Assembly (NCBI GenBank): GCA_045599325.1
Contig: JAZRVT010000005.1
Coordinates: 17,089-81,088, forward strand
Length of the DNA: 64,000 nt
Source: Bacteroidales bacterium
GTDB taxonomy: Bacteria; Bacteroidota; Bacteroidia; Bacteroidales; UBA932
Reading direction: 5' to 3'
The position numbers and the translations under genes were made by a program. A model generated the notes under the pieces. The model ran no database searches. It was not told the DNA's origin and worked only from the letters and a program-made list of their open reading frames with translations. Position 1 is the first letter of the stretch, and each line of letters starts with the position of its first letter. Shown here piece after piece: positions 1 to 64,000 of this stretch.

Positions 1-267
1 GCAGCGCTCCGCAAACCGGCATACCGCGCTCTTGTCAACGCCGACAGGCAGGACAGGACCGAAGTGCCGACGCTCTCCGGCTCAGGGGCTCTGAAGTACA
101 TCGAATTCCTGACAGCGGTGACGGCCGTCTATCTGCTGGCCTATGTTCTCCTCGACTGTGCGGGCTTCAGGCCATTCGGCTTCATAGCCCTCAAGTTCAT
201 CATCAGTTTAGTGATTGACGTGGCGGTCGCGCTGCTCATAAGCGCATCGTTCCTCAACAGGGAATAG
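1..267 (+). CDS. mreD: rod shape-determining protein MreD, C-terminal part (ORF open to the left window edge)
   Basis: Frame 1 has no stop from nt 1 to the stop at 265-267. The tail is hydrophobic/TM-like (YIEFLTAVTAVYLLAYVLL, ALKFIISLVIDVAVALLISA). It ends 1 nt before mrdA-rodA, the canonical mreCD-mrdAB order. Called by context, not by motif. Confidence 0.5.
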   Translation, partial: AALRKPAYRALVNADRQDRTEVPTLSGSGALKYIEFLTAVTAVYLLAYVLLDCAGFRPFGFIALKFIISLVIDVAVALLISASFLNRE

Positions 268-268
268 G

Positions 269-2116
269 ATGGGCGTATATCAGCAGGACCGCAAGACAGT
301 GCTCACCATTGCAATCATCATTGCATTCCTGGTGATGGGCATCCGCCTGTTCAACGTACAGATCATCAACAAGGAGTACAGCCTCTCATCGGACAACAAC
401 GCGCTCAAGTACGAGACACGCTACCCTGCCCGCGGACGTATCCTCGACCGCAACGGCGAGACGATAGTCGACAACAAGATCACATACGACATAATGGTCA
501 CTCCTCACGACGTGAAGGAGTTCGACACCCTCGCGTTCTGCAGGATCTTCGACCTCGACACGGGGTTCGTCCACGAGAAGTTCAGGGAATACAGGATGTA
601 CCGCAGCCGTATCGGCTACCAGACCCTCACTTTCAAGAAGCAGGTCTCCAACGAGCAGTACAATAAGTTCATCGAGAAGAGTTTCCTCTTCGAAGGCTTC
701 TCGGGAGTGCTCCGCACCTCCAGGACCTACCCGAAGAATGCCGGAGGCAACATTCTGGGATACATCTCGGAAGTGGATCCTGCATACCTTGAGAAACATC
801 CCGAATACCGCAGCGGCGACTATGTGGGCAAGACCGGCATAGAGGAATCCTACGAAGAGATACTCCGAGGCGAGAAGGGCTACAACATCTACCTCCGCGA
901 CGCGCACAACCGCATACAGGAACGCTACAAGGACGGAGAGTTCGACAAGGAGGCCATCCCCGGCAAGGATGTGATGACAACACTCGACGCAGACCTCCAG
1001 GCATACGGGGAGAAGCTCATGAAGAACAAGGTCGGCTCCCTGGTCGCCATCGAACCATCCACAGGAGAGATTCTGACAATGGTCTCCAGTCCGGGAATCG
1101 ACGTGAGCCAGTTGTCCGACATCAGCACCCACTACAAGGACCTTGTCCGCGACCCGTACAAGCCGATGTTCAACCGCGCAGTGATGTCGCCGCAGCCGCC
1201 GGGATCGGTCTTCAAGCTGGTCAACGGCCTCATCGGACTGCAGGAGGGTGTGCTCAAACCGTCCACGACATATCCGTGCCACAGGGGCTACGTCATCGGC
1301 AACCTCAGGGTCGGCTGCCACGGCCACCCGAGTCCGCTGGACCTCTACCACTCCATAATGATGTCGTGCAACGCATATTACTGCTATGTATTCCGGTCTA
1401 TAATCGACAACCCGCACTACGGTTCGGTCCGCGAGGGATTCGAGGCGTGGAAGGAATATACCGAGAGCTTCGGGTTCGGCAGGAAGCTGGGCACCGATAT
1501 CCCCGGCGAGCTGGGAGGGACGATGCCTACCGCAGAGCGCTACGACAAGATACACGGCAAGAACCGATGGAAATCCCTCTCCATCATCTCTCTTTCTATC
1601 GGACAGGGAGAGATCGGATGCACGCCGCTCCACCTCGCAAACCTCGCCGCAACAATCGCAAACCGCGGCTACTATTACATACCGCACCTCCAGAAGGACA
1701 CTCCTGAGCTCCCGATCGACGCGAGGTTCAAGGAACGCCAGTACACCAAGGTCGACACCACCCACTTCACCGATGTGGTCAAGGGAATGTATATGGCCGT
1801 CAACGGGGGGCCGGGCGGCACAGCCCGCGTGGCTCAGATTCCGGGAGTCGAGGTCTGCGGAAAGACCGGCACCGCGCAGAACCCTCACGGCGACGACCAC
1901 TCTGTCTTCATCTGCTTCGCCCCGAAGGACGACCCGAAGATTGCGGTGGTGGCATATGTGGAGAACGGCGGTTTCGGAGCGACCTGGGCCTGTCCTGTCG
2001 CGTCGCTTCTCGTCGAGAAATATCTCTGCGGCGAAATCAGCCCGCAGCGCAAATACCTTGAAGACAGAGTGGTCAGCACAAGCCTGCTCTGGAAAGTCAG
2101 AGTCAGGAAGAAATAG
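269..2116 (+). CDS. mrdA: penicillin-binding protein 2 (peptidoglycan D,D-transpeptidase)
   Basis: 615 aa with an N-terminal TM anchor. Class B PBP motifs are present: SxxK (GSVFKLV), SxN (MSCNAYY) and KTG (CGKTGTAQ). Confidence 0.93.
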   Translation: MGVYQQDRKTVLTIAIIIAFLVMGIRLFNVQIINKEYSLSSDNNALKYETRYPARGRILDRNGETIVDNKITYDIMVTPHDVKEFDTLAFCRIFDLDTGFVHEKFREYRMYRSRIGYQTLTFKKQVSNEQYNKFIEKSFLFEGFSGVLRTSRTYPKNAGGNILGYISEVDPAYLEKHPEYRSGDYVGKTGIEESYEEILRGEKGYNIYLRDAHNRIQERYKDGEFDKEAIPGKDVMTTLDADLQAYGEKLMKNKVGSLVAIEPSTGEILTMVSSPGIDVSQLSDISTHYKDLVRDPYKPMFNRAVMSPQPPGSVFKLVNGLIGLQEGVLKPSTTYPCHRGYVIGNLRVGCHGHPSPLDLYHSIMMSCNAYYCYVFRSIIDNPHYGSVREGFEAWKEYTESFGFGRKLGTDIPGELGGTMPTAERYDKIHGKNRWKSLSIISLSIGQGEIGCTPLHLANLAATIANRGYYYIPHLQKDTPELPIDARFKERQYTKVDTTHFTDVVKGMYMAVNGGPGGTARVAQIPGVEVCGKTGTAQNPHGDDHSVFICFAPKDDPKIAVVAYVENGGFGATWACPVASLLVEKYLCGEISPQRKYLEDRVVSTSLLWKVRVRKK

Positions 2117-2118
2117 CT

Positions 2119-3555
2119 ATGATGGGCATCAAATACAAGAAGATTGACTTTGTGACTCTGTGCTGCTACCTGGTGCTGGTCATATTCGGCTGGATGAACA
2201 TCTTTTCATCCTCTGCCGGAGAGAGCGGCTTCGTCTGGAGCATCAGCTCCAAATATGTGATGGACCTCATCTGGGTGGCATCCTCGCTTATCATCGGAGC
2301 CATCATCATCTTCGCGATACCGCCGAGGGCATACTCAGCCGTGGCCTGGCCGCTGTACATACTCATTGTCTTCCTGCTTGTTGCGGTGGCTTTCGTGGGC
2401 GTGGAGGTCAACGGTTCCAAATCCTGGTTCGCGATAGGGCCGTTCAGGCTCCAGCCGGCCGAATTCTCTAAGATATCCACCGCGCTTGCGATAGCATACC
2501 TGCTTGACAAGCGTGAGATAAAGTTCAGTCTGTCGGGCAGGAACAATATCAGGGACCTGCTTTCCATCGCTGCAGTCCTTGTGGTCCCGATGTTTGCCAT
2601 CCTGCTTGAGAAGGAGACAGGCTCCGCCCTGGTCTACCTGGGGTTCCTGCTGGTCTTCTACCGCGAGGGAATGAGCGGATGGGTGCTGATCCTCGGCCTC
2701 CTCGCCATCCTCTTCTTTATCCTGACACTGGTGATGTCGCCGTGGGCGACACTGCTCATACTCATAGGGCTCCTGGGATGCCTCGGTTCCTTCGGCTCGC
2801 GCAAGCTGCACATAGGCGGTCCGATAACGGTGATCACGGTGCTCCTGCTGGCCTTCTTCCCGAGACTTTACAATATCGAGGGCTTCGGCCTCATCCACCG
2901 TTTCGAACCGGAAGTGTGGGTGGCGCTTCTCTCCCTTCCTCCTGTGATTTTCTTCACGCTCAGAAGCCTCATCCGAAGGCAGACGCTCCTTCGCAACGTC
3001 CTGCTCGGCTATCTGCTCGGCATCTGCCTCATATTCTCCGTGCAGTTTGTGTTCGACAACGTGCTCAAGGACCACCAGCGCGCCCGCATCGAGGTACTGC
3101 TCGGCATCAGGGAGGACCCGAAAGGTGTCGGCTACAACGTGAACCAGTCCCTCATTGCCATCGGGTCCGGAGGACTTGCCGGCAAGGGCTTTCTCCAGGG
3201 GACCCAGACCCGCTTCGACTTCGTCCCGGAGCAGAGCACAGACTTCATCTTCTGCACCATCGGCGAAGAGTGGGGCTTCTTCGGTTCGCTGCTGGTGCTC
3301 TCGCTCTATCTTACGATGATCCTGCGGATACTGAACAACTCCGAGAAACAGAAGGACAAGTTCAACCGCATATTCGGATACTGTACGGCCTCGTGCCTGC
3401 TGATGCACGTGATGATCAACATATCGATGACAATAGGCCTGATGCCTGTGATCGGCATCCCGCTGCCGCTGCTGAGCTACGGAGGATCCTCGCTATGGGC
3501 CTTCACCATAATGATATTCATCTACCTGAGGCTTGACCTTGAAAGATGGAAATAG
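2119..3555 (+). CDS. rodA: rod shape-determining protein RodA (FtsW/RodA/SpoVE family)
   Basis: 478-aa polytopic membrane protein. SEDS-type motifs PEQSTDFIF and PLPLLSYGGSS. Starts 2 nt after mrdA. Confidence 0.92.
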   Translation: MMGIKYKKIDFVTLCCYLVLVIFGWMNIFSSSAGESGFVWSISSKYVMDLIWVASSLIIGAIIIFAIPPRAYSAVAWPLYILIVFLLVAVAFVGVEVNGSKSWFAIGPFRLQPAEFSKISTALAIAYLLDKREIKFSLSGRNNIRDLLSIAAVLVVPMFAILLEKETGSALVYLGFLLVFYREGMSGWVLILGLLAILFFILTLVMSPWATLLILIGLLGCLGSFGSRKLHIGGPITVITVLLLAFFPRLYNIEGFGLIHRFEPEVWVALLSLPPVIFFTLRSLIRRQTLLRNVLLGYLLGICLIFSVQFVFDNVLKDHQRARIEVLLGIREDPKGVGYNVNQSLIAIGSGGLAGKGFLQGTQTRFDFVPEQSTDFIFCTIGEEWGFFGSLLVLSLYLTMILRILNNSEKQKDKFNRIFGYCTASCLLMHVMINISMTIGLMPVIGIPLPLLSYGGSSLWAFTIMIFIYLRLDLERWK

Positions 3556-3588
3556 AGAAACACAATAATTAAAAATCCCATACACGCT

Positions 3589-6402
3589 ATGCCACTTAAT
3601 TTCGCTGACAGACACAATGGTCCGAGGGACTGTGAGCAGGAAGAGATGCTCAAGGTCCTGGGTGTCGGGACTCTCGATGAGCTCATCGGCCAGACCGTTC
3701 CAAATGACATTCTGCTCAAGGAACCTCTGAAACTTGACCCTGCAATGAGCGAGCACGACTACACTGTGCGCCTCAAACAGATTGCAGCTCTCAACAAGAA
3801 TTTCCGCTCTATGATCGGAATGGGCTTCTACGGAACTGCATCCCCTGCAGTCATCACACGCAACATCTTTGAGAACCCCTGCTGGTACACATCCTACACC
3901 CCTTATCAGGCGGAAATCTCACAGGGCAGACTTGAGGCCCTGATCAACTTCCAGACAATGATCTCCTCGCTGACCGGCTTCAACCTTGCAAACTGCTCGA
4001 TGCTCGACGATGCGACAGCAGCAGCCGAGGCGATGAGGATGATGTTCGAACTCCGCAGCCGCGACGCTGTCAAGGCAGGCAGGAATGTGATCTTCGTAGA
4101 CCGCAATATCTTCCCTCAGGTCCTTTCAGTGCTCAAGACCCGCGCTGCAGGTCTCGGCATCGAGATCCGCGAGGGCGACTTCGCTTCATACGAGTTCGAG
4201 GAGAAATGCTACGGAGCGTTCGTCCAGTATCCTGCCGCTGACGGTGAGGTGCGCGACTACTCCGCATTCTGCGAAAAGGCTCACGCAGCCGGCTGCCTGG
4301 TAGCTGCTTACGCCGACCTGCTCGCACTCGCACTCCTCAAGGAGCCTGCTGCCTGGGGCGCCGACATCGTCTGCGGTTCAGCGCAGCGTTTCGGTCTTCC
4401 AATGGGCTTCGGAGGACCTACCGCCGGCTATATGGCCTGCTCCGACAAGTATAAGAGGAATCTTCCCGGCCGAATCATCGGCATCTCTGTAGACCGCCTC
4501 GGCAAGAAGGCTGTCCGCCTCGCACTCCAGACACGCGAGCAGCACATCAAGAGAGAGAAGGCTACCTCTAATATCTGCACAGCGACCGCACTGATGGCCA
4601 CTATGACCGGAATGTTCGCTGTATGGCACGGCCCGAAGGGCATCACTGAGATCGCTCAGAACGCCTGGGGCTTCGCCCACGCAGTCGCAGCCAAACTGAA
4701 GGAATCGGGATACAAACTCGCGAGCGACAATTTCTTCGACACCATCAAGGTCGTCGGCGTAGATGCCGCCTCTATCCGCGAGAAGGCTCTCGCAGCAGGT
4801 ATGAACTTCTACTACCCTTGCGGGTCAAGCGTCCAGATCTCCTTCGACGAACTCAGCTGCTGCGAAGAGGCCGCCAGGATCGGCGAAATCTTCGGCTGCA
4901 AGCCTGGATGCCCCGCTATGCCTGAGGCCCCTGCCTTTATGAAGCGCGAAACCCCTATCCTCACTCAGAAGGTATTCAACACATACCACTCAGAGACTGA
5001 GATGATGCGCTACATCAAGGCGCTCGAACGCCGAGACATCTCCCTGGCCCACTCTATGATTCCGCTGGGAAGCTGCACAATGAAGCTCAACGCTGCCGTC
5101 GAGATGATGCCGCTCTCCTGGAGCGAATTCGGCAACCTGCACCCATATGCACCTGCTGACCAGTGCCGGGGCACTCTCCAGGTCATCAGCGAACTGGAGC
5201 ACGACCTCGCTGTCATCACCGGTTTTGACGGCTGCTCACTCCAGCCGAACAGCGGCGCAGCGGGCGAGTATGCAGGCCTTATGACCATCCGCCGCTTCCT
5301 CAACGCCAACGGCGGCAAGGATCGCAACGTGATGATCATCCCTACCTCCGCTCACGGCACCAACCCTGCTTCCGCAGCGATGGCAGGATTCGACATCGTC
5401 CTCGTTGGCTGCGATGACCACGGCAACATCAACGTGGAGGAACTCCGCGAAAAGGCCGATGCAGCAGGCAGCAGCCTCGCAGGTATGATGATCACCTACC
5501 CTTCAACCCACGGCGTGTTCGAAGTCAGGATCCGCGAGATCGTCGACATCATCCACAGCAACGGAGGTCTCCTCTATATGGACGGCGCCAATATGAACGC
5601 CCAGGTAGGTCTGACAAACCCGGGCACCATCGGCGCTGATGTCTGCCACCTCAACCTCCACAAGACCTTCGCGATGCCTCACGGCGGCGGCGGTCCAGGC
5701 GTAGGACCTATCTGCTGCACAGCGGCACTCAAACCTTATCTCCCCGGCCACCCTGTAGTCGGCGAATGCGGCGGCAAGGATATGGACGCAGTCAGCGCAG
5801 CTCCATACGGCAGTCCTCTGCTCCTCCCTATCACCCACGCATACATCAAGATGCTCGGTCCTGACGGTCTCCGCAAGGCATCAGCCATCGCGATCCTCAA
5901 CGCCAACTATATGTCAGCCAAGCTGATGCCTGAGCTGAAGACTCTCTACACAGGCGCAACAGGCCGCGTGGCGCACGAATGCATCATCGACCTCCAGCAC
6001 TTCCGCGCCGAGTACGGCGTAGATGCGACCGACGTCGCAAAGCGCCTTATGGACTTCGGTTTCCACGCTCCTACTCTCTCCTTCCCTGTTCACGAGACTC
6101 TTATGATCGAACCTACTGAGAGCGAGCCGCTTTCCGAACTCGACCGTTTCGTCGATGCACTGAAGACTATCGTCGCAGAATGCGAGGATATCAAGGCCGG
6201 CCGCGCTGACGCAGCCGACAACCCTCTGAAAATGGCGCCTCACACTGCTGACGAGTGCTGCGCTGACACCTGGTCTCATCCTTACGGCCGCGAGCAGGCA
6301 GCATTCCCTCTGGAATGGGTCCGCTACGCAAAGCTCTGGCCTGCTGCATCCCGCGTTGACAACGGATATGGCGACCGCAACCTTGTGACAACAGTTGAAT
6401 AA
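3589..6402 (+). CDS. gcvP: glycine dehydrogenase (decarboxylating), single-chain P protein
   Basis: 937 aa. PLP-lysine region NLHKTFAMPHGGGGPGVGP and N-terminal FxxRHxGP-like start (FADRHNGP) are typical of GcvP. Confidence 0.95.
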   Translation: MPLNFADRHNGPRDCEQEEMLKVLGVGTLDELIGQTVPNDILLKEPLKLDPAMSEHDYTVRLKQIAALNKNFRSMIGMGFYGTASPAVITRNIFENPCWYTSYTPYQAEISQGRLEALINFQTMISSLTGFNLANCSMLDDATAAAEAMRMMFELRSRDAVKAGRNVIFVDRNIFPQVLSVLKTRAAGLGIEIREGDFASYEFEEKCYGAFVQYPAADGEVRDYSAFCEKAHAAGCLVAAYADLLALALLKEPAAWGADIVCGSAQRFGLPMGFGGPTAGYMACSDKYKRNLPGRIIGISVDRLGKKAVRLALQTREQHIKREKATSNICTATALMATMTGMFAVWHGPKGITEIAQNAWGFAHAVAAKLKESGYKLASDNFFDTIKVVGVDAASIREKALAAGMNFYYPCGSSVQISFDELSCCEEAARIGEIFGCKPGCPAMPEAPAFMKRETPILTQKVFNTYHSETEMMRYIKALERRDISLAHSMIPLGSCTMKLNAAVEMMPLSWSEFGNLHPYAPADQCRGTLQVISELEHDLAVITGFDGCSLQPNSGAAGEYAGLMTIRRFLNANGGKDRNVMIIPTSAHGTNPASAAMAGFDIVLVGCDDHGNINVEELREKADAAGSSLAGMMITYPSTHGVFEVRIREIVDIIHSNGGLLYMDGANMNAQVGLTNPGTIGADVCHLNLHKTFAMPHGGGGPGVGPICCTAALKPYLPGHPVVGECGGKDMDAVSAAPYGSPLLLPITHAYIKMLGPDGLRKASAIAILNANYMSAKLMPELKTLYTGATGRVAHECIIDLQHFRAEYGVDATDVAKRLMDFGFHAPTLSFPVHETLMIEPTESEPLSELDRFVDALKTIVAECEDIKAGRADAADNPLKMAPHTADECCADTWSHPYGREQAAFPLEWVRYAKLWPAASRVDNGYGDRNLVTTVE

Positions 6403-6418
6403 CCCTTAATCGATAAAA

Positions 6419-6868
6419 ATGAAGAAAATCATCCTTACACTTTTTGCAATTGCAGCCCTCGCGGGCTCATCATTCGCCCAGACCAGGGACGCATTCGGTG
6501 TGCGCCTCGGCTATGGTTCATTCTTCAACGGCGAACTCTCCTACCAGAAGTGCGTCGGCGGCATCAACCGCGTTGAGACTGACCTCGGCATCGACCTTGA
6601 CGGCGAGAATGTCGGCGTTACCCTCTCTGCAATCTACCAGTGGCACTGGAACCTCTCAGGCGGCCTCGGCTTCTACATCGGTCCGGGCGCTCAGGCAGAT
6701 GTCTTCAACAGCCATTTCGGAATCGGTATCGGCGGACAGCTAGGTCTTGACTATCAGTTCAACGCACCTGTCCAGCTCTCACTCGACGTACGCCCTATGT
6801 GGAACTTCATCGGCCACGTCACCGGCTTCAACTACGGTGCCGCCCTCGGTATCCGCTACGCATTCTGA
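6419..6868 (+). CDS. small outer-membrane beta-barrel (porin-family) protein
   Basis: 149 aa. Signal peptide MKKIILTLFAIAALAGSSFAQ, alternating Gly/aromatic beta-strand pattern, C-terminal aromatic residue (YAF). Confidence 0.75.
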   Translation: MKKIILTLFAIAALAGSSFAQTRDAFGVRLGYGSFFNGELSYQKCVGGINRVETDLGIDLDGENVGVTLSAIYQWHWNLSGGLGFYIGPGAQADVFNSHFGIGIGGQLGLDYQFNAPVQLSLDVRPMWNFIGHVTGFNYGAALGIRYAF

Positions 6869-6889
6869 GTCCTGAAAGGACAAGACTGG

Positions 6890-6925
6890 GAGAGGATGGC
6901 CTTACGGTCATCCTCTCTCTTTATT
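6890..6925. terminator. bidirectional intrinsic terminator between convergent OM-barrel gene and comF
   Basis: 12-bp stem (one G-U pair): GAGAGGATGGCC (6890-6901), loop TTAC, GGTCATCCTCTC (6906-6917). Followed by TCTTTATT on the plus strand and a T-rich tract on the minus strand. Confidence 0.6.
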
Positions 6926-7658
6926 CTCCCACGAAGGCCAGAGAGGCGACGTATATCCTGAAGTCGGTAGCCAGGACTGAAGCGCAGGCGGCAAGAGTCG
7001 CTCCGGTGGTCATCACATCATCCACCAGAAGCACATTCCGCACCCCTTCACGGGCGAGCTCTCCGACGTGGCGGGGGTATGCGGCAAATGCACCTCTGAC
7101 ATTGCGGGCCTTCGCCCCAGCAGACATCTTTGTCTGGCTCCTTGTGTAGCGGCGCCGGCGGACAAGCTTAGTCTCGAGCGGTTTCCCGAGAGCGTCAGCG
7201 ATGCCGGATGCTATCACTTCCGCCTGGTTGTAACCCCGGCTCCACCGTCTCAGCGGATGGAGCGGCACGGGCACGACTATGTCTATCTCCCTGAACTCCC
7301 GGCTCCCGGCGAGATATCCGCCGAAGAGCCTGCCCATCCTGTAACCGAGCTCCTTCCTGCCGCAGTACTTGATTCCATACTGAATCCTGCGGTACGGGCT
7401 CTGCCGGCTGAACCTGATGAATGAGGCAGCGGCCTCAACCTCGATTTTCACCGCCATCCGCTCGAACGCCGCATTCTGCTGCCAGTCCCAGAACCAGGTC
7501 AGCGGCATCCCGGCGAAGCATTCAGGGCAGATTTCCTTTTCTTCCAGCCGCAGCGGCCTTCCGCACACAATGCATCTCCTCGGAAAAAAGAGGTCTCTCA
7601 ACCCCAGGACAGAAGTCCTTAACCTCCTCACAACCCCATCACAACCAGTCTTTTTCAT
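6921..7658 (-). CDS. comF: ComF family protein (phosphoribosyltransferase-like)
   Basis: 245 aa. N-terminal double CxxC (CIVCGRPL...CPEC) and C-terminal PRTase motif LLVDDVMTTGATL. Confidence 0.85.
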   Translation of the reverse strand: MKKTGCDGVVRRLRTSVLGLRDLFFPRRCIVCGRPLRLEEKEICPECFAGMPLTWFWDWQQNAAFERMAVKIEVEAAASFIRFSRQSPYRRIQYGIKYCGRKELGYRMGRLFGGYLAGSREFREIDIVVPVPLHPLRRWSRGYNQAEVIASGIADALGKPLETKLVRRRRYTRSQTKMSAGAKARNVRGAFAAYPRHVGELAREGVRNVLLVDDVMTTGATLAACASVLATDFRIYVASLAFVGE

Positions 7659-7673
7659 ACAGCTGACAGATTT

Positions 7674-8852
7674 TCAACCCCGCGCCTTTGACAGCCGGCG
7701 ACGGAGAGGCTCGTCGTAAAGCTTGAGAGCGGCGAAGGCGAGGACGACGTTGCCGGCCACGAGAGCGACCATCCACGGCCAGCACTCCACCGGTGTCCTC
7801 CAGGTCTGAGGGAACCCTATATAGGCGTAGAAAAGATACATCGTCGGATAGTGAACCGCATAGAGAGGATAAGATATCCCGCCGAGGAACTTGCAGATTG
7901 CGGTCGAAGTCCTGCCGGTTGTCGTTCCCGACGCCCCGATCCAGACAACCACAGGGAACACAAAGAGGACACAGGCGACCTCGTAAAGGCAGTTTATCCA
8001 GGTCTTGCCGCCTCCGAGAGAAGGCATCGCAAGGAGAACGACGATCAGAAGGGTGCATACCCAGAAAGCACCGCGGACCTTCACGGGCTTCAGGACAGGC
8101 CTGAAGTCAGAGTCCTGCCTCTGACGGGCATCACCGTGCATAAGTCTGCAGAGCAGCAGTCCCATCGAGAAAGGCACCAGCATCCGGAGCAGTCCGCCCC
8201 AGAAATTGAACCCGTCGAGAGTCCAGCCAACGCCGATGTTCCCATATCCTACAACATCGGAGACCGCAAACACCGCGAAGCCTGCCGCAAGGACAGAAGT
8301 CACAATGGCGAGTATCCTGGTCGGCAGTTTGCGCAGCACCAGCGCATAGATGACATTGCCGATATATTCGAAGAAAAGGGACCAGTGCGGGCCGTTGAGC
8401 GGGAACATCTCCGCATTACCGCGCACGTCGCCCGCGGCCCCGGGAAATTCAGGAATCATAAACAGATGCAGGAGCACCGCTGTCATAATTGCTGAAACCG
8501 CAGCCTTTTCACCAGACCAGCCGGTTCCGCCGCCAATCAGGAAAGTGACAAGCCCGAGCACGACGCCGAACACGACCATCGGGTGCAGGCGGACCAGCCT
8601 CCTTTTGAAAAAGCCTCCGATGGACATCCCCTGCCCCTTCGAAGCACTGCGCCATCTGTCATCGTATGCATATCCGACCACGAAACCGGAAAGTATGAAA
8701 AAGAAATCGACCGCCAGGTATCCGTGGCCTATGATCCAGGTATCAGCCGGAAAACATTCATAACAGTGGTAGACGATGACCATCAGCGCAGCGACACCGC
8801 GGAGGCCGTCCAGCAGGTCATACCGTTTCTTCAGGGCGGGAGCCGTATCCAT
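7674..8852 (-). CDS. acyltransferase family 3 membrane protein
   Basis: 392 aa, about 10 TM segments. N-terminal LDGLRGVAALMVIVYH motif typical of Acyl_transf_3 / OafA-like enzymes. Confidence 0.85.
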   Translation of the reverse strand: MDTAPALKKRYDLLDGLRGVAALMVIVYHCYECFPADTWIIGHGYLAVDFFFILSGFVVGYAYDDRWRSASKGQGMSIGGFFKRRLVRLHPMVVFGVVLGLVTFLIGGGTGWSGEKAAVSAIMTAVLLHLFMIPEFPGAAGDVRGNAEMFPLNGPHWSLFFEYIGNVIYALVLRKLPTRILAIVTSVLAAGFAVFAVSDVVGYGNIGVGWTLDGFNFWGGLLRMLVPFSMGLLLCRLMHGDARQRQDSDFRPVLKPVKVRGAFWVCTLLIVVLLAMPSLGGGKTWINCLYEVACVLFVFPVVVWIGASGTTTGRTSTAICKFLGGISYPLYAVHYPTMYLFYAYIGFPQTWRTPVECWPWMVALVAGNVVLAFAALKLYDEPLRRRLSKARG

Positions 8853-8854
8853 CT

Positions 8855-9301
8855 CTATTCCCCGTATCTTCTGATGTCTTTCTCCTTGATGGATTCGCGC
8901 TTGTCGAATTCACGCTTTCCGCGTGCGAGAGCGATGTTGAGCTTTGCGTAGCCGTTGTCGGCGATATAGAGCTTTGTGGCCACGATGGTGAGGCCCTTCT
9001 CCTTGACGGACCTCTCGAGACGTTTCAGTTCCCGCCGGGTCAGGAGAAGCTTGCGGTCGCGGCGCGGGTCCTGGCGGCTGAAGGCCGAACCCCACCAGTA
9101 TTCCGCAACATTCATATTCTTCACATAGAGTTCGCCGTTCACGAAGTAGCAGTAGCTGTCCACCAAAGACGCCTTCCCCGCACGGATAGACTTGATCTCC
9201 GTGCCGTTGAGGACAATACCGGCAGTGAAGTGCTCAATGAATTCATACTCGAACCCAGCCTTCTTGTTCTTAATCTCTATTTTGCTCTTTGCCTTGGGCA
9301 T
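8855..9301 (-). CDS. smpB: SsrA-binding protein SmpB
   Basis: 148 aa. Pattern [10 protein letters not shown]...[19 protein letters not shown]...RDRKLLL...GKREFDKRE matches SmpB. Confidence 0.92.
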
Positions 9302-9347
9302 ACCGCACTATGATGCACAAACTCTTTAATACGTTACAAAAATAGAT

Positions 9348-9355
9348 TAATTTTG
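9348..9355 (+). promoter_or_regulatory. Bacteroidetes -7 promoter box TAATTTTG upstream of miaA
   Basis: Exact TAnnTTTG match, 5 nt before the ATG at 9361. The track's GTG start at 9355 lies inside the box. Confidence 0.45.
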
Positions 9356-9360
9356 TGAAA

Positions 9361-10218
9361 ATGTACGAAGATTACGACCTGATATGCGTACTTGGGCCGA
9401 CAGCGAGCGGCAAAACCAGGTATGCCGTCTCCCTCGCGAAGGAGATGGGCGGCGAGATTCTCTCCGGTGACTCGCGTCAGGTCTACCGCGGAATGGACAT
9501 CGGCACAGGCAAGGACCTGGCCGACTACGACGGAATCCCCTACCATCTGATAGACATAGCCGACGCTGGCACGAAATACAACATCTACCAGTACCAGCAC
9601 GACTTCGAGAAAGCTTACCGGGACATCCTTTCCCGAGGGAAGCGGCCGATACTTTGCGGCGGCAGCGGGCTCTACATAGAAGCCGCCACCTGCGGATACT
9701 ATCTCCCCGACGTGCCGGCCAACCCGGCGCTGAGGGAAGAGCTCGGAAAACTGCCGACAGAAGAGCTCATAGCCCGCTATGAAGCGCTCCGCACCCCTCA
9801 CAACACCACAGACTACGACACCCGCCAGAGACTCATCCGCGCGCTGGAGATAGCGATATATGAAGAGACGCACCCGGTCAGCCGCACCGGTTTCCTGCCG
9901 AAGAAAACCAAGTATCTGGGGATAGACGTCTCTCGCGAAGTGCGCAACGCAAGGATAGACGCCCGCCTCGAAGCACGTCTCGAAGAGGGAATGGTTGACG
10001 AAGTGAAGCGGCTGCTGGACAGCGGGATACCGCCGGAGGACCTGCTCTACTACGGTCTGGAGTACAAGTTCCTGACCCTCTACCTCACCGGTCAGATGGA
10101 CTACGGTACAATGGTCACCCGGCTCAGGACGGCCATCCACCAGTTCGCCAAGAGGCAGATGACCTGGTTCAGGGGGATGGAGCGCAGGGGAATTGAAATT
10201 GAATGGATAAAGATATGA
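9361..10218 (+). CDS. miaA: tRNA dimethylallyltransferase
   Basis: P-loop GPTASGKT and SGDSRQVYRGMDIGTGK motif. Start moved to the ATG at 9361 (MYEDYDLICVLGPTASGKT). Confidence 0.93.
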   Translation: MYEDYDLICVLGPTASGKTRYAVSLAKEMGGEILSGDSRQVYRGMDIGTGKDLADYDGIPYHLIDIADAGTKYNIYQYQHDFEKAYRDILSRGKRPILCGGSGLYIEAATCGYYLPDVPANPALREELGKLPTEELIARYEALRTPHNTTDYDTRQRLIRALEIAIYEETHPVSRTGFLPKKTKYLGIDVSREVRNARIDARLEARLEEGMVDEVKRLLDSGIPPEDLLYYGLEYKFLTLYLTGQMDYGTMVTRLRTAIHQFAKRQMTWFRGMERRGIEIEWIKI

Positions 10219-11294
10219 TTATGAAAAGACTCACTCTGATTCTGCTGGTACTCATTCCGGCAATGGCCTTCGCCCAGAAGGCTGACGAACTCGCCTACAC
10301 GGACGCCAGGGAACTTATGCTCCTCAACAAAGGCTTCGACAACACAGAACTCTACTACTCACGTCTTCCGCGAGATATGAAGAGCGTGACACGTGATGCA
10401 GTCTGGGAGCTCGGTCTCAACTCGGCAGGCCTCGCAGTCCGCTTCTGCACCGACAGCAAAACCCTTGCAGTCAAGTGGACACCTCTCTTCAACGGCGGAA
10501 TGAGCCATATGGCCGCAACCGGCGTCAAGGGCATAGACTTCTACTACCTCAACGAGAAAGGGGAATGGAGCTTCTTCTGCACCGCAAAACCTAACGGCAA
10601 GGATTCCAAGGCAGTCGTCATCCGCAATATGGACGGCAAGATGAGGGAATATCTGGCATACCTGCCTCTGTATGACGGTGTCGAGAGGGTCGCCTTCGGA
10701 GTGGATTCAAACGCAACCATCGGAATGCCTCGCAACAATGTCCTGATCAAGGGTGCCTCCAAGCCGATTGTATTCTACGGCACCAGCATCACACAGGGCG
10801 GATGCGCATCACGCCCGGGTATGCTCTTCACTTCGATCATCAGCCGCAGGCTCAACAAAGAGGTCATCAACCTCGGCTTCAGCGGCAACGCCAGGATGGA
10901 CAAGTCGATGGCCGACATAGTGGCAAGGGTCGATGCAGACACCTATGTGATCGACTGCCTGCCTAACTGCACCTCAAAGATCCTTCAGGACAGTGCCTAT
11001 GTCTTCCTCACAAAGCTTGCTACCGCACGGCCGGACTCGAAGATATATATGGTGGAGAGCTATGTCTACGGCTACGAATCACTCGACCTCAAGACAAAGG
11101 ATGACCAGGTGAAAGAGAATGCCACCTGGAATGAGATCTACAAGAGGCTCCGCAAGGAAGGCTACCGCAACTTCCGCTATGTCGAGCGCAGGAAGGTGAC
11201 AGAAAAAGATACGGAGGGCACCGTTGACGGCACCCACCGTACAGACCTCGGGTTCCAGAGGCTGGCAGACCTCTATCTGAAATTCCTCAAATAG
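10203..11294 (+). CDS. SGNH/GDSL-type hydrolase with N-terminal beta domain
   Basis: 363 aa with a signal peptide. SGNH blocks: FYGTSITQGG (Ser nucleophile), GFSGN, and C-terminal DGTHRTD (Asp/His). GIDFYY resembles the GxDLY N-terminal module. Alternative starts at 10215 or 10221. Confidence 0.8.
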   Translation: MDKDMIMKRLTLILLVLIPAMAFAQKADELAYTDARELMLLNKGFDNTELYYSRLPRDMKSVTRDAVWELGLNSAGLAVRFCTDSKTLAVKWTPLFNGGMSHMAATGVKGIDFYYLNEKGEWSFFCTAKPNGKDSKAVVIRNMDGKMREYLAYLPLYDGVERVAFGVDSNATIGMPRNNVLIKGASKPIVFYGTSITQGGCASRPGMLFTSIISRRLNKEVINLGFSGNARMDKSMADIVARVDADTYVIDCLPNCTSKILQDSAYVFLTKLATARPDSKIYMVESYVYGYESLDLKTKDDQVKENATWNEIYKRLRKEGYRNFRYVERRKVTEKDTEGTVDGTHRTDLGFQRLADLYLKFLK

Positions 11295-11305
11295 AGTGTT
11301 CAGCC

Positions 11306-11965
11306 CTATTTCTTGTGGATAATGATACGGAAGTTCTCGTCGGATGCGATGAGAACTTCTTTCATAAAGTCCTCGTCGATTGCGACGCATCCGAAAGTGT
11401 AAGGCAGCTTGCCCTTGCCGTGGAGAAAGATTGAGTTGCCGAGACCTACGACATTGTCCGGATTGTAGTCGATGTGCATTCCGTAGTTGTAGTCGGGCAC
11501 TATCTCGATCATATGCTCGCCGTGGCAGTTCTCGTGATGGACCACAGCGGTGTCGATGATCTGGTTGTAGTATTCGCAGGCACAGTCGCAGGCATAGGTC
11601 GACGGGGTCACATCGATGTACTTGATGGAAGTGCCCGGGTTCGGAAGGATGCCGTAGGCGCAGCGGATGCCGAAATCGCCCTCAGGGCTCATCATATCGC
11701 CCTCCTTAGTCTTGCCGAGGCCGTTCTGGCCCAGCTGCGCGTCGCTGCTGCGCACAAGGTTCCACTTGCCTTCTTCCTTTACATAGAAGTAAGCCTCAGC
11801 GTCGTATCCTTCAAGGCATTTGACAAGCATAATCTGGTTGACCGCCGGGTCAGCGGCATATTTGTCGAGTACAGAGGTCCAGTAAGCCTCGTTACCGCTC
11901 TTTGCGGTGCAGGATGAGAGGAGTGCCATAGAAGCAATCAGGAGAGAGTGGATTATCTTTTTCAT
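11306..11965 (-). CDS. L,D-transpeptidase-like lipoprotein (YkuD-fold)
   Basis: 219 aa. Lipobox LLSSC. C-terminal FLHGKGKLPYTFGCVAI resembles the His...Gly-Cys catalytic motif of L,D-transpeptidases. Confidence 0.6.
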   Translation of the reverse strand: MKKIIHSLLIASMALLSSCTAKSGNEAYWTSVLDKYAADPAVNQIMLVKCLEGYDAEAYFYVKEEGKWNLVRSSDAQLGQNGLGKTKEGDMMSPEGDFGIRCAYGILPNPGTSIKYIDVTPSTYACDCACEYYNQIIDTAVVHHENCHGEHMIEIVPDYNYGMHIDYNPDNVVGLGNSIFLHGKGKLPYTFGCVAIDEDFMKEVLIASDENFRIIIHKK

Positions 11966-11969
11966 AGTG

Positions 11970-12548
11970 TCAGGATTTCAAGTGCGGGCCCATTCCCGGG
12001 AATTCCATCTTCTGATAGCGGTAGCCCAGGGAGTGAAGCTGGATGGAGGCACCGATACGGTAGACCACCTGCACGGCACGGGCATATATGTAGTATGCAC
12101 GCGGGCTCTGAGGTTCGACGCCCTCGTGGCGGATGAAGGAGATGGCAGTGGAGGCAAGCCTGCTCAGGATATCGGCCCGTGACTGAGCCTCTTTTGAAGA
12201 GAGCGGATGGCCGAGGATGTCGCGGACGATGTGCTCGTCCATATCGTCAAAGCCGCGGCTGCCGAGGAAATCGCTGTAAGCAGCCTTCTGGTAGCGGCTG
12301 AAATCCTCGTCCCACAGCTTTGCGACACCCATTCCAAGGTAGCCCGCCCAGGCGACAGAGACCTCCGGGTATTCCGCAACCTCCTTGACGGCATCAGCGA
12401 AATAGCCGGGCGCCAGTTCCAGGAACTTCGCCTCGATGTCATCGTTCTGAAGCAGGGTGTCCCCCATCGCCTTCATCTGGAAGGCTCTCTTCATAAGTTC
12501 AGCCTGAAGCCGGGTTTCGAATTCGGATAGATATTTTTCGTCGTCCAT
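11970..12548 (-). CDS. hypothetical cytoplasmic protein, no domain recognised
   Basis: 192-aa ORF with no signal peptide. Gaps of 4 nt and 12 nt to its same-strand neighbours. Helical, acidic sequence. Confidence 0.6.
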   Translation of the reverse strand: MDDEKYLSEFETRLQAELMKRAFQMKAMGDTLLQNDDIEAKFLELAPGYFADAVKEVAEYPEVSVAWAGYLGMGVAKLWDEDFSRYQKAAYSDFLGSRGFDDMDEHIVRDILGHPLSSKEAQSRADILSRLASTAISFIRHEGVEPQSPRAYYIYARAVQVVYRIGASIQLHSLGYRYQKMEFPGMGPHLKS

Positions 12549-12560
12549 ACTGCAAAGATA

Positions 12561-13571
12561 TCAGAAATTTACCGGAAGTGCCAGCACTGGGCACTCCGCA
12601 GAGAAACTTTTGCCTGTATCGGAAGGCACGCCTGTCACAGGGTCGATGCTGAAGAGCTGTACCACATTGCTGTTCTTGCAGGGCACAATCATCTGCAGCC
12701 CGTCGGAAGAGACCGTGAAGTTGCGGCAGTGCTTTGCAGTGGCGCAGTCACCGGAGTGCGAAACCGACCCGTCGGCCGCCACTGTCATAGCGACGATCCT
12801 GTCCGCTCCGTTCCTGAGGGACGCGTAGAGGAACCGCCCGTCAGGACTGAGGCGGATGTCACCGCCGGCCTGCAGAGGTTCCCCGCAGTCACCGATACAG
12901 AGCCGCTGCAGCAGTTCCCCGTCACGGAAGACATAGAGCTCGCAGCTGATTTCAGTGAGGACATAGAGGCATCTGCCGTCAGAGCTCACGTCGCAGTGGC
13001 GCGGACCTGTGCCGGGTGCGGTCGGGAGGTCGGAAATGTGCTCCAGCACAAAACCGCCGTCAGCGCTGTCAGTTACAGAGAGCACGTGGACACAGTCGCC
13101 GCCGAGGTCCGGCGCGTAGAGCCTGTCTCCCAGAATCCTCAGCATATGGACGTGGGAGGAGCGCTGGCGCTCAGTCGCACCGCTGCAGTCGAAGCTGACC
13201 GTCTGCCTTGCAGGCAGTATCACTCCATCGGCCGTCACAGGGTAGACAGAGACGCTGCCGCCCGTATAGTCGCCGGTCAGCAGGCACCCCCTGTGCCAGA
13301 GAAGGTAGCAGGGGTCCGGTGCAACCTCCGCCAGCCGGCTGACCCTGGCATTGTCCGCCATCCTGAATGAGGTCAGCCCGGAGCGGTATCCCGATTCGGA
13401 AATGGCGAAGAAAAAGGCCCCGTCGCCCGAAATGGCGAGATAGGAACCGTTCTCAACGGAAATGGTGTCGCTTCCGAGCGTTTCGAAAGTGGCACCATTC
13501 ACGCTTATTCTGTAAATCCGTTCACCGTAGGAGCCGATGAACAGATCCATTGTTTTCCTTGTGGACGACAT
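12561..13571 (-). CDS. lactonase family protein, 7-bladed beta-propeller (6-phosphogluconolactonase-like)
   Basis: 336 aa. Repeated blade motif S-x-DG-x-x-L/Y (SGDGAFFF, SSDGRCLYV, SPDGRFLYA, SSDGLQMIV). Its ATG overlaps the pgk stop (TGATG). Confidence 0.75.
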   Translation of the reverse strand: MSSTRKTMDLFIGSYGERIYRISVNGATFETLGSDTISVENGSYLAISGDGAFFFAISESGYRSGLTSFRMADNARVSRLAEVAPDPCYLLWHRGCLLTGDYTGGSVSVYPVTADGVILPARQTVSFDCSGATERQRSSHVHMLRILGDRLYAPDLGGDCVHVLSVTDSADGGFVLEHISDLPTAPGTGPRHCDVSSDGRCLYVLTEISCELYVFRDGELLQRLCIGDCGEPLQAGGDIRLSPDGRFLYASLRNGADRIVAMTVAADGSVSHSGDCATAKHCRNFTVSSDGLQMIVPCKNSNVVQLFSIDPVTGVPSDTGKSFSAECPVLALPVNF

Positions 13572-14821
13572 CAGCCGCGGATTGCTGCGATGCCGGGAAG
13601 ATCCTTGCCTTCAATGGCCTCGAGCATTGCTCCGCCGCCTGTTGAGACATAGCTGACCTTGTCGGCATAGCCCATCTGTGAAACAGCTGCAACAGAGTCG
13701 CCGCCGCCGACGAGAGTGTAGGCGCCCTTCTCTGTAGCCTCAGCGAGAAGCTCTGCGATCTTGAGAGTGCCCTTTGCGAATGTCGGAAGCTCGAACACGC
13801 CGACAGGACCGTTCCAGAGGATAGTCTTAGAGTTCAGGATGATGTTCTTCCAGTTCTCGATGGACTTTGGACCTGCATCCATACCCTCCCAGCCGTCAGG
13901 GATATCGCAAGTAGGGACCTCCTGGACATTGGCATCATTGCTGAAGCTGTCAGCGACCCTTGTCTGGATGGAGAGAGAAAGGTTGACGCCCTTCTCCTCA
14001 GCGATCTTCATTATCTCCTGAGCATCAGGGATGAGCTCGTCCTCGTGGAGGGAATTTCCGATTTTACCGCCCTTTGCCTTGACGAATGTGTAGCCCATAC
14101 CGCCGCCGATGATGAGGTTGTCAACCTTGGTGACAAGGTTCTTGAGGACCTCGAGCTTTGAGGATACCTTTGAGCCGCCGATGATTGCGGTGAAAGGATG
14201 TTCAGCGTTCTTGAGCACATTGTCGATGGCCTTGATCTCGCCTTCCATCAGGTAGCCGAACATCTTGTCCTCAGGGAAATAGGCAGCGATGAGAGCTGTG
14301 GATGCGTGAGCGCGGTGCGCTGTGCCGAACGCATCGTTGATGTAGCAGTCAGCGTAGCTTGCGAGCTTCTTGGTGAACTCCTTCTGGCTTGCCTTGACCT
14401 CAGCCTTGGCTGCCTTCTTCTCCTCGTCGGAAGCATCTTCTGCGAGTCCGCGCGGTTTGCCTTCCTCCTCTGCGTAGAAACGGAGGTTCTCGAGCACGAG
14501 AACTTCGCCCGGCTTGAGGGCAGCCACCTCTGCGTCAGCCTTCTGGCAGTCAGGAGCGAACTTCACAGGGACTCCGAGATACTGCTCGACGCGTGCGAGG
14601 ATGTGCTTGAGGGAGAATTTCTCAGCCGGTCCCTTCGGACGGCCGAGGTGTGACATTATGATGAGCGAACCGCCGCCTGCGAGGACCTTCTTGAGGGTCG
14701 GGATGGCTGCGCGGATACGGGTGTCGTCGGTAATTTCGAACTGCTCGTTCAACGGGACGTTGAAGTCAACGCGTACAATGGCCTTCTTGCCACTGAAATC
14801 ATAGGAATCAATGTTTTTCAT
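13571..14821 (-). CDS. pgk: phosphoglycerate kinase
   Basis: Motifs [16 protein letters not shown] and the GGGDS region. Start set to the ATG at 14821 ([14 protein letters not shown]), because the longer ORF start at 14854 falls inside a -7 box. Confidence 0.95.
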
Positions 14822-14851
14822 ATCTACTATAATGTACTCTTTCAAACGCGG

Positions 14852-14859
14852 CAAAATTA
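14852..14859 (-). promoter_or_regulatory. -7 promoter box TAATTTTG (minus strand) upstream of pgk
   Basis: Plus strand reads CAAAATTA. Exact TAnnTTTG on the minus strand, 30 nt upstream of the ATG at 14821. Confidence 0.45.
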
Positions 14860-14872
14860 AGAAAAATATCCA

Positions 14873-14880
14873 TACCTTTG
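14873..14880 (+). promoter_or_regulatory. -7 promoter box TACCTTTG upstream of the methyltransferase gene
   Basis: Exact TAnnTTTG, 6 nt before the ATG at 14887. Confidence 0.45.
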
Positions 14881-14886
14881 TAACTT

Positions 14887-15789
14887 ATGACAATAGAACA
14901 TCCGTCACCGTCCTGGAAGGACTACGAACTCATAGATTCAGGCGACTTCTCAAAGCTCGAGAGGTTCGGCAGATATGTGATGATCCGCCCGGAGCCGAAG
15001 GCTCTCTGGAAGAAATCGCTCAGCGACGCCGAATGGCTTTCGATGGCGCACACGGAATTCAAGCCGGGAGCCGGATTCGGCAAGGCCGGCAAGGAGGACA
15101 GCGGTTCCTGGACAATGCTCCACAAGATGCAGGAACAGTGGCAGATAGCATATCCGTCCGTGGGATTCAACCTCAGACTTGGCCTCACCAGCTTCAAGCA
15201 CGTGGGCGTATTCCCTGAGCAGGCCCCGAACTGGGACTTCATCTATAGGAATGTCCGGGAACTGGCCTCCACTCAGCAGGAGAAACCCAAAGTGCTCAAC
15301 CTCTTCGCCTACACCGGAGCGGCATCGCTGGCAGCCTGCAGGGCAGGTGCTGAAGTGACCCATCTCGACTCCGTGAAGCAGGTCGTCACCTGGGCCAGAG
15401 GCAATATGGAACTCAGTTCGCTCGACGGCATACGCTGGATTGTGGAGGACGCTCTCAAGTTCGCACGCCGCCAGGCGCGCCGCGGGACCCTCTACCAGGG
15501 AATCATCCTCGACCCGCCTGCATATGGTCACGGTCCGGACGGCGAGAAGTGGAAGCTGGACGAATGCCTCTATGAGATGCTCTCCGAATGCGCATCGATA
15601 CTCGCACCGAAGAGGAGTTTCCTCGTCCTCAACCTCTACTCCAACGGATATTCGGCAGTCCTCGCGGACACTCTCGTCAGGAGCGCGTTCGGCACCAAAT
15701 TTGAAAGCCTCGACTTCGGCGAACTCGTGCTCCGCGACCGCTTCGGCAAAGCACTGCCGCTCAGTGTATTTTCAAGATTAAGAAGATAA
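14887..15789 (+). CDS. class I SAM-dependent methyltransferase (RlmI/RlmK-like)
   Basis: 300 aa. VLNLFAYTGAASLAA (SAM motif I-like) and IILDPPAYG (motif IV). Confidence 0.85.
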   Translation: MTIEHPSPSWKDYELIDSGDFSKLERFGRYVMIRPEPKALWKKSLSDAEWLSMAHTEFKPGAGFGKAGKEDSGSWTMLHKMQEQWQIAYPSVGFNLRLGLTSFKHVGVFPEQAPNWDFIYRNVRELASTQQEKPKVLNLFAYTGAASLAACRAGAEVTHLDSVKQVVTWARGNMELSSLDGIRWIVEDALKFARRQARRGTLYQGIILDPPAYGHGPDGEKWKLDECLYEMLSECASILAPKRSFLVLNLYSNGYSAVLADTLVRSAFGTKFESLDFGELVLRDRFGKALPLSVFSRLRR

Positions 15790-15798
15790 AGCAAAAAT

Positions 15799-16677
15799 AT
15801 GACAGACCTCCTCTTTGTCCACTGGAACGTTGATCCTATCATTTTCCACATAGGCAGATTCTCCCTGAGATATTACTCCCTCCTCTTCGTCGCCGGATTC
15901 CCTCTCGGCTACTGGCTCTTCACAAAGTTCTTCAAGCGTGAAGGCGTCAAGGTCGAGCTTCTGGAGCCGCTTCTCTATGCGCTGCTGATCGGCACGATAG
16001 TGGGCGCACGCCTGGGCCACTGCCTCTTCTACCAGCCAAGCTACTATCTCGGCAGCTGGCAGGGCTTCCTGGAGATATTCCAGCCATGGAAGGGTGGCCT
16101 CGCCTCCCACGGAGGAGCGATAGGAGTCATCCTCGCGGTGTGGTGGTACTGCGCCCGCTACGGCAGGAAGAACGGATTCGATATGCTCTGGCTGCTCGAC
16201 AGGCTCGCCATAGCAGTCTGCTTCGCCGGCTGCTGCATCCGCCTCGGAAACCTTATGAACTCCGAAATCTACGGCTGCGAGACAAGCCTGCCGTGGGGAT
16301 TCATCTTCGAACGCCGCGGCGAGACCGTCCCGAAGCACCCTACCCAGATCTATGAGGCCCTCACTTATCTCATCCTCGGACTCATCCTCACCTTCGTCTA
16401 TTTCAAGAAACTCGACAAGGTCCACAAAGGGTGGTTCCTCGGTGTATTCTTCATCGGCTGCTTCGGAATGCGCTCCCTCATCGAGTTCATCAAGGAGGAC
16501 CAGGTCGACTTCGAGGCCGGTATGACTTTCAATATGGGCCAGTGGCTCAGCGTACCGTTCATCATCGCCGGCATATTCTTCCTTGTCAGGAGCATTGTGA
16601 AGAAAGAACCCGCACAGAGAATAGAACCGGAGAAGACACACTACTGCCCTCCAAAGAAAAACGCCGCGAAGTCTTGA
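15799..16677 (+). CDS. lgt: prolipoprotein diacylglyceryl transferase
   Basis: 292 aa, polytopic. GGLASHGG and RLGNLMNSEIYG motifs typical of Lgt. Confidence 0.92.
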   Translation: MTDLLFVHWNVDPIIFHIGRFSLRYYSLLFVAGFPLGYWLFTKFFKREGVKVELLEPLLYALLIGTIVGARLGHCLFYQPSYYLGSWQGFLEIFQPWKGGLASHGGAIGVILAVWWYCARYGRKNGFDMLWLLDRLAIAVCFAGCCIRLGNLMNSEIYGCETSLPWGFIFERRGETVPKHPTQIYEALTYLILGLILTFVYFKKLDKVHKGWFLGVFFIGCFGMRSLIEFIKEDQVDFEAGMTFNMGQWLSVPFIIAGIFFLVRSIVKKEPAQRIEPEKTHYCPPKKNAAKS

Positions 16678-16690
16678 CCATCAAGCAGAG

Positions 16691-19624
16691 ATGAAATCAT
16701 TGAGAAACATAGCGGTCGTCTTTGCGGTCTCACTGCTGGCAGTTTCTGCGCACTCCCAGGTAAGGGTGATAAGTGCCGCCTCCTTCAGCAACCAGACCAC
16801 CATAGTCAGCCTGAAGGTGGTGGACTCGCTCACCAATGACCCGATCAGCTATGTATCCGTCTATCTCGTCCCCGTCAAGGACACCATAATCACCAATTTC
16901 GCCATAACCGACTCCACAGGTTCCGCATTGATGCGCGACGTGGCGGTCGGCGGCTACAAGGTCAATGCCGAACTCATCGGCTACAAACCTTACTGCAAGG
17001 AGATTTACTTCAGGAACTGGCGCGAGGACCTCGGTACGATAAAGCTCCAGGAGGATATCGAATGGCTCAATGCCGCCAAGATCGTTGCGGCGGGCAATCC
17101 GGTGGAGGTCAAGGGTGACACCATAGTCTTCAACGCCGCGATGTTCAAGGTCGGCGAGAACTCGATGCTCGAGGACATGCTCAAGAAGATGCCGGGGTTC
17201 GAGGTCAGTTCGGACGGCAAGGTCAAGCTCAACGGTGAATCAATCGAGAAGATAACCGTGGGTGGCAGGACCTTCTTCTTCGACGACCCTTCGGTCGCCG
17301 TCAAGAACCTGCCGGCAAAGATTGTGGACAAGGTGAAGGTCATCGACCAGGAGGGACGCGACGCAAGGATCACCGGTATCGAGGGAGAACGGAAAAAAGT
17401 TATGGACCTCGACCTCAAGGAGGAGTACAAGAAGGGATTCTTCGGCAACATCGCCCTGAATGCCGGCACCTCCATAGTGCCTGACGACCCAGACGGGAAA
17501 GCGCTTGTCGAGGGCAGGGACCTGCTCTTCAACGGCAACCTGCTCGCTTCCCGATATACTGAAAAGGACCAGCTGACATTCTTCGCGGAGGGCTCGAACG
17601 TGGATGTGGACGGGCTCTATTTCGTCTCCTACAGCAGCAGTGATGACATACTCCCGACTGAGCCGGGCCTCACCACTTCAGGCAGCGCCGGCCTCAACTG
17701 GTCCAACACCGGGATGAAGAACTTCGAGACGGCGGCCATGGCCAAATACAGCAACAGCGAGACTGACTCCAGGTCAAGGAAATCCCGCACGACGCTTCTC
17801 CAGGGAAATGTCCCGGACATCCGCACCGACTCCGAATCCCAGTCCCTCAACAGCAAGGAGCAGGTCGGGATTCAGTTCGAGCTGAAGGACAGCGAGGCGA
17901 AGAAGAAGGACTGGTATCTCGACTTCAGCCCTTCGGTCACCTTCAACAGGAGCAAGGGACGTTCCGAGCGCACCTCAGCCACTCAGTCGGCCGCAGGTGA
18001 GCTGATCAACGACTCCTACTCCCTCTCAGGGTCGCATTCAAACGCATTCTCCACTTCAGCGAATCTCAGCGGAGGAATCAGCAAGCTCGGAAAGAACAAA
18101 GGCAACAGCCTTTCATTCCGCGCAGGCTACTCATTCTCGGACTCCGAATCCTACAGCAGCGAATACACAAGGCTGGAATATGGCAGCGGCCTCTCCGACA
18201 TCAAGGATATGTCGTATGACGGGAACTCCAGAAGCTTCTCTCTCAACGGAATGCTCAACTATGTCCAGAGACTGTCAGAGAAGTCAAGGCTCTCTGCTGT
18301 CGGTTCATACAATTTCAGCAGGAGCGGCTCGGAAAGGGATGCTTTCGACCTTCCTGAAGGGGCAGGCCAGCCCATTCCGAATGAATATTACTCCTCATTC
18401 TCCAACACCACCTACAACCGCGCCAACTTAAGGCTGCTCTACCAATATCACAAAGATGCGCATAACATACAGGCTGGTTTCAGAGGTGAGGCGATGAAGA
18501 AGGTCACCACAGCCCGCTCGCTCGGAGTGACCACCACCAGCGGCGCCGACGAAATCCTCTGGAACTGGTCGCCGAGCCTGAACTACTCCTACCGCAAAGG
18601 CCAGAACAACTTCCGCGCAGCATATAACGGCAGCACCACTCAGCCGAACCAGTCCAGAATCCTTCCTGTCCTGAACATCGGCGACAGGACGAACATCTCG
18701 GCAGGCAACATCTACCTCAAGCCGTCCATCTCCCACTCCCTGGGATTCAGCGCCTTCGGTTCCAACAAGGAAAGTTACTCGAGTTGGAATATCTCTCTGC
18801 AGGGAGGGCTCAACCAGCGCCAGTTCGTCACTGCAAGCTGGATGGACGAGAAGGGGGTCAGGAACTCGTTCCAGGTAAACTCCGCGAAACCATCCTCAAA
18901 CATAATGCTTTACAGCGTCTGGAGCTCAAGCTTCGGAAAGGACAAGCAGTTCACCTTCGGCATCAGCCCGCACGTCAACTGGAACTCCGCTGTCAGCTAT
19001 CAGGCACAGGGACGCCTCAAGGGGTTTGACGTCGACAACTTCGACTACACCAGTTTCATCCGCGAGTTCTGGGGAAGCACCGACGAGGGCGAGAACTTCT
19101 ACAGCGGCAAGAGCGGCTTCAGGGAGAGCAGGACCCGCAGTGTCTATATTTCTTCGTCAGTCTATTTCGCTTACAAGAGTGACGGTCTCTCATTCACTCT
19201 GTCAGAGAGCCCTTCCTGGAGAATCAGCCGGTACTCTGTCGACCCGACAGCGAACCTCAATGTCTTCGACAACAGCATCTCGCTCAGCGCAGAATACTAT
19301 ACCCCGGGCCAATGGGAGTTCGACAACTACCTCGCATACTCCACCCACCACGGCTACAGCGACGGCTACGGCGACCCTGTCCTCACCTGGAACTTCAATG
19401 TCAGCAAGAGCGTGAAGGCCTTCACCTTCTCCTTCAGCATCAACGACATCCTGAACCAGAGAACCAGCCTCTCCCGCACCGTCCAGGAAGACTTTGTAGA
19501 AGACTCCTACCATAACATCCTTGGCCGCTACTTCCTCTTCGGAATCAAGTGGAACTTCGGCAAGATGAACGCCGCACAAGGAAGAAAGGCCCAGGGTGTC
19601 CAGTTCGATATGATGAACCTTTGA
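16691..19624 (+). CDS. TonB-dependent-receptor-like outer membrane beta-barrel family protein (no SusD partner)
   Basis: 977 aa. Signal peptide, carboxypeptidase-regulatory-like N-domain (VVDSLTNDPISYVSVYLV), plug-like region, and a long Ser/Asn/Tyr-rich barrel ending ...FGIKWNFG. Confidence 0.85.
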   Translation: MKSLRNIAVVFAVSLLAVSAHSQVRVISAASFSNQTTIVSLKVVDSLTNDPISYVSVYLVPVKDTIITNFAITDSTGSALMRDVAVGGYKVNAELIGYKPYCKEIYFRNWREDLGTIKLQEDIEWLNAAKIVAAGNPVEVKGDTIVFNAAMFKVGENSMLEDMLKKMPGFEVSSDGKVKLNGESIEKITVGGRTFFFDDPSVAVKNLPAKIVDKVKVIDQEGRDARITGIEGERKKVMDLDLKEEYKKGFFGNIALNAGTSIVPDDPDGKALVEGRDLLFNGNLLASRYTEKDQLTFFAEGSNVDVDGLYFVSYSSSDDILPTEPGLTTSGSAGLNWSNTGMKNFETAAMAKYSNSETDSRSRKSRTTLLQGNVPDIRTDSESQSLNSKEQVGIQFELKDSEAKKKDWYLDFSPSVTFNRSKGRSERTSATQSAAGELINDSYSLSGSHSNAFSTSANLSGGISKLGKNKGNSLSFRAGYSFSDSESYSSEYTRLEYGSGLSDIKDMSYDGNSRSFSLNGMLNYVQRLSEKSRLSAVGSYNFSRSGSERDAFDLPEGAGQPIPNEYYSSFSNTTYNRANLRLLYQYHKDAHNIQAGFRGEAMKKVTTARSLGVTTTSGADEILWNWSPSLNYSYRKGQNNFRAAYNGSTTQPNQSRILPVLNIGDRTNISAGNIYLKPSISHSLGFSAFGSNKESYSSWNISLQGGLNQRQFVTASWMDEKGVRNSFQVNSAKPSSNIMLYSVWSSSFGKDKQFTFGISPHVNWNSAVSYQAQGRLKGFDVDNFDYTSFIREFWGSTDEGENFYSGKSGFRESRTRSVYISSSVYFAYKSDGLSFTLSESPSWRISRYSVDPTANLNVFDNSISLSAEYYTPGQWEFDNYLAYSTHHGYSDGYGDPVLTWNFNVSKSVKAFTFSFSINDILNQRTSLSRTVQEDFVEDSYHNILGRYFLFGIKWNFGKMNAAQGRKAQGVQFDMMNL

Positions 19625-19665
19625 TCCTTGGGCCTTCCGCCTCTGTCTGCCGGTTTTCCGGCCTG

Positions 19666-19830
19666 CTATTCCTGCTTCGGCTTTCTCCCGGCACGGCGGA
19701 GAGCGTCGTCGATGATCCACTGCAGCTGCCCGTTGGTGCTGCGGAACTCATCCGCCGCCCACTTCTCGATGGCCTCCATCGTGCGGGCGTCCACTCTCAG
19801 AATGAAATTCTTTGTGCCTTCCTTAGCCAT
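19666..19830 (-). CDS. Arc-like ribbon-helix-helix DNA-binding protein (54 aa; below the ORF-track length cutoff)
   Basis: Hand translation: MAKEGTKNFILRVDARTMEAIEKWAADEFRSTNGQLQWIIDDALRRAGRKPKQE*. Beta-strand (FILRV), helix A, R-S-x-N turn and helix B follow the P22 Arc/RHH pattern. Starts 10 nt after the SPFH stop on the same strand. Confidence 0.75.
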   Translation of the reverse strand: MAKEGTKNFILRVDARTMEAIEKWAADEFRSTNGQLQWIIDDALRRAGRKPKQE

Positions 19831-19840
19831 AGGATGACTG

Positions 19841-20776
19841 CTAATAGATTGTGCCTGCGTTCACTACCGGCTGGGCGTTCTCATCGGCGCAGAGAACTAC
19901 CAGGAGGTTGCTGACCATTGCGGCCTTGCGTTCTTCGTCGAGTTCGACGACCCCTTCGCTCTTGAGGTTGTCAAGGGCCAGCTTGACCATTGAGACAGCA
20001 CCTTCCACAATCTTCTCGCGGGCTGCGATGATTGCGTCGGCCTGCTGGCGGCGGAGCATCACGGCTGCGATTTCAGGAGCGTATGCAAGATAGTTGATAC
20101 GTGCCTCGACAGCCTCGATGCCGGCGATGGCAAGTCTCTCGTTGAGAGTATCGGTCAGCACGTCATTGATCTCATCCGCCCCTGAGCGGAGGGTCACTGC
20201 GCCGTCGCTCGCGCCGGAATTCTCATCATAGTTGTAGTCACCGGCCACCTGTCTGAGAGCAGCATCAGCCTGCACGCGGACAAAACTCTCGAAAGCCTTC
20301 ATAGTGGAGCTCACTGTGCCGCCGACGCTCATTGTCTGCGAGTCAATCTCGAAGAGGCTCTTGTAGACATCCTTCACCTTCCATACGAGCACCATACCGA
20401 TCATGATAGGGTTGCCGCTTCTGTCGTTGACCTTGATTGCGTCGCCGTCGAAATTGCGGGCGCGGAGGGAGACTGACTTCTTGCTGAGCAGAGGGTTGAC
20501 ATACCAGAATCCGTTCTCCCTGAAGGTGCCCTTGTATTTGCCGAAGAAGACGAATGCCTTTGCTTCGTTAGGTTCGAGCTTGACCAGGCCGATGGCCAGG
20601 AAGAAGATTGCAAAAATCGAAGTGACTATTGTAATGGCGATCGCGTTGTCCGGACTGCTGAAGCCCGAAACATTGTTAAGAATAATGATGTCACAGACGA
20701 TGATGGCGATGATGAGCAGCAGAGCGATGAAACCGCTGCACCTGAATCCTTTGAACTCTTTGTCCTTTGTTTCCAT
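19841..20776 (-). CDS. SPFH/band-7 domain membrane protein
   Basis: Start set to the ATG at 20776 (METKDKEF...). Two N-terminal TM segments, then an SPFH-like core and Ala/Glu-rich helices ([24 protein letters not shown]). The 85-aa upstream extension of the track ORF looks non-coding. Confidence 0.85.
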
Positions 20777-20786
20777 AGCAGAAAGT

Positions 20787-20808
20787 ATTTTGATATCATT
20801 TTGATATC
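20787..20808 (-). repeat. perfect tandem 11-bp repeat (GATATCAAAAT x2 on the minus strand), operator-like
   Basis: Plus strand reads ATTTTGATATC twice (20787-20797, 20798-20808). Each unit contains the palindrome GATATC. It sits between the -7 box and the SPFH start codon. Confidence 0.7.
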
Positions 20809-20809
20809 G

Positions 20810-20817
20810 CAAATATA
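20810..20817 (-). promoter_or_regulatory. -7 promoter box TATATTTG (minus strand) for the SPFH-arc operon
   Basis: Plus strand reads CAAATATA. Exact TAnnTTTG on the minus strand, 33 nt upstream of the ATG at 20776. Confidence 0.5.
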
Positions 20818-20999
20818 TCAACAACTTCTCATATTTCCAAAAAATACTTATGAATCTGAGCCTTTGCTTCCCAATGATGATCTCCGACCGGATTGGGCGT
20901 GGTTTGAAAGTCGGTGACCGACCAGGACGTGACTTGCAAGATGCTGACCGACAAGGCAGCGTGATTCGCAAATACCTGATTATCAACCGATAGAGCAAC

Positions 21000-21026
21000 T
21001 TGGCTTCCCGAAAAACGGGAAGCCAA
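21000..21026. repeat. perfect 11-bp-stem hairpin/palindrome in the intergenic region
   Basis: TTGGCTTCCCG, loop AAAAA, CGGGAAGCCAA. Outer arms GATAGA (20989-20994) and TCTATC (21035-21040) could extend the stem. No U-tract follows on either strand. Confidence 0.6.
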
Positions 21027-21148
21027 ATCAAGCATCTATCTGATAATCTACAATTTACAAATCACGCCACAAAGGTAATCAATGAAAGTTGACCACCCCT
21101 CCCGACTTATGGCAGAGTAGCGCCGCTGCTGAAGCTGATTGGAGCACA

Positions 21149-21241
21149 CCGAGAAGTGCAAAACCGGCCTTCCCACACTTCTTGAAGGGTTCAGAAGGCC
21201 CGAGAAGTGCAATTCGGGGCCTCCGGCACTTCTTGACCCGG
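21149..21241. repeat. two tandem copies of a ~40-nt hairpin-forming repeat
   Basis: CCGAGAAGTGCAA occurs at 21149 and 21200, and CACTTCTTGA at 21176 and 21227 (51-nt period). Each copy folds as AGAAGTG(C)-N15-17-(G)CACTTCT. Confidence 0.65.
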
Positions 21242-21309
21242 ATAGTACTAGTTCAAAGGTCAGCGCCTTCGCTGCGGGGACGAAGAATCTATGTGAACAG
21301 AATAAATGC

Positions 21310-21317
21310 TATATTTG
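21310..21317 (+). promoter_or_regulatory. -7 promoter box TATATTTG upstream of the 264-aa secreted protein gene
   Basis: Exact TAnnTTTG, 6 nt before the ATG at 21324. Confidence 0.45.
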
Positions 21318-21323
21318 TAATGT

Positions 21324-22118
21324 ATGCGGCGGGCGGCTCTCATATTGGCGATATTGGTTTCTGCGCTGACTCTCAGGGCGCAGGAAGTGACTGTGCCGCC
21401 GGACTCTGCCAGAGTCGGGACTGCGCAGAGCAGCCAGTCGCTGAACTCTGAAGCGCTCACCGCGGAAGACCCTTCGTGGAGGCGCTACAGCGGACAGACC
21501 CAGGGCGCAGATGCCCAGACTGCCGTACCTTTCTCCCAGCCAAAATTCGATGTTCTGCCACACGTGCCCGACTGGATGTACGGAGGATCGTCTTTCAGCA
21601 ATTATATCGGACTTGGGAGTGTCGCTTCCGCGCAGATCGGATACCGGAACAGCTATCGCAACCTGTCGTTCCAGATAGGGGCCGGGGCCGACAAATATAT
21701 GTTCAACTACATCAGTTCCAACAACTTCTATCTCAACGCAGCAGCCACATATTCATTCAGTCCCATCTGGTCAGTGACCGCCTTCGGCCAGGTCGCAAGC
21801 AATTCGGACTTCATCACGATGCAGGCAGTCCCTTATATCCGTACGTCATCCTACGGTGCGACAGTCAATTATTCAGGAGATGCCTGGGGACTGCAGATCG
21901 GCGCCCGGAGAGAATTCGATCCGTTCACCGGCGGCTGGGAGATGTATCCTGTCGTGGTTCCTTCAATAAAAATCGGAGACTTCAGCTTCGGCGTAGATGT
22001 CGGCCCTATGATCAAGCAGGGCTACAGGAGACTTCAGGACCGCAACAACCCTCCGCCCCCGGCTCCGCATCCTTCCTCCGAACCCGTCACCCACGGATTC
22101 CCGAATGTCAGAAGATAA
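21324..22118 (+). CDS. hypothetical secreted beta-rich protein with Pro-rich C-terminus
   Basis: 264 aa. Signal peptide MRRAALILAILVSALTLRAQ. Ser/Tyr/Asn/Gly-rich strand-like core and a tail NNPPPPAPHPSSEP. No domain recognised. Confidence 0.6.
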   Translation: MRRAALILAILVSALTLRAQEVTVPPDSARVGTAQSSQSLNSEALTAEDPSWRRYSGQTQGADAQTAVPFSQPKFDVLPHVPDWMYGGSSFSNYIGLGSVASAQIGYRNSYRNLSFQIGAGADKYMFNYISSNNFYLNAAATYSFSPIWSVTAFGQVASNSDFITMQAVPYIRTSSYGATVNYSGDAWGLQIGARREFDPFTGGWEMYPVVVPSIKIGDFSFGVDVGPMIKQGYRRLQDRNNPPPPAPHPSSEPVTHGFPNVRR

Positions 22119-22126
22119 GAGCCGTA

Positions 22127-23173
22127 TCAGCTCTGGCGGTCGATGGAAGCGTGGTGGATGACGTTGAAGAGTTCTTCGACGAAAGATGGGTCAAGGCCTC
22201 GTGCAGCGGCGCCTGATGCGGCACGGCGGAGCACCTCTTCCCAGCGGGACTGCTGAAGAGCAGTCAGATTGTGAGCCTTCTTGACGGAGCCTATCTCATC
22301 CACGAGCTCCATCCTCTGCGAAAGCAGGTCAAGTATGCCGTCATCGAGCAGGTCAATCTGCTCCCGCAGCCTTGCCAGCTCCTCAGTCCCGGCACAGTCG
22401 GAGGCAGTGTCCCTCACGGCAAGCGATGAGAGAAGTTCCAGAAGCGCGGCGGGCGACAGCTGCTGCTGAGGGTCGCTCAGTGCAGAGCCAGGATTGCAGT
22501 GGCATTCGAGGAAAAGGCCGTCGAAACCGAGGTCCAGCGCCTTCTGCGAAATCTCGCGGAGATAGCAGCGCTGGCCGGCTATATGGCTCGCGTCGCAAAA
22601 AAGAGAGGTCTGCGGCAGACGGCGGCGGAAATCCACTGCAACCTGCCACTTAGGGAAATTGCGGTAGCGGCTCCGCTCATAGAAAGAGAAGCCCCTGAGG
22701 ATTGCGCCGACCTCAGAACCGGTGGCGAGAGCAATCCTCTCCACAGCCCCTACCCAGAGATCCACGTCGGGATTCATAGGGTTCTTGACAAGCACAGGCA
22801 CAGCCACGCCCTTGAGAGCATCGGCAATTGCCTGAGTGTCAAAAGGATTGGTAGCAGTGCGGGCACCTATCCAGAGCATCCTCACTCCAGCCTTCAGCGC
22901 AGCCTCCACGTGAGCCGGACCGGCAACTTCGACAGCGGACGGAACTCCGTACCGGTCCTGCACCTCAGTGAGCCAGGAGAGAGCCTCCTCCCCGACCCCT
23001 TCGAATCCTCCAGGACGGGTGCGCGGTTTCCATACGCCCGCACGGAAACCGCACAGGTCGAACCCCAGGGCGTCAAGTGAGGGGCGAAGCAAAGCGAGCC
23101 CTTCAGCCGTCTCCTTAACCTGTTCAGAGGTCTCAGCGCTGCAGGGGCCCGCTATAAGTCTGATTCTCCGCAC
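22127..23173 (-). CDS. bifunctional 3-deoxy-7-phosphoheptulonate synthase (class I-beta) / chorismate mutase type II
   Basis: 348 aa. N-terminal IAGPCSAET and a KDO8P/DAHPS-like barrel. C-terminal LREQIDLLDDGILDLLSQRMELVDEIGSVK chorismate mutase helix pattern. Confidence 0.88.
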   Translation of the reverse strand: MRRIRLIAGPCSAETSEQVKETAEGLALLRPSLDALGFDLCGFRAGVWKPRTRPGGFEGVGEEALSWLTEVQDRYGVPSAVEVAGPAHVEAALKAGVRMLWIGARTATNPFDTQAIADALKGVAVPVLVKNPMNPDVDLWVGAVERIALATGSEVGAILRGFSFYERSRYRNFPKWQVAVDFRRRLPQTSLFCDASHIAGQRCYLREISQKALDLGFDGLFLECHCNPGSALSDPQQQLSPAALLELLSSLAVRDTASDCAGTEELARLREQIDLLDDGILDLLSQRMELVDEIGSVKKAHNLTALQQSRWEEVLRRAASGAAARGLDPSFVEELFNVIHHASIDRQS

Positions 23174-23189
23174 TTACTTTATCAGAAGT

Positions 23190-23753
23190 TTAGACAGTCA
23201 TTATCTCTTTCTCCTTGGCGGCGAGGATCTCATCCACCTTCTTGGAGAAATTGTCAGTCAGTTTCTGGACTTCAGCCTCGAAATCTTTCTCAGAGTCCTC
23301 AGGAAGACCCTCTTTCTGGAGTTTCTTCAAGGACTCGATGCAGTCGCGGCGGGCATTGCGGAGACCTATCTTCGCATTCTCGCCGGCGGTCTTCGACTTC
23401 TTGACCAGCTCGCGGCGTCGCTCCTCGGTGAGAGCAGGCACATTGATACGGATCACCTCACCATTGTTCTGCGGGGTGAAGCCGAGGTTCGCATCCATAA
23501 TCGCCTTCTCGATGGCGTGGAGCATAGTCCTGTCCCAAGGCTGGATAAGCATAGTCTTGGCATCAGGAGTGCTGATGCTGGAGACCTGAGGAACCGGAGT
23601 CATTGTACCGTAGTAGTTGACAGAAACAGAGTTGAACACTGCCGGGTTGGCCTTTCCGGCGCGATAGGTCTTGAGGTCCTCCTCAAGGTAGTTGACCGCA
23701 CCCTCCATCTTTGCCTTTGCAGATGCAACGGTCTCTTTTGCTTTATCAAACAT
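23190..23753 (-). CDS. frr: ribosome recycling factor
   Basis: 187 aa. PxLTEERRRELVK motif (VPALTEERRRELVKK) typical of Frr. Confidence 0.95.
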   Translation of the reverse strand: MFDKAKETVASAKAKMEGAVNYLEEDLKTYRAGKANPAVFNSVSVNYYGTMTPVPQVSSISTPDAKTMLIQPWDRTMLHAIEKAIMDANLGFTPQNNGEVIRINVPALTEERRRELVKKSKTAGENAKIGLRNARRDCIESLKKLQKEGLPEDSEKDFEAEVQKLTDNFSKKVDEILAAKEKEIMTV

Positions 23754-23764
23754 ATTCTTTCCTT

Positions 23765-24475
23765 TTAATTGTTTTTGACGATTGTGAAAGTGCCCTCACC
23801 GCGCACGACCTTCTCGAGAGTGCCCTCCTCATTGATATTGAATACAATGATAGGCATATCGTTCTCCTTGCACATCGTGAATGCCGTCAGGTCCATCACC
23901 TGGAGGCCGTCAGCGATAGCCTTGTCGAATGAGAGGGTGTCATAGCGCTTTGCGTCAGGATTCTTCTTTGGGTCGGAATCATAGACGCCGTCGACTTTCG
24001 TACCCTTCAGGAGAGCGTCGCAGCCGAGCTCGCAGGCGCGGAGAGCGGATGCGGAGTCTGTGGTGCAGAACGGATTGCCTGTGCCGCCGGCTACAACTGC
24101 CACGCCGCCCTGGTCCATATAGGCGAGCACCTCATCCCTCATATAATATTTGGCCATAGGTTCCATCGGGGTGGCCGTGAAACACTCTGCCTTGAGGCCC
24201 GCGTTGCGGAGAGAGAGCGACATTCCGATGCTGTTGATCACGGTGGCGAGCATTCCCATCTGGTCGCCGCGCACACGGTCAAAACCGCGCTGAGTGCCGG
24301 CAAGGCCGCGGAAGATATTGCCGCCTCCGATGACGATGGCCACCTGGACGCCGCTGTTCACCACTGCGGCAATCTGGCGTGAGAAAATCTCCATTGTCTT
24401 TTCATCAAGACCGACGCCATCTGCGCCGCCTATAGCTTCACCACTGAGTTTCAGCAGGATACGGTTGTATTTCAT
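23765..24475 (-). CDS. pyrH: UMP kinase
   Basis: 236 aa. KYNRILLKLSGEA, VIGGGNIFRG and the TTDSASALRA pattern. Confidence 0.95.
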   Translation of the reverse strand: MKYNRILLKLSGEAIGGADGVGLDEKTMEIFSRQIAAVVNSGVQVAIVIGGGNIFRGLAGTQRGFDRVRGDQMGMLATVINSIGMSLSLRNAGLKAECFTATPMEPMAKYYMRDEVLAYMDQGGVAVVAGGTGNPFCTTDSASALRACELGCDALLKGTKVDGVYDSDPKKNPDAKRYDTLSFDKAIADGLQVMDLTAFTMCKENDMPIIVFNINEEGTLEKVVRGEGTFTIVKNN

Positions 24476-24514
24476 AATATTGTATACTTATTTTGGATTA
24501 TCAATAATATCAAA

Positions 24515-24522
24515 CAAAAGTA
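24515..24522 (-). promoter_or_regulatory. -7 promoter box TACTTTTG (minus strand) upstream of pyrH
   Basis: Plus strand reads CAAAAGTA. Exact TAnnTTTG, 39 nt upstream of the pyrH ATG (24475). Confidence 0.45.
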
Positions 24523-24554
24523 ACCATTTATTATGATTTTATCAAGTTTAGGCG

Positions 24555-24562
24555 TATATTTG
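24555..24562 (+). promoter_or_regulatory. -7 promoter box TATATTTG upstream of the cytochrome b gene
   Basis: Exact TAnnTTTG, 31 nt upstream of the ATG at 24594. Confidence 0.45.
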
Positions 24563-24593
24563 CATATTCAATTGGAATAACAAAAGCATCATT

Positions 24594-25289
24594 ATGGCAA
24601 ACATATTCAAGTCATCCATCGGGAAGAAGCTGATTATGAGCATCAGCGGTCTTTTCCTCATCCTTTTCCTGACACTTCACATGTGTCTGAACCTGACTTA
24701 CGTATTTGACCCTAGCAGCGCGATGGTCAGCGGTGTATGGGCCGGCAAGGTCTTCCAGGGTGTCTGCGACTTCATGTCACTCGGCATTGTCAGCATCATG
24801 GTCCCTGTCCTCGCCTTCGGTTTCCTGGTTCACATCATCTACGCCTTCATCCTTACAATCGGCAACCTGAAGGCACGCGGAAACCAGAGATACGCTGTTT
24901 CAAACAAGGCACAGGCTGACTCCTGGTCTGCAAAGAACATGTTTGTCCTCGGACTTATCGTCATCATCGGCATCGCCCTTCACCTCACGGACTTCTGGGC
25001 TGACATGCAGCTCCAGCACTTTATGGGCAACGAGCAGGCAAGCCCTTACGAACTGATGGCAGCAACCTTCGGCAGGTGGTGGATCCTCGCACTCTATCTC
25101 GTATGGTTCGTGGCTCTCTGGTTCCACCTTACACACGGATTCTGGAGCGCACTCCAGACCCTCGGCTGGAACAACCAGATCTGGTTCAAGAGATGGAAAT
25201 GGATCTGCGGAATCTACGTCACAATCATCCTCCTCGGATTCGCACTCATCGCAGTCTTCGCTTTCTGCAAGACCAACGGTCTCTGCTAG
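24594..25289 (+). CDS. sdhC: succinate dehydrogenase/fumarate reductase cytochrome b subunit, b558 family
   Basis: 231 aa, five TM helices. N-terminus SSIGKKLIMSISGLFLILFLTLHM is typical of Bacteroides FrdC. Candidate heme-ligand His in TM segments (FLTLHMC, LVHIIYAF, ALHLTDFW, WFHLTHGFW). Confidence 0.85.
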   Translation: MANIFKSSIGKKLIMSISGLFLILFLTLHMCLNLTYVFDPSSAMVSGVWAGKVFQGVCDFMSLGIVSIMVPVLAFGFLVHIIYAFILTIGNLKARGNQRYAVSNKAQADSWSAKNMFVLGLIVIIGIALHLTDFWADMQLQHFMGNEQASPYELMAATFGRWWILALYLVWFVALWFHLTHGFWSALQTLGWNNQIWFKRWKWICGIYVTIILLGFALIAVFAFCKTNGLC

Positions 25290-26323
25290 AACAGTTCTGA
25301 TATGACAGCGTCGGATATGAAGAATTTCTCCTGAGGTATCCTGACGCGACCGCCATCAACGGCAAGATTACCGGCCTGCACCATTCTGATGCAGGCCGCG
25401 TTGTTTTCAAGCAGTGCCGCATCGACTCCCGCAGCCGTGCGCAGTCCGAGCATGATCCGCTCCTCGCGGACCTCGGCATCGGAGAGGGTCTCTCCTCCAC
25501 CACCCTCACCATTCATATAAAGGGCAAGGTCCGGAGCGTTCCACGAGCGGCAGCGCTCTCCGTCGAAAGAGTGTGCCGAGGCCCCCAGGCCCAGATAAGG
25601 CTCCCGCTTCCAGTAAGCGCCGTTATGCCGCGACTCGCGGCCCTGGAGGGCCCAGTTGGATATTTCATAGTGGATATATCCCTCCGAAGCAAGCCTTTCC
25701 TGCAGGCGGAGATACTGCCTGTTGCAGGCCTCTTCGTCTTCAGCGGCCCAGCGGCCCATCATCTGGTAGCAGGAGATGTGTTCGGGATGCAGCGCGGCGG
25801 CACGGTCGATGGAGAGCTCCCACTCCCCGTCAGTGAGTCCCCGGAAGCCGAAGATAAGGTCAAGGGAGAGATTGGCGAAGCCGGCCTGGCGCAGCGCGCT
25901 GAAAGCCGCCACAGCCTCATCTGCGGTGTGCCGGCGCTTCATCCAGCGCAGATGCCTGTTGCAGAAGGACTGAACTCCCATACTCACGCGGCTGACCCCT
26001 GCCTCACGCAGCTCGCCGATGAGGCCGGGAGCCACATCGTCGGGGTTCACCTCCACGGTGAACTCTTCGAGAGCGCTCAAATCGAATATCTTCCTGAGGC
26101 CGCCCGCCACCTTCAGCAGTTCACCACTGGGCATAGCGGAAGGAGTCCCTCCGCCAAAATAGAGAGTGGCTGGAGGAACTCCTTTCAGATAATCCCTGCG
26201 TGCCGAAGCCTCGCGGAGCAGGGTTTCCGCATAACCGGCAGGGTCAAGCCCTGCTCTGGAGTAGAAATCGCAGTAGATACACTTGGAAGAGCAGAACGGG
26301 AAATGGACGTAGATGCCGGCCAT
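25286..26323 (-). CDS. hemW: radical SAM family heme chaperone HemW (HemN-like, oxygen-independent coproporphyrinogen oxidase family)
   Basis: 345 aa. FPFCSSKCIYCDF (CxxxCxxC), GGGTPS, and a HemN_C-like tail. Confidence 0.9.
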   Translation of the reverse strand: MAGIYVHFPFCSSKCIYCDFYSRAGLDPAGYAETLLREASARRDYLKGVPPATLYFGGGTPSAMPSGELLKVAGGLRKIFDLSALEEFTVEVNPDDVAPGLIGELREAGVSRVSMGVQSFCNRHLRWMKRRHTADEAVAAFSALRQAGFANLSLDLIFGFRGLTDGEWELSIDRAAALHPEHISCYQMMGRWAAEDEEACNRQYLRLQERLASEGYIHYEISNWALQGRESRHNGAYWKREPYLGLGASAHSFDGERCRSWNAPDLALYMNGEGGGGETLSDAEVREERIMLGLRTAAGVDAALLENNAACIRMVQAGNLAVDGGRVRIPQEKFFISDAVISELF

Positions 26324-26326
26324 CCG

Positions 26327-27268
26327 CTACTTCAGGATCAGGTCTGCCGATCCGAGCTTCGTCTCCTTGGTGTAGAAGTCTACTGTGTACCTTCCCTTGG
26401 CGAAGCCCTGTGAACTGCCGAAATAGAGGCATATCTCAACCTCTTCACCCTGGTAGTCCACCTCGCGGGACGCTGAGTAGACCATCTGCTCGCCGCCGCA
26501 GGTGAACACCTTTCCGCCGTCATCGGTCATCAGAATGTCATCCGGACCCTTGATGCGGATATAGACGGTACGCCAGCCGCAGTCAGCGATGGAGTTCTCA
26601 ATCAGACTCAGGCAGGCGCGGAGCTTCTCAGTCCTGCTGCTGCGGTCTGTGGCCTTGTTGGAGCTGTTGATTGCTGCAAGAGCGAATCCGCGGCCTTTGA
26701 CAACAGCACCTGCTGAAGCCTTCTTGGAAAGCTTGTCAGTGGTGGTCTTGAGGTCATCGTACTGACGCTTGCTCTCCTGAGCCTCGCGGCGTGCAGCAGA
26801 AGCCTCGTTGCGGAGGCTGGTATTGAGAGTGTTGAGTGAATCGATCTGGTGGATGTAGCCCCTCATAATCGTGCGGAGGGTTCCGAGCTCCTTCTCGTAC
26901 TGGCGGATCTTGGCGCGGTTGGTGGCCTCTGTCTGCTGCAGGCGCTCGATCAGCTGGCCGACCTTCTCCTTCTCCACATTGAGGGAGTCGTTGATGGCGG
27001 CATTGGTGGTGTTCAGGGCTTCATAGTCGCTCTGCAGGCTTACAAGCTCTGCAGTAAGGTCCTCCTTCTCGACGCGGAGGTCATTGACAAGGGAGTTGCG
27101 GTTGATCCAGAGCACCACAAGGGCGGCGAGCAGGAGGGCAGCGACAACCCCGAGACCTATCACAATATTGCGCAGAGAGCCCTCAGCGGCCCCCGCGTTG
27201 CTTTTCTTCGACGGATGATCCTTTTCGAACTGGATCATTTCCTCATCGAGTTCTTCATCTTCGTACAT
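26327..27268 (-). CDS. hypothetical single-pass membrane protein with long coiled coil and C-terminal beta domain
   Basis: 313 aa. Acidic N-terminus, TM segment (IVIGLGVVAALLLAALVVLWI), about 130 aa of heptad-like sequence, then a globular tail. Its stop is 3 nt before the hemW start. Confidence 0.65.
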   Translation of the reverse strand: MYEDEELDEEMIQFEKDHPSKKSNAGAAEGSLRNIVIGLGVVAALLLAALVVLWINRNSLVNDLRVEKEDLTAELVSLQSDYEALNTTNAAINDSLNVEKEKVGQLIERLQQTEATNRAKIRQYEKELGTLRTIMRGYIHQIDSLNTLNTSLRNEASAARREAQESKRQYDDLKTTTDKLSKKASAGAVVKGRGFALAAINSSNKATDRSSRTEKLRACLSLIENSIADCGWRTVYIRIKGPDDILMTDDGGKVFTCGGEQMVYSASREVDYQGEEVEICLYFGSSQGFAKGRYTVDFYTKETKLGSADLILK

Positions 27269-27299
27269 AGCAGTGTATTATATTTGTTGCAAAAATAGT

Positions 27300-27307
27300 T
27301 AATTTTG
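27300..27307 (+). promoter_or_regulatory. -7 promoter box TAATTTTG (second box TATATTTG at 27279-27286)
   Basis: Exact TAnnTTTG, 21 nt upstream of the ATG at 27329. The track's TTG start at 27305 lies inside the box. Confidence 0.4.
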
Positions 27308-27328
27308 CGAAGAAAAAATCATTGCAAT

Positions 27329-27814
27329 ATGAGATACCTTGTCCGTTCCCTCAAATACCTTGCCTACTTTATGATATTCTTCATATTCATAGTGGGCGTC
27401 ATCTGGATCTTCTCCTCCCAGAAGCAGGCGGGACTTTCATTCGCCGAACTCTTCGAGGAAGGTTCGCTCCCTAAACTGGCAATATTCTTCATCGCCGTGG
27501 CAGCCGTCTATCCGGCGCTCGGCTTCCAGAAGAGGAAACTCTACCTCAACGGTGATTTCAGCAAATATGCAGGAGCAGTCCGCGAGGCGATGGAGTCCCT
27601 GGGCTATGAACTCGAATCTGAGGAGGGCGGCACAGTGACCTACCGCGTCGTCTCCGGCTACGGCCGCGCCACCAGGATGTGGGAGGACCGTATCACCTTC
27701 ACCACCAGCGACAACCCTGTCATCGTCGAAGGCATCCGCAAGGACCTCGTCCGCATCGCCAGCGCCGTCAACTTCAAGATCAGGGAACTCGACCCTCAGG
27801 AGACCGAGGCATAG
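27329..27814 (+). CDS. hypothetical membrane protein
   Basis: 161 aa from the ATG at 27329 (MRYLVRSLKY...). Two TM segments and then a soluble alpha/beta-looking domain. No domain recognised. Confidence 0.6.
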   Translation: MRYLVRSLKYLAYFMIFFIFIVGVIWIFSSQKQAGLSFAELFEEGSLPKLAIFFIAVAAVYPALGFQKRKLYLNGDFSKYAGAVREAMESLGYELESEEGGTVTYRVVSGYGRATRMWEDRITFTTSDNPVIVEGIRKDLVRIASAVNFKIRELDPQETEA

Positions 27815-27874
27815 TCTGTCCTACCCGTAACTGACAAACAAGACGGAAAAGGCGGTAGCGGCAGCTAATTCCCC

Positions 27875-29329
27875 TTAGATATTTTCCAATGTAGAGGCGA
27901 TCAGTTTCCACCACTTGGATACTGACGATACAAGAACTCTTTCGTCCGGAGAATGAGGGGAACATAGTGTCGGACCGCAGGATACCATCTGGATCTCAGG
28001 ATAAACGCCTGAAAGAATGCCACATTCAAGGCCTCCATGGAGAGCCTTGACAGCTGGTTCATATCCAAAGAGGCTGACGTATATTTCTTTCATCCTGTTC
28101 AGAATCGGAGAGCTCATATCAGGCTTCCAGCCGGAATACCAGCCTGAGAAAACACATTCAGCACCTGCCATCTCGAAAATTGAGCGAACAGCCTCTGCCT
28201 CTGCCAACTTTATTGAATCCGAAAGGCCACGAAGCATACACGTGACTCTCGCTTTCTCTTCCTCTGTCTTCACTATCGCGATATTGTTGGACGAATCCAC
28301 TACTCCCTCAATGTCAAGGCTCATTCTAAACACACCGTCCGGGCAGGAAACAATTGCCTTGAGGAGATTCAGTGCGACACAGTTTTCAATGGATGAAACC
28401 GCCTCAGTTCTGCTGACGGCTATTGTGACATTCGGATCCGCTTTGCCTGCTTCCGATTTCACCGCCGATGTGAATTCATCTATGAACAGTGACACTTTAT
28501 CAACCTCCTCTTGAGGAACTGCGATGACTGAGACAGCCTCACGAGGTATGGCGTTTCTCATATCACCGCCATCAAAGGAGACGAGCAGACAGCCCATATC
28601 ACGGACCAGAGGAAGTACGCATCTGGATGCAATCTTATTTGCGTTGGCACGTCCTTTCTCTATATCCATTCCAGAATGGCCGCCCAGCATCCCTTTAAAA
28701 ACAATTTCAAGAGCGACATATCCGGAAGGCAACGGAGTCCTTGAATAATTGAACATCGCATTGAAATCGTAGCCTCCGGCACACCCCACATAAAGCTCGC
28801 CTTCTGTCTCCGAATCAAAATTGATCAGGTAGTCTCCACTGAGGAATCCCTGTTTCACGTTCCTGACACCCGTCATTCCAGTTTCTTCTCCTACTGTGAA
28901 AAAGCCGTCCAACGGACCATGCTGCAAAGTGTCGGACTCCAGAACAGCCATTATCGCAGCGCATCCAAGACCATCATCCGCGCCCAGTGTCGTTCTGTCA
29001 GCCATAACCCACTGTTCTCCATCTATCAACTCAATATGAGTCTCTATAGGATCCTTCAAGAAATCATGAACTTTGTCCTTGTCTTTCTGGGGAACCATAT
29101 CCATATGTGCTTGGAGTATGATTTTCTTTTTACCCTCCATCCCCTTGGAGGCCGGTTTATGAATAAGCACATTACCCACAGAATCCCGTTCTGTTTCAAG
29201 TCCGAGACTTCGACCGAAATTCTCAATATAATCGCTCACCATTTCCTCATGCCTGCTTGCACGCGGTATCCTGGTGAGTTTATAGAAATTATTCCATACG
29301 CAACACGGTTCAAGATCTCTGATGGTCAT
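27875..29329 (-). CDS. pepD: aminoacyl-histidine (Xaa-His) dipeptidase, M20C family
   Basis: 484 aa. N-terminus LEPCCVWNNFYKLTRIPRASRHEE, metal-ligand blocks LQAHMDMV, GADDGLG and GEETGMTG, and C-terminal HSPDERV. Confidence 0.9.
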   Translation of the reverse strand: MTIRDLEPCCVWNNFYKLTRIPRASRHEEMVSDYIENFGRSLGLETERDSVGNVLIHKPASKGMEGKKKIILQAHMDMVPQKDKDKVHDFLKDPIETHIELIDGEQWVMADRTTLGADDGLGCAAIMAVLESDTLQHGPLDGFFTVGEETGMTGVRNVKQGFLSGDYLINFDSETEGELYVGCAGGYDFNAMFNYSRTPLPSGYVALEIVFKGMLGGHSGMDIEKGRANANKIASRCVLPLVRDMGCLLVSFDGGDMRNAIPREAVSVIAVPQEEVDKVSLFIDEFTSAVKSEAGKADPNVTIAVSRTEAVSSIENCVALNLLKAIVSCPDGVFRMSLDIEGVVDSSNNIAIVKTEEEKARVTCMLRGLSDSIKLAEAEAVRSIFEMAGAECVFSGWYSGWKPDMSSPILNRMKEIYVSLFGYEPAVKALHGGLECGILSGVYPEIQMVSCGPTLCSPHSPDERVLVSSVSKWWKLIASTLENI

Positions 29330-29357
29330 ATCGGATATTATTAAAGATTATTTTAGC

Positions 29358-30632
29358 CTATTGATCCCTTTTATTCAACTCAATTACGGTTTTTCTAAGA
29401 TCAGCCTTACGGACACCGTCAATCCTGACAGGATGTAGTTTGCCGTCTTCGCCTTTCACCGTGGTTGTCAATGTCCTGCGCGGGTCAATCATTTCCTGTT
29501 CATAATGAACTGCTCCTCTCCTGCATCTGTTGCCTGTCACCTGACCGGAGTCATCACGCCTGATAGAGCACCCATTAGGGCAAAGAGGGCATATTACCAC
29601 ACCTTCCTCCGGGAAACCCTTCTTCAAAGCACCTGAAGGAACGTACACAAACTCCTCCAACTGCTCATTCCTAAGGTATCTGGCCGCGTTCTTCCCAGCT
29701 ATTGCCCCCTGTTTAGAAACAAGGTCTGCAAGGTCCATGACCTTACGGCAGTTACCACAGGCAAAGATTCCCTTTCTGCTGGTCTGAAGGCAGTTATCAG
29801 TAAGCACTCCATTGCTTTTCCCATCAAGTTCTATGTGAGCTGTGAGTGCCACTTCATTTTCAGGGATAAGGCCAACTGAAAGCACCAGGCTGTCACATTC
29901 TATCAGTCTCTGAGTACCTGGAATGGGGCGTTTATTGTCGTCAACTGCCGAAATTTCAACTGCAGTGAGCTTACGGCGGCCAATGATATTGCTTACCGTA
30001 TGGCTCACATAGATTGGGATATCGAAATCATACAGGCACTGACTGATATTTCTCTGAAGTCCGCAAGGCTCCTTCATTATCTCAATTACTGCAAGGACTT
30101 TAGCCCCCTCCAGAGTAAGGCGGCGCGCCATAATCAACCCGATGTCTCCAGAACCGAGTATGACCACTCTCTTGCCAACCATAATATTTTTGACATTGAC
30201 AAGATCCTGGACCACTCCGGCTGTAAATACACCTGCGGGCCTGGTTCCTGGAATGGAGATTGCCCCACGTGTCCTCTCCCGGCACCCTGTTGCAAGAACA
30301 ATGGACTTTGACCGAATCTTGCGCAACCCCTCCCGGCACACGGCAGTTACTGTCTTGTCATCATCTATTGAGAGCACCATATGGCCGGTGGCGATTTCCA
30401 CACCTGCGGACACTGCCTCCTCACTTGCTCTCTGAGCATATTCAGGGCCAGTCAAAGCCGCATTATATCTGATAATTCCAAAACCGTCATGGATGCACTG
30501 TCGCAACACACCCCCGGAAAAATCGTTTCTGTCAAGAACGATAACCTTTTCGGCACCATTCTGTTTTGCCGCTGTAGCAGCAGCAAGGCCTCCAGGACCG
30601 GCACCCACAACAACAACATCAAATAATTCCAT
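29358..30632 (-). CDS. NAD(P)/FAD-dependent pyridine-nucleotide-disulfide-type oxidoreductase fused to a DUF1667-like C-terminal domain
   Basis: 424 aa. Two Rossmann motifs (VVVGAGPGGLAAA; VILGSGDIGLIMA) and ACGNC. The last ~85 aa (CPLCPNGCSI...GNRCRRGAVHYEQEMIDPRRTLTTTV) match the DUF1667 Cys pattern. Confidence 0.8.
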   Translation of the reverse strand: MELFDVVVVGAGPGGLAAATAAKQNGAEKVIVLDRNDFSGGVLRQCIHDGFGIIRYNAALTGPEYAQRASEEAVSAGVEIATGHMVLSIDDDKTVTAVCREGLRKIRSKSIVLATGCRERTRGAISIPGTRPAGVFTAGVVQDLVNVKNIMVGKRVVILGSGDIGLIMARRLTLEGAKVLAVIEIMKEPCGLQRNISQCLYDFDIPIYVSHTVSNIIGRRKLTAVEISAVDDNKRPIPGTQRLIECDSLVLSVGLIPENEVALTAHIELDGKSNGVLTDNCLQTSRKGIFACGNCRKVMDLADLVSKQGAIAGKNAARYLRNEQLEEFVYVPSGALKKGFPEEGVVICPLCPNGCSIRRDDSGQVTGNRCRRGAVHYEQEMIDPRRTLTTTVKGEDGKLHPVRIDGVRKADLRKTVIELNKRDQ

Positions 30633-32098
30633 TATTTAACCCTCCCACTATATAGTTCTGAACCGGGGCCTCTGAACGTGATATCCTCAGGCTCGATGTT
30701 GTACTCTTTCTCAAGTATTTCTGATATTCTTGAAAGACAGTATCCACCGTTACATCTTCCAGTTGTAGCCCAAACGCGGTATTTGATCCCAGAGATTGTC
30801 TTTACTCCAAGCGGATTTTCAATTGCCTGACATATCTCTTTCCTAGTGACTTGCTGGCATCTGCAGACCACATCACCATAAGATGGATCCTTCCTGATCA
30901 AATCAGCTTTAACCTCGTCCGGCTGTTCGCTGAATTTCAAAATCCGCTTGCGATTCGGCTTAACTTCTTTCTTTTTAAGTTCAAGTGTTTCCGCTATGAT
31001 GGACCGGACCATTTTTGCTATCGGCATCGAAGCTGTCATTCCAGGCGATTCTATCCCGACCAGATTAATAAAGCCTTTGCAGGAAGATTCTTCTTTGATT
31101 ACGAAATCGTGAAAACCTCCTTCTTTAGGAGGGGCCTGTTTCGACCTTATCCCCGAATATGCTCCGATTACCTGACTTCTTTCAAGTGTCGGAAGGAGTT
31201 TGTGAGCCTCAGCAAAGAGTCTGTCTATCAGTTCCTGAGTCGAAGCGTAATCTTCGCTGTCCTCTATATATTCAGCACTTGGTCCTATGATGATGTTCCC
31301 GTGTATTGTCGGTGTAAGATGCACTCCCAAGCCTCCAATATTGCGTTTTGGTGCAGGATATACAGGAACATTCAGCACCTTGTCAGCAATCTTGTCAAGT
31401 ATCAGGTACTCCCCACGGCAAGGGAATATGCGGTAATCCCCACAACCTGCCATTGCTGAGACTTTGGCCGAATTGAGGCCAGCGCAGTTTACTATCATCC
31501 TGCAGAGGAAAACCTTATCATTTGAGCTTACTTTGAAAAAGCCGTCTTCCTTATCGATTGATGAGACTTCCTGACCAAGGAAGAATTCAACGCCGTTGTC
31601 AGCGGCATTATCCGCAAGTGCAACAGTATATAGAAAAGGATCGAAGACCGCCGTATTAGGAGAATATAATGCTGCAATGCCTCCTACGTCAGGCAAGACA
31701 GAATGCAAAGCTTTTGCGTCAATTATCTCAAGGCCTTTGCAGCCGTTGGCCTTACCTTGCTCGAGAATTGACTCAAGGGTAGCATAATCTTCATTATCGA
31801 AAGCCACCACATACTTTCCAGTCTTTTTGTAGGGGACATCAAGGTCCTTGCATAGTTTTTCAAACCCATCATTCCCTTCCACACAAAGTCTGGCCATAAG
31901 ACTGCCGGGCCTATTGTTGAAGCCGGCGTGAACGACACCTGAATTACGACCGCTCGTGGCTGCCGCAACATCAAATTCTTTCTCCAGTACAGCGACCTTC
32001 AGGTCATAGCGGGAAAGATCATAGGCGACGGCGCATCCTACTGCGCCGGCGCCTATGATAAGGATATCAAACGGACTCATATCCATAAATGGTTGCAT
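30632..32098 (-). CDS. FAD-dependent dehydrogenase/oxidase, GlpA/LhgO-like, with C-terminal BFD-like [2Fe-2S] domain
   Basis: 488 aa. DILIIGAGAVGCAVAYDLS, FPCRGEY, GIESPGMTAS. C-terminal Cys pattern VCRCQQVTRKEI...TGRCNGGYC. Its stop overlaps the next start by 1 nt. Confidence 0.85.
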   Translation of the reverse strand: MQPFMDMSPFDILIIGAGAVGCAVAYDLSRYDLKVAVLEKEFDVAAATSGRNSGVVHAGFNNRPGSLMARLCVEGNDGFEKLCKDLDVPYKKTGKYVVAFDNEDYATLESILEQGKANGCKGLEIIDAKALHSVLPDVGGIAALYSPNTAVFDPFLYTVALADNAADNGVEFFLGQEVSSIDKEDGFFKVSSNDKVFLCRMIVNCAGLNSAKVSAMAGCGDYRIFPCRGEYLILDKIADKVLNVPVYPAPKRNIGGLGVHLTPTIHGNIIIGPSAEYIEDSEDYASTQELIDRLFAEAHKLLPTLERSQVIGAYSGIRSKQAPPKEGGFHDFVIKEESSCKGFINLVGIESPGMTASMPIAKMVRSIIAETLELKKKEVKPNRKRILKFSEQPDEVKADLIRKDPSYGDVVCRCQQVTRKEICQAIENPLGVKTISGIKYRVWATTGRCNGGYCLSRISEILEKEYNIEPEDITFRGPGSELYSGRVK

Positions 32099-32119
32099 TT
32101 ATTGCCTGACAAACACCAA

Positions 32120-33169
32120 TTAATAATATTTATAGCCAGCCTTCTTGAGTTGATCAATATTCTTGAATCTATGAGGCGGATTGAGGTATGAAGCCATGAA
32201 TTCATAAGTCTTGAACCTTATCTCTACGGACTCCCTGCTGTCAATCCTCTCAAATACGTGCGCTCCAGGCATTGGAGGATAAATCTCATATTCAAATTCT
32301 TTGTTGTAGAACTTCAGAGAATCTATCATCCTTTCTACTTCAGTATGGCTTACGTCATCATCATTTATGCAGGTAGTGATCATCAGCGGCCTTTCGAGCA
32401 ACTTTGCATATGTCACAGGGGACCTCCTTGCATATTCTTCCGGCTTTTCATCCGGTAGAGCGCCTATATGGTACTTAGGTGTAAAGTTATTCTTGTAACT
32501 CGGCAACTGATATGTCAGGCGATAGGCAACGTCGCTCACAGGGACACCGGCATACCCGCAGACATATTTTTCCGGATAACGAAGAATGCTCATCAAGGTT
32601 ATCATTCCTCCGTGGCTCCACCCCATTATACCGACGCGCTCCGGATCAACGACAGAGTAATTCTCCACCATATAGTCCCTTGCAGCAAGTACGTCTTCAT
32701 TTTCGAGTCCGCCGTAATCGATGGCCTCATATATCGCTCTGCCCCATCCTGTACTTCCACGATAATCCGGGCACAAAACGATATAACCCTGACAAACCAT
32801 TTCACGCAATATGTGAATGTAGGATGTTCCGAAAGAGCCATGGATTCCTCCGTGAGGGAAAACCATCAGCGGATATTTTTTCCCCTGCTTGATATCCTTG
32901 GGGAAAAACACATAGGAATAGAATATCAACTGATTATTGCGCAGTGTATCTTTGAACGCGCAATTCGGTTTTCTAGTCTGAACAGCCTTCGGAGGTCCGG
33001 CAAGTCTCAGGATATCCATATATGCGACGTCCTCCATCGCCATCCTGATGTAGACATTGTCAATCTTCTTCTGAGTATTCTGCTCAGAAGAATAATCCTG
33101 AGCGCTGGCGCTGCTGAAAATGAACAGCGCCAGTACAGGAAACAAAAACCCAAATAATCTATTAACCAT
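32120..33169 (-). CDS. secreted alpha/beta hydrolase, prolyl-oligopeptidase (S9) catalytic-domain type, no beta-propeller
   Basis: 349 aa with a signal peptide. Nucleophile elbow GWSHGG, candidate acid NDDDV and His GAHVF, in S9 order. Confidence 0.8.
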   Translation of the reverse strand: MVNRLFGFLFPVLALFIFSSASAQDYSSEQNTQKKIDNVYIRMAMEDVAYMDILRLAGPPKAVQTRKPNCAFKDTLRNNQLIFYSYVFFPKDIKQGKKYPLMVFPHGGIHGSFGTSYIHILREMVCQGYIVLCPDYRGSTGWGRAIYEAIDYGGLENEDVLAARDYMVENYSVVDPERVGIMGWSHGGMITLMSILRYPEKYVCGYAGVPVSDVAYRLTYQLPSYKNNFTPKYHIGALPDEKPEEYARRSPVTYAKLLERPLMITTCINDDDVSHTEVERMIDSLKFYNKEFEYEIYPPMPGAHVFERIDSRESVEIRFKTYEFMASYLNPPHRFKNIDQLKKAGYKYY

Positions 33170-33180
33170 AACTGCAGTTT

Positions 33181-34737
33181 TTAATCTTTATTGCTCAAAG
33201 GATTCTGGTCTTTTGTAATGTCAAGGGCTGCATTGCCATCGAATTCCATCTGTGGAATAGGCATAACCCACATATAACAGTCAGGTCTGCTTGTATCGCC
33301 TGTCACCTTAGTGATGGCATCGTTGCTGAATCCTTCCTCAGCCACTCTTACAAAGCCTTGCTTGAGTCTCTTGATATCGAAGATTCTTCCTACTTCAGCC
33401 CAAAGTTCAATTCGGCGCTGGATGATGATTTCTTCAAGAAGGGAGCCAGTCCATTCATCTGTCAACTTACCGAGGGCGGTTCCGGATTTATCACACTTAT
33501 AATCCGGGTCGCGTTTTGCCATCAGTTCATTGAGGAGGGTGATTGCAGCTCTGTCATTCCCCAAACGGCATTCCGCTTCAGCTTCAGTAAGTAGCATTTC
33601 CTCGTTGCGCATGAAAATATAGTCACCCATATACGTGGATATGTCAGCATACAGGAACTTCACCTGTTGATAGTGGAAGCCTCCTGCAACTTTCGAATCG
33701 GCCACAGCCTCGAACCACTTCCTGCGTATATCATTTGCACCCATCTTGCTGTAAAGAGTAGGCGTGATGTATTTAGGCTGCCTTGTTCCGTGAGTACCCT
33801 CCTTCTGCATATGGGCAAAGAGATTCCTCTGGTAATCAGTCTGGTCAGAGGTGATGATATGCCCCCATATGACATTCTGCACATCTACTCTGTTCATACC
33901 CTTGAGGATATCGTCCGCCTCACCTATCTTCGTATTGCTGCGGGCGATGGCAGCACACTCCTTGGCTTTCTGGAAATCGTTCATTTCCATAGCGACCCTT
34001 GCTCTGAAACCGTTTGCAGTGAAGTAGTCGATATGAGAGATGTGTGTCTTCTCGTGTGAAGCATTAAGCCTGGTGATTGCTGTATCCAGGTCAGCCACTA
34101 TCACATTATAGACCTCCTGCACGCTTGAACGAGGCTTACCCGAAGTTCCCGCAGAACTCGGCTCTGTGTATACCGGCACGCACGGATCGGACTCGTGGCC
34201 TTTGTATGTTCTTGAAAACCATTGAGCGAGCATAAAATAGCTGAAACCGCGGATAGCGTATGCCTGGCCAATTATGTAGTTGATCTCTGAAGGAGTGCCC
34301 TGCATGATTTCCTTAGAGTCAATGATGTAGTTTGCATTGGCAATGTAGGTATAGAACTCTTTCCAGGCACTTCCGGAACGGCCTGAAGTTGCGGTCCACC
34401 TTTCCTTCATCGTATATGTATGGTCTCTGTAGAACCAGTTTCCACCCTTAAGCGCTATGATCATATCATCTCCCATTGCATCAGCAGCGAGCAGGTCTGC
34501 CCTGAGGGCGAAGTTCATAGTATAGTCACCTGCCGTACTCCAACCATGACTGTGCATCAAGGAATAGATGCCATTGAGAGGAACAAGGGCCGCAGTGGTG
34601 TTGTCAAACATGCTTGACCCTGATACTTTTGTAGTCGGATTCGTCTCCAGCGCATCCTCCGAGCAAGAAACGGAGATGCACGCAAACAAAAGCGCCGTTA
34701 ATATGTATAATGCTGTCTTTTTCATAAGTGTACTCAT
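33181..34737 (-). CDS. RagB/SusD family nutrient-binding outer membrane lipoprotein
   Basis: 518 aa. Lipobox ISVSCSE, helical SusD-like sequence, and a start abutting the susC stop (TAAATG). Confidence 0.9.
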   Translation of the reverse strand: MSTLMKKTALYILTALLFACISVSCSEDALETNPTTKVSGSSMFDNTTAALVPLNGIYSLMHSHGWSTAGDYTMNFALRADLLAADAMGDDMIIALKGGNWFYRDHTYTMKERWTATSGRSGSAWKEFYTYIANANYIIDSKEIMQGTPSEINYIIGQAYAIRGFSYFMLAQWFSRTYKGHESDPCVPVYTEPSSAGTSGKPRSSVQEVYNVIVADLDTAITRLNASHEKTHISHIDYFTANGFRARVAMEMNDFQKAKECAAIARSNTKIGEADDILKGMNRVDVQNVIWGHIITSDQTDYQRNLFAHMQKEGTHGTRQPKYITPTLYSKMGANDIRRKWFEAVADSKVAGGFHYQQVKFLYADISTYMGDYIFMRNEEMLLTEAEAECRLGNDRAAITLLNELMAKRDPDYKCDKSGTALGKLTDEWTGSLLEEIIIQRRIELWAEVGRIFDIKRLKQGFVRVAEEGFSNDAITKVTGDTSRPDCYMWVMPIPQMEFDGNAALDITKDQNPLSNKD

Positions 34738-37700
34738 TTAGAACGTTACTTTCAAGCCGATAACAGATGTTTTGGTAGGGTTATAGACATAGTTTGTCGT
34801 ACCGCCAATGCTCTGCTGAGGGTTCATACCGTTGAGGTGTGTGAATGTCCAGAAGTTATCAAGGGAGCCATAGATTCTCAACTGCTGAGCCTTGATCCCC
34901 TGAATCCATTTCTTAGGGAGGTTAAATCCGAGAGTGATGTTCTTGATTGCAAAATAAGAAGCATCGATAAGCAGACGGCTCGAGATAGGTGACGAACCGC
35001 CGAGTTCAGCACGAGGCACATCTGTCACGTCACCCGGCTTCTGCCATCTGTCAAGCACATAAGTAGAAAGGGCCCTGCCTGTCTGTGTAGGCGCCACTAA
35101 CTCCTTATAGATCTGGTCATAAACCTTGCCGCCAAGTGAATAGGTAGTCAATATGCTGAGGTCCACATACTTGAAGATTTCAAAATCGGTACCGATGGAA
35201 CCGGTGAGCTTAGGCATACGGCTCCCTAGATAATACTTGCATCCAGTCGCAACTGCGAAGTCAGTAGTCAGATACTCTCCTACAGGATTTCCATTCTCAT
35301 CCATGCTTTCATATGCCCAGAACTGTTCCTTTCCAGTTTCAGGATCCACGCCTGCGTGCTTTACCATATAGAAGGTGTACATCGGCCGGCCTTCCTCATA
35401 GATCTGTTGTCCGCTGACATAAGAAGGCGACTCTGTAGTAAGTTTCAATATCTTGTTCTGGATTGAAGTTCCCATCACGCTCGCCTTCCAGGTGAAGTTC
35501 TTTCTGTCCACGAGAACACCTCTTACAGAAAACTCGACACCCTTGTTCTCAAGGCTTCCCACATTCGCATCATATCCGCTGAAACCGGTGGACACGGCCA
35601 TAGGATAGTTCAGGAGCATATCTCTTGTGACTCTGTCGTAGTACTCCACTGTGAAATCGAGTCTGTCACCGAACATTCTGGCATCGAGTCCGACGTTCAA
35701 GTTGGCATTCTTTTCCCAAGTCACGTTCTTGTTCTCCAATGAAGAGACCACTGCTCCCTGAGCTCCGTCATTAGGATGCCCGAGCTCGTAGAAACTCTGC
35801 CATGCATAGTAAGTGTCAAGGTCATCATTTCCCTGAACGCCATAACTGACCCTCAGATTGAGATTGTTGAGCCATCCTACCGACTGCATGAAGTTCTCAT
35901 TAGTTACGCGCCAGTTAGCACCGACAGACCAGAAATTGCCCCAACGGTTTTCTTTATAGAAACGGGATGAACCGTCACGACGGAAAGAAGCCGAGAAATA
36001 ATATCTGTTCTTGTAATCATAGTTGATACGGGAAAGATAGGACTCGATAGCATAGACATTCGAGTATGAGTCATTGTCAACACTGGATGTGGCAGGACGA
36101 AGCTCATATATTCCATCTGTCAGATTTGATTTGGTGGCATCCAGATAATGGTACACATAATTGTAGTACTCGTGACCGCCTACGAAATCTATGGTGTGTC
36201 CGGAGAATGTCCTGTTATAGGTCAGCAGCTGGTTGAAGGTGAAGCTTGTAGTTCTCTTGAAATATTTATAGAGGCGGCCGTTTGCAGGTGCATAGGATCC
36301 GTTATACATATTGTTGTACTGGGTCTGATAGATGTCACGGTTGTCACCGCCGAAGTTGGCTGTCAACTTGAGCCCCTTGAGCCATCCTGCATTATCCTTG
36401 TCAGTGCCGAGACGGAGGTAAGTCCTGACACTTTCATTCATTCCCTCCTGAGAGTTGTCATCTTCATAGATAAGACCGACCACATTCCAACCCGGCCAGG
36501 ACGGTCTTGTCTCACCATAGTCATATACCAAGTTCCCGAGCTCATCGTAAATCTGCTTGCCTGAAGCGTCTTTTGCATAGATTGGATAAATAGGACCTAT
36601 GAGCTGTGCATAGTAGAACTGGTTGCCGTATGAGTTTCCTGTAGTCAGGATTCCCTTGAAATCAGTCTTTGCAAGAGAAACGTTGAGGCCTGCGGAAATC
36701 CAGTGTGTAATTTCAGAATCCACATTTGCTCTCGCGCTGAATCTCGTATAGCCGGCATTGTTGACATATCCGTCCTCATCAAGATAGCCCAAAGAGAGCA
36801 TGGATTTGGTCTTTTCCGTGCCGCCTGTCACAGAAAGCAGGTGCTCTGTCCTGAAAGCGTTGTGGTGAACGACGCCGTCATCAAGCCAGTCCTCATCCCA
36901 TACAGGAGTTGCATCGCTGCGGACATGACCTGTTTCATCAATGATATTTCCCCAGGTGTAGTTCTTGAACGGGTTGTAGATCTCACCGCCCATTGTCGTC
37001 GACATATTGTCTCTTGCTGCCTGCTCTGCTTCTTCCCAGCTGTAATTGCCTGTATCCCAGTACTTGTTTCTCAAAGACTCGTAGCTGAGCTGTGTCCACT
37101 GTTTCTGGTCAAGTCTGTCATAATATTTGAGAGCAGGATTAGACCAGCCCACTATGCCAGTGTAAGTGACGGTCGGCTGACCGGCCTTGCCTTTCTTGGT
37201 AGTAATCATAACTACGCCGTTTGCACCACGCGCACCATAAAGAGCGCCTGAAGAAGCATCCTTGAGGACGGTGATACTTTCAATATCATTAGGATTGATG
37301 GCATTCAAGCCCCCATCATAAGGGATGCCGTCCACTACGTAGAGAGGTTCCTTTGAAGCATTGATTGAGCCATAGCCACGAATCACAATGCTGTTTCCCT
37401 CGCCCGGAGCACCGGAGCCTGATGTCACCATCACACCGGCGACCTGACCCTCAAGTGACTTGGCCACATTGGCAGAAACTCTCTGCTCGATCTTCTTATC
37501 ATCAACAACAGCAGCAGAGCCGGTGATTGAACCTTTCTTTGCAGTACCATAGGCTACGACCACCGTTTCTTCAAGCAGCTGCGCATCTTTCTTGAGAGCA
37601 ACCGCTATGCTCTGACGTTTCTTCACAGCGACAATCTGAGAGGTGTATCCGATTGAAGAAATTTCCAGTTCACCGTCGAAAGGTACATTTTCTATGGTGA

Positions 37701-38145
37701 ATTCTCCATTCTCATTTGCAGAGACACCGTTCATCGTACCCTTGAGGACAATGCTCGCAAAGGCGATAGGGGTTCCATCTTCAATGGCGGTGACTTTACC
37801 TGTCACCTTGAGTCCGGACGGCTGCTCTTTTGGTGCAGGATCACCCTTTTTCAAAACGACTGCTTGACGTACAATTTCATAAGTAAGTCCTGTTTCCTGG
37901 CAAATCCTGCCGAGAACTTCCGTGAATCCAACATTGTCCATAGAAACAGTCAAAGGAGCGATTCCGCTCAGCTCCTGCTTCTGATAAACAAAAGTGTAGT
38001 TTGTTTTACTTTCGAGATCTGCAAGGACTTGCACAATTGGTGCATCCTTATAGTTGACACTGAATGTCTGTGCCTTTACCGCAGAAGGTATGAGCATCAG
38101 GCAAACCAACAGCGCCATGCTAAGTTTTTTAAAGGTCTCTGACAT
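34738..38145 (-). CDS. SusC/RagA family TonB-linked outer membrane transducer with N-terminal STN signalling domain
   Basis: 1135 aa. Signal peptide, STN-like domain (FSVNYKDAPIVQVLADLESKTNYTFVY), carboxypeptidase-regulatory-like domain, plug (IVIRGYGSINASKEPLYVVDGIPY), and a barrel ending GLKVTF. Confidence 0.93.
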   Translation of the reverse strand: MSETFKKLSMALLVCLMLIPSAVKAQTFSVNYKDAPIVQVLADLESKTNYTFVYQKQELSGIAPLTVSMDNVGFTEVLGRICQETGLTYEIVRQAVVLKKGDPAPKEQPSGLKVTGKVTAIEDGTPIAFASIVLKGTMNGVSANENGEFTIENVPFDGELEISSIGYTSQIVAVKKRQSIAVALKKDAQLLEETVVVAYGTAKKGSITGSAAVVDDKKIEQRVSANVAKSLEGQVAGVMVTSGSGAPGEGNSIVIRGYGSINASKEPLYVVDGIPYDGGLNAINPNDIESITVLKDASSGALYGARGANGVVMITTKKGKAGQPTVTYTGIVGWSNPALKYYDRLDQKQWTQLSYESLRNKYWDTGNYSWEEAEQAARDNMSTTMGGEIYNPFKNYTWGNIIDETGHVRSDATPVWDEDWLDDGVVHHNAFRTEHLLSVTGGTEKTKSMLSLGYLDEDGYVNNAGYTRFSARANVDSEITHWISAGLNVSLAKTDFKGILTTGNSYGNQFYYAQLIGPIYPIYAKDASGKQIYDELGNLVYDYGETRPSWPGWNVVGLIYEDDNSQEGMNESVRTYLRLGTDKDNAGWLKGLKLTANFGGDNRDIYQTQYNNMYNGSYAPANGRLYKYFKRTTSFTFNQLLTYNRTFSGHTIDFVGGHEYYNYVYHYLDATKSNLTDGIYELRPATSSVDNDSYSNVYAIESYLSRINYDYKNRYYFSASFRRDGSSRFYKENRWGNFWSVGANWRVTNENFMQSVGWLNNLNLRVSYGVQGNDDLDTYYAWQSFYELGHPNDGAQGAVVSSLENKNVTWEKNANLNVGLDARMFGDRLDFTVEYYDRVTRDMLLNYPMAVSTGFSGYDANVGSLENKGVEFSVRGVLVDRKNFTWKASVMGTSIQNKILKLTTESPSYVSGQQIYEEGRPMYTFYMVKHAGVDPETGKEQFWAYESMDENGNPVGEYLTTDFAVATGCKYYLGSRMPKLTGSIGTDFEIFKYVDLSILTTYSLGGKVYDQIYKELVAPTQTGRALSTYVLDRWQKPGDVTDVPRAELGGSSPISSRLLIDASYFAIKNITLGFNLPKKWIQGIKAQQLRIYGSLDNFWTFTHLNGMNPQQSIGGTTNYVYNPTKTSVIGLKVTF

Positions 38146-38163
38146 AATTTATATAATTTGGTT

Positions 38164-39393
38164 TTATGGTCTCTTTGAAATCAGTATCCTGTTGTTTTCC
38201 ACTGCAAAATGGAGATGTCCACTCTTTTCCAGGACTTCAAGCACATCTCCGAACTTTCCGTTGCGGGCAAGCCTTCCCATAAAAACGGTTTTGGCAGCCT
38301 CCTCCGATTTAAACTCATAGGAGAAGTCGTACCAACGGCTCAGCTGTCTCATTATCTGTTCAAGCGTCTGCTCCTCAAAAACGAACATTCCGTCTTTCCA
38401 GCTTGTCACCAAATCCGTTGAAACAGGCTTGACTTGAGTGGACCCGTCACCTTTGGCGAAGGAGGCCTGATGTCCCGGGGTAAGAATCAGTTCGCTGTCG
38501 CTGCCGTCGTTCTTTTTCAGAGAGATACACCCGTTGACAAGCGTGGTATAGACACACTCGTCTTCCTCATATGAGAGAACGTTGAACTCTGTGCCATAGA
38601 CACAGACCGTCTGTCCTGAAGTCCTGACTCTGAACTGCCGGCCCCTGCTGTCTTTGGCCACCTTGAAATAGGCCTCTCCGGTCAATTCCACATCTCGTGT
38701 ATCACCGTCGAAACAATCCGGATACCTCAAGACTGATTCAGCATTCAACCACACTTCAGAACCATCCTCCAGAACTATATGGAACTCACCGCCGCGGGGA
38801 ATGGAAAGATTGTTGAGTGCCTCGCGATCCTTGGCCGACTTCTCCCTTTTCTCTTTCGCCGCCGTTATGGCTTCGTGGTTGTTTGCCTCATTATTGCCAA
38901 GGACGACTGTCTGCCCGTTGTCCGTAACAAGGGTCGCCTTTGTCTCGCCCGGACGTATGGACTCGAAATAGGACGTTTCCTGCGTTTTCTTCAGAAGATT
39001 CTCATACTTTCGATGATAACTTATCAATTGCCAGGAAAGTATGGACAATGCTATAAATGCGGAAGCTGCTACAGCACGCATTGCTGCAAGATGTTTGCGC
39101 TGCGCCTTTCTGTATTCTATTGTAATCCTGTTCTGCATCGATCGCGCAGCTCCCTGAGGATCAATGAGATTCCATTGTTCTAATTTCCCGGCATACCAGT
39201 TCTCTGCCATAATCTTATCAAAAAGCTTCGCATTGGCAGGGTTTGTGTCAATCCAGTTCTGAAGTTCGGAGGATTCTTCTTCAGAAACCACCTGAAAAAT
39301 GTTTTTGGAAATCAGTTCCGCAATCCGTTCAAAATCCACGTCCTTTTCTATCATTTGCCTGGCATTATTTATCCAACTGAATATATGACACAT
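38164..39393 (-). CDS. FecR family anti-sigma factor
   Basis: 409 aa. Cytoplasmic N-domain, single TM (AVAASAFIALSILSWQLI), periplasmic FecR-like domain, and a C-terminal DUF4974-like segment (FVFEEQTLEQIMRQLSRWYDF). Alternative start at ATG 39354 (MIEKDVDF). Confidence 0.88.
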   Translation of the reverse strand: MCHIFSWINNARQMIEKDVDFERIAELISKNIFQVVSEEESSELQNWIDTNPANAKLFDKIMAENWYAGKLEQWNLIDPQGAARSMQNRITIEYRKAQRKHLAAMRAVAASAFIALSILSWQLISYHRKYENLLKKTQETSYFESIRPGETKATLVTDNGQTVVLGNNEANNHEAITAAKEKREKSAKDREALNNLSIPRGGEFHIVLEDGSEVWLNAESVLRYPDCFDGDTRDVELTGEAYFKVAKDSRGRQFRVRTSGQTVCVYGTEFNVLSYEEDECVYTTLVNGCISLKKNDGSDSELILTPGHQASFAKGDGSTQVKPVSTDLVTSWKDGMFVFEEQTLEQIMRQLSRWYDFSYEFKSEEAAKTVFMGRLARNGKFGDVLEVLEKSGHLHFAVENNRILISKRP

Positions 39394-39451
39394 TCAGATA
39401 AAAAAAGTATACATGAATTCTGAAATATGACAACATATCCATGCTATTCTG

Positions 39452-39459
39452 TAACTTTG
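39452..39459 (+). promoter_or_regulatory. -7 promoter box TAACTTTG upstream of the ECF sigma gene
   Basis: Exact TAnnTTTG, 8 nt before the ATG at 39468 and downstream of the track's start at 39441. This argues for 39468 as the real start. Confidence 0.45.
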
Positions 39460-39467
39460 CGTTGAGT

Positions 39468-40034
39468 ATGGACGAACACTCTATATATGATGATTTCATC
39501 TCTGGAGATATCGAGTCCCTGTATATGAAGATATACAGAGGTCTTGTCTCATTCGCTAACAGCTATCTGAGCCCTAATTACTCTTTCCTTTCGGAAGATG
39601 TCGTTCAAGAGTGCATCTACAATGCATTCAAGAGGAAAGACAGCATCAAGCGCGGATTTCTGAAAGCATATCTGTTCACATCGGTACGCAACGCCTGTCT
39701 CAATATCCTGAGAAAAGGCCGGTCCAATGAGAACTATTTGAAATACTTCAATGAAAGTGAAAACGATATAATCAACAATATCATTGAAGAAGAGACATTC
39801 CACATCTTGTTCACAACCATCGAAAAGCTATCCTTCAACCACAGGGAAGTATTGAACATGTCATTTTTTGAAGGATTGAAAATCAGCGAGATCGCTCAGA
39901 GGCTCGGTCTGTCTGAAATAGCCGTCAAAAAAAGAAAGGCCAACGCTTTGGAAGCCCTTAAGGACTTACTGGCGAGAGAAGGCGTTCTTGGCGCAGGCAT
40001 GGCGACTGTCTCTCTCGTACTGCGACTGCTTTAA
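39468..40034 (+). CDS. RNA polymerase ECF-type sigma-70 factor
   Basis: 188 aa from the ATG at 39468. Region 2 (EDVVQECIYNAFKR) and region 4 HTH (LKISEIAQRLGLSEIAVKKRKANAL). Divergent from fecR. Confidence 0.88.
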   Translation: MDEHSIYDDFISGDIESLYMKIYRGLVSFANSYLSPNYSFLSEDVVQECIYNAFKRKDSIKRGFLKAYLFTSVRNACLNILRKGRSNENYLKYFNESENDIINNIIEEETFHILFTTIEKLSFNHREVLNMSFFEGLKISEIAQRLGLSEIAVKKRKANALEALKDLLAREGVLGAGMATVSLVLRLL

Positions 40035-40074
40035 CTCCAATTTGATTCCTGCCTGCCGGAAACGATCCAGCACG

Positions 40075-40680
40075 TTATTTACCCAGATAATCCGCCACTT
40101 CGCAGAGTTCGCGGTAGAAGTCCTCGCCGTAGGCGGCGATGAGGGGTTCGCGGAGGAATCTGTAGACAGGGACGTCATCGCGGCGACCTTTGTCGAAGGC
40201 GCACTTGCAGATGTCCCAGCGGTGGAGGTTGAGGGCGGTCAGACCGTTTGAGAGCACCTTCGCGCGTATCGGGTAGAGACGGCAGGAAATCGGCTTGACA
40301 AAGCCGCCACGCTTTGCCCGAAGGGCATCATTTCCGAGGCACCAGGCCCTCTCCACGGCACACATACAGTTATTGCCCTCAAAATGTGTGAAGGCACACT
40401 CCTCGCTGCCGCCGAGCAGCGGAGTGACCGCATCGCCGTCGATGTCGATCTCGAAGAAACCGGTCTCCGCAACCTTCTCCCGGCCGGCCTCGCTCATATA
40501 TGGAGAGTACTCCTCATAGTGGCGCTCAAGAAGTTCATCCTCCCCGTCAGAGAGCGGTGCGCCGCTGTCACCTATAATACAACAGGCCCCGCGGCATACC
40601 TCATAGTCGCAGCAGAAGCGCTCGGTGATGATCTCCGAGGAGACAAGAGTCTCCCCTATCTGTATGATGGATGGTATCAT
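40075..40680 (-). CDS. DUF3109 family Cys-rich protein
   Basis: 201 aa from the ATG at 40680 (MIPSIIQIGETLVS...). CDYEVCRGACC motif typical of DUF3109. Confidence 0.8.
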   Translation of the reverse strand: MIPSIIQIGETLVSSEIITERFCCDYEVCRGACCIIGDSGAPLSDGEDELLERHYEEYSPYMSEAGREKVAETGFFEIDIDGDAVTPLLGGSEECAFTHFEGNNCMCAVERAWCLGNDALRAKRGGFVKPISCRLYPIRAKVLSNGLTALNLHRWDICKCAFDKGRRDDVPVYRFLREPLIAAYGEDFYRELCEVADYLGK

Positions 40681-40686
40681 TATTTG

Positions 40687-40694
40687 CAAATTTA
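40687..40694 (-). promoter_or_regulatory. -7 promoter box TAAATTTG (minus strand) upstream of the DUF3109 gene
   Basis: Plus strand reads CAAATTTA. Exact TAnnTTTG, 6 nt before the ATG at 40680. The track's TTG start at 40689 lies inside the box. Confidence 0.45.
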
Positions 40695-40706
40695 AACAAT
40701 TGTTGA

Positions 40707-40714
40707 TAATTTTG
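40707..40714 (+). promoter_or_regulatory. -7 promoter box TAATTTTG upstream of the TPR gene
   Basis: Exact TAnnTTTG, 51 nt upstream of the ATG at 40766. Confidence 0.45.
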
Positions 40715-40765
40715 GCAGACTTTATGCTTTAACACCCGCTCGTAAACTTAAATACAGACCCGATA

Positions 40766-41701
40766 ATGAAAAAGATTCTCACAGTAATTGCAGTCGCTAT
40801 CTGCACTTTCGCAACAGTTGCGGCACAGGACCTCGAATCCCTCACTGAAACCTACAACAATGCTGCAGCTGCCATTGAAACTGACAAGACTCAGGCTATC
40901 AGCCTCTTCGAGCAGGCTCTCGAAGCAGCCGGCGTACTCGGTGAAGAGGGTAATGAAATTGCTGCACAGTGCAAGGGCATCCTCCCTAAGCTCTACCTCC
41001 AGGTAGGCAAGGAGCTCGCTAACGCAAAGGATATGGACGGCGCGATGGAGAAGATTCAGAAAGCCGCCGCTCTCGCTGAAGAGTTCGGTGACGCTGAGAC
41101 CGCAGCAGACGCAAAGGAGCTCGGTCCTCAGATTCTGATGATGGATGCAAATTCACTCCTCAGGGCAAAGGATTATGCAAATGCTGCCGCAGCATATCAG
41201 AAAGTCATTGACATTGACCCTGCAAACGGTGACGCCCTCTTCTACAAGGGCCAGGCACTCTCAGCAGCCGGCGATATGGACGGTGCAATCAAGGCTCTCA
41301 CACTCGCTTCTGAGAACGGAAAGGAAGAGGCTTCTGCAAAGCTCCTCTCAAACATCTATGTGAAGAAAGCAGTCGCTTGCCAGAAGGCAAAGGACATGAA
41401 GGGCGCTCTTGAGAACGCTCAGGCTTCAACTCAGTATGTCGACAATGCCAACGCTGAGAAGATCATCGGCACAGCAGCGCTCTCACTCAAGCAGTACAAA
41501 GTCTCAGCAGACGGTTTCGAGGCATACCTCGCAATGAAACCGGATGCAGCTGACAAGGCTCAGACAATGTACCAGCTCGGCACTGCACTCGTCGGCGCCG
41601 GTGAGAACAGCAAGGCTTGCGGTTACTTCAAGCAGATTGCCCAGGATGCAAAATGGGGCGAGGCTGCACGCTATCAGATCACAACTCTCAAATGCCAGTA
41701 G
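40766..41701 (+). CDS. secreted tetratricopeptide-repeat protein
   Basis: 311 aa. Signal peptide and Ala-rich helical repeats with TPR-like spacing (AAAYQKVIDIDPANGDALFYKGQALSAAGDMDGAIKAL). Confidence 0.8.
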   Translation: MKKILTVIAVAICTFATVAAQDLESLTETYNNAAAAIETDKTQAISLFEQALEAAGVLGEEGNEIAAQCKGILPKLYLQVGKELANAKDMDGAMEKIQKAAALAEEFGDAETAADAKELGPQILMMDANSLLRAKDYANAAAAYQKVIDIDPANGDALFYKGQALSAAGDMDGAIKALTLASENGKEEASAKLLSNIYVKKAVACQKAKDMKGALENAQASTQYVDNANAEKIIGTAALSLKQYKVSADGFEAYLAMKPDAADKAQTMYQLGTALVGAGENSKACGYFKQIAQDAKWGEAARYQITTLKCQ

Positions 41702-43413
41702 CACTTGAACTCCTCGCGCCTGCGAGGACATCAGCAATCGGCATCGCGGCGATAGACTGCGGTGCCGATGCCGTTTATATCGCAGGCCCGGAATTCGGTG
41801 CACGCGCAGCGGCCGGCAACTCCGTGGAGGAGATTGCCGGGCTCTGCCGCTATGCGCATATCTACGACGCAAGTATATATGCGGTAGTCAACACTCTTGT
41901 TAAGGACTCCGAGCGCAAGGCAGCGGTGGAGATGATGTGGCAGCTTCACGATGCCGGCATCGATGCCTTTATTGTACAGGACCTTTCGCTGCTGGAAGAG
42001 AATCTCCCGCCAGTCAGACTCTTCGCCTCCACACAGACAGTGGTCAGGACTCCGGAACGGGCGCGCTTCCTCTCCGGTCTCGGATTCGAAAGGATAATAG
42101 TCGAACGGCAGCTCTCCGCATCGCAGATCAAAGCCATCGCCGACGCCGCCGGCTGCGACATCGAAGCCTTTGTCCACGGAGCTCTCTGTACAGGTTACAG
42201 CGGGGAGTGCTATCTGAGCCAGTATCTGGCCGGCAGAAGCGCCAACCGCGGCCGCTGCGCGCAGGCCTGCAGAAGCAGGTATGACGTTGTGGACGCCGAC
42301 GGCAGGGTGCTGCTCCGCGACAGGCCGATACTCTCGATGAAGGACCTGAGACTCGACAGCCGCATAGAGCAGCTCGTCGGGAGCGGAGTGACATCTTTCA
42401 AGATAGAGGGCAGGCTCAAGAACGCTTCTTATGTCAAGAACATCGTCCGCCACTACAGCGACACCCTCAACGCTTTCATCGGCAGTCACGAAGGATACTG
42501 CAGGGCCTCCAGCGGCAGACCCGAGGGCGGGTTCAGGCCCGATCCGGACCTGACCTTCAACAGAGGATACACCGAAGCCTTCATCGACGGACAGCGCGGG
42601 AAATGGAACAGCCTTGATGCCGCACGCTCGCTCGGCGAACCAGCCGGCACGGTGAAAGAGGTCAGAGGCAACGTCATCACCATCGACGGCGGCAAGTGTC
42701 TCAGCAACGGTGACGGGCTCGCTTTCGTGTCGAGGAGCGACGAGGTCTCGGGAATGCGTGCCGAGACGGCAGAAGGAGCCAGAATAACCGTAAAGGACGC
42801 CTCCGGGATATCCCAGGGGATGAAGGTCTACCGCACATTCAACATAGCATTTGAACGCGAGCTCGAGAAGAATATGCCCCGCCGCGTGATTGACGCATCG
42901 GTGTGCTGCCGCTCAGAGAATGGGGTGACAGCCTTCAGGGCAGAAGCGGCAGGCCGCAGCGCCGTCGTAGAATTCGATGATACAGCCCCTGAAGCCGGGA
43001 ACAGAGAAAGAGCGCTCGACACCATCCGCAACCAGATGGGAAAAAGCGCAGGGCCTTATCTCTTCAGGTTCACCGGCATCGAGACTGACACAGTCAGATT
43101 CTACCAGGCTTCATTCCTCAACTCCATCAGACGTTCGCTGGCAGAGAAACTGCAGGAGGCAGTGCCGGTCTCTGCGGCTCCGGCTGCCAAAACACCTGTC
43201 CGTCAGTGCGGAGCAGGCTCCGGAAACATATCTGTCCTCGAAGTCCCGGAACAGCTGATGAGGTCAAAATACTGCGTGAAGTGGGAAATGGGAATCTGCC
43301 CGAAACTCAGACTCGGCAAACCGGTACGCGAACCTCTCTTCATTGTCAATCAAAACCATAAGTTACGGCTCCATTTCGATTGCAAGAATTGCGAAATGGT
43401 TGTAACTTTGTGA
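41692..43413 (+). CDS. peptidase U32 family protein
   Basis: 573 aa from the ATG at 41692 (MPVALELLAPA). U32 signature EAFVHGALCTGYSGECYLS. Overlaps the TPR gene stop by 10 nt. Confidence 0.88.
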   Translation: MPVALELLAPARTSAIGIAAIDCGADAVYIAGPEFGARAAAGNSVEEIAGLCRYAHIYDASIYAVVNTLVKDSERKAAVEMMWQLHDAGIDAFIVQDLSLLEENLPPVRLFASTQTVVRTPERARFLSGLGFERIIVERQLSASQIKAIADAAGCDIEAFVHGALCTGYSGECYLSQYLAGRSANRGRCAQACRSRYDVVDADGRVLLRDRPILSMKDLRLDSRIEQLVGSGVTSFKIEGRLKNASYVKNIVRHYSDTLNAFIGSHEGYCRASSGRPEGGFRPDPDLTFNRGYTEAFIDGQRGKWNSLDAARSLGEPAGTVKEVRGNVITIDGGKCLSNGDGLAFVSRSDEVSGMRAETAEGARITVKDASGISQGMKVYRTFNIAFERELEKNMPRRVIDASVCCRSENGVTAFRAEAAGRSAVVEFDDTAPEAGNRERALDTIRNQMGKSAGPYLFRFTGIETDTVRFYQASFLNSIRRSLAEKLQEAVPVSAAPAAKTPVRQCGAGSGNISVLEVPEQLMRSKYCVKWEMGICPKLRLGKPVREPLFIVNQNHKLRLHFDCKNCEMVVTL

Positions 43414-43418
43414 GGATT

Positions 43419-44465
43419 ATGCGCTTTGCTGAAATCATAGGGAACAGCGCCCTCAAGGAGTCGCTCGCGAAGACGGTGGAAGCCGGCCGTCTGGGCCACG
43501 CCATCCTCATCAGCGAGGGCGAGTGCGGCGGCGGATTCGCCTTCGCGACCGCCCTTGCGCAGTATGTCAACTGCAGCAACCCTTCTGAAGGCGACTCCTG
43601 CGGAGTCTGCCCGTCCTGCCACAAGTATCAGAAACTGATACATCCGGACCTGCACTTCGCATTCCCCGTAAGCTCCAGCTCAAAGCTCAGCGAATCTGAA
43701 AACAAGAAGCCTGTCTCTGACTACTTTATGAAAGATTTCAGGGAACTGGCCCTTGCAAAGCCCAATTTCACGGAAACGGAACTGTATGATGCGCTCGGAA
43801 TCGAGAGCAAGAGTTCCAGCATCTCTGTGGCTGAGGCCAGGCGCATATTCGAGAAACTCTCGCTTATGGCGGCAGAGGCTCCGTACAAGACTATGGTCAT
43901 CTATCTCCCTGAGAAGATGAATGCCGATGCGGCCAACAAACTGCTCAAACTGCTGGAAGAACCGCCTGCAGGGACGCTCTTCCTGCTTGTCTCACAAAAC
44001 CCTGAGCGCCTGCTCCAGACCATCCGGTCCCGCTGCCAGCCTGTGACAGTGAAGCCTCTCTCAAGAGAGGAGAGAGTGGCGGCCGCCCTGCCCGGGTCCG
44101 ACAATCCTGAGATGAGGGAGATACTGGTCACCATTCTGGAAGCCGGCCTTTCGAAAAAGCTTATAGACACATTCCCGCAGTGGGAGATGCTCGCAGAGTT
44201 CGGACGCGAAAAACAGCGCAGCTTCTGCCTCTACTGCGAATCATTCATACGAAAGTTATTCCTCGTTGCAAACGGTATGGAACAGATTGCGGACCTCGCC
44301 CCCGGCGAAGAGGCGCGGGTACGCGACCTGGCATCCAGAATCAGACCGGACTTCTACGAGAAGGCCGTGGCCTGCTTCGAGAACGCGCTGACAGCGATTG
44401 CCAGCAACGTCAACTCGAAACTCACTTTCTGCGACCTATGCAACAGGCTCTTCTTAATTCTATAG
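43419..44465 (+). CDS. holB: DNA polymerase III subunit delta'
   Basis: 348 aa from the ATG at 43419. GHAILISEGECGGG, zinc module CGVCPSCHK, and the SRC motif (IRSRCQ). Confidence 0.85.
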   Translation: MRFAEIIGNSALKESLAKTVEAGRLGHAILISEGECGGGFAFATALAQYVNCSNPSEGDSCGVCPSCHKYQKLIHPDLHFAFPVSSSSKLSESENKKPVSDYFMKDFRELALAKPNFTETELYDALGIESKSSSISVAEARRIFEKLSLMAAEAPYKTMVIYLPEKMNADAANKLLKLLEEPPAGTLFLLVSQNPERLLQTIRSRCQPVTVKPLSREERVAAALPGSDNPEMREILVTILEAGLSKKLIDTFPQWEMLAEFGREKQRSFCLYCESFIRKLFLVANGMEQIADLAPGEEARVRDLASRIRPDFYEKAVACFENALTAIASNVNSKLTFCDLCNRLFLIL

Positions 44466-44469
44466 ACAT

Positions 44470-45885
44470 ATGGAACTCAAAGAAACCAGTACGACTGTTT
44501 ACGACTGTTCGAGAGGATGCGAAGTAGAACGCACCCCCCAGTCGGAACTCCATATCAAATACAACCCGAAGTGCTGCAAACTGGCAGACTTCGACTGGAT
44601 GGAGGGAATCTCCCAACGCGAGTGGAACGACATCTATGAGGTGAGGTTCAAGAACACACGCAAGCTCTTCTTCAAGAACACCTCGGGTCAGATCATCAAG
44701 AAAGGCGACCTGGTAGTCGTGGAGGCTCAGAACGGCCACGATGTGGGCATCGTTACAATGGAGGGGCCTGTCGTCATACACCAGATGGCGAGGCGCAGGC
44801 TCGACCCGGCAACCTACGAATACCGCAAGATCTACCGGAAAGCGAAGATTCTCGACATCGAGCGCTGGCAAGAAGCCATCGCACGTGAGCACAGCACGAT
44901 GATCCGCTCACGCCAGCTGGCTGCGCGGCTAGGCCTCGATATGAAGATCGGTGACGTGGAGTTTCAGGGCGACGGCTCAAAGGCGATTTTCTATTATATC
45001 GCAGACGAGAGAGTCGACTTCCGCCAGCTGATCAAGGATTTCGCAGAGGAGTTCCACATCAGGGTAGAGATGAAGCAGATCGGTGCCAGGCAGGAAGCAG
45101 GTCTCATCGGTGGTATCGGAGTATGCGGACGCGCGCTATGCTGCTCGAAATATATGTCTGACTTCCAGTCCATCACAACTCAGGCCGCCCGCTGTCAGGA
45201 CCTCTCACTCAATCCTCAGAAACTTGCTGGCCAGTGCAGCAAGCTCAAATGCTGCATCAACTACGAGGCCTCCGTCTATATCGACGCACAGAAGAATCTT
45301 CCTGAACTCCGCGGCCCTATAGAGCTTGAGGACGGTCTGGCATATCTCGCAAAGACAGACATACTCCGCAATCTTATGTACTTCACCTACGAGCAGGGCA
45401 GTATGAACAACCTCTATGCTCTTTCAGGGGAAAAGGTCAAGGAGATTATAGCAGCCAACAGAAAGGGAATCAAGCCCGCATCGCTCCAGCAGACCTATGA
45501 GGGCTTCCGTGAGAAAGAGGCTGAACCTCAATTCATAAGCGCAGTCGGCGATGACAGCATCTCCCGCTTCGACGATAAAGGCCGCAAGAAGAACGGCCAG
45601 GGCCGCAACCACAGGCACGGCCACGGACGGGGCGACCGCGAATGTCAGAAGCCTGCTGAAGGGGCACAGAAACCAGCAGAGGGGCAGGGCCGGCAGAGGC
45701 CTGAAGGCGAGCGCAGAAGACCGGACGGGGAGCACAAGAGACCTGACGGGGAGCACAAAAGACCTGAAGGCGAACGCAGAAGACCGGACGGCAACCGCAG
45801 GCATCAGAGCAACAGGCCGAAAGGCAACGGGAATGGCAGCGAAAACGGTCAGAGCCACAGGAAAAACGATGAGAACAAGCAGTAA
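44470..45885 (+). CDS. PSP1 domain protein (RicT/YaaT-like) with basic repetitive C-terminal tail
   Basis: 471 aa. PSP1 core (VRFKNTRKLFF...VVVEAQNGHDVG...RVEMKQIGARQEAG...CGRALCCSKY...KLKCC). C-terminal ~90 aa are Arg/Glu/Pro/Gly-rich repeats. Confidence 0.88.
   Translation: MELKETSTTVYDCSRGCEVERTPQSELHIKYNPKCCKLADFDWMEGISQREWNDIYEVRFKNTRKLFFKNTSGQIIKKGDLVVVEAQNGHDVGIVTMEGPVVIHQMARRRLDPATYEYRKIYRKAKILDIERWQEAIAREHSTMIRSRQLAARLGLDMKIGDVEFQGDGSKAIFYYIADERVDFRQLIKDFAEEFHIRVEMKQIGARQEAGLIGGIGVCGRALCCSKYMSDFQSITTQAARCQDLSLNPQKLAGQCSKLKCCINYEASVYIDAQKNLPELRGPIELEDGLAYLAKTDILRNLMYFTYEQGSMNNLYALSGEKVKEIIAANRKGIKPASLQQTYEGFREKEAEPQFISAVGDDSISRFDDKGRKKNGQGRNHRHGHGRGDRECQKPAEGAQKPAEGQGRQRPEGERRRPDGEHKRPDGEHKRPEGERRRPDGNRRHQSNRPKGNGNGSENGQSHRKNDENKQ
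45697..45801 (+). repeat. five tandem 21-nt coding repeats (heptapeptides RPEGERR/RPDGEHK) inside the PSP1 gene
   Basis: Translation reads RPEGERR RPDGEHK RPDGEHK RPEGERR RPDGNRR. The DNA units (e.g. AGACCTGACGGGGAGCACAAA) are near-identical. Confidence 0.8.
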
Positions 45886-46342
45886 GGCCATACTGCTGGC
45901 AGCACTCCTGCTGAGTGCCGTTGCCTGCAGCAAGCCCACAGACGGCTTCGGCTTTGTCACCACAAACGAGGCGCAGAAAGACGGAGGGATGTTCCGCTTC
46001 AAGGCCAGAATGGATGACGCCGCTCTCACCTGGTCCACTTCCGTGGCAATCCGCTATAACCCTCATATCCTTAAAAGCAGGGCTATCGACCTCGACATCC
46101 ACGTCACGTCCCCTGCCGGCGAACACCATATCGAACGGGTCACCTTCCCCCTCTATGATATCCCTGACCTTGTGGAGGCAAAGGGAAGCGCCACGACAGC
46201 ACGCGACATCGAATGGCCTTACCGCAGAAACATAACCATCGGCGAAGATGAGGCCGGAATCTGGAAAATAGACATCCAGCCCGTGAACGACTCTGTGCTC
46301 AACGCCGTCTACGGACTGGGTTTTTCTTTCAAGGGAGAATGA
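45869..46342 (+). CDS. gldH: GldH-like lipoprotein
   Basis: 157 aa from the ATG at 45869 (MRTSSKAILLAALLLSAVACS lipobox). Position directly after holB-PSP1 matches the synteny I recall for gldH in Bacteroidota. Overlaps the PSP1 3' end by 17 nt. Confidence 0.55.
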   Translation: MRTSSKAILLAALLLSAVACSKPTDGFGFVTTNEAQKDGGMFRFKARMDDAALTWSTSVAIRYNPHILKSRAIDLDIHVTSPAGEHHIERVTFPLYDIPDLVEAKGSATTARDIEWPYRRNITIGEDEAGIWKIDIQPVNDSVLNAVYGLGFSFKGE

Positions 46343-46343
46343 T

Positions 46344-47081
46344 ATGGGAAAAGGTAAACTGAAGAAATTCCGCGAGAACGAGACATTCAAATGCCTCGTT
46401 CAGCCCACCACAGATGAGGTGCTCCGCTGCGACCATCCTCTCAAGGGAGCCTGGGGCCGCGATATGTTCGGAAACGGCAACCCTATCGTCCTCGAACTGG
46501 GCTGCGGCAAGGGAGAATACACGGTGGCGCTCGCCGAGCGTTATCCGGACAAGAATTTCATAGGTATCGACATCAAGGGCGCAAGGCTTTGGAAAGGTGC
46601 GAAATACGCTACTGTGAACAACCTGCAGAACGTGGCCTTCCTGCGCACCAGAGTTGAATTCATCGAATCCCTGTTCGCAGCAGGAGAGGTCTCGGAAATA
46701 TGGATCACTTTCGCAGACCCGCAGGAACGCAAGCCGAAGAAACGTCTCACCCACCCTCTCTTCCTCGAACGCTACAGAAAGTTCCTCGCCCCCGGAGGAA
46801 TCGTGCATCTGAAGACTGACAGCCGGCTGCTCCACTATTTCACCCTCGAGACAGCGAAGGCGAATTCACTGGAGGTGATTGAGCATAACGATGATATCTA
46901 TGGCAGCGGGAGAGCCGACGACCTTCTCTCTATCAAAACCTTCTACGAGCAGAACTTCCTGTCGCAGGGGATTCCCATCACCTATCTCGCGATGAGGATA
47001 GACGGCAGCAGCACCCTGGTCGAACCGGAGTGGGACCAGGAACCTTTCGAACAGACCTACAGGACGCTCACGCGGTCCTGA
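46344..47081 (+). CDS. trmB: tRNA (guanine46-N7)-methyltransferase
   Basis: 245 aa. LELGCGKGEY (SAM motif), FADPQ and KPKKRL pattern typical of TrmB. Confidence 0.92.
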   Translation: MGKGKLKKFRENETFKCLVQPTTDEVLRCDHPLKGAWGRDMFGNGNPIVLELGCGKGEYTVALAERYPDKNFIGIDIKGARLWKGAKYATVNNLQNVAFLRTRVEFIESLFAAGEVSEIWITFADPQERKPKKRLTHPLFLERYRKFLAPGGIVHLKTDSRLLHYFTLETAKANSLEVIEHNDDIYGSGRADDLLSIKTFYEQNFLSQGIPITYLAMRIDGSSTLVEPEWDQEPFEQTYRTLTRS

Positions 47082-48033
47082 CGGCCATATGCCCGGCCAG
47101 TCTTTCAAGATAATTCCTTGCCTCAGAATCCTTGAAGCAGGATATGGCTCTCACGGCCATTTCAGATTCCTCACGCAGCCTCTTGAGCGCATAGCCGCAT
47201 CCGTCATACTCCTTCACGAGGCGGATTGCGTCTGCCGCGAGTTCAGGGTCTGCATTGCGCATACGCTCCCTGATCTCTTTCCCAGTCTTCTTCGGCGCGG
47301 CTGCGAAAAGCCCCAGAAGCGGAAGTGTTATCTTCTTCTCTCTGATATCCTGTCCTGTAGGTTTCCCGGAGGCATATTCAGGAGAATAGTCCAGAATGTC
47401 GTCCATAATCTGGAATGCAAGCCCGATATGGTATGCATACCCCTTGCAGGCCTCCAGTTCCCGGTCATCCGCCCTTACTGAGTATGCGGCGCTAAGCACC
47501 GAGGCCTCGAAGAGAGAAGCGGTCTTGCGGTAGATGATGCGGATATAGTCCTCTTCTGTGGTATCGAGCGTGTTCGCTTTCTCAAGCTGCAGCATCTCGC
47601 CTTCCGCAAGGTCATTGAGACATTTGGAAAAGACTTTCAAGACTCTCTTGTCCGGATGGTCGATGACCAGGTCCACAGCTCTGGAAAGCCAGAAATCACC
47701 GACAAGGACTGATGACGTCGGTGAATAGAGGGCCCTCACCGTGGGCGCTCCACGGCGGACCGGGGAGTCGTCGGCCACGTCATCGTGGAGAAGCGTCGCG
47801 GTGTGCAGGAGTTCCGCCGCCGCAGCGCAGCTTATAACATAATCATCGCAAAAGCCACGGAGGGCTTTTGCGATGAGAAGCGTGAATGTCGGGCGGAGCT
47901 GCTTGCCTCCGTGCGCTGCGACATAGGTGTTCACCTTGTCCAACAGGGGCATCTCGGATTTCAGACTCTCCTTGAACTTCTGTCTGAACTCCTCCCAGGA
48001 CTGCCCGAGAAATTTCTGAATGTCCTTGTACAA
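47068..48033 (-). CDS. ispB: polyprenyl diphosphate synthase (trans-IPPS, long-chain type)
   Basis: 321 aa. First and second Asp-rich motifs LLHDDVADDS and QIMDDILD. 14-nt convergent overlap with trmB. Confidence 0.9.
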   Translation of the reverse strand: MYKDIQKFLGQSWEEFRQKFKESLKSEMPLLDKVNTYVAAHGGKQLRPTFTLLIAKALRGFCDDYVISCAAAAELLHTATLLHDDVADDSPVRRGAPTVRALYSPTSSVLVGDFWLSRAVDLVIDHPDKRVLKVFSKCLNDLAEGEMLQLEKANTLDTTEEDYIRIIYRKTASLFEASVLSAAYSVRADDRELEACKGYAYHIGLAFQIMDDILDYSPEYASGKPTGQDIREKKITLPLLGLFAAAPKKTGKEIRERMRNADPELAADAIRLVKEYDGCGYALKRLREESEMAVRAISCFKDSEARNYLERLAGHMAVRTA

Positions 48034-48035
48034 GA

Positions 48036-48629
48036 CTAGAATTTCAGGCCGAGTGCGATTTCAATTGTTCCGGCAGCAGGGTCAAGACCAGAGATCTTCT
48101 CCTTGTAGTCGCCCCAGGAAGCAATCTTGCCGAAGTTCCAGTTGTACTTTGCAGTGATCTGGAGTTTGAAGAGGTCGAGACCGATGCCGGCTCCGAAGCC
48201 GTATTCGAACTTCTGGACAGATTCCTTGACAGCGGCAGCCAGTTCGCTCTCTTTCGAGAACTTGGTGTTGAGATTGCAGCCGATGAACGGGGAGACGAAG
48301 ATGAACGGCCTTGCGATAAGCAGATCGATGCCCCACTGGACGTTGACAGGGAGTTCGAGATAGTTCATATTGACATTGGTGGCATCGCTGAGGGTGACAC
48401 CCTTCACCTTATAGAGAAGTTCAGGCTGGAGTGAGAGGCCGCTGAAGGTCTCGGTCTGGAATCCTGCACCGAATTCCCAGCCGCTCTTGCCGTTCTTGAG
48501 GTCCTTGACAGTACTTGCGCTTGTATAGTTGACGCCGCCCTTGACGATAAAGCCTTCTGCCTTTGCAGAGACAGCTGAAGAGAGCATAAGTGCAGCGGCA
48601 GCTGCGAGGAGGATGACAATCTTTTTCAT
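48036..48629 (-). CDS. outer-membrane beta-barrel (porin-family) protein
   Basis: 197 aa. Signal peptide MKKIVILLAAAAALMLSSAVSAKA, alternating strand pattern, C-terminal LGLKF. Confidence 0.75.
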   Translation of the reverse strand: MKKIVILLAAAAALMLSSAVSAKAEGFIVKGGVNYTSASTVKDLKNGKSGWEFGAGFQTETFSGLSLQPELLYKVKGVTLSDATNVNMNYLELPVNVQWGIDLLIARPFIFVSPFIGCNLNTKFSKESELAAAVKESVQKFEYGFGAGIGLDLFKLQITAKYNWNFGKIASWGDYKEKISGLDPAAGTIEIALGLKF

Positions 48630-48644
48630 CTTTCTTGATTTATA

Positions 48645-48959
48645 CTATAGGAGTGAATTGATTTTGCTTTCTATTTCAGACTGAGGCACGGCGCCCACAA
48701 GGCGGTCCACCAGTTCCCCCCCCTTGAAGAAGAGGATTGTAGGGATGTTGCGGATGCCATATTTCATAGGTGCGTCGGCGCAGTCGTCCACATTGCACTT
48801 GCAGATCTCGACCTTGCCTTCAAACTTCTCTGCCATCTGGTCGATGATCGGGGAAATCATTCTGCACGGGCCACACCAGGTTGCCCAGAAATCTACTACC
48901 ACCGGATTGCCGGCGGAGATTATCTCTTCAAAATTCGAGTCGGTTATTGCTTTTGCCAT
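48645..48959 (-). CDS. trxA: thioredoxin
   Basis: 104 aa. WCGPC active site within a canonical Trx sequence. Confidence 0.95.
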   Translation of the reverse strand: MAKAITDSNFEEIISAGNPVVVDFWATWCGPCRMISPIIDQMAEKFEGKVEICKCNVDDCADAPMKYGIRNIPTILFFKGGELVDRLVGAVPQSEIESKINSLL

Positions 48960-49008
48960 ATTCTGGATTGTTGATACGAGGTAAAGTTAGTGATTATTTC
49001 CGAAAAAA

Positions 49009-49302
49009 CTAAATGCTCTGCTCGATATTCCAGACAAACGCCCTTACGCCGACACTTTTGTTGCGGGAGTCAAGTTTGCGGACTGTGAGCAGAAGTTCAT
49101 CGACCTGCCCGTCAGGCACGACCGTGATCACTGCCGAGTTCATCTCAGGCCAGGTGTGTGTTCCGCGGCGCGGTTCACCGTCAACGGAACCGCGTCCCTG
49201 CACCTGCTCGAAGAAGGTGAATCCACGGATTCCGAGTTCATCGAGCATATACTCCACACGGGTTGTGAAAGCCTGGTTGAATACTATCATAACGCTTTTC
49301 AT
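49009..49302 (-). CDS. small P-II-like / transporter-associated protein at the distal end of the RND operon
   Basis: 97 aa. Size and beta-alpha-beta pattern (MIVFNQAFTTRVEYMLDELGIRGFTFF...) resemble the P-II/DUF3240 fold. Starts 3 nt after the RND pump stop. Family name needs an HMM check. Confidence 0.6.
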   Translation of the reverse strand: MKSVMIVFNQAFTTRVEYMLDELGIRGFTFFEQVQGRGSVDGEPRRGTHTWPEMNSAVITVVPDGQVDELLLTVRKLDSRNKSVGVRAFVWNIEQSI

Positions 49303-49305
49303 AGT

Positions 49306-52300
49306 CTATTCCTCCTCGGGTTCAAGTTGCATGAATATGAATTCCTTACGCTGCTTCTCCTCCTTGTCGCGGTCTCCGTTGCGGGAGATGATGCCATAGA
49401 ATACAGGCACGATGATAAGGGTGATGAAGGTTGAGACGAGCAGACCGCCGATGACGACGATGCCGAGAGGCTGCCACATTTCGGAGCCTTCACCGGTGCT
49501 CATTGCCATAGGCACCATACCGAGAAGGGTTGTGAATGCAGTCATAAGCACAGGGCGCAGACGGGACTTGCCTGAGAGAGCGATAGCCTCATTGAGCTCA
49601 TATCCGCGGTCACGCATCAGATTGGTGTAGTCCACAAGCACGATACCGTTCTTGACTACGATACCCACAAGCATAATCGCTCCGAGCGCGCCGATCATAT
49701 CCAGAGTGGTGTTTGTCAGCCAGAGGGCAAGGACAACGCCGGAGAATGCAAACGGCACGGAAAACATAATGATCGCTGGTTTCGACATCGATTCGAACTG
49801 CGATGCCATCACGATGTAGACGAGAAGGATGATGAGGAGCATCAGGAGAATCATATTCCCGAACATCTCCTGCTGGTCCTCATAGTCACCGGCAAGCACT
49901 ACAGTGATGCCTGACGGAGGTGTCACCGTGTTGACCACGGCCTGTATCTGTGCTGCCAGTTCACCGAGTGACGTCTGGTAAGGGAGGGCCTTGACGCTGA
50001 GGTAGCGCTGGCGGCTCTTGCGGTCGATGGACTGAGGCGCCCAGTATTCTTCGATTTCGGCTATCTCGCTGAGCTTGACACGCGCCCCTGTAGCGGTAGG
50101 TATCGTAAGGTCCTGAACGTCGGTGATGGAGTTGCGGTCCTCCTCCTTCAGGCGGACAACGATGTCATACTCGTCACCGTCCTCCTTGAGGAAACCGGCC
50201 GTCGAACCTGTGACACGGTTCCTGATGTACTGAGATACGGTTGCAGAGTTCAGTCCGTGGAACGCAAGTTTCTCCTTGTCGAGGTTGATCTTGAGTTCAG
50301 GACGCTCCTTCTCGCGGCTGATGACCACGTTGCGGGCGTTCGGCACATTGTCGATGATTGCCTGGCGCACCTCGGCGGCATATATGTTTGTCTCATTGAA
50401 ATCATAACCGTAGATCTCGACGTCGACAGTCGATGCACCGCCCATTCCCATACCTCCTGACGATGTGACCTGGGATTCCACGATCTCAGGGTAGCGGGCA
50501 ATCTCCTGGCGGATGACTTCAGCGATCTCATCGATCGAGCGCTCGCGCTCGTTCTTCTTGTTGCAGACCACAGTCATCGAGATCTTGTAGTTGTTGGTCG
50601 AGGAGAAGAGCGCTCCGATGCTGCTGTCATCGTTGCTGCCGGCAGAAGTGGAGAGGCGCTCGAGTTCAGGGATGAGTTCCTTGAACCTTGCCTCAAGGGA
50701 CCGCGCGGTCTTGAGTGTCTCGTCGATGCGGGTTCCGCTCTGGAGTTCGATGGTCACGCTGACACGGCCGTTGTCGCTGGACTGCATGAAGTCAGTTCCC
50801 ACCTTGCCCATAACTGCCGGGAGCATAGATGCTGCGAAGAAGAGCACTGCAATGATGAGTGTGAGTGCCTTGTGGCTGAGGCACCAGCGCAGCAGGCTGG
50901 CATACCAGTGGTCGACTTTGTCAAGGAACTTGACGACAGTCTTGTCATACCAGGTTTCCTTCTGCCTGCCTTCGATGAGCTTGCCGTCGACAACCTTGGC
51001 CTGTCTTGCCTTGAGTATCTTGGAGCAGAGCATCGGGATGAGTGAGATGGCCACGATGGTGGATGTGGTCACAACTATCGTCACAATCCAGCCGAGTTCC
51101 TTGAAGAGGGTTCCTGCAAGACCTGTGAGCATTGTCAGAGGGATGAACACTGCTGCGATGACGAGAGTTGTCGCGATTACGGAAGTCCATACCTCGTTTG
51201 TCGCATAAATTGCAGCCTCGTGAGGTGATGAGCCGCGGTCGATATGCTTGTTGATATTCTCCAGGACCACAATCGCATCGTCCACCACCATACCGATGGC
51301 CACTGTCAGAGCGGACAGTGAGATGATGTTGAGCGAACTGTTCGTCACCATAAGGTAGATAAAGGAGACAATCAGCGCGATAGGGATCGTGATGCTGATG
51401 ATGAGGGTGGCCCTCCATTTTCCGAGGAAGAAGAGCATCACGAGGACAACGAACAGGAGTGCATAGAGGATTGACTCCTCGAGAGAGCCGATAGCTCCTT
51501 CGATATCCTCGGAGGAGTCATAGATCATTGACACTTCGATATCGGAAGGAAGTGTCTTCTCTATCTTCGCCAGTTCCTTGCGCACGTCACGGCAGACCTG
51601 AACGGTATTGGAGCCTGACTTCTTGGCAACCATCATACGGACAGCCTCCTGGCCGTTGAACTTCTCGTCAAGGCTCAGGTCCTTGATGGTGTCACGGACA
51701 GCTGCGAGGTCGCGGATGAATATCTTCTGGCCTGTAGGCAGCGCAGCGACCACTATGTCGGCGATGTCAGCGCTGTTCTCATACTCGCTGCGGACCTGCA
51801 TCTGGTACTGCTGCTTCTCCATCTTGACGGTTCCGCTGGAGAGATTGAGGTTGTTGGCGCTCACGGCAGCGGAGACCTGCTCGAGTGTCAGGTTGTAGGC
51901 ATCCAGTTTGGACTGGTCGATATCGATGTAGACATATCTGTCCGGAGCACCGGAAATGGAGACCGTACCGATGCCGTTGATGCGGTTCAGCTGAGGGATC
52001 ACCTCATCGTTCAGAATCTTCTCAAGACCCGGATAACTCTCCTTTGCGGTGAACGCATACTGGATGATAGGCATCAGGCTTGAGTTGAGCTTGAAGATGG
52101 TCGGGCTCTGGCATCCGTCAGGAAGTGCGCTCTTGACCATATCCACATAGGACCGGACATCGTTTGCGGCCTCGTCGCGGTTTGTGCCCCACTCGAGTTC
52201 AAGGTTCACGACTGACATATTGTCCTTGGAGGTGGATGTGAGCTCCTTGAGGCCGTCCACGGAGGTCACCGCATTCTCTATGGTCTTCGTGACATTCGTC

Positions 52301-52479
52301 TCAATCTCGCTCGCGCTCGCGCCAGGATATGTCGTCATCACCGTGATGAAAGGCATATCCATCTCCGGGAACTGGTCGATAGGCAGTCTCATCAGCGAGA
52401 AGAGGCCGATGACAATGACTGCCACAAAGACCAGAGCCGTTGTGATCGGCTTGTTTATGGCTGTTTTGTAGATGCTCAT
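49306..52479 (-). CDS. efflux RND transporter permease subunit (AcrB/HAE1-like)
   Basis: 1057 aa, 12-TM two-lobe architecture. N-terminus AINKPITTALVFVAVIVIGLFSL and VDDAIVVLENI motif. Confidence 0.95.
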   Translation of the reverse strand: MSIYKTAINKPITTALVFVAVIVIGLFSLMRLPIDQFPEMDMPFITVMTTYPGASASEIETNVTKTIENAVTSVDGLKELTSTSKDNMSVVNLELEWGTNRDEAANDVRSYVDMVKSALPDGCQSPTIFKLNSSLMPIIQYAFTAKESYPGLEKILNDEVIPQLNRINGIGTVSISGAPDRYVYIDIDQSKLDAYNLTLEQVSAAVSANNLNLSSGTVKMEKQQYQMQVRSEYENSADIADIVVAALPTGQKIFIRDLAAVRDTIKDLSLDEKFNGQEAVRMMVAKKSGSNTVQVCRDVRKELAKIEKTLPSDIEVSMIYDSSEDIEGAIGSLEESILYALLFVVLVMLFFLGKWRATLIISITIPIALIVSFIYLMVTNSSLNIISLSALTVAIGMVVDDAIVVLENINKHIDRGSSPHEAAIYATNEVWTSVIATTLVIAAVFIPLTMLTGLAGTLFKELGWIVTIVVTTSTIVAISLIPMLCSKILKARQAKVVDGKLIEGRQKETWYDKTVVKFLDKVDHWYASLLRWCLSHKALTLIIAVLFFAASMLPAVMGKVGTDFMQSSDNGRVSVTIELQSGTRIDETLKTARSLEARFKELIPELERLSTSAGSNDDSSIGALFSSTNNYKISMTVVCNKKNERERSIDEIAEVIRQEIARYPEIVESQVTSSGGMGMGGASTVDVEIYGYDFNETNIYAAEVRQAIIDNVPNARNVVISREKERPELKINLDKEKLAFHGLNSATVSQYIRNRVTGSTAGFLKEDGDEYDIVVRLKEEDRNSITDVQDLTIPTATGARVKLSEIAEIEEYWAPQSIDRKSRQRYLSVKALPYQTSLGELAAQIQAVVNTVTPPSGITVVLAGDYEDQQEMFGNMILLMLLIILLVYIVMASQFESMSKPAIIMFSVPFAFSGVVLALWLTNTTLDMIGALGAIMLVGIVVKNGIVLVDYTNLMRDRGYELNEAIALSGKSRLRPVLMTAFTTLLGMVPMAMSTGEGSEMWQPLGIVVIGGLLVSTFITLIIVPVFYGIISRNGDRDKEEKQRKEFIFMQLEPEEE

Positions 52480-52480
52480 C

Positions 52481-53497
52481 CTATTTCTCCTCTGCTAATT
52501 TGATCTTTGAACCGTCGACGAGCTTGGCCTGGCCTGTGGTGACGAGCATATCGCCTTCGCTGAGCTCATCGCTGATGATTTCGATGTTCTCGTCAAATCT
52601 CTGACCCATCTGCACGAACACGCGCTTCGCGACTCCGCCGCCGTCGATGAACACGTAGCGGTCGTTGGAACCGGTCATCTTGAGGACAGCCTGATAAGGG
52701 ACCACCATAGCATTTGCGAGGCCCATCGACATCGAGGTCTTCACATACATACCGGGACGCAGCTTCCATCCGCTGTTAGGGATGCGCAGCTTGACCTGGA
52801 AGGTGTGAGATGCCGGGTCCACTGTAGGGTAGACTATTTCGACAGTTGCAGGGAAAGTCTCACCGGGGAAAATGTCGGAGGCGATGTCAACCTTCATACC
52901 CTTCTGTACATACGGGTAATAGGTCTCAGGAACCGCGATAAGGGCCTTGAGCGTGCTTATCTGAGTGAGGACGAGGATAGGCTGACCGCTGTAGAGTTCG
53001 CCGTCCTCATAGTTCTTGGCGGAGATGACACCTGAGAACTGAGCCTTCACATAGGTATTCTTCTCGAGGAAGTCCAGGCTTTCCTTGGTCTGGTCATAGC
53101 TGAGCTTCGTCTGGTCGTAGGTCTGCTGTGACACAGAACCGCTCTCGCGGAGGGCCTCCATCCTTTCAAGCTGCACGCCGAGGTTGGTGTAGGTCAGTTT
53201 CGTGGTTGTGTACTGGTTCTGGTCCATCCTCACGAGCATCGCACCCTGCTGCACGCTGTTGCCGACTTCGACATAGATATGCTCGATCTTTCCTGTCAGG
53301 GAAGGGGCGACATTCATTGTCTGGTATCCCTGCAGAGTGGTCGAAAACTCTAGCGTGCGGTTGATTTCTGATATGGTGATCGGGGTTGTGGAGACCAGTT
53401 CCTCGCGGACGACCTCCTGCTGAACCTGCTGCTGTCCCTGGCAGGAGACAAGGGCCAGGGCTGCAATTCCCAGAAGTGACAGAACTTTGTATTTCAT
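52481..53497 (-). CDS. efflux RND transporter periplasmic adaptor subunit
   Basis: 338 aa. Lipobox LALVSC and an HlyD/MFP-like barrel-sandwich pattern. 1-nt gap to the pump gene. Confidence 0.9.
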   Translation of the reverse strand: MKYKVLSLLGIAALALVSCQGQQQVQQEVVREELVSTTPITISEINRTLEFSTTLQGYQTMNVAPSLTGKIEHIYVEVGNSVQQGAMLVRMDQNQYTTTKLTYTNLGVQLERMEALRESGSVSQQTYDQTKLSYDQTKESLDFLEKNTYVKAQFSGVISAKNYEDGELYSGQPILVLTQISTLKALIAVPETYYPYVQKGMKVDIASDIFPGETFPATVEIVYPTVDPASHTFQVKLRIPNSGWKLRPGMYVKTSMSMGLANAMVVPYQAVLKMTGSNDRYVFIDGGGVAKRVFVQMGQRFDENIEIISDELSEGDMLVTTGQAKLVDGSKIKLAEEK

Positions 53498-53507
53498 ATG
53501 TCTATTA

Positions 53508-54794
53508 TTATTTGTTCAGAAGTTTTTCAAGTGAGATCCGTGCATTGATGATTTCCAGGAGAGCCTGCACGTAGTTGCTCTGGGCGGAGATCAGGCTTGT
53601 GCCTGAGTTGGTCACATCCATTGCGGAAGCGACTCCGTACTGATATTTCTTCGCAATGCTGTCGAAGACGCGGCCTGCCACATCGACACTCTGCTTCTGC
53701 ACCTCGAACTTCTCGATTGCGCTGCGGAGGTTGTAGATGCACTGCCTGTACTGCACATTCAGGGCGAGCTCAGTGTCCTCAAGGGTATTGAGCTGCTTCT
53801 TGTAGGCGAGGACAGCGTCCTTGTGAGCGGCTGTGGCCTTGCCTGAAGTGAAGATAGGAAGACTGAGCTGCACGCCCATCATAGTCGGCGGGGTCATATT
53901 CATGGTTGCCTCATCGCTGAAGTATTTCTTTGCATTGTACTGATGGTAAACACTGACCGTCGGACCGTATGAGAGGCCGGTCATCGCAATCTGCTTCTTA
54001 GCGAGGTCGGTGCTCTTCCTGAGGAGCTGCCAGTCATAGTTGTTCTCTATTTCGAATTCCTCTCCGAGGAGCTCTGACGCATATCCGATATTCATAATGT
54101 CCTCTATGCCGTCAGTGAGGACGATATCCGTCTCCTCATCGACACAGAGATATATCCTCAATGAGTTGTAGAGCATCTCGAGGGAACGTCTGGTGGCCTC
54201 TACGGTGTTCTGCATAGTGGCGACCTGCACTTTGAGCTGGTCGGCATCGGTCTGTTCGGTCATTCCGACCTCCACTGACTTGAGGGACATTTCATACAGC
54301 TGCTGCATGCTCTTGAGATTCCTCTCGAGGAGAGAAACCGACTCCTCAGTGGCGAGCACTGAGAAATAGATTGTCTCGACCTGGTCACGGATGTCCTTCT
54401 CGCTCTTCAGCAGGCTGATGTCAGCCATCTTCCTGGAGATGTCCGCCAGCTGGATCCCTACAATCGCGGCTCCGTTGAGGCCCATCGAAGTGGTGATGCC
54501 CAATGAAGCATACGGCGGCATTGAGATCTGGAAGGTGCCAAGGTCCATCTTATATCCGAAGTAGTTGGAGTAGTCGACGCTTCCGTTGACCTGGGGGAGT
54601 ATGGAAGCGATCGCCTGCCAGCGGCTGGCCTGGGCTTTCTGCACATCGATGGATGCGTTCTGGATGGTGCGGTTATGGTCAACCGCATACTCCTTGGCCT
54701 GCTGGAGTGAAAGGGTGAGCCTGCCTTCAGCATTTGCCGTCAGGCACATCACCGTCAGTGAAAGAATAAATATTACAGCTTTTCTCATATACAT
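53508..54794 (-). CDS. TolC family outer membrane efflux protein
   Basis: 428 aa. Signal peptide, two OEP repeats with long helices (LSLQQAKEYAVDHNRTIQNA...). First gene of the efflux operon. Confidence 0.9.
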   Translation of the reverse strand: MYMRKAVIFILSLTVMCLTANAEGRLTLSLQQAKEYAVDHNRTIQNASIDVQKAQASRWQAIASILPQVNGSVDYSNYFGYKMDLGTFQISMPPYASLGITTSMGLNGAAIVGIQLADISRKMADISLLKSEKDIRDQVETIYFSVLATEESVSLLERNLKSMQQLYEMSLKSVEVGMTEQTDADQLKVQVATMQNTVEATRRSLEMLYNSLRIYLCVDEETDIVLTDGIEDIMNIGYASELLGEEFEIENNYDWQLLRKSTDLAKKQIAMTGLSYGPTVSVYHQYNAKKYFSDEATMNMTPPTMMGVQLSLPIFTSGKATAAHKDAVLAYKKQLNTLEDTELALNVQYRQCIYNLRSAIEKFEVQKQSVDVAGRVFDSIAKKYQYGVASAMDVTNSGTSLISAQSNYVQALLEIINARISLEKLLNK

Positions 54795-54795
54795 A

Positions 54796-54830
54796 AAATT
54801 TGCGCCTTCGACTGGCGAAGGCGCAAATTT
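54796..54830 (-). terminator. perfect 15-bp-stem hairpin downstream of the M28 peptidase gene
   Basis: AAATTTGCGCCTTCG, loop ACTGG, CGAAGGCGCAAATTT. On the minus strand the 3' arm runs into UUUU. Lies 32 nt after the M28 stop. Its right arm plus one base also reads TAAATTTG (54824-54831, minus strand), a possible -7 box for the TolC operon. Confidence 0.65.
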
Positions 54831-54862
54831 ACTGCAAAAATCAAGCCTTTCAAAGAAAATGG

Positions 54863-56410
54863 CTACTCTTTATATAATCCTTCCCTTGAAAGCAGATAGT
54901 CCAGATTGGCGATTCCGTAGAGAACTGCAGCAGTAACCGTCGCAGAGTGGTTCATATACTCAGGGATGACCTTGTCATATGTGTCACAGTCGGTATGCCA
55001 TATCTCGCGGTACTCGAAGTTGTATCCGAGAGGGTCCTGCTCGCTGAACGATATGGCAGGCACCCCGTTGATGGAGAAATATGCGTGGTCGCTGCCACCG
55101 GCGCGCGTCGGTCGCGGCCCCGGCTCCCCTTCTCTCCTTGAGACTGTGAACGGGAACCTCGGATCGATCTCTTTCAAAGGTTCGCACACCTTGACGAAGT
55201 CGTCATACATTGCCGGAGGGACATTGATGCCCATAGCACAGAGAGGGCCGCCGTCGCGGTTGAAATAGTTGGATATCCGCTCCAGAGGCACTGTCCTGTT
55301 CTCAACGAAATACTTTGAGCCGAGAAGGCCGAATTCCTCGCCTGTCCAGACGCAGAAGAGAATGGTGCGCTTAGGCTTTGCGCCCGCGGCAGCAAGCAGC
55401 CGGGCGGACTCAAGAGTGATTGACACTCCGTTACCGTCATCAACAGCTCCGCCGGCGGTATCGTATGCATCCAGATGGCCGCCGCACATCACATACTCAT
55501 CCGGATATTTGCTTCCGCGCAAGATGCCGATCACGTTGTGATACTTGACAGGTCCGCGGTAGAAGTGGTTGCGGATGTCGAACTCCAGCAGGAAATACTC
55601 CTTGCGGAGCACCTTGTCATAGATTATGTCATACTGTTTCTCGTCGAGCTTGATGTCGCAGACGGCCGGGAGGTTCTCCATAGTGAGCTTGTAGCAGTTC
55701 TTGCGGTCGTATAGAATCTGCATAGGAAGCTTTGCCGACTGGATGAACCCCAGCACTCCCGCCTCCACCATTTCGCGGTAGAACAGGGCCGGCTCTTCAA
55801 CCGGTTTCAGGAGTTCCTTCGGAGAATCAGGATGTTCGCGGTTGTAGCGGAAAATCTCACCGTTCTGACGCTCTATGTCCGCGTTGACGGCCTTGATGGA
55901 GTCGCGCTTTGCGTCAGCTTCAGCGGACCAGTCGAGAGGGAAGCCGCTTGACTTGCCTCCGACAAGCACCCAGGAGCCCTTGAGCGCACCTTTCATACGT
56001 TCGAACTCACGCTGGTTCTTCGGCTCGATGAGCACACGGCCCCTCTGGATCCCCTTGGTTCCGGCGGTATAGGAAGGAGTGCCGAAATGGAGCTTCATCC
56101 CGTCGTCGCTCAACATCCTGCCCGACCACGGTCCACGGTTGAAGCCGACGTTGATCTCACCCACTTCCTGAACCTTGACCTCGAGACCCCACGACTCGAA
56201 CTGCTCCTTCACCCAGGCCTCAGCCTCAGTCAGAGCGGCAGAACCTATGAGACGGCCTCCGATCCTGTTGGCGAGGAAATCGTCGTGGTCCATTGTCCTG
56301 TTGTCGGCAGTGCCTGTTTCGATGATCTTCCTGACCACTTTGTCCTGTGCACACACCGGAGCGGCAGCAGTGGCGAACACTGCCAGAACTATCAGAATTA
56401 ATCTCTTCAT
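54863..56410 (-). CDS. M28 family metallopeptidase with inserted PA-like domain
   Basis: 515 aa with a signal peptide. Zinc-ligand blocks GGHLDAYD, DDGNG, GEEFGLLGS and SDHAYF. Confidence 0.88.
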   Translation of the reverse strand: MKRLILIVLAVFATAAAPVCAQDKVVRKIIETGTADNRTMDHDDFLANRIGGRLIGSAALTEAEAWVKEQFESWGLEVKVQEVGEINVGFNRGPWSGRMLSDDGMKLHFGTPSYTAGTKGIQRGRVLIEPKNQREFERMKGALKGSWVLVGGKSSGFPLDWSAEADAKRDSIKAVNADIERQNGEIFRYNREHPDSPKELLKPVEEPALFYREMVEAGVLGFIQSAKLPMQILYDRKNCYKLTMENLPAVCDIKLDEKQYDIIYDKVLRKEYFLLEFDIRNHFYRGPVKYHNVIGILRGSKYPDEYVMCGGHLDAYDTAGGAVDDGNGVSITLESARLLAAAGAKPKRTILFCVWTGEEFGLLGSKYFVENRTVPLERISNYFNRDGGPLCAMGINVPPAMYDDFVKVCEPLKEIDPRFPFTVSRREGEPGPRPTRAGGSDHAYFSINGVPAISFSEQDPLGYNFEYREIWHTDCDTYDKVIPEYMNHSATVTAAVLYGIANLDYLLSREGLYKE

Positions 56411-56425
56411 ATCAGATGGTTTTTG

Positions 56426-57301
56426 TTATTCCCCCGCAATCCGGAGCAGATACTGCCCGTATTGGTTCTTAATCATAGGACCGGCAAGTTCACGGAGTTT
56501 CTCCGCATCGATCCAGCCGTTCTCAAATGCCAGCTCCTCGAGGCAGGCTATCTTCTGGCCCGTACGCTTTTCGAGTGTCTCCACGAAGATGGACGCATCG
56601 GCAAGACTGTCGTGAGTGCCTGTGTCAAGCCAGGCGAAGCCGCGGCCCAGTGTCTGGACCTTCAGCTGTCCGGCTGAGAGGAAACTCTGGTTCACTGTGG
56701 TAATCTCCAGTTCACCCCGGGCCGACGGTTTTATCGTCTTTGCGACCTCCACCACCTTGTTCGGGTAGAAATAAAGTCCGACGACCGCATAATTGCTCTT
56801 CGGCATCTTCGGTTTCTCCTCGATGCTCAGGCAGTTGCCATCCTTGTCGAACTCAGCCACCCCGTAGCGCTCAGGGTCGTTGACCCAATAGCCGAACACA
56901 GTGGCCTTGTTATCCTCTTCCGCTGTGCGGACCGCTTCACGGAGCATCTCAGTAAAACCCGCGCCGTGGAAGATATTGTCCCCAAGCACAAGGCAGGCGC
57001 AGTCGTCGCCCACAAACTCCTCGCCGATTATGAATGCCTGCGCCAGACCGTCCGGAGATGGCTGCTCGGCATATGAGAATGAGACTCCGTAGTCAGAACC
57101 GTCACCGAGCAGACGTTTGAACCCGGGCAGGTCCTGAGGGGTCGAAATAATGAGGATGTCGCGGATTCCGGCAAGCACCAGTGCACTTATCGGATAGTAG
57201 ACCATCGGTTTGTCGTATATCGGGAGCAACTGTTTGCTCACCCCCTTGGTAATCGGGTAAAGGCGGGTGCCGGAACCTCCGGCAAGTACTATTCCTTTCA
57301 T
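56426..57301 (-). CDS. rfbA: glucose-1-phosphate thymidylyltransferase
   Basis: 291 aa. [18 protein letters not shown] and the LGDNIF motif. Confidence 0.95.
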
Positions 57302-58452
57302 TGTTTTGTCTCCTGGCGTGTCTCAGCCGGGCTCTGTTTCTTGAAACGTGTGTAATTTCTGTAGAATGAGGACTTGCTTCTGAAACCGCTCTTGATTGCG
57401 ATGTCACCGAGAGATTCGGAAGTCGTCCTGATCAGGTTCTCAGCATAGTCCGCCCTCATCGAATTTATGAAATCCGAGAAGGAGGCGCCGTATTTCTTGT
57501 GGATGAATTCAGAGAGATATGTGCGGTTGGTCCCGACCATCCTCGACAGCCAGTCGAGTGAGATGTCGGGATTGAGGTAGAATCTTTTTCCGATGCACTT
57601 CTCCACTCGCGCCAGAATGACTTCGGACGCCGCCTCGGATGGGGATTCGGCAGAAGATCCGGATTCAGGCACAGGACTCTTCAGGTGGATGCCGGAGAGC
57701 AGGTTGAGGTCGTCAAGAGACATCTCCTGCTGGTAGCCGTAGGTGATGAGAAGAATCAGAGCAATGCAGATAATGGGGCTTCCGATCATATAAAGAGTCG
57801 GCACTTCGGCCCCGCGCGGGAACGGACGCGAGAGGAAGAACAATGTGGCGAGTGCAAGAAGCACAAGCGCTGCGCAGATGCTGCGGTTGCCGATGGCAAA
57901 GTCCTCCTCGACATTCGAATAGTATTCCTTCAGCTTGCGGTGGTGTTGCGCCAGTGCCTTCGAGGCGCTGACAATGCCGAGTGCCAGGAGAATGAGCACG
58001 GCTGACCTGTAGATGTACGAGCCGATGACACGCTTGACCCAGAAGATCACGGGAGACGAGGCGTTCAGCCCTTCACCGAAGGTGACGAGCTTGCAGTAAT
58101 ATTCGGCAGTCCCGAAGCCCATTGCGGTGTAGAGGATCAGGTTCGACGCGCTGATTGCGGCCGCTGTGTATAACATAATCTTCAGAACCTTCTTCGAGGT
58201 ACTCTTCGTGAGCGCAGTGAAGAAATTATATACAAGAAACGGTATGAAAAGGACTGCCGTGGTGGAGACCCAGTCCAGAAGGAAAGTGATTCCAAGGTTC
58301 TGAAGCTTTCCGAATACAAGGTAGATGAAGGCCACTGCGAAATCGAGCATCAGCCATACCATATTGCGCTGATGCCTTGTCCTTGTCAGAGCGGAGAGGA
58401 ACAGCGCTCCGAGCAGGGCGACCATCGAGGGGAGTAAAAGCAGCACTTCCAT
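57298..58452 (-). CDS. membrane-anchored AraC family transcriptional regulator
   Basis: 384 aa. About 7 N-terminal TM segments and a C-terminal AraC-type HTH pair ([21 protein letters not shown]...[20 protein letters not shown]). Its stop overlaps the rfbA start by 4 nt (ATGA). Confidence 0.85.
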
Positions 58453-58493
58453 ATCACAAAACTACTCAACTTGAATCAAAAATGCAACAAGTG

Positions 58494-59678
58494 TCAGCAG
58501 GTTACACCTGTCCATTCCACCTCACCGCCCCATATGTCAAGGAATCTGAGGAGATCTTCGCGCGGAATCACGAGGCTGGCGGTGTTGTCGCAGGGGTGGA
58601 AACTGATGTTGGCGGCATTCTTCAGGTCCGAATCGAGATATAGTTTCACCCGGTGGCCGTTCTCGAAGAGTTCCTTCGGGTCAGCGGCGGAGAGGTCAAT
58701 GTCATTGATGAGGCCCAGAGGAGACACGGAACCCGGCTTCAGGCCGAGGCAGCGCATCATCCTTTCGGCAGAACCGAAGGAGAGCTTGCCCTGATGAAGC
58801 ACCTTCTCCAGCGCGTGGATGTCGAAATCCTTCCAGCAGGCGAAAGAGATCAGATAATGGCGGTTGCCCTTGTGGTTCCGCATAAAGAGGTTCTTGCAGT
58901 GGACGCAGTCACTTATGTCTTTCCAGTACTCCATAGCCTCTTCGATTGTAAACAGAGGCGGGTGCTCTACCATCTGATACCTGATGCCGTGGACATTCAG
59001 GAAATCAAGCGTGCGCTGGCGCTGGTATGCGCGGTCGAACCAGTCGCGTAACTCGGTCTCACCCTCTGCAGTCTCCTGGTTGCGGATCATCTCCCGCAGC
59101 GACTCAAGCCTTGCCGCATTGTCGGACTCCGGAATCCATAGGCGGAGATAGCCCCCGTCGCCGTATTTCTCGCGGAGATGGTCCAGAGTGCGCTGCCAGT
59201 GCCCTTCGCGGTCGAGCTCAGGATAGTGGTCGAGGCCGTACTGGACAGTGCGGCTGACTATCGTGCGCGGGAATATCTCCCTGTCCGCCTCGGCCAGAAT
59301 CAGGCCGTATATGCTTCTCGGCTCGCTTTTGCTGGAAGCGCGGTGATCCTCGGCGGCCTGTGCTATCTCTTCTATCTCCTCATCAGAGAACCATTCACGC
59401 AGCCGCCCGTCGGCACGGATTATCCTTCCTGAGGCAAGGTGGTGCACCTCCCTGCCCTCTATGATACCAAGGTCGTGGTATGCGGCGGCAGCAAGCAGTA
59501 TTCTGTCCTCCACAGGCCGGCCCCAGCGGTCACGGCCTCCGCCGGCGCGGGCACGCACTCTGGCGGCTATCTCAAGCGACTGGCTGATGACGGTGCGGAC
59601 GTGGTCCGCGCGGTGCGCCGCGTCAAAGGCGGCATAGCGCGGTATTATCTCTTTCTCAATGAAATCTTCGAGTTTCAC
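58494..59678 (-). CDS. fusion protein: N-terminal HD-domain phosphohydrolase and C-terminal YbaK/ProX-type aminoacyl-tRNA deacylase domain
   Basis: One uninterrupted frame. The HD part has HRADHV...AAAYHDLG...AEDHR. From about residue 220, RTLDFLNVHGIRYQMVEHPPLFTIEEA...HCKNLFMRN...GLKPGSVSPLGLIND is a prolyl-tRNA-synthetase-associated (YbaK-like) domain. Start proposed at GTG 59678 (MKLEDFIEKEIIPRY), since no in-frame ATG exists near the start of the HD domain and a -7 box lies 23 nt upstream. Confidence 0.75.
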   Translation of the reverse strand: MKLEDFIEKEIIPRYAAFDAAHRADHVRTVISQSLEIAARVRARAGGGRDRWGRPVEDRILLAAAAYHDLGIIEGREVHHLASGRIIRADGRLREWFSDEEIEEIAQAAEDHRASSKSEPRSIYGLILAEADREIFPRTIVSRTVQYGLDHYPELDREGHWQRTLDHLREKYGDGGYLRLWIPESDNAARLESLREMIRNQETAEGETELRDWFDRAYQRQRTLDFLNVHGIRYQMVEHPPLFTIEEAMEYWKDISDCVHCKNLFMRNHKGNRHYLISFACWKDFDIHALEKVLHQGKLSFGSAERMMRCLGLKPGSVSPLGLINDIDLSAADPKELFENGHRVKLYLDSDLKNAANISFHPCDNTASLVIPREDLLRFLDIWGGEVEWTGVTC

Positions 59679-59701
59679 GGGTTCAGGCGGTTTATTCTCT
59701 G

Positions 59702-59709
59702 CAAAGATA
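59702..59709 (-). promoter_or_regulatory. -7 promoter box TATCTTTG (minus strand) upstream of the HD-YbaK gene
   Basis: Plus strand reads CAAAGATA. Exact TAnnTTTG, 23 nt upstream of GTG 59678. Confidence 0.4.
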
Positions 59710-59713
59710 TCAT

Positions 59714-59721
59714 TATATTTG
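59714..59721 (+). promoter_or_regulatory. -7 promoter box TATATTTG upstream of the esterase gene
   Basis: Exact TAnnTTTG, 5 nt before the ATG at 59727. Back-to-back with the minus-strand box, 4 nt away. Confidence 0.45.
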
Positions 59722-59726
59722 CAGAT

Positions 59727-60566
59727 ATGAAACGCGTAATCCTCCTCTTTGCGGCATTCCTGCTGGGTGCGGGAAGCATCGCATCCGCGCAGCCGAAACT
59801 GCACATCGTAGATTCCAGATACCTCCACTGCAACGACACCGTGGCAGTCTGGTCGCCTTCTTCCGCAGCGGCGCAGAAGTCGATCCCTGCAGTCTTCCTG
59901 CTCCACGGCTGGAGCGGCTGCTGGTCCAACTGGGGCAACAAGATGGACCTCCAGGCCCTCAGCGACGAGACCGGCTGGCGCATCATCTGCCCGGACGGGT
60001 TCTATGCAAGCTGGTATATCGACAACGCAGACCCTGAGAAGATGCAGTGGCGCACCTTCTTCTGGGAGGAGCTCTGGCCGCTGCTCTCCGAAGAGTACGG
60101 GCTCGACCCTGACAGAACCTTCATCACCGGCCTCTCTATGGGCGGCCACGGAGCGATGAATGTCTTCCTCGACCGTCCTGAATGCTTTGCCGGAGGAGGC
60201 TCGATGAGCGGTGTCCTTGACCTGAGGTACGCCTCAGGCGTCACCGGGGCTATCCCTGAGATGCTCGGAAGGAAGGACATCGGCGAATGCTCCGACCAGG
60301 CGGCCGTCTGGCGGCTTGACGGCGTCCTCAACAGGGTCGGACCTGCTGTTATGAGGGACAAGGTGATTGTGGTCACCTGCGGCACTGAAGACTCCCTCTA
60401 CCCGGCATCAGTGGCATTCTCCACCCGCTGCCGCGAGCTCGGCCTGCCTGTAGTGGCAATGTATTCAAAGGGTGTCCACAACTGGCAGTACTGGACATAC
60501 ATTGTCCGGTACCACATCGGATGGTTCGCCGAGCAGATGGAGAGACTGTCAGCCCAGAAGAATTGA
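59727..60566 (+). CDS. secreted esterase family protein (alpha/beta hydrolase, 'putative esterase' type)
   Basis: 279 aa from the ATG at 59727. Signal peptide MKRVILLFAAFLLGAGSIASAQ, LLHGWSG, and nucleophile elbow GLSMGGHGA. Confidence 0.85.
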   Translation: MKRVILLFAAFLLGAGSIASAQPKLHIVDSRYLHCNDTVAVWSPSSAAAQKSIPAVFLLHGWSGCWSNWGNKMDLQALSDETGWRIICPDGFYASWYIDNADPEKMQWRTFFWEELWPLLSEEYGLDPDRTFITGLSMGGHGAMNVFLDRPECFAGGGSMSGVLDLRYASGVTGAIPEMLGRKDIGECSDQAAVWRLDGVLNRVGPAVMRDKVIVVTCGTEDSLYPASVAFSTRCRELGLPVVAMYSKGVHNWQYWTYIVRYHIGWFAEQMERLSAQKN

Positions 60567-61841
60567 TCTGAGGGCGTCTGCATCCGCCTCCATCGACTGA
60601 TGGGAGCGCGGCTTCTCAAGGATTTCCCGGAACCTTTCAGGGAGTTCGGGCCTCTGTCCGATGCTCTCCGAGATCACCGTGCCGAACTTCGCTGCGTGAG
60701 CCGTCGAGACCCACCAGCCCTCAGCATTGCAGTCGCGGTAGGTGAGATAGCCCACAGCGCTGTGAGGGTCTGACAGATAGCCGTATCTCTCATAGAGTTC
60801 CGAAATGCCATTCCTGATCTGGCCGTCGCTGTAGCTGCGCCCTTCCACCATAGAGGTGACTTTCCCGAAATCTCCGTTGAAGAGATACATCATCCTCTCG
60901 AAGTTGCTCGGAGCGCCCACATCCATCGCATTGGCCACCGTCTGCACTGACGGGCCGGGACAGTATCCGCCTGTCGCAAGGAACTTGGGCACCACGTCGT
61001 TGGCATTCGCGCCGGCAAGGAACCTGCGTACAGGAAGGCCCATCTTCCAGGCCAGCATCCCGGAGGTGATGTTGCCGTAGTTGCCGCTCGGGACCACGAT
61101 ATCCGGAGCATTCCCGTCCCCGTGGCGCTGGCGCCAGAGGCTCCAGCCGTAGAAATAATAAAACGACTGCGGAATCCAGCGGAGGATGTTGATGGAGTTG
61201 GCGGATGTGATGCGGACCTTTGTGCGGAGCTCCTGGTCGAGGAACATCTCCTTGACGAGGCGCTGGCAGTCGTCGAAACTGCCCCTGACGCTCACAGGGA
61301 AGATATTTCCGCCGAGGGTGGTCATCTGGGCCTCCTGAAGGTCGCTGACGCGTCCTTCAGGATAGAGAACCACCACCCTGACTCCCGGGACGTTCCAGAA
61401 GCCCTGCGCCACCGCGCTGCCGGTATCGCCCGAAGTGGCGGTAAGAACGGTGATATCGCTGCCGCCGATGTTCAGCAGTCCCATCATACGGCCCATGAAG
61501 CGGCCGCCGAAATCCTTGAATGCGAAGGTCGGTCCGTGGAAGAGCTGAAGTGTGTCGAGGCCTTCCGCAACGTTGACCATCGGAACATCGAAGTTGAATG
61601 CGTCCCTGACCACCTTCTCCAGGTCCCGGCGGTCCACATCATCTCCGAAAAGCAGGCTGCAGAGATAGAGTGCCATATCGGCGAATGACTTGCGCGCCTC
61701 GAAATCCACTGCGTCCATATCGGCCTGCGGGAATCTCTCCGGCATGAAGAGCCCTCCGTCCGGGGCGAGTCCGAGAAATGCCGCCTCCCTGAGGCTGAAC
61801 GGATTCAGACGTTCGGAATCCCTTGTGCTGTAGTACTTCAT
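60549..61841 (-). CDS. thrC: threonine synthase
   Basis: 430 aa. N-terminus MKYYSTRD...GLAPDGGLFMP and PLP-Lys region PTFAFKDFG. Confidence 0.95.
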   Translation of the reverse strand: MKYYSTRDSERLNPFSLREAAFLGLAPDGGLFMPERFPQADMDAVDFEARKSFADMALYLCSLLFGDDVDRRDLEKVVRDAFNFDVPMVNVAEGLDTLQLFHGPTFAFKDFGGRFMGRMMGLLNIGGSDITVLTATSGDTGSAVAQGFWNVPGVRVVVLYPEGRVSDLQEAQMTTLGGNIFPVSVRGSFDDCQRLVKEMFLDQELRTKVRITSANSINILRWIPQSFYYFYGWSLWRQRHGDGNAPDIVVPSGNYGNITSGMLAWKMGLPVRRFLAGANANDVVPKFLATGGYCPGPSVQTVANAMDVGAPSNFERMMYLFNGDFGKVTSMVEGRSYSDGQIRNGISELYERYGYLSDPHSAVGYLTYRDCNAEGWWVSTAHAAKFGTVISESIGQRPELPERFREILEKPRSHQSMEADADALRSILLG

Positions 61842-62767
61842 AACACTCTGGCCCCCTTCCCGGAAACACTGGCCACATACACCTTCGAACCGAGGTTCAG
61901 AAGGGCGAAATGGTCTCTCATTATGTCTGCAATCTTACGTGCAACAGCATCTTCCTTCGATATCGCGAACACAGAAGGACCCGAGCCCGAGATGTTCATC
62001 GCAAGGGCGCCCGCATTGATGACTTTCTCTCTGAGGATGTCGAAACCTGGGATGAAGCCCCTGCGGTAAGGTTCTGCCACAACATCAACCATAGAGCGGC
62101 CCACAAGGTCGATGTCGCCTGTAAGCAGGCCGGCCACAAGACCTCCCACATTGCCCCACTGGCGGACTCCGTCACGCACCGGGATCTCCTTCGGCATAAC
62201 CTCTCTCGCCATCTTGGTGCTGACCTCGATGTCAGGATGGACCACAGTGCAGTGGAAATGAGGAGGGACAGGCAGCTTCACAAGGTCGAGGGGACGGTAT
62301 CCTCTGATGAGGACCACGCCTCCGAGAATCGAAGGGGCCACGTTGTCAGCGTGTGCGACGCCGCCGCTGATGAGTTTCTCGCCCTCCATTGCGAATTCGA
62401 CGAGCCTTTCAGCCGGGAACGGCCTGTCGAACAGCTCATTGAGCGCAAAGACCGCAGCCGCGGACGACGCCGCGCTTGAGCCGATGCCGCTGCCCGGATG
62501 AATCTTCTGCTCGATTACCACATTTACCTTGAAGGAACGGCCCAGCGCCGCAAAGAAGGCCATTATTGCAGGGGTCATGACATTCTGCTCCACCTTCGCC
62601 GGCAGGTTCATCCCGCTCCGGTTGTCGATTGAGATGCCGAGGCCCTCCTCGACAGACATCGAGATCACATCGCCTGCGGCATCCATAGCCATACCCATTA
62701 TGTCAAACCCGCAGCCCATGTTCGCCACAGACGCAGGTGCGAATACTCTTATTGATTTTGATTTCAT
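61838..62767 (-). CDS. thrB: homoserine kinase (GHMP family)
   Basis: 309 aa. VFAPASVANMGCGFD and GHMP motif PGSGIGSSAASSAA. Its stop overlaps the thrC start by 4 nt. Confidence 0.92.
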   Translation of the reverse strand: MKSKSIRVFAPASVANMGCGFDIMGMAMDAAGDVISMSVEEGLGISIDNRSGMNLPAKVEQNVMTPAIMAFFAALGRSFKVNVVIEQKIHPGSGIGSSAASSAAAVFALNELFDRPFPAERLVEFAMEGEKLISGGVAHADNVAPSILGGVVLIRGYRPLDLVKLPVPPHFHCTVVHPDIEVSTKMAREVMPKEIPVRDGVRQWGNVGGLVAGLLTGDIDLVGRSMVDVVAEPYRRGFIPGFDILREKVINAGALAMNISGSGPSVFAISKEDAVARKIADIMRDHFALLNLGSKVYVASVSGKGARVL

Positions 62768-62888
62768 TGCTAAAACTATGTCCGGCTGTGCACACCGCTT
62801 CCGGGGTGTGCTGTTAATTAATGATTATTTAGATTTCATTCTGGCTGGCCGGGTTCCGCTGCCCTGGCGGACCTACCGGCAAAAAGAA
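62768..62888 (-). promoter_or_regulatory. GC-rich stem-loop region between the thr leader ORF and thrB (candidate attenuator)
   Basis: Read on the minus strand: ACCCC-GGCG-GGGGU straddles the leader stop and is followed by CUGAAUUCUUUUU. Next comes GCCGG..GGUCCGC-CAGGGCA-GCGGAACC..CCGGC, then GCACACC-CCGGAAGC-GGUGUGC about 30 nt before the thrB ATG. Pairings found by eye only. Confidence 0.4.
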
Positions 62889-62969
62889 TTCAGACCCCCG
62901 CCGGGGTGGTGGCGGTGGTGAGAGCTGTTGTGACAGCCGTTACGGCAGAATATATCAGAAGCACGAACA
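62889..62969 (-). CDS. threonine-rich leader peptide (26 aa) of the thrBC operon
   Basis: Hand translation: MFVLLIYSAVTAVTTALTTATTPAGV*. Seven Thr fall among residues 11-22, with runs ACC ACC GCC ACC ACC. Located 121 nt upstream of thrB on the same strand. Confidence 0.55.
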
Positions 62970-63046
62970 TCTTCACTGTAAATTTACGAAATAGTTCTTT
63001 CTGAACAAATAATGGGACAAAAATTTGAATTAGTAATATGTTTTAC

Positions 63047-63054
63047 TATTTTTG
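63047..63054 (+). promoter_or_regulatory. -7 promoter box TATTTTTG upstream of the VOC-family gene
   Basis: Exact TAnnTTTG, 27 nt upstream of the ATG at 63082. Confidence 0.45.
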
Positions 63055-63081
63055 CAATAATAAAGTAAAAGGGTTTACTGT

Positions 63082-64000
63082 ATGAGCGCATACCAAATCA
63101 ATGGCATTCAGCAGGTTGGAGTCGGGACAAAAGATTTCCGCAAGACCTGGAACTGGATAATCGAACACTTCGGAGCAGACGTAAAGATACTTGAAGACGA
63201 CACCGTCGCCGAAAGAATGCTCCCCTACACTGGCGGAAAACCTCAGAAACGCCACGCCTGCATCACCGTTTCGCTGCAGGGCGGCGGCGGATTCGAGATA
63301 TGGCAGTACTCTGAAAGGACTCCGCAGGAGTGCGGATTCGAAATATCGGCCGGTGACCTCGGCATTTTCGCAGCCAAGGTGAAATGCCGCGACATTGCCG
63401 CCTTCACAGGCGATGCAGCCCCTGCAACCCTTCCTGACGGCACCCGATGCGCCTATGTCAGGGACCTCTACGGCAACTGGTACCAGATGGTAGAGGACAG
63501 CGGCGTGTTCATCGACGAAGGCCGCCTCACCGGCGGAATCGCCGGCGCTGTGGTCGGAGTGACAGATATGGATGCCTCGGTCAAGTTCTACAGCGAGGTG
63601 CTCGGGTACGACAAAGTGCTCTGTGACGCCACCGGAGCCTTCAGCGACTGGAGTGCGATGCCGGGTTCAGGAGAGCGCTTCAGGAGAGTGATCCTCGCCG
63701 TCTCCAAACCGCACGGCAGCGCGTTCAGCGGCCTTTTCGGCAGGAGCACCATAGAACTGGTACAGGCTCTCGACAGGACTCCGCGCAAGATCTACGAAGG
63801 GCGGTACTGGGGTGACCCGGGATTCATCCAGATATGCTTCGACGTAAGCGGTATGAAGGAGCTCGGCAAGTTCTGTGCATCCAAGGGCCACCCGTTCACA
63901 GTCGACAGCTGTCCCGGGGACATTGAATTCGATATGGGCGACGCCCAGGGGCACTTCACCTATATAGAAGATCCGGACGGGACCCTCATCGAGTTTGTGG
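63082..64000 (+). CDS. VOC (glyoxalase/bleomycin-resistance/dioxygenase) family protein, 3' end beyond the window
   Basis: Absent from the ORF track because no stop is reached. Hand translation is open for 306 codons (MSAYQINGIQQVGVGTKDFRKTWNWIIEHFG...GVTDMDASVKFYSEVLGY...HFTYIEDPDGTLIEFV). It contains two VOC-like beta-alpha-beta-beta-beta modules. Confidence 0.8.
   Translation, partial: MSAYQINGIQQVGVGTKDFRKTWNWIIEHFGADVKILEDDTVAERMLPYTGGKPQKRHACITVSLQGGGGFEIWQYSERTPQECGFEISAGDLGIFAAKVKCRDIAAFTGDAAPATLPDGTRCAYVRDLYGNWYQMVEDSGVFIDEGRLTGGIAGAVVGVTDMDASVKFYSEVLGYDKVLCDATGAFSDWSAMPGSGERFRRVILAVSKPHGSAFSGLFGRSTIELVQALDRTPRKIYEGRYWGDPGFIQICFDVSGMKELGKFCASKGHPFTVDSCPGDIEFDMGDAQGHFTYIEDPDGTLIEFV

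Follow-up and report, generated by a model that had tools for sequence, protein, structure and literature searches.

SusC/SusD loci linked to a sigma/anti-sigma pair are classically host-glycan systems. In Bacteroides thetaiotaomicron, such host-glycan PULs combine an ECF sigma factor, a FecR-type anti-sigma factor and an N-terminal signalling extension on SusC with glycoside hydrolases or sulfatases. SusC/SusD-type pairs also import peptides, as in the CAZyme-free RagAB of Porphyromonas gingivalis, a characterised peptide importer that, to our knowledge, lacks an STN extension, a sigma/anti-sigma pair and any linked enzyme. About 52% of 28,250 susC/D loci are without CAZymes, peptidases or sulfatases occur in 11% of these CAZyme-less loci, and Lapebie et al. 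2019 noted that some of the CAZyme-less loci may target non-glycans (PMC6499787).

Here we analysed a 64,000-nt stretch (the window) of an uncultured gut Bacteroidales genome, in which a 12.3-kb block carries a SusC/SusD locus of this kind. We consider it probable that the block is an acquired, self-regulated SusCD nutrient-uptake operon for peptides rather than glycans; the ligand class is inferred from the neighbouring genes.

Results and discussion

A low-G+C island with empty sites in sister lineages

The island (27815 to 40083, unstranded, 12,269 nt) was delimited by G+C, GC3, tetranucleotide deviation and empty sites. Its G+C is 0.468 compared with 0.557 in the rest of the window, with sharp borders, and GC3 is 0.44-0.54 within the island as opposed to 0.57-0.75 in the flanking genes. 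The tetranucleotide profile correlates with the background at 0.84-0.94 outside the island but at 0.41-0.47 inside. The profile is not flat, and the block is indeed AT-richer, as had been claimed. In three contigs of sister lineages, ~91-93% identical (L023, L024 and L026), window position 27814 is joined to 40084, with ~31 nt replacing the 12,269 nt. These are thus empty sites, and the block is a true presence/absence island among sister lineages; in a further contig (L027) the island is present and has the same left junction as in the window. That junction (27815 to 27874, unstranded) spans the orf161 stop to the pepD stop, with empty-site homology stopping at 27814, the stop codon of orf161. 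The right junction (40035 to 40083, unstranded) runs from the sigma stop to the final codons of a DUF3109 gene, whose product ends in VADYLGK in the window and in VAEYLKGQVR in the empty sites, and homology restarts at 40084. Lateral acquisition, suggested in the preliminary description, is therefore supported by both composition and sister-lineage empty sites. Dedicated searches found no integrase, terminal or inverted repeat or target-site duplication at the island, a tRNA scan of the island gave none and an Rfam family search gave no match there, in agreement with the reported absence of integrase, tRNA and flanking repeats.

The island is strain-variable, a frequent trait of competition loci, and SusCD pairs can import proteins, for example a Bacteroides ubiquitin homologue (PMC11467351). 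Both points would suit a locus that takes up one particular bioactive peptide, be it a signal, a toxin or an antimicrobial, for sensing, detoxification or competition rather than for nutrition. We regard this as very improbable, however, as the enzymes it carries are exopeptidases and redox enzymes of general catabolism, and the locus has no immunity, toxin or export genes.

Operon layout and predicted control

Eight intact ORFs were found in the island, and the coordinates, strands, gaps and domain content previously given for them were all confirmed. The intergenic gaps calculated from the ORF coordinates are 18, 0, 11, 21, -1 and 28 nt. The ECF sigma factor gene (39468 to 40034, plus strand; Sigma70_r2 and r4) is divergent from the operon, and its product scores 73.6 for TIGR02937 (> 42.9) and 107 for TIGR02985 (< 126). 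An alternative in-frame start lies at 39441; the start at 39468 is favoured because the TAACTTTG -7 motif sits ahead of the sigma gene at 39452 to 39459 (plus strand). No other intergenic site within the island matches the Bacteroidetes housekeeping -7 promoter motif TAnnTTTG, which has 32 matches in the window vs 14.7 expected and none on the minus (operon) strand of the island. The FecR-type anti-sigma factor (38164 to 39393, minus strand) scores over threshold for both FecR (51.6 bits) and FecR_C (68.7 bits). Upstream of its gene is the best promoter-like site in the region, TGTTGTCA ... GTATAC (39406 to 39435, minus strand), and a GT(T/G)(G/A)T(C/A) ... (C/T)GT pair is found at a similar position before fecR in five related loci (L001, L003, L012, L013 and L053). 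We consider this site a candidate sigma-dependent promoter of the operon.

The SusC/RagA-type TonB-dependent transporter (34738 to 38145, minus strand) has a signal peptide, a Plug domain, the TIGR04057 signature and a TIGR04056 score of 768 bits (> 368). SusC, labelled earlier as an STN-domain protein, has an N-terminal STN-like signalling extension, but its Pfam STN score of 21.6 is below the threshold of 28.4. The extension occurs in 7/7 related loci having FecR. It is missing from all Prevotellaceae-type loci with a recovered SusC N-terminal core, and these are all without FecR. The SusD-like surface lipoprotein (33181 to 34737, minus strand; SusD-like_3 and SusD_RagB), the putative lid and ligand binder, has a lipobox ending at Cys25 and orthologues of 61-85% identity in L001, L003 and L010. 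The solved chains closest to SusC are 8aa4 (383 bits), presumably part of a glycan (dextran) utilisome, and then RagA (347 bits, full-length alignment).

A conserved S9 peptidase and no CAZymes

The gene following susD (32120 to 33169, minus strand) codes for a putatively secreted, propeller-less S9 serine peptidase of 349 aa. It consists of the Peptidase_S9 catalytic domain alone (115 bits), with a Sec signal and a GWSHGG motif, and its PDB sequence matches are all S9 peptidases. In Foldseek searches with the predicted model (pLDDT 88.7), DPP9, acylaminoacyl-peptidases and two S9 carboxypeptidases (8wt1 and 7ep9) ranked at the top, and the 50 matches listed included no carbohydrate esterase. 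The protein is also over the Pfam threshold for the esterase family BD-FAE, at 35.6 bits vs 115 for S9. Sequence and predicted fold thus bear out the earlier assignment of this hydrolase as an S9 peptidase domain, and it appears carboxypeptidase- or acylaminoacyl-peptidase-like.

The absence of CAZymes from the locus also held in Pfam and NCBIfam profile searches, which gave no match to GH, PL, CE, sulfatase or sugar-catabolic families. Conservation of glycoside hydrolases in orthologous loci was checked as well, and no CAZyme was found inside the unit in ~45 related loci. These results bear on whether the locus is a glycan or glycopeptide PUL with CAZymes encoded elsewhere, like the ECF-sigma/anti-sigma host-glycan PULs. 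The classical role of sigma/anti-sigma SusCD loci, the 8aa4 match and a GH97 gene that in L053 lies immediately before the sigma gene all favour a glycan, and loci without CAZymes may cooperate with CAZymes encoded at a distance (PMC6499787). Nonetheless, we find a glycan substrate unlikely: none of the ~45 related loci has a CAZyme in the unit, the linked enzymes are all peptide or amino-acid active, and the S9 protein resembles peptidases, not esterases.

Orthologous loci and their cargo

A search for the susC-susD-S9-flavoprotein-pepD synteny elsewhere found exact matches to the operon in L010 and L011, whose proteins are 75-90% identical to those of the window. Four genes have an estimable dS, and their dN/dS is 0.04-0.09; synonymous sites are saturated in the DAO and S9 genes, for which pN is 0.07-0.10. 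Across all sigma-linked loci, the S9 protein is the only enzyme in common. The remaining cargo of the orthologous sigma/FecR/SusC/SusD/S9 cores examined is exclusively peptide-active and exported: an L-Ala-D/L-Glu-type dipeptide epimerase with PF00144 hydrolases in L001, L002 and L053, additionally aminopeptidase C and M28 in L001 and L002, and an FGase-like lipoprotein in L003, L012 and L013. In a Prevotellaceae sister clade (~48%), the cargo is an M6 protease together with a surface lipoprotein, again without CAZymes. Because every orthologous core examined has peptide-active enzymes only, the earlier proposal of a peptide-directed SusCD pair with trans-envelope signalling is supported, as it is by the sister clade. 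No specific support emerged for the Xaa-His, carnosine or collagen peptides named as substrates in the preliminary description; the sister loci point to D-Glu-containing peptides, and cell-wall-type (D-amino-acid) peptides are a possible substrate.

A more specific form of the peptide-uptake explanation is that the SusCD/S9 core scavenges murein peptides, importing the peptidoglycan stem peptides that other gut bacteria release. S9 would remove the C-terminal D-Ala, and the epimerase with PF00144, the FGase-like amidase, or in the window PepD would finish the breakdown, much as in the E. coli MpaA-YcjG-PepD route. The L001/L053 epimerase, which bears a TAT signal, closely matches PDB 3iji/3ijl/3ijq (E = 4e-139, 467 bits, ~65% identity as read off the alignment), and also L-Ala-D/L-Glu epimerases and the N-acetyl-D-Glu racemase DgcA; we take 3iji to be B. 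thetaiotaomicron BT1313. BT1313 is a YkfB-like L-Ala-D-Glu epimerase within a proposed periplasmic route in which an alpha/beta-hydrolase removes D-Ala (PMC4600125), and in E. coli the final step of murein-tripeptide catabolism is assigned to PepD (PMC2954226). Also consistent with murein are the recurrence of PF00144 (DD-peptidase-fold) proteins in the epimerase-bearing loci of the L001/L002/L053 type and the S9 carboxypeptidases as best structural neighbours of the S9 protein. However, PF00144 includes esterases, PepD is a generalist dipeptidase, and the window locus has no epimerase, PF00144 protein or gamma-D-Glu-DAP amidase. Furthermore, no muramidase or amidase is linked, and a literature search yielded nothing to back the import of stem peptides by SusCD pairs. 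We advance murein-peptide scavenging tentatively, as a rather unlikely case of peptide uptake.

The flavoprotein pair and PepD

The first flavoprotein (30632 to 32098, minus strand), a predicted cytoplasmic FAD dehydrogenase subunit, has a DAO fold followed at the C-terminus by a [2Fe-2S] BFD domain (Fer2_BFD). Its pocket residues S53, H57, Y247, L257, H260 and R318 correspond to S88, H92, Y289, L299, H302 and R393 of dmL2HGDH, and all six are invariant across 121 homologues. The three discriminating sites read F, K and L in G3P-linked trios and F, K and I in M. pneumoniae GlpO. Identity to the G3P-linked trios is only 38-39%, and the NCBIfam scores are shifted towards LhgO, yet remain under the LhgO cut-off. 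We thus rejected the GlpA-like label given previously, as the ligand residues are of the L-2-hydroxyglutarate-dehydrogenase type and not of the G3P-oxidase type. The protein is best assigned as an L2HGDH-pocketed paralogue of the Thermococcus-type anaerobic G3P dehydrogenase, an assignment that draws also on PMC10726252, PMC11962113 and PMC7282089. L-2-hydroxyglutarate is no obvious product of peptide breakdown.

The second flavoprotein (29358 to 30632, minus strand), also predicted to be cytoplasmic, is a NOX/thioredoxin-reductase-like protein (Pyr_redox_2, 125 bits) fused to a DUF1667-type Cys-rich domain, with a DUF1667 score of 23.6 (< 27) and a C-terminal CPLCPNGC...C Cys motif. Its gene always follows that of the DAO-BFD protein, overlapping it by 1 nt in the window, and we propose the fusion as the electron-transfer partner of the DAO-BFD subunit. 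The last gene (27875 to 29329, minus strand) codes for a PepD-type M20 dipeptidase (TIGR01893, 514 bits > 343.75) with no predicted signal peptide; in L010 and L011, too, it lies next to the two flavoprotein genes.

By gene content, the conserved unit is sigma, FecR, SusC, SusD and S9, with the flavoprotein pair and pepD as lineage-specific cargo. These three genes are confined to the closest relatives (85-87% identity) and missing from more distant orthologous loci, their GC3 is 0.44-0.47 vs 0.50-0.54 in the core, and the pair occurs elsewhere in unrelated contexts, beside capsule-biosynthesis genes or nrdD. They may thus be passengers, and their coupling to SusCD, which we infer, had been overstated. 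It is possible, though we lean against it, that the locus is a composite in which sigma/FecR/SusC/SusD/S9 alone form a functional peptide-uptake system and the pair and pepD were captured, co-transferred and perhaps transcribed by read-through. Besides the restricted distribution and unequal GC3, the 60-65% identity of the pair to Clostridia proteins and the predicted localisation argue for this, with SusC, SusD, S9 and all sister-locus cargo enzymes exported, as opposed to cytoplasmic flavoproteins and PepD. Against it are the tight gaps (21, -1 and 28 nt), the absence of a housekeeping promoter motif on the operon strand, the gene order kept in L010 and L011 under purifying selection, and the fit of PepD as a terminal peptide-degrading step.

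Under the favoured explanation, an integrated peptide-uptake operon, the SusD lipoprotein and SusC barrel would bind an oligopeptide and carry it through the outer membrane. Loaded SusC would signal via its STN-like extension to the FecR anti-sigma factor, and the freed ECF sigma factor would transcribe fecR-susC-susD-S9-flavoproteins-pepD from the 74-nt spacer, presumably as a single transcript. In the periplasm, the signal-peptide-bearing S9 protein would trim the imported oligopeptide, in all likelihood acting as an exo- or carboxypeptidase. The products would reach the cytoplasm by a transporter encoded outside the locus, which has no inner-membrane transporter gene. The predicted localisations suit this order of steps, with SusC, SusD and S9 exported and PepD and both flavoproteins cytoplasmic. 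PepD would then cleave dipeptides, and the two-subunit flavoenzyme (L2HGDH-type pocket/BFD plus NOX-DUF1667) would oxidise a 2-hydroxy-dicarboxylate-type metabolite to the 2-oxo acid.

Comparison with known systems

The locus shares its ECF sigma factor, FecR-type anti-sigma factor and SusC extension with the B. thetaiotaomicron host-glycan PULs, but it and its orthologues carry peptide-active enzymes only. Like RagAB, it pairs a CAZyme-free SusC/SusD with probable peptide import, and RagA is the second-best solved SusC homologue; the PDB matches of SusD at E <= 1e-3, by contrast, included no chain of RagB.

The flavoenzyme has the subunit architecture of Thermococcus 'GlpTk' (G3PDH, NOX, MOX/DUF1667; PMC11962113), namely DAO-BFD, NOX-like and DUF1667, but is without the Lys and Leu/Ile signature, has DUF1667 fused rather than as a separate gene and is not linked to glpK or glpP. 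It shares ligand-contact residues with L2HGDH (PDB 8w75; PMC10726252), whereas L2HGDH and LhgO have neither the BFD domain nor the partner subunit.

Murein-peptide catabolism is represented by E. coli MpaA-YcjG-PepD, B. subtilis YkfABC and the proposed B. thetaiotaomicron BT1087/BT1314/BT1313 route (PMC2954226, PMC4600125). Sister loci have an epimerase closely homologous to the YcjG/YkfB/BT1313 type, PepD is encoded in the window, and an alpha/beta-hydrolase is likewise proposed for D-Ala removal in B. thetaiotaomicron. Those routes, however, recycle the cell's own wall without a SusCD importer or sigma/anti-sigma link, and the window lacks their epimerase and gamma-D-Glu-DAP amidase. The murein-peptide hypothesis for the locus is testable.

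Finally, the locus belongs among the CAZyme-free peptidase loci of PULDB (PMC6499787), a heterogeneous, uncharacterised category. As that category was already recognised and RagAB is characterised, calling this PUL type undescribed was overstated. What sets the locus apart within it, judging from the orthologues, is a defined orthologous family with a conserved S9 peptidase, sigma/anti-sigma control and swappable cargo.

Gene content and composition of the island

The low-G+C island at 27815-40083 holds a tightly packed putative operon on the minus strand and a divergent ECF sigma gene on the plus strand (39468-40034). Coordinates and strands in the ORF table of the window are those of the preliminary description, and the gaps between the seven operon genes, 18, 0, 11, 21, -1 and 28 nt, were reproduced from them. 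The gene identities it had assigned also agree with our Pfam and NCBIfam profile searches. The sigma factor has both the Sigma70_r2 and r4 domains and exceeds the cut-off of TIGR02937 (73.6 against 42.9 bits); on the Bacteroides-specific model TIGR02985 it scores 107.3, below the 126.4 required. The FecR-type anti-sigma gene (38164-39393) lies 18 nt upstream of susC (34738-38145), and its product has FecR and FecR_C domains, both above the Pfam threshold. SusC exceeds the NCBIfam cut-offs of TIGR04056 (768.3 against 368.25) and TIGR04057 (64.5 against 46.2). The co-oriented susD (33181-34737) adjoins susC with a 0-nt gap, and SusD, with a lipobox Cys25, matches SusD-like_3 (70.2 bits) and SusD_RagB (47.7 bits), again above the Pfam threshold in both cases. 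The last gene, pepD (27875-29329), encodes a PepD-type M20 (M20C) dipeptidase that matches the aa-His dipeptidase subfamily TIGR01893 (514.3 against 343.75) and stays below the cut-off of the E. coli equivalog NF011600 (425.6 against 991). Export signals were found in SusC (Sec), SusD (lipobox) and the S9-type hydrolase (Sec). PepD and the two flavoproteins, being without signal peptides, are predicted to be cytoplasmic.

In agreement with the first inspection by eye, none of the eight proteins matched a GH, PL, CE, sulfatase or sugar-catabolic family in Pfam or NCBIfam. Thus, with no GH, PL or CE match, the island falls outside the strict, CAZyme-based definition of a polysaccharide locus.

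The compositional difference suspected from a few hand counts proved to be large and sharply bounded at 27815-40083. G+C content is 0.468 inside these limits versus 0.557 in the remainder of the window, GC3 is 0.44-0.54 in island genes versus 0.57-0.75 in flanking genes, and the tetranucleotide correlation with the background is 0.41-0.47 in the island versus 0.84-0.94 outside it. The island is flanked by housekeeping genes (DAHP synthase/chorismate mutase, frr, pyrH, a radical-SAM gene, DUF3109, a TPR gene and U32). Within the island, GC3 forms two sub-blocks, 0.44-0.47 at 27875-32098 (pepD and the flavoprotein genes) versus 0.50-0.54 at 32120-40034 (S9 to sigma), as would fit an operon of mosaic origin.

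Presence and absence of the island in close relatives

Empty sites came to light when the exact sequence of the ribosome recycling factor in the flank was looked up, which led to relatives 91-93% identical in DNA; the same look-ups for the DAO protein (P0001) and DUF3109 returned no match on record. In three of the relatives (L023, L024 and L026) about 31 nt lie between the positions corresponding to 27814 and 40084, versus 12,269 nt in the window. In a further relative, L027, the pepD end of the island is present, and the left junction is the same as in the window. On the left the junction coincides with the stop codon that ends a 161-aa ORF, on the right with the final codons of DUF3109. The C-terminus of DUF3109 is VADYLGK* in the window (40075-40095), whereas the empty sites have VAEYLKGQVR* (L023:5895-5927). 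The event of gain or loss thus remodelled the end of the neighbouring gene.

Deviant composition together with presence/absence polymorphism at a fixed site identifies the locus as a genomic island, in line with the lateral acquisition suggested earlier. As partly noted then, the hallmarks of mobility are missing: we found no integrase, transposase, tRNA, target-site duplication or terminal direct or inverted repeats at the island, and an Rfam search matched no family. The polymorphism could have arisen either by flank recombination after transfer from a relative or by clean deletion. By its composition the island is foreign to the backbone whichever route was taken.

Comparison with L027 adds to this history. 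The aligned part of pepD (27875-28934 in the window, L027:111-1170) is 87.5% identical in nucleotides with a dS of 0.57, versus 90-97% identity and a dS of 0.30-0.33 for the adjacent backbone genes. The two copies of the island are therefore more diverged than their backbones, which hints at separate acquisitions or at recombination of island alleles. For the flank protein U32, relatives are at most 60% identical, and the host belongs to a sparsely sampled lineage of Bacteroidales. One metagenome sample, ERZ1767606, contains both L053, a locus of the epimerase type described below, and L026, an empty site of the window's own lineage, so that donor-like loci and island-free recipients co-occur. 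Elsewhere in the window, to the left of the DAHP-synthase gene, the segment 20851-21269 could not be aligned to L025:4917-5742, from a relative of 91-92% identity; here the two differ by a minor replacement or indel that has nothing to do with the island.

Related loci share a core and differ in cargo

To obtain loci for comparison, we followed S9 and SusD relatives to the contigs that carry them. In L010 and L011, the closest loci, proteins are 75-90% identical to those of the window and the gene order from SusC to PepD is the same. A second type (L001, L002 and L053; S9 76-81% and SusC/D 58-64% identical) has the order sigma, FecR, SusC, SusD, MR_MLE epimerase, PF00144, S9, PF00144, with an aminopeptidase-C homologue and an M28 aminopeptidase in addition in L001 and L002. 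The third type (L003, L012 from Ca. Egerieisoma, and L013; S9 66-70% identical) reads sigma, FecR, SusC, SusD, S9 and an FGase-like lipoprotein. All cargo of the second and third types bears export signals (TAT, Sec or lipoprotein). The shared gene orders delimit a conserved unit of sigma, FecR, SusC, SusD and S9, the remainder being exchangeable, peptide-directed cargo. No CAZyme was found inside the unit in any of about 45 related loci.

The island genes appear to be maintained by selection on their products. Between the window and L010, dN/dS is 0.04-0.09 for pepD, the NOX-like gene, susD and susC; synonymous sites are saturated in the DAO-BFD and S9 genes, for which pN is 0.07-0.10. These low values indicate functional genes.

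We also scanned reference genomes and metagenomes with two narrow peptide patterns from the SusD alignment, which yielded 11 and 24 loci, respectively, mostly of a Prevotellaceae type with SusD about 48% identical. This sister SusCD clade of rumen Prevotellaceae (L014-L022 and L029-L048; for example L017:6792-15328, from Xylanibacter ruminicola Ga6B6) is without the sigma/anti-sigma pair. Its SusC lacks the N-terminal extension and is followed by SusD and then by a surface lipoprotein of about 285 aa (Cys plus acidic export motif); an M6 (InhA-like) metalloprotease comes next in 11 of 29 loci. The clade looks like a protein-foraging SusCD locus.

The S9 hydrolase

The conserved enzyme of the core, the 349-aa hydrolase (32120-33169), consists of the catalytic domain of Peptidase_S9 only (115 bits). 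Its GWSHGG nucleophile motif, D270-272 and H304 show no variation across 47 homologues. The N-terminal beta-propeller is absent; about 60 residues separate the signal peptide from the catalytic domain, and in the structural model (pLDDT 88.7) a helix and a beta-hairpin precede that domain. Sequence matches in the PDB are exclusively S9 peptidases. In the fold search the S9 carboxypeptidases 8wt1 and 7ep9 ranked first, ahead of acylaminoacyl-peptidases and DPP9. A carbohydrate or feruloyl esterase was considered and rejected, as the BD-FAE profile scored 35.6 bits versus 115 for S9, all sequence matches and listed fold neighbours are peptidases, and no carbohydrate esterase occurs among the 50 fold matches listed. 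The CAZyme assignment that had been named as fatal to a peptide reading was thus not supported by the Pfam/NCBIfam, PDB sequence or fold searches.

Homologues 66-68% identical to S9 also occur outside SusCD loci (L004:7484-11044 and L054:1848-2894), where their neighbours are either an esterase and an ArsP_2 permease or else a short-chain dehydrogenase. Enzymes of this family are thus spread more widely than the locus family.

Regulation

SusC has an extension of about 85 aa ahead of its CarboxypepD_reg domain, which scores 21.6 on Pfam STN, below the threshold of 28.4; in the SusC orthologue of L001 the STN match is unmarked. Every one of the seven related loci with FecR has the extension, and no FecR-less locus does among those for which the N-terminal core of SusC was recovered.

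In the window we counted 32 copies of TAnnTTTG, the Bacteroidetes housekeeping -7 motif, versus 14.7 expected; they are concentrated in backbone spacers between divergent genes (for example 9337-9355, 14852-14880, 24515-24562, 27279-27307, 40687-40714 and 59702-59721). On the operon strand the motif does not occur once across the whole island. A single copy precedes the sigma gene, 8 nt from the ATG at 39468, a spacing that favours this start over 39441. The best promoter-like site of the region, at 39433-39406 on the minus strand, precedes fecR, and sites in corresponding positions occur in the sister loci. The pattern fits a putative constitutive sigma gene and a seven-gene operon that would depend on its product. 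A terminator scan, uninformative for Bacteroidetes, gave 9 sites versus 10.8 expected in shuffled sequence; its sole site on the operon strand falls within the DAO-BFD coding region (31610-31588), and none is intergenic.

The flavoprotein pair

The DAO-BFD subunit (30632-32098) matches Pfam DAO at 247 bits and Fer2_BFD at 34.9 bits. Its partner (29358-30632) matches Pyr_redox_2 at 125 bits and carries a fused, C-terminal DUF1667-like Cys motif (23.6 bits, below the threshold of 27). A combination of DAO-BFD, NOX-like and DUF1667 parts is the architecture of GlpTk, the Thermococcus-type anaerobic glycerol-3-phosphate (G3P) dehydrogenase found also in Thermotoga and Clostridia (PMC11962113; PMC7282089), and the subunit arrangement of the window pair matches that of trios in L057 and L058. 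We therefore considered an orthologue of G3P dehydrogenase on the basis of this architecture and these two reports.

The substrate pocket points elsewhere. In Drosophila L2HGDH the ligand is contacted by S88, H92, Y289, L299, H302 and R393 (PMC10726252), and all six residues are identical in the window DAO-BFD and invariant in its 121 closest homologues. At sites 289, 299 and 302 the window clade has Y, L and H, versus F, K and L in the G3P-linked trios and F, K and I in M. pneumoniae GlpO. Y289 is listed as conserved in GlpO (PMC10726252), with which our sequence alignment disagrees; L299 and H302 discriminate by both. Profile scores separate the groups in the same direction. The GlpO-II model gives the window clade 245-257 bits versus 295-307 for the G3P-linked trios, and the LhgO model gives 232-240 versus 155-163. 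On NF008726 (LhgO) the window protein itself scores 238.7, below the cut-off of 299 and about 80 bits above the G3P-linked trios. Those trios (for example in Vescimonas and R. albus) are 38-39% identical to the window protein and have DUF1667 as a separate gene. The distant trio of Vescimonas adjoins the G3P-responsive antiterminator GlpP and is the sole trio seen with this linkage; neither the window nor L006-L011 showed linkage to glpK, glpF or glpP. Pocket residues, 38-39% identity, profile scores and the lack of glp linkage led us to reject the G3P orthologue, and judging by these sequence features the window clade is probably not a G3P dehydrogenase. Pocket and profiles together suggest a paralogue with a pocket for 2-hydroxy-dicarboxylates of the L-2-hydroxyglutarate type.

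Outside the island family, the closest relatives of the pair come from Clostridia; they are 60-65% identical and show no conservation of gene context. A copy with 69% identity lies at L006:3643-6383 and L007:4735-7475 in a capsule-type biosynthesis cluster, together with Capsule_synth, ACP_syn_III, NeuB, AMP-binding/PP-binding and acyltransferase genes. The pair thus behaves as a portable module, found in settings that have little in common, and in a peptide-uptake operon it may be a passenger. Its clade is widespread in Clostridia and Bacteroidales, where it is annotated merely as "NAD(P)/FAD-dependent oxidoreductase", and is predicted here to be a candidate oxygen-independent L-2-hydroxyglutarate-type dehydrogenase.

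Candidate substrates and comparison with known systems

A lead to the kind of peptide comes from the sister loci. The epimerase of L001 and L053 matched PDB entries 3iji, 3ijl and 3ijq (E = 4e-139, 467 bits, about 65% identity as read off the alignment), as well as L-Ala-D/L-Glu epimerases and the N-acetyl-D-Glu racemase DgcA. We take 3iji to be the B. thetaiotaomicron dipeptide epimerase BT1313. A periplasmic pathway for murein peptides has been proposed that includes BT1313 and uses an alpha/beta-hydrolase domain to take off the terminal D-Ala (PMC4600125). In E. coli, murein peptides are processed by MpaA, then by the epimerase YcjG and finally by PepD (PMC2954226). The epimerase and the PF00144 proteins (DD-peptidase fold) of the sister loci, the PepD of the window and the carboxypeptidase-like S9 would together fit the import and breakdown of murein-type D-Glu peptides. 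The window variant itself contains neither the epimerase nor a gamma-D-Glu-DAP amidase, and a literature search on SusCD import of muropeptides or stem peptides returned nothing relevant. Judged from such neighbours, a role in importing and degrading D-Glu-containing, murein-type peptides is possible and, in our estimate, rather improbable. Similarly speculative is the wider proposal that the core of sigma, FecR, STN-SusC, SusD and S9 defines inducible systems that scavenge D-amino-acid peptides from the peptidoglycan of other bacteria by means of interchangeable modules, to which the window would add PepD and a hitherto unrecognised anaerobic dehydrogenase complex of the L-2-hydroxyglutarate type with the GlpTk architecture. 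If the ligand were murein-derived, gut Bacteroidales would have a route for consuming peptidoglycan fragments that double as host immune signals.

About half of the susC/D loci of Bacteroidota are without a CAZyme, and hardly any of their substrates have been identified; the present locus family is well delimited for testing. It offers a conserved core, swappable cargo and natural presence/absence polymorphism, and its own sigma/anti-sigma switch could be used as a reporter for the inducing ligand.

The preliminary description held that a PUL of this type had not been described. This was too strong. A published catalogue already lists susC/D loci that have peptidases and no CAZyme, a class still uncharacterised (PMC6499787), and PULs linked to peptidases have been reported from Prevotella and Proteiniphilum (PMC5993710). 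What appears to be new is the definition of an orthologous family, putatively sigma-gated, that combines a conserved S9 enzyme with swappable cargo, the demonstrable island behaviour of the locus, the lead towards D-amino-acid peptides and the re-assignment of the flavoprotein clade.

Among solved homologues of SusC, 8aa4 ranks first (383 bits) and RagA second (347 bits), and no RagB chain was found among the PDB matches of SusD at E <= 1e-3. We rejected an orthologue of RagAB on these grounds and because of the additional regulators and enzymes. The locus would nevertheless work in a manner similar to RagAB, with extra regulators and enzymes, and likewise to PULs with trans-envelope signalling, but without a CAZyme.

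Follow-up and report, generated by a model that had tools for sequence, protein, structure and literature searches.

The window analyzed here, a 64,000-nucleotide stretch of Bacteroidales DNA, carries a pair of overlapping genes that belong by sequence to the FngABC (GlpTk-NOX-MOX) family of oxidoreductases and that form the unusual cargo of a horizontally acquired ECF-sigma/anti-sigma/SusCD locus. With moderate confidence, we consider the pair to encode a soluble cytoplasmic flavin/iron–sulfur enzyme of a non-glycerol branch of this family, acting on a C4/C5 acidic product of imported peptide-like material. Its activity is best read as that of a cytoplasmic 2-hydroxy-(di)carboxylate/2-oxo-acid oxidoreductase, which would be linked to NAD and probably to ferredoxin.

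The uptake locus and its genomic setting

The locus comprises seven minus-strand genes and a divergent sigma factor gene, with the following features.

27800..40050, no strand: low-GC island of about 12 kb, containing the whole locus (composition profiles)
39441..40034, plus strand: ECF-type sigma factor, divergent from the operon (Pfam Sigma70_r2/r4)
38164..39393, minus strand: FecR-type anti-sigma factor, operon gene 1 (Pfam FecR and FecR_C)
34738..38145, minus strand: SusC/RagA-type TonB-dependent transporter with an N-terminal STN signaling domain (TIGR04056, Plug, STN)
33181..34737, minus strand: SusD-like surface lipoprotein (Pfam SusD-like_3 and SusD_RagB)
32120..33169, minus strand: S9-type serine hydrolase, secreted, without beta-propeller, 349 aa (Peptidase_S9, 115 bits)
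30632..32098, minus strand: FngA-like catalytic subunit, 488 aa, with a DAO-type FAD domain and a C-terminal BFD domain (Pfam DAO and Fer2_BFD)
30710..30871, minus strand: BFD-like [2Fe-2S] domain of the 488-aa subunit, residues 410-463 (Fer2_BFD, 34.9 bits)
29358..30632, minus strand: FngB-FngC fusion, 424 aa, a two-Rossmann FAD/NAD(H) flavoprotein followed by a short DUF1667 (Pyr_redox_2 and DUF1667)
29361..29600, minus strand: truncated DUF1667 (FngC-like) domain, residues about 345-424
27875..29329, minus strand: PepD (Xaa-His/non-specific dipeptidase, M20), last operon gene (TIGR01893, 514 bits, above cut-off)

No gap between the seven genes exceeds 28 nt, which indicates that they are expressed as one transcript. 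The TAA stop of the 488-aa gene and the ATG start of the 424-aa gene share one base, at position 30632, as the earlier note had stated; its description of a SusCD operon in which an S9 hydrolase and PepD flank the pair was borne out by the Pfam and TIGR matches. The locus has the parts of a trans-envelope-signaling SusC/SusD system: SusC contains Plug and STN domains, SusD lies next to it, and ECF sigma and FecR are both encoded. SusC scored 768 bits with TIGR04056 (cut-off, 368 bits) and matched Plug and the SusC signature motif, with a weak STN match; RagA of P. gingivalis was its second-best solved relative (347 bits, full length). The sigma factor scored above cut-off with TIGR02937 and reached 107 bits with TIGR02985, below the 126-bit cut-off of that model. 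Solved relatives of the S9 hydrolase align through their catalytic domains only, and its homologs number in the thousands in Bacteroidales. PepD is one of three paralogs in the genome, the other two being encoded elsewhere at 56% and 39% identity. The locus encodes no glycoside hydrolase and no evident pathway leading from peptides to an L-2-hydroxy acid, and the island encodes no inner-membrane transporter.

The GC content of the island is about 0.47 versus 0.55-0.60 in its flanks, which consist of housekeeping genes. Genomes of the same family keep the U32-TPR-DUF3109 synteny but have different content at the position of the island, and searches of 49 genomes of the same genus turned up no close ortholog of the dehydrogenase pair. 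The arrangement of pair and uptake locus recurs in two other loci (P0004 and L017), while in a third (L019) the pair has another gene order and lies between the sigma and anti-sigma genes.

A commoner form of the locus, as judged from sequence, combines the SusCD/S9 core with a D/L-Glu dipeptide epimerase and S12 (beta-lactamase-fold) peptidases, where the window has the pair and PepD instead. Three such loci (L132, L136, and L137) carry an enolase-superfamily gene and S12 genes at the position of the dehydrogenase pair. Their proteins are 51-53% (ECF), 52-53% (FecR), and 76-81% (S9) identical to those of the window; SusC is 58% identical to that of L132, and SusD 60-64% identical to those of L132 and L136. 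The enolase-superfamily gene scored 467 bits with PDB 3iji, and its best models were DgcA and L-Ala-D/L-Glu epimerase. Because the pair and PepD stand where the epimerase and the S12 peptidases sit, the most likely role of the enzyme is to process a C4/C5 acidic compound derived from the imported material. In the literature searched, no published locus with a cargo of S9 hydrolase, dipeptidase, and flavin/Fe-S dehydrogenase was found.

The dehydrogenase pair and its family

The 488-aa protein matched Pfam DAO over residues 11-364 (247 bits) and contains the FPCRGEY and GIESPGMTAS motifs; these, the DAO-type FAD domain, and the BFD-like Cys cluster were all correctly recognized in the earlier note. 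The four BFD cysteines (C412, C414, C449, and C454) are invariant or nearly so across 40 homologs. The 424-aa protein matched Pyr_redox_2 over residues 4-309 (125 bits) and has two GxGxxG motifs; a fold search returned flavoproteins of the TrxR/LipDH type. Its two Rossmann domains and the DUF1667 Cys pattern had likewise been noticed, and the DUF1667 domain proved to be truncated. It fell short of the gathering score of 27 in hmmscan, with 23.6 bits over model positions 2-37 of 82, and reached 27.0 bits in a six-frame search. In an alignment with separate and fused FngC sequences, the first ~80 residues align and the last 30-35 are absent. C348, C351, C355, and C370 are invariant in 26 homologs and are the presumed ligands of a [4Fe-4S] cluster; with the domain truncated, coupling to ferredoxin may be altered or lost. 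The fusion of DUF1667 to the flavoprotein, which had been taken as a distinguishing trait, does not serve as one: DUF1667 is fused in nearly all of the 120 best homologs of the 424-aa protein, also beside glpK (loci L123 and L107), and the fusion is common and not diagnostic.

The family, whose members commonly bear a G3P dehydrogenase annotation, is no longer uncharacterized: in 2026 FngABC of Pyrococcus furiosus (PF2005-2007) was demonstrated to be a G3P oxidoreductase that depends on ferredoxin and NAD and bifurcates electrons (PMC13689815). This complex is the same as GlpTk-NOX-MOX of Thermococcus kodakarensis (PMC13689815; PMC11962113). The translational coupling of a DAO plus BFD protein to a Pyr_redox_2 plus DUF1667 protein reproduces the cofactor layout of purified FngABC (PMC13689815), and this places the pair in the family. 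All three modules are found: the A module with DAO and the four BFD cysteines, an adjacent B flavoprotein with two dinucleotide-binding sites, and the four-Cys DUF1667 of the C module, fused and truncated. The marks of a G3P substrate, namely glpK linkage and a GlpO-type pocket, are absent from the window pair. The prototype is G3P-specific, and many other FngABCs occur without glycerol genes, near sugar kinases and polyol enzymes; Schut et al. suggested polyols or sugar phosphates as substrates of the non-glycerol members (PMC13689815).

A phylogeny with glpK-linked homologs, which the earlier note had proposed, separated the pair from all of these. In a tree of 81 homologs (quick search, SH-aLRT support, many contigs short), the pair falls in a 54-row clade (SH-aLRT 100) that excludes all 8 glpK-linked rows. 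The window groups with P0004, L017, and L019 (SH-aLRT 97), and the sister of this clade is a Bacteroidales capsule-locus clade (SH-aLRT 99); Oscillospiraceae-like fused pairs are next out. Identity between the window pair and glpK-linked members is 34-39%, and three genomes of the genus encode a distinct operon, glpK-fngA-fngB, at 34-37% identity to the pair. Within the 54-row clade, no glpK neighbor was found in the 26 loci with at least six other genes and no FGGY kinase in the 51 annotated loci. The neighbors there include four FCD-type GntR regulators, a LarA-like protein, a DASS carboxylate transporter, and an enolase-superfamily protein, which have an organic-acid flavor. Members of the sister clade occupy a conserved position in capsule loci, between acyltransferase and nucleotide-sugar epimerase/dehydratase genes, and this siting does not agree easily with a role in catabolism only.

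Sequence searches with the 488-aa protein gave L2HGDH (8w75, 168 bits), 3dme (164 bits), and GlpO (4x9m, 133 bits). In contrast, control searches with the glpK-linked FngA proteins of L120 and L098 ranked GlpO 4x9m first (139 and 223 bits) and gave much lower scores for L2HGDH (78 and 107 bits). Similarly, the NCBIfam score for GlpO-II minus that for LhgO was +122 to +160 bits for the glpK type versus +5 to +24 bits for the clade of the window. The best NCBIfam model for the 488-aa protein was the type 2 G3P oxidase GlpO-II (257 bits; cut-off, 460), and the E. coli LhgO model NF008726 reached 238.7 bits (cut-off, 299) with a match limited to residues 11-287; with both scores below the curated cut-offs, the protein is an equivalog of neither. 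Foldseek searches with the predicted model (pLDDT 93) placed L2HGDH and 3dme at the top, and E values for these and GlpO were about 1e-36 to 1e-33 at 29-31% identity. An E. coli-type GlpABC was rejected, as TIGR03377 (GlpA) scored only 132 bits against a 553-bit cut-off and the locus has neither GlpB nor GlpC. A single-subunit LhgO/L2HGDH without Fe-S was also rejected, as the 488-aa protein contains a BFD domain and is coupled to an FngB-C partner.

Active site, proposed reaction, and alternative readings

Six residues of the 488-aa protein (S53, H57, Y247, L257, H260, and R318) align with all six 2-oxoglutarate ligands of L2HGDH, which in Drosophila numbering are Ser88, His92, Tyr289, Leu299, His302, and Arg393 (PMC10726252). 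The same Tyr/His pair is required for malate binding in Plasmodium MQO (PMC11097338). Y247 and H260 are found in 54/54 rows of the clade, with L, M, or F at position 257 and mostly R at position 51; the 26 glpK-type and basal rows have A51 in 25 cases and F247, K257, and L260 in all. The glycerol-type set is also that of M. pneumoniae GlpO, except that Ile takes the place of L260. The His base motif NSGV(V/I)HAG is kept, and an extra Lys-Lys/Arg pair at positions 251-252, beside the pocket and present in the PUL and capsule-locus clade, could bind phosphate or a third acidic group. The pocket looks made for a 2-hydroxy-dicarboxylic acid, a substrate that we infer from the six aligned residues together with the gene neighbors.

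In the proposed mechanism, the substrate of the 488-aa subunit would be an L-2-hydroxy-(di)carboxylic acid resembling 2-hydroxyglutarate or malate, whose C2-hydroxyl would be oxidized at the FAD to give the 2-oxo acid, with His57 acting as the base, Ser53, Tyr247, and His260 gripping the C1 carboxylate, and Arg318 gripping a distal acidic group. Within a complex of the two subunits, electrons would pass through the BFD [2Fe-2S] cluster to the FAD of the 424-aa subunit, which would also bind NAD(H) and whose shortened DUF1667 would hold a four-Cys cluster; in the P. furiosus prototype this cluster connects to ferredoxin (PMC13689815). By analogy, oxidation of the hydroxy acid (about -0.17 to -0.19 V, like G3P/DHAP) could be joined to co-oxidation of reduced ferredoxin in reducing NAD+, and the hydroxy-acid reaction might also run in reverse. 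Bifurcation between ferredoxin, NAD, and the substrate couple is suggested by the cofactor layout. A narrower version of this proposal, which we consider improbable, is that a bifurcating ferredoxin/NAD-coupled 2-hydroxyglutarate/2-oxoglutarate or acidic-amino-acid oxidoreductase replaced the D/L-Glu dipeptide-epimerase route in the scavenging of D-Glu (cell-wall-type) peptides. If true, the import of peptides across the outer membrane would be directly connected to flavin-based energy conservation, and the enzyme would be the first of the FngABC type to use a non-phosphorylated acid, as well as the first encoded in a SusCD locus.

An ordinary FngABC G3P dehydrogenase, supplied from glycerophosphodiesters or glycerol and merely adjoining the uptake locus, is decidedly unlikely. 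The prototype's specificity and the GlpO-II model as best match would agree with it, as would three GDPD phosphodiesterases and a MIP channel in the genome. Glycerol kinase, part of the glpK/glpF pair that the earlier note had asked about elsewhere, was found neither in the locus nor in the assembly; with the assembly only 86% complete and the enzyme encoded in 8 of 12 genomes of the genus, its absence is weak evidence. However, the pair lies outside every glpK-linked tree group and has none of the A51/F247/K257/L260 set of the glpK-type rows and GlpO, the control searches part glycerol and non-glycerol types cleanly, a distinct glpK-fngA-fngB operon exists in the genus, and the genome has a separate GlpA-like/GlpC-like pair (contig C41). 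Together with the foreign island and the SusCD association in two gene orders, these results uphold the earlier view that the pair is not a housekeeping G3P enzyme. That a phosphorylated polyol or sugar acid, though not G3P, is the substrate of an enzyme perhaps shared by capsule biosynthesis and catabolism is very unlikely: the kinase and polyol neighbors of many FngABCs (PMC13689815), the basic residues K251 and K/R252, and the capsule siting of the sister clade speak for it, but no FGGY-type kinase was found in the 51 annotated loci of the 54-row clade, the phosphate-associated Lys257 of the glycerol type is replaced, and in L2HGDH and MQO the Tyr/His pair serves to bind carboxylate.

Of the substrates listed in the earlier note, a hydroxy acid fits best, and its analogy with amine oxidizers such as archaeal proline dehydrogenase, OoxAB, HcnABC, and heterotetrameric sarcosine oxidase fails for the catalytic subunit, which has the L2HGDH His base and Tyr/His/Arg ligands. 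Oxidation of a C-N bond in an imino acid, an N-substituted amino acid, or an acidic D-amino acid such as D-glutamate from imported peptides has accordingly little likelihood, even with a peptidase-rich locus, a D/L-Glu dipeptide epimerase in the commoner locus form, a C5-dicarboxylate-shaped pocket that would suit glutamate too, and the sarcosine oxidase alpha family as the best NCBIfam model of the B part (95 bits, far below cut-off). The His base and carboxylate ligands are those of the hydroxyl-oxidizing subgroup, and on stereochemical grounds an L2HGDH-type binding mode would fit the L- and not the D-configuration. Amine oxidases are far more distant: soxB scored 30 bits (cut-off, 529) and 1y56_B 66 bits (versus 168 for L2HGDH), and Foldseek gave E values of about 1e-25 to 1e-24 at 16-22% identity for glycine oxidase, the proline dehydrogenase beta subunit, and SoxB, the enzymes that this comparison covered. 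It is also unlikely, though less far-fetched, that the pair and PepD are passengers, joined to SusCD by recombination in a variable cargo region and functionally unrelated to it. The locus family varies strongly in its cargo 3' of SusD, unrelated capsule loci contain the same pair, and the lack of an inner-membrane transporter on the island would fit; against this, the pair accompanies sigma, anti-sigma, and SusC in two orders (after S9, or between the sigma and anti-sigma genes), and the closely spaced operon points to joint transcription.

Comparison with known systems

The window pair shares with P. furiosus FngABC an A subunit that combines FAD and a BFD [2Fe-2S] domain, the two-Rossmann B flavoprotein, the four-Cys DUF1667 module, tight gene coupling, and a soluble cytoplasmic location. 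It differs in that B and C are fused, C is short of its last 30-35 residues, glpK is not linked, and the pocket has Y247/L257/H260/R51 rather than F/K/L/A; unlike stand-alone FngB, the fused B has no C-terminal domain of roughly 90 residues. L2HGDH (Drosophila, PDB 8w75/8w78; Bordetella Bp3253, PDB 3dme) provides the best sequence and fold matches, with six ligands conserved. However, identity to L2HGDH/LhgO is ~30%, and these enzymes are single quinone- or O2-linked subunits, whereas the window protein adds a BFD domain and an obligatory-looking FngB-C partner. M. pneumoniae GlpO (4x9m) shares the fold (TM-score 0.91, target-normalized), the His base, and the equivalent of Arg318. It differs from the window in having Phe/Lys/Ile, as in glpK-linked FngA, in place of Tyr/Leu/His, and its electron acceptor is O2; it also lacks an Fe-S domain, in contrast to the BFD-bearing catalytic subunit.

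The uptake part resembles Bacteroidota ECF/anti-sigma SusCD loci and the RagAB peptide importer of P. gingivalis, with its divergent ECF sigma factor, FecR, SusC with STN, and SusD. Unlike in such loci, the cargo consists of an S9 hydrolase lacking the propeller, together with a dipeptidase and a flavin/Fe-S dehydrogenase. E. coli catabolizes murein peptides through MpaA, the L-Ala-D/L-Glu epimerase YcjG, and PepD. Compared to this route, the window variant has no epimerase or MpaA-like amidase, and its dehydrogenase pair has no E. coli counterpart; the likeness lies in a YcjG-like dipeptide epimerase in the commoner form of the locus and in PepD in the window variant.

Organization of the locus and its genomic setting

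The gene pair encodes P0001, a 488-aa catalytic protein resembling FngA (the A subunit of FngABC-type flavoprotein complexes), and P0002, a 424-aa fusion of FngB-like and FngC-like parts (B-C). As the earlier note had described, the two genes lie in a SusCD operon between genes for an S9-type hydrolase and PepD, among seven minus-strand genes that are closely packed, with gaps of no more than 28 nt.

Genes of the locus
39441-40034, plus strand: ECF sigma factor, divergent
38164-39393, minus strand: FecR-type anti-sigma factor
34738-38145, minus strand: SusC (Plug, weak STN; TIGR04056, 768 bits)
33181-34737, minus strand: SusD
32120-33169, minus strand: secreted S9-type hydrolase of 349 aa, without propeller
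30632-32098, minus strand: P0001, 488 aa, DAO and Fer2_BFD domains
29358-30632, minus strand: P0002, 424 aa, Pyr_redox_2 domain and DUF1667-like tail
27875-29329, minus strand: PepD (TIGR01893, 514 bits)

The stop of the P0001 gene and the start of the P0002 gene were indeed found to have one base in common, and the motifs quoted in that note for the 488-aa protein (FPCRGEY, GIESPGMTAS) occur in P0001. The DUF1667 cysteine pattern at the end of P0002 was also confirmed, although the domain scored below threshold by hmmscan (23.6 versus 27 bits, model positions 2-37); a six-frame search gave 27.0 bits. The PepD of the locus has two further paralogues in the genome (G000). When the locus was scanned for sigma-70 promoters and for terminators, terminator-like sites were no commoner than in shuffles, and the promoter consensus does not fit Bacteroidota. 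A search of sequencing runs gave a single DNA run (word share 0.07), and no RNA run was among those listed.

The locus of the pair is a foreign island. The GC content is about 0.47 at roughly 27.8-40.05 kb versus 0.55-0.60 on either side, and the flanks are made up of housekeeping genes (HemN-like radical SAM protein, amino-acid kinase family protein, DAHP synthase/chorismate mutase, DUF3109, TPR and U32 peptidase). The U32-TPR-DUF3109 neighbourhood is kept in four genomes of the same family, with differing content at the island position. No close P0001 orthologue was present in 49 other species genomes of the genus, four of which carry a distant one (36-37% identity), and a full-length relative was found in only one of 400 sampled genomes of the order (47% identity). 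A scan of genome contigs with the A subunit matched only three distant loci (Smithella, Omnitrophota). The site of the island looks like a variable hot spot. In a relative of the same family (G006), about 9 kb of unrelated genes occupy the position of the island, between the DUF3109 and 313-aa membrane-protein genes (L027:10300-19200).

Separation from the glycerol enzymes

A subunits were collected from 80 metagenome loci, retrieved with an A-subunit profile, and from the loci of the closest homologues and of same-genus genomes. The genes of each locus were called, neighbours were labelled by BLAST with GlpK, MIP and the proteins of the window as references, and a tree of 81 A subunits was built by a quick IQ-TREE run with SH-aLRT support. 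P0001 groups with its homologue P0004 and the A subunits of loci L017 and L019, all SusCD-linked (SH-aLRT 97). Sister to this group (SH-aLRT 99) are P0008 and L004, which come from capsule/LPS biosynthesis loci; the P0008 cluster includes a protein named 'Bacteroidales bacterium'. The next group out (SH-aLRT 98) holds stand-alone fused pairs of Oscillospiraceae type (L020, L021, L036, L037).

The earlier note had proposed a phylogeny with glpK-linked homologues as a check on ordinary glycerol metabolism, and P0001 did not fall among them. All eight glpK-linked rows lie outside the 54-row clade that holds P0001 (SH-aLRT 100), and a glpK neighbour was seen in none of the 26 loci of that clade having at least six other genes. 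Among the glpK-linked rows are three canonical glpK-fngA-fngB operons carried by other species of P0001's genus (L120, L121 and L123, in G432, G437 and G430). Their A subunits are only 34-37% identical to P0001, so both lineages of the family occur within one genus.

No glycerol kinase was found above the cut-off in the G000 assembly. Since this assembly is 86% complete and glpK was found in 8 of 12 same-genus genomes, the absence was given little weight and was rejected as evidence. The genome carries three GDPD proteins and one MIP channel. On its contig C41, downstream of a guanylate kinase gene, a 670-aa protein joins a CTP_transf_like cytidylyltransferase-like domain to a GlpA-like DAO and BFD dehydrogenase (L002:1384-3396, minus strand), adjoining a GlpC-like protein with CCG and 4Fe-4S domains (L002:1-1002, minus strand). 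Such a union of a nucleotidyltransferase with an enzyme of the G3P-dehydrogenase type is unusual.

Active-site residues (P0001 numbering) in the 54-row clade and in 26 glpK-type and basal rows
Position 51: mostly Arg in the clade; Ala in 25/26 glpK-type and basal rows
Position 247: Tyr in 54/54; Phe in 26/26
Position 257: Leu, Met or Phe; Lys in 26/26
Position 260: His in 54/54; Leu in 26/26
Position 320: Lys in 53/54; variable

Residues 51, 247, 257 and 260 split the true glycerol enzymes from the large clade that includes P0001, and this division matches gene context and control searches. The GlpO of M. pneumoniae (PDB 4x9m) has Ala, Phe, Lys and Ile at the four signature positions, near the glpK-type set. 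A phosphate-binding role of its Lys fits the correlation of Lys257 with the glpK type among the tabulated residues. Drosophila L2HGDH binds 2-oxoglutarate via Ser88, His92, Tyr289, Leu299, His302 and Arg393 (PMC10726252), and these ligands correspond in a HMMER alignment to S53, H57, Y247, L257, H260 and R318 of P0001. Plasmodium malate:quinone oxidoreductase needs the residues equivalent to this Tyr and to the second His to bind malate (PMC11097338).

P0001 scores 168 bits with L2HGDH, 164 with 3dme and 133 with GlpO; glpK-linked A subunits, used as a control, score GlpO over L2HGDH (139 versus 78 and 223 versus 107 bits). With the NCBIfam models, GlpO-II outscores LhgO by 122 to 160 bits for the glycerol type, but by only 5 to 24 bits for P0001's clade. 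In a fold search with the AlphaFold model of P0001 (pLDDT 93), L2HGDH and 3dme came top (E ~2e-36), followed by GlpO (4e-33), and amine oxidases, including SoxB and the P. horikoshii proline dehydrogenase beta subunit, appeared at about 1e-25 with 16-22% identity. In sequence search against solved structures and in fold comparison, the latter suggested at the outset, P0001 is nearest L2HGDH and 3dme, ahead of GlpO and far ahead of SoxB and proline dehydrogenase beta. The analogy with amine oxidases that had accompanied this suggestion fails for the catalytic subunit, whose fold and sequence are nearer L2HGDH, 3dme and GlpO, and holds at most for the distant family of the B subunit. Hydroxy-dicarboxylates are the probable substrates of the 54-row clade, whose current label as G3P dehydrogenase is probably wrong. 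Genes of FngABC-type trios are routinely labelled glycerol-3-phosphate dehydrogenase, and the four-residue signature offers a simple fix for many annotations.

An uptake-locus family and its cargo

Association of the pair with a sigma/anti-sigma/SusC unit is recurrent among relatives. The order is SusC-SusD-S9-A-BC-PepD in L017 and L018 and S9-A-BC-PepD-C10 protease on the P0004 contig; L019 differs, with the pair placed between sigma and FecR (sigma | A-BC-FecR-SusC). The S9 hydrolase has very many homologues across Bacteroidales, and copies 76-81% identical to it sit in a homologous locus on metagenome contigs (L132, L133, L136-L138). There the order is ECF sigma, FecR, SusC, SusD, a TAT-signal enolase-superfamily protein, an S12 beta-lactamase-fold protein, S9 and further S12 domains; some copies also have C1-like and M28 peptidases. 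Identities with the other window proteins are 51-53% for ECF, 52-53% for FecR, 58% for SusC and 60-64% for SusD, while other SusC proteins of G000 reach at most 36% with the L132 SusC; these loci thus make up one family with different cargo. The window variant lacks the epimerase and S12 genes and has A-BC-PepD after S9.

For the enolase-superfamily protein of the L132-type loci, the top structural match is 3iji from B. thetaiotaomicron (467 bits), with solved dipeptide epimerases next. Among NCBIfam models it scores best with those of the N-acetyl-D-Glu racemase DgcA and of L-Ala-D/L-Glu epimerase, in every case under the cut-off. This commoner form of the locus looks directed at D-Glu-containing peptides and is a candidate system, widespread in Bacteroidales, for using such cell-wall-type peptides. 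We found no published description of it.

About 15 kb from the island, the window carries an M28 peptidase gene (54863-56410, minus strand) that is 71% identical to the M28 gene ending L132. Elsewhere in G000, contig C51 (~8415-21743) has another SusC/SusD pair, which shares about 26-31% identity with that of L132 and has a homologue (53%) of the dipeptide-epimerase-like gene within about 8 kb; this region may be another peptide-type locus.

Sampled neighbours across the 54-row clade comprise four FCD-type GntR regulators, a LarA-like protein, a DASS (Na_sulph_symp) carboxylate transporter, an enolase-superfamily protein, LysR and AraC regulators and alcohol dehydrogenases, and no FGGY kinase was among those labelled. 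In this small sample, the neighbours suit organic acids better than sugar phosphates. The sister-clade pair within Bacteroidales capsule/LPS biosynthesis loci (L004:10001-13738 and the P0008 contigs) always has a 324-aa NAD-dependent epimerase/dehydratase gene directly after it, with DegT aminotransferase, NeuB, acyl-carrier and AMP-ligase genes nearby. A hydroxy-acid reading accounts neither for this sister clade in capsule loci nor for the additional basic residues at 251-252.

Proposed reaction and comparison with FngABC

The pair would form an FngABC-like complex that interconverts an L-2-hydroxy-(di)carboxylate and the matching 2-oxo acid. Its electron partners would be NAD(H) and, provided that the shortened C domain is still functional, ferredoxin. 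Complex formation between P0001 and P0002 is expected by analogy with the purified P. furiosus heterotrimer and from their conserved adjacency. Hydroxy-acid couples, like G3P, are too positive for NAD+ alone and thus pose the same problem as bifurcation solves in FngABC. The substrate and physiological role are inferred, our best guess for the former being an acidic compound of four or five carbons released when peptides are broken down. D-glutamate, considered because sister loci encode the epimerase, was judged unlikely from the active-site residues and the stereochemistry. A role in siderophore or iron uptake, which FecR-type signalling and a flavin/Fe-S reductase might suggest, was also ranked low, given the complete dehydrogenase active site and the peptidase cargo of the locus family.

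If FngABC bifurcation carries over, anaerobes could oxidise high-potential 2-hydroxy acids with NAD+ by spending reduced ferredoxin. The setting is unusual in that a cytoplasmic redox module appears to share its regulation with a SusCD transporter, whereas the locus family elsewhere holds D/L-Glu epimerase and D-peptidase genes. This suggests that gut Bacteroidales use a nutrient niche not yet described, probably peptides of the bacterial cell-wall type, and that cargo is exchanged inside one uptake system.

The fusion of B and C, taken in the earlier note as a distinguishing feature, proved to be common: DUF1667 is on the same chain in nearly all of the best 120 P0002 homologues, most of them 450-460 aa and the named ones from Firmicutes. 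Fused B-C also adjoins glpK in L123 (460 aa) and L107 (458 aa), so the fusion is uninformative on function. Stand-alone FngB (410-423 aa) has an additional C-terminal domain of about 90 residues; the fused forms are without it, DUF1667 directly continuing the chain. In the P0002 clade (421-429 aa), the last 30-35 residues of DUF1667 are missing and the four Cys are retained. A fold search with the model of P0002 gave generic TrxR/LipDH matches only and none for the C domain. In ten representatives of 900-990 aa (P0284, P0285, P0292, P0327, P0328, P0331-P0333, P0381, P0386), the N-terminal half matches the whole A subunit, indicating that single-chain A-B(-C) fusions, otherwise reported from protists (PMC11962113), exist in prokaryotic and metagenomic data.

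The feature is real and its family is already known. FngABC, whose family Schmerling et al. call GlpTk-NOX-MOX (PMC11962113), is PF2005-2007 of P. furiosus, which Schut, Poole and Adams purified as a heterotrimer (Biochemistry 2026, PMC13689815). FngA carries FAD and a [2Fe-2S] cluster, FngB, the subunit that reacts with NAD(H), the proposed bifurcating FAD, and FngC, a DUF1667 protein, a [4Fe-4S] cluster; the complex couples NAD+ reduction to the oxidation of both G3P and ferredoxin, and its authors remark that many homologues have no glycerol link (PMC13689815). The pair shares the architecture of this complex, with B and C fused. Two points are new: the lineage, specific to Bacteroidales and shortened in its C domain, and the way it has been recruited as cargo by a family of SusCD loci whose other members carry D/L-Glu epimerase genes.
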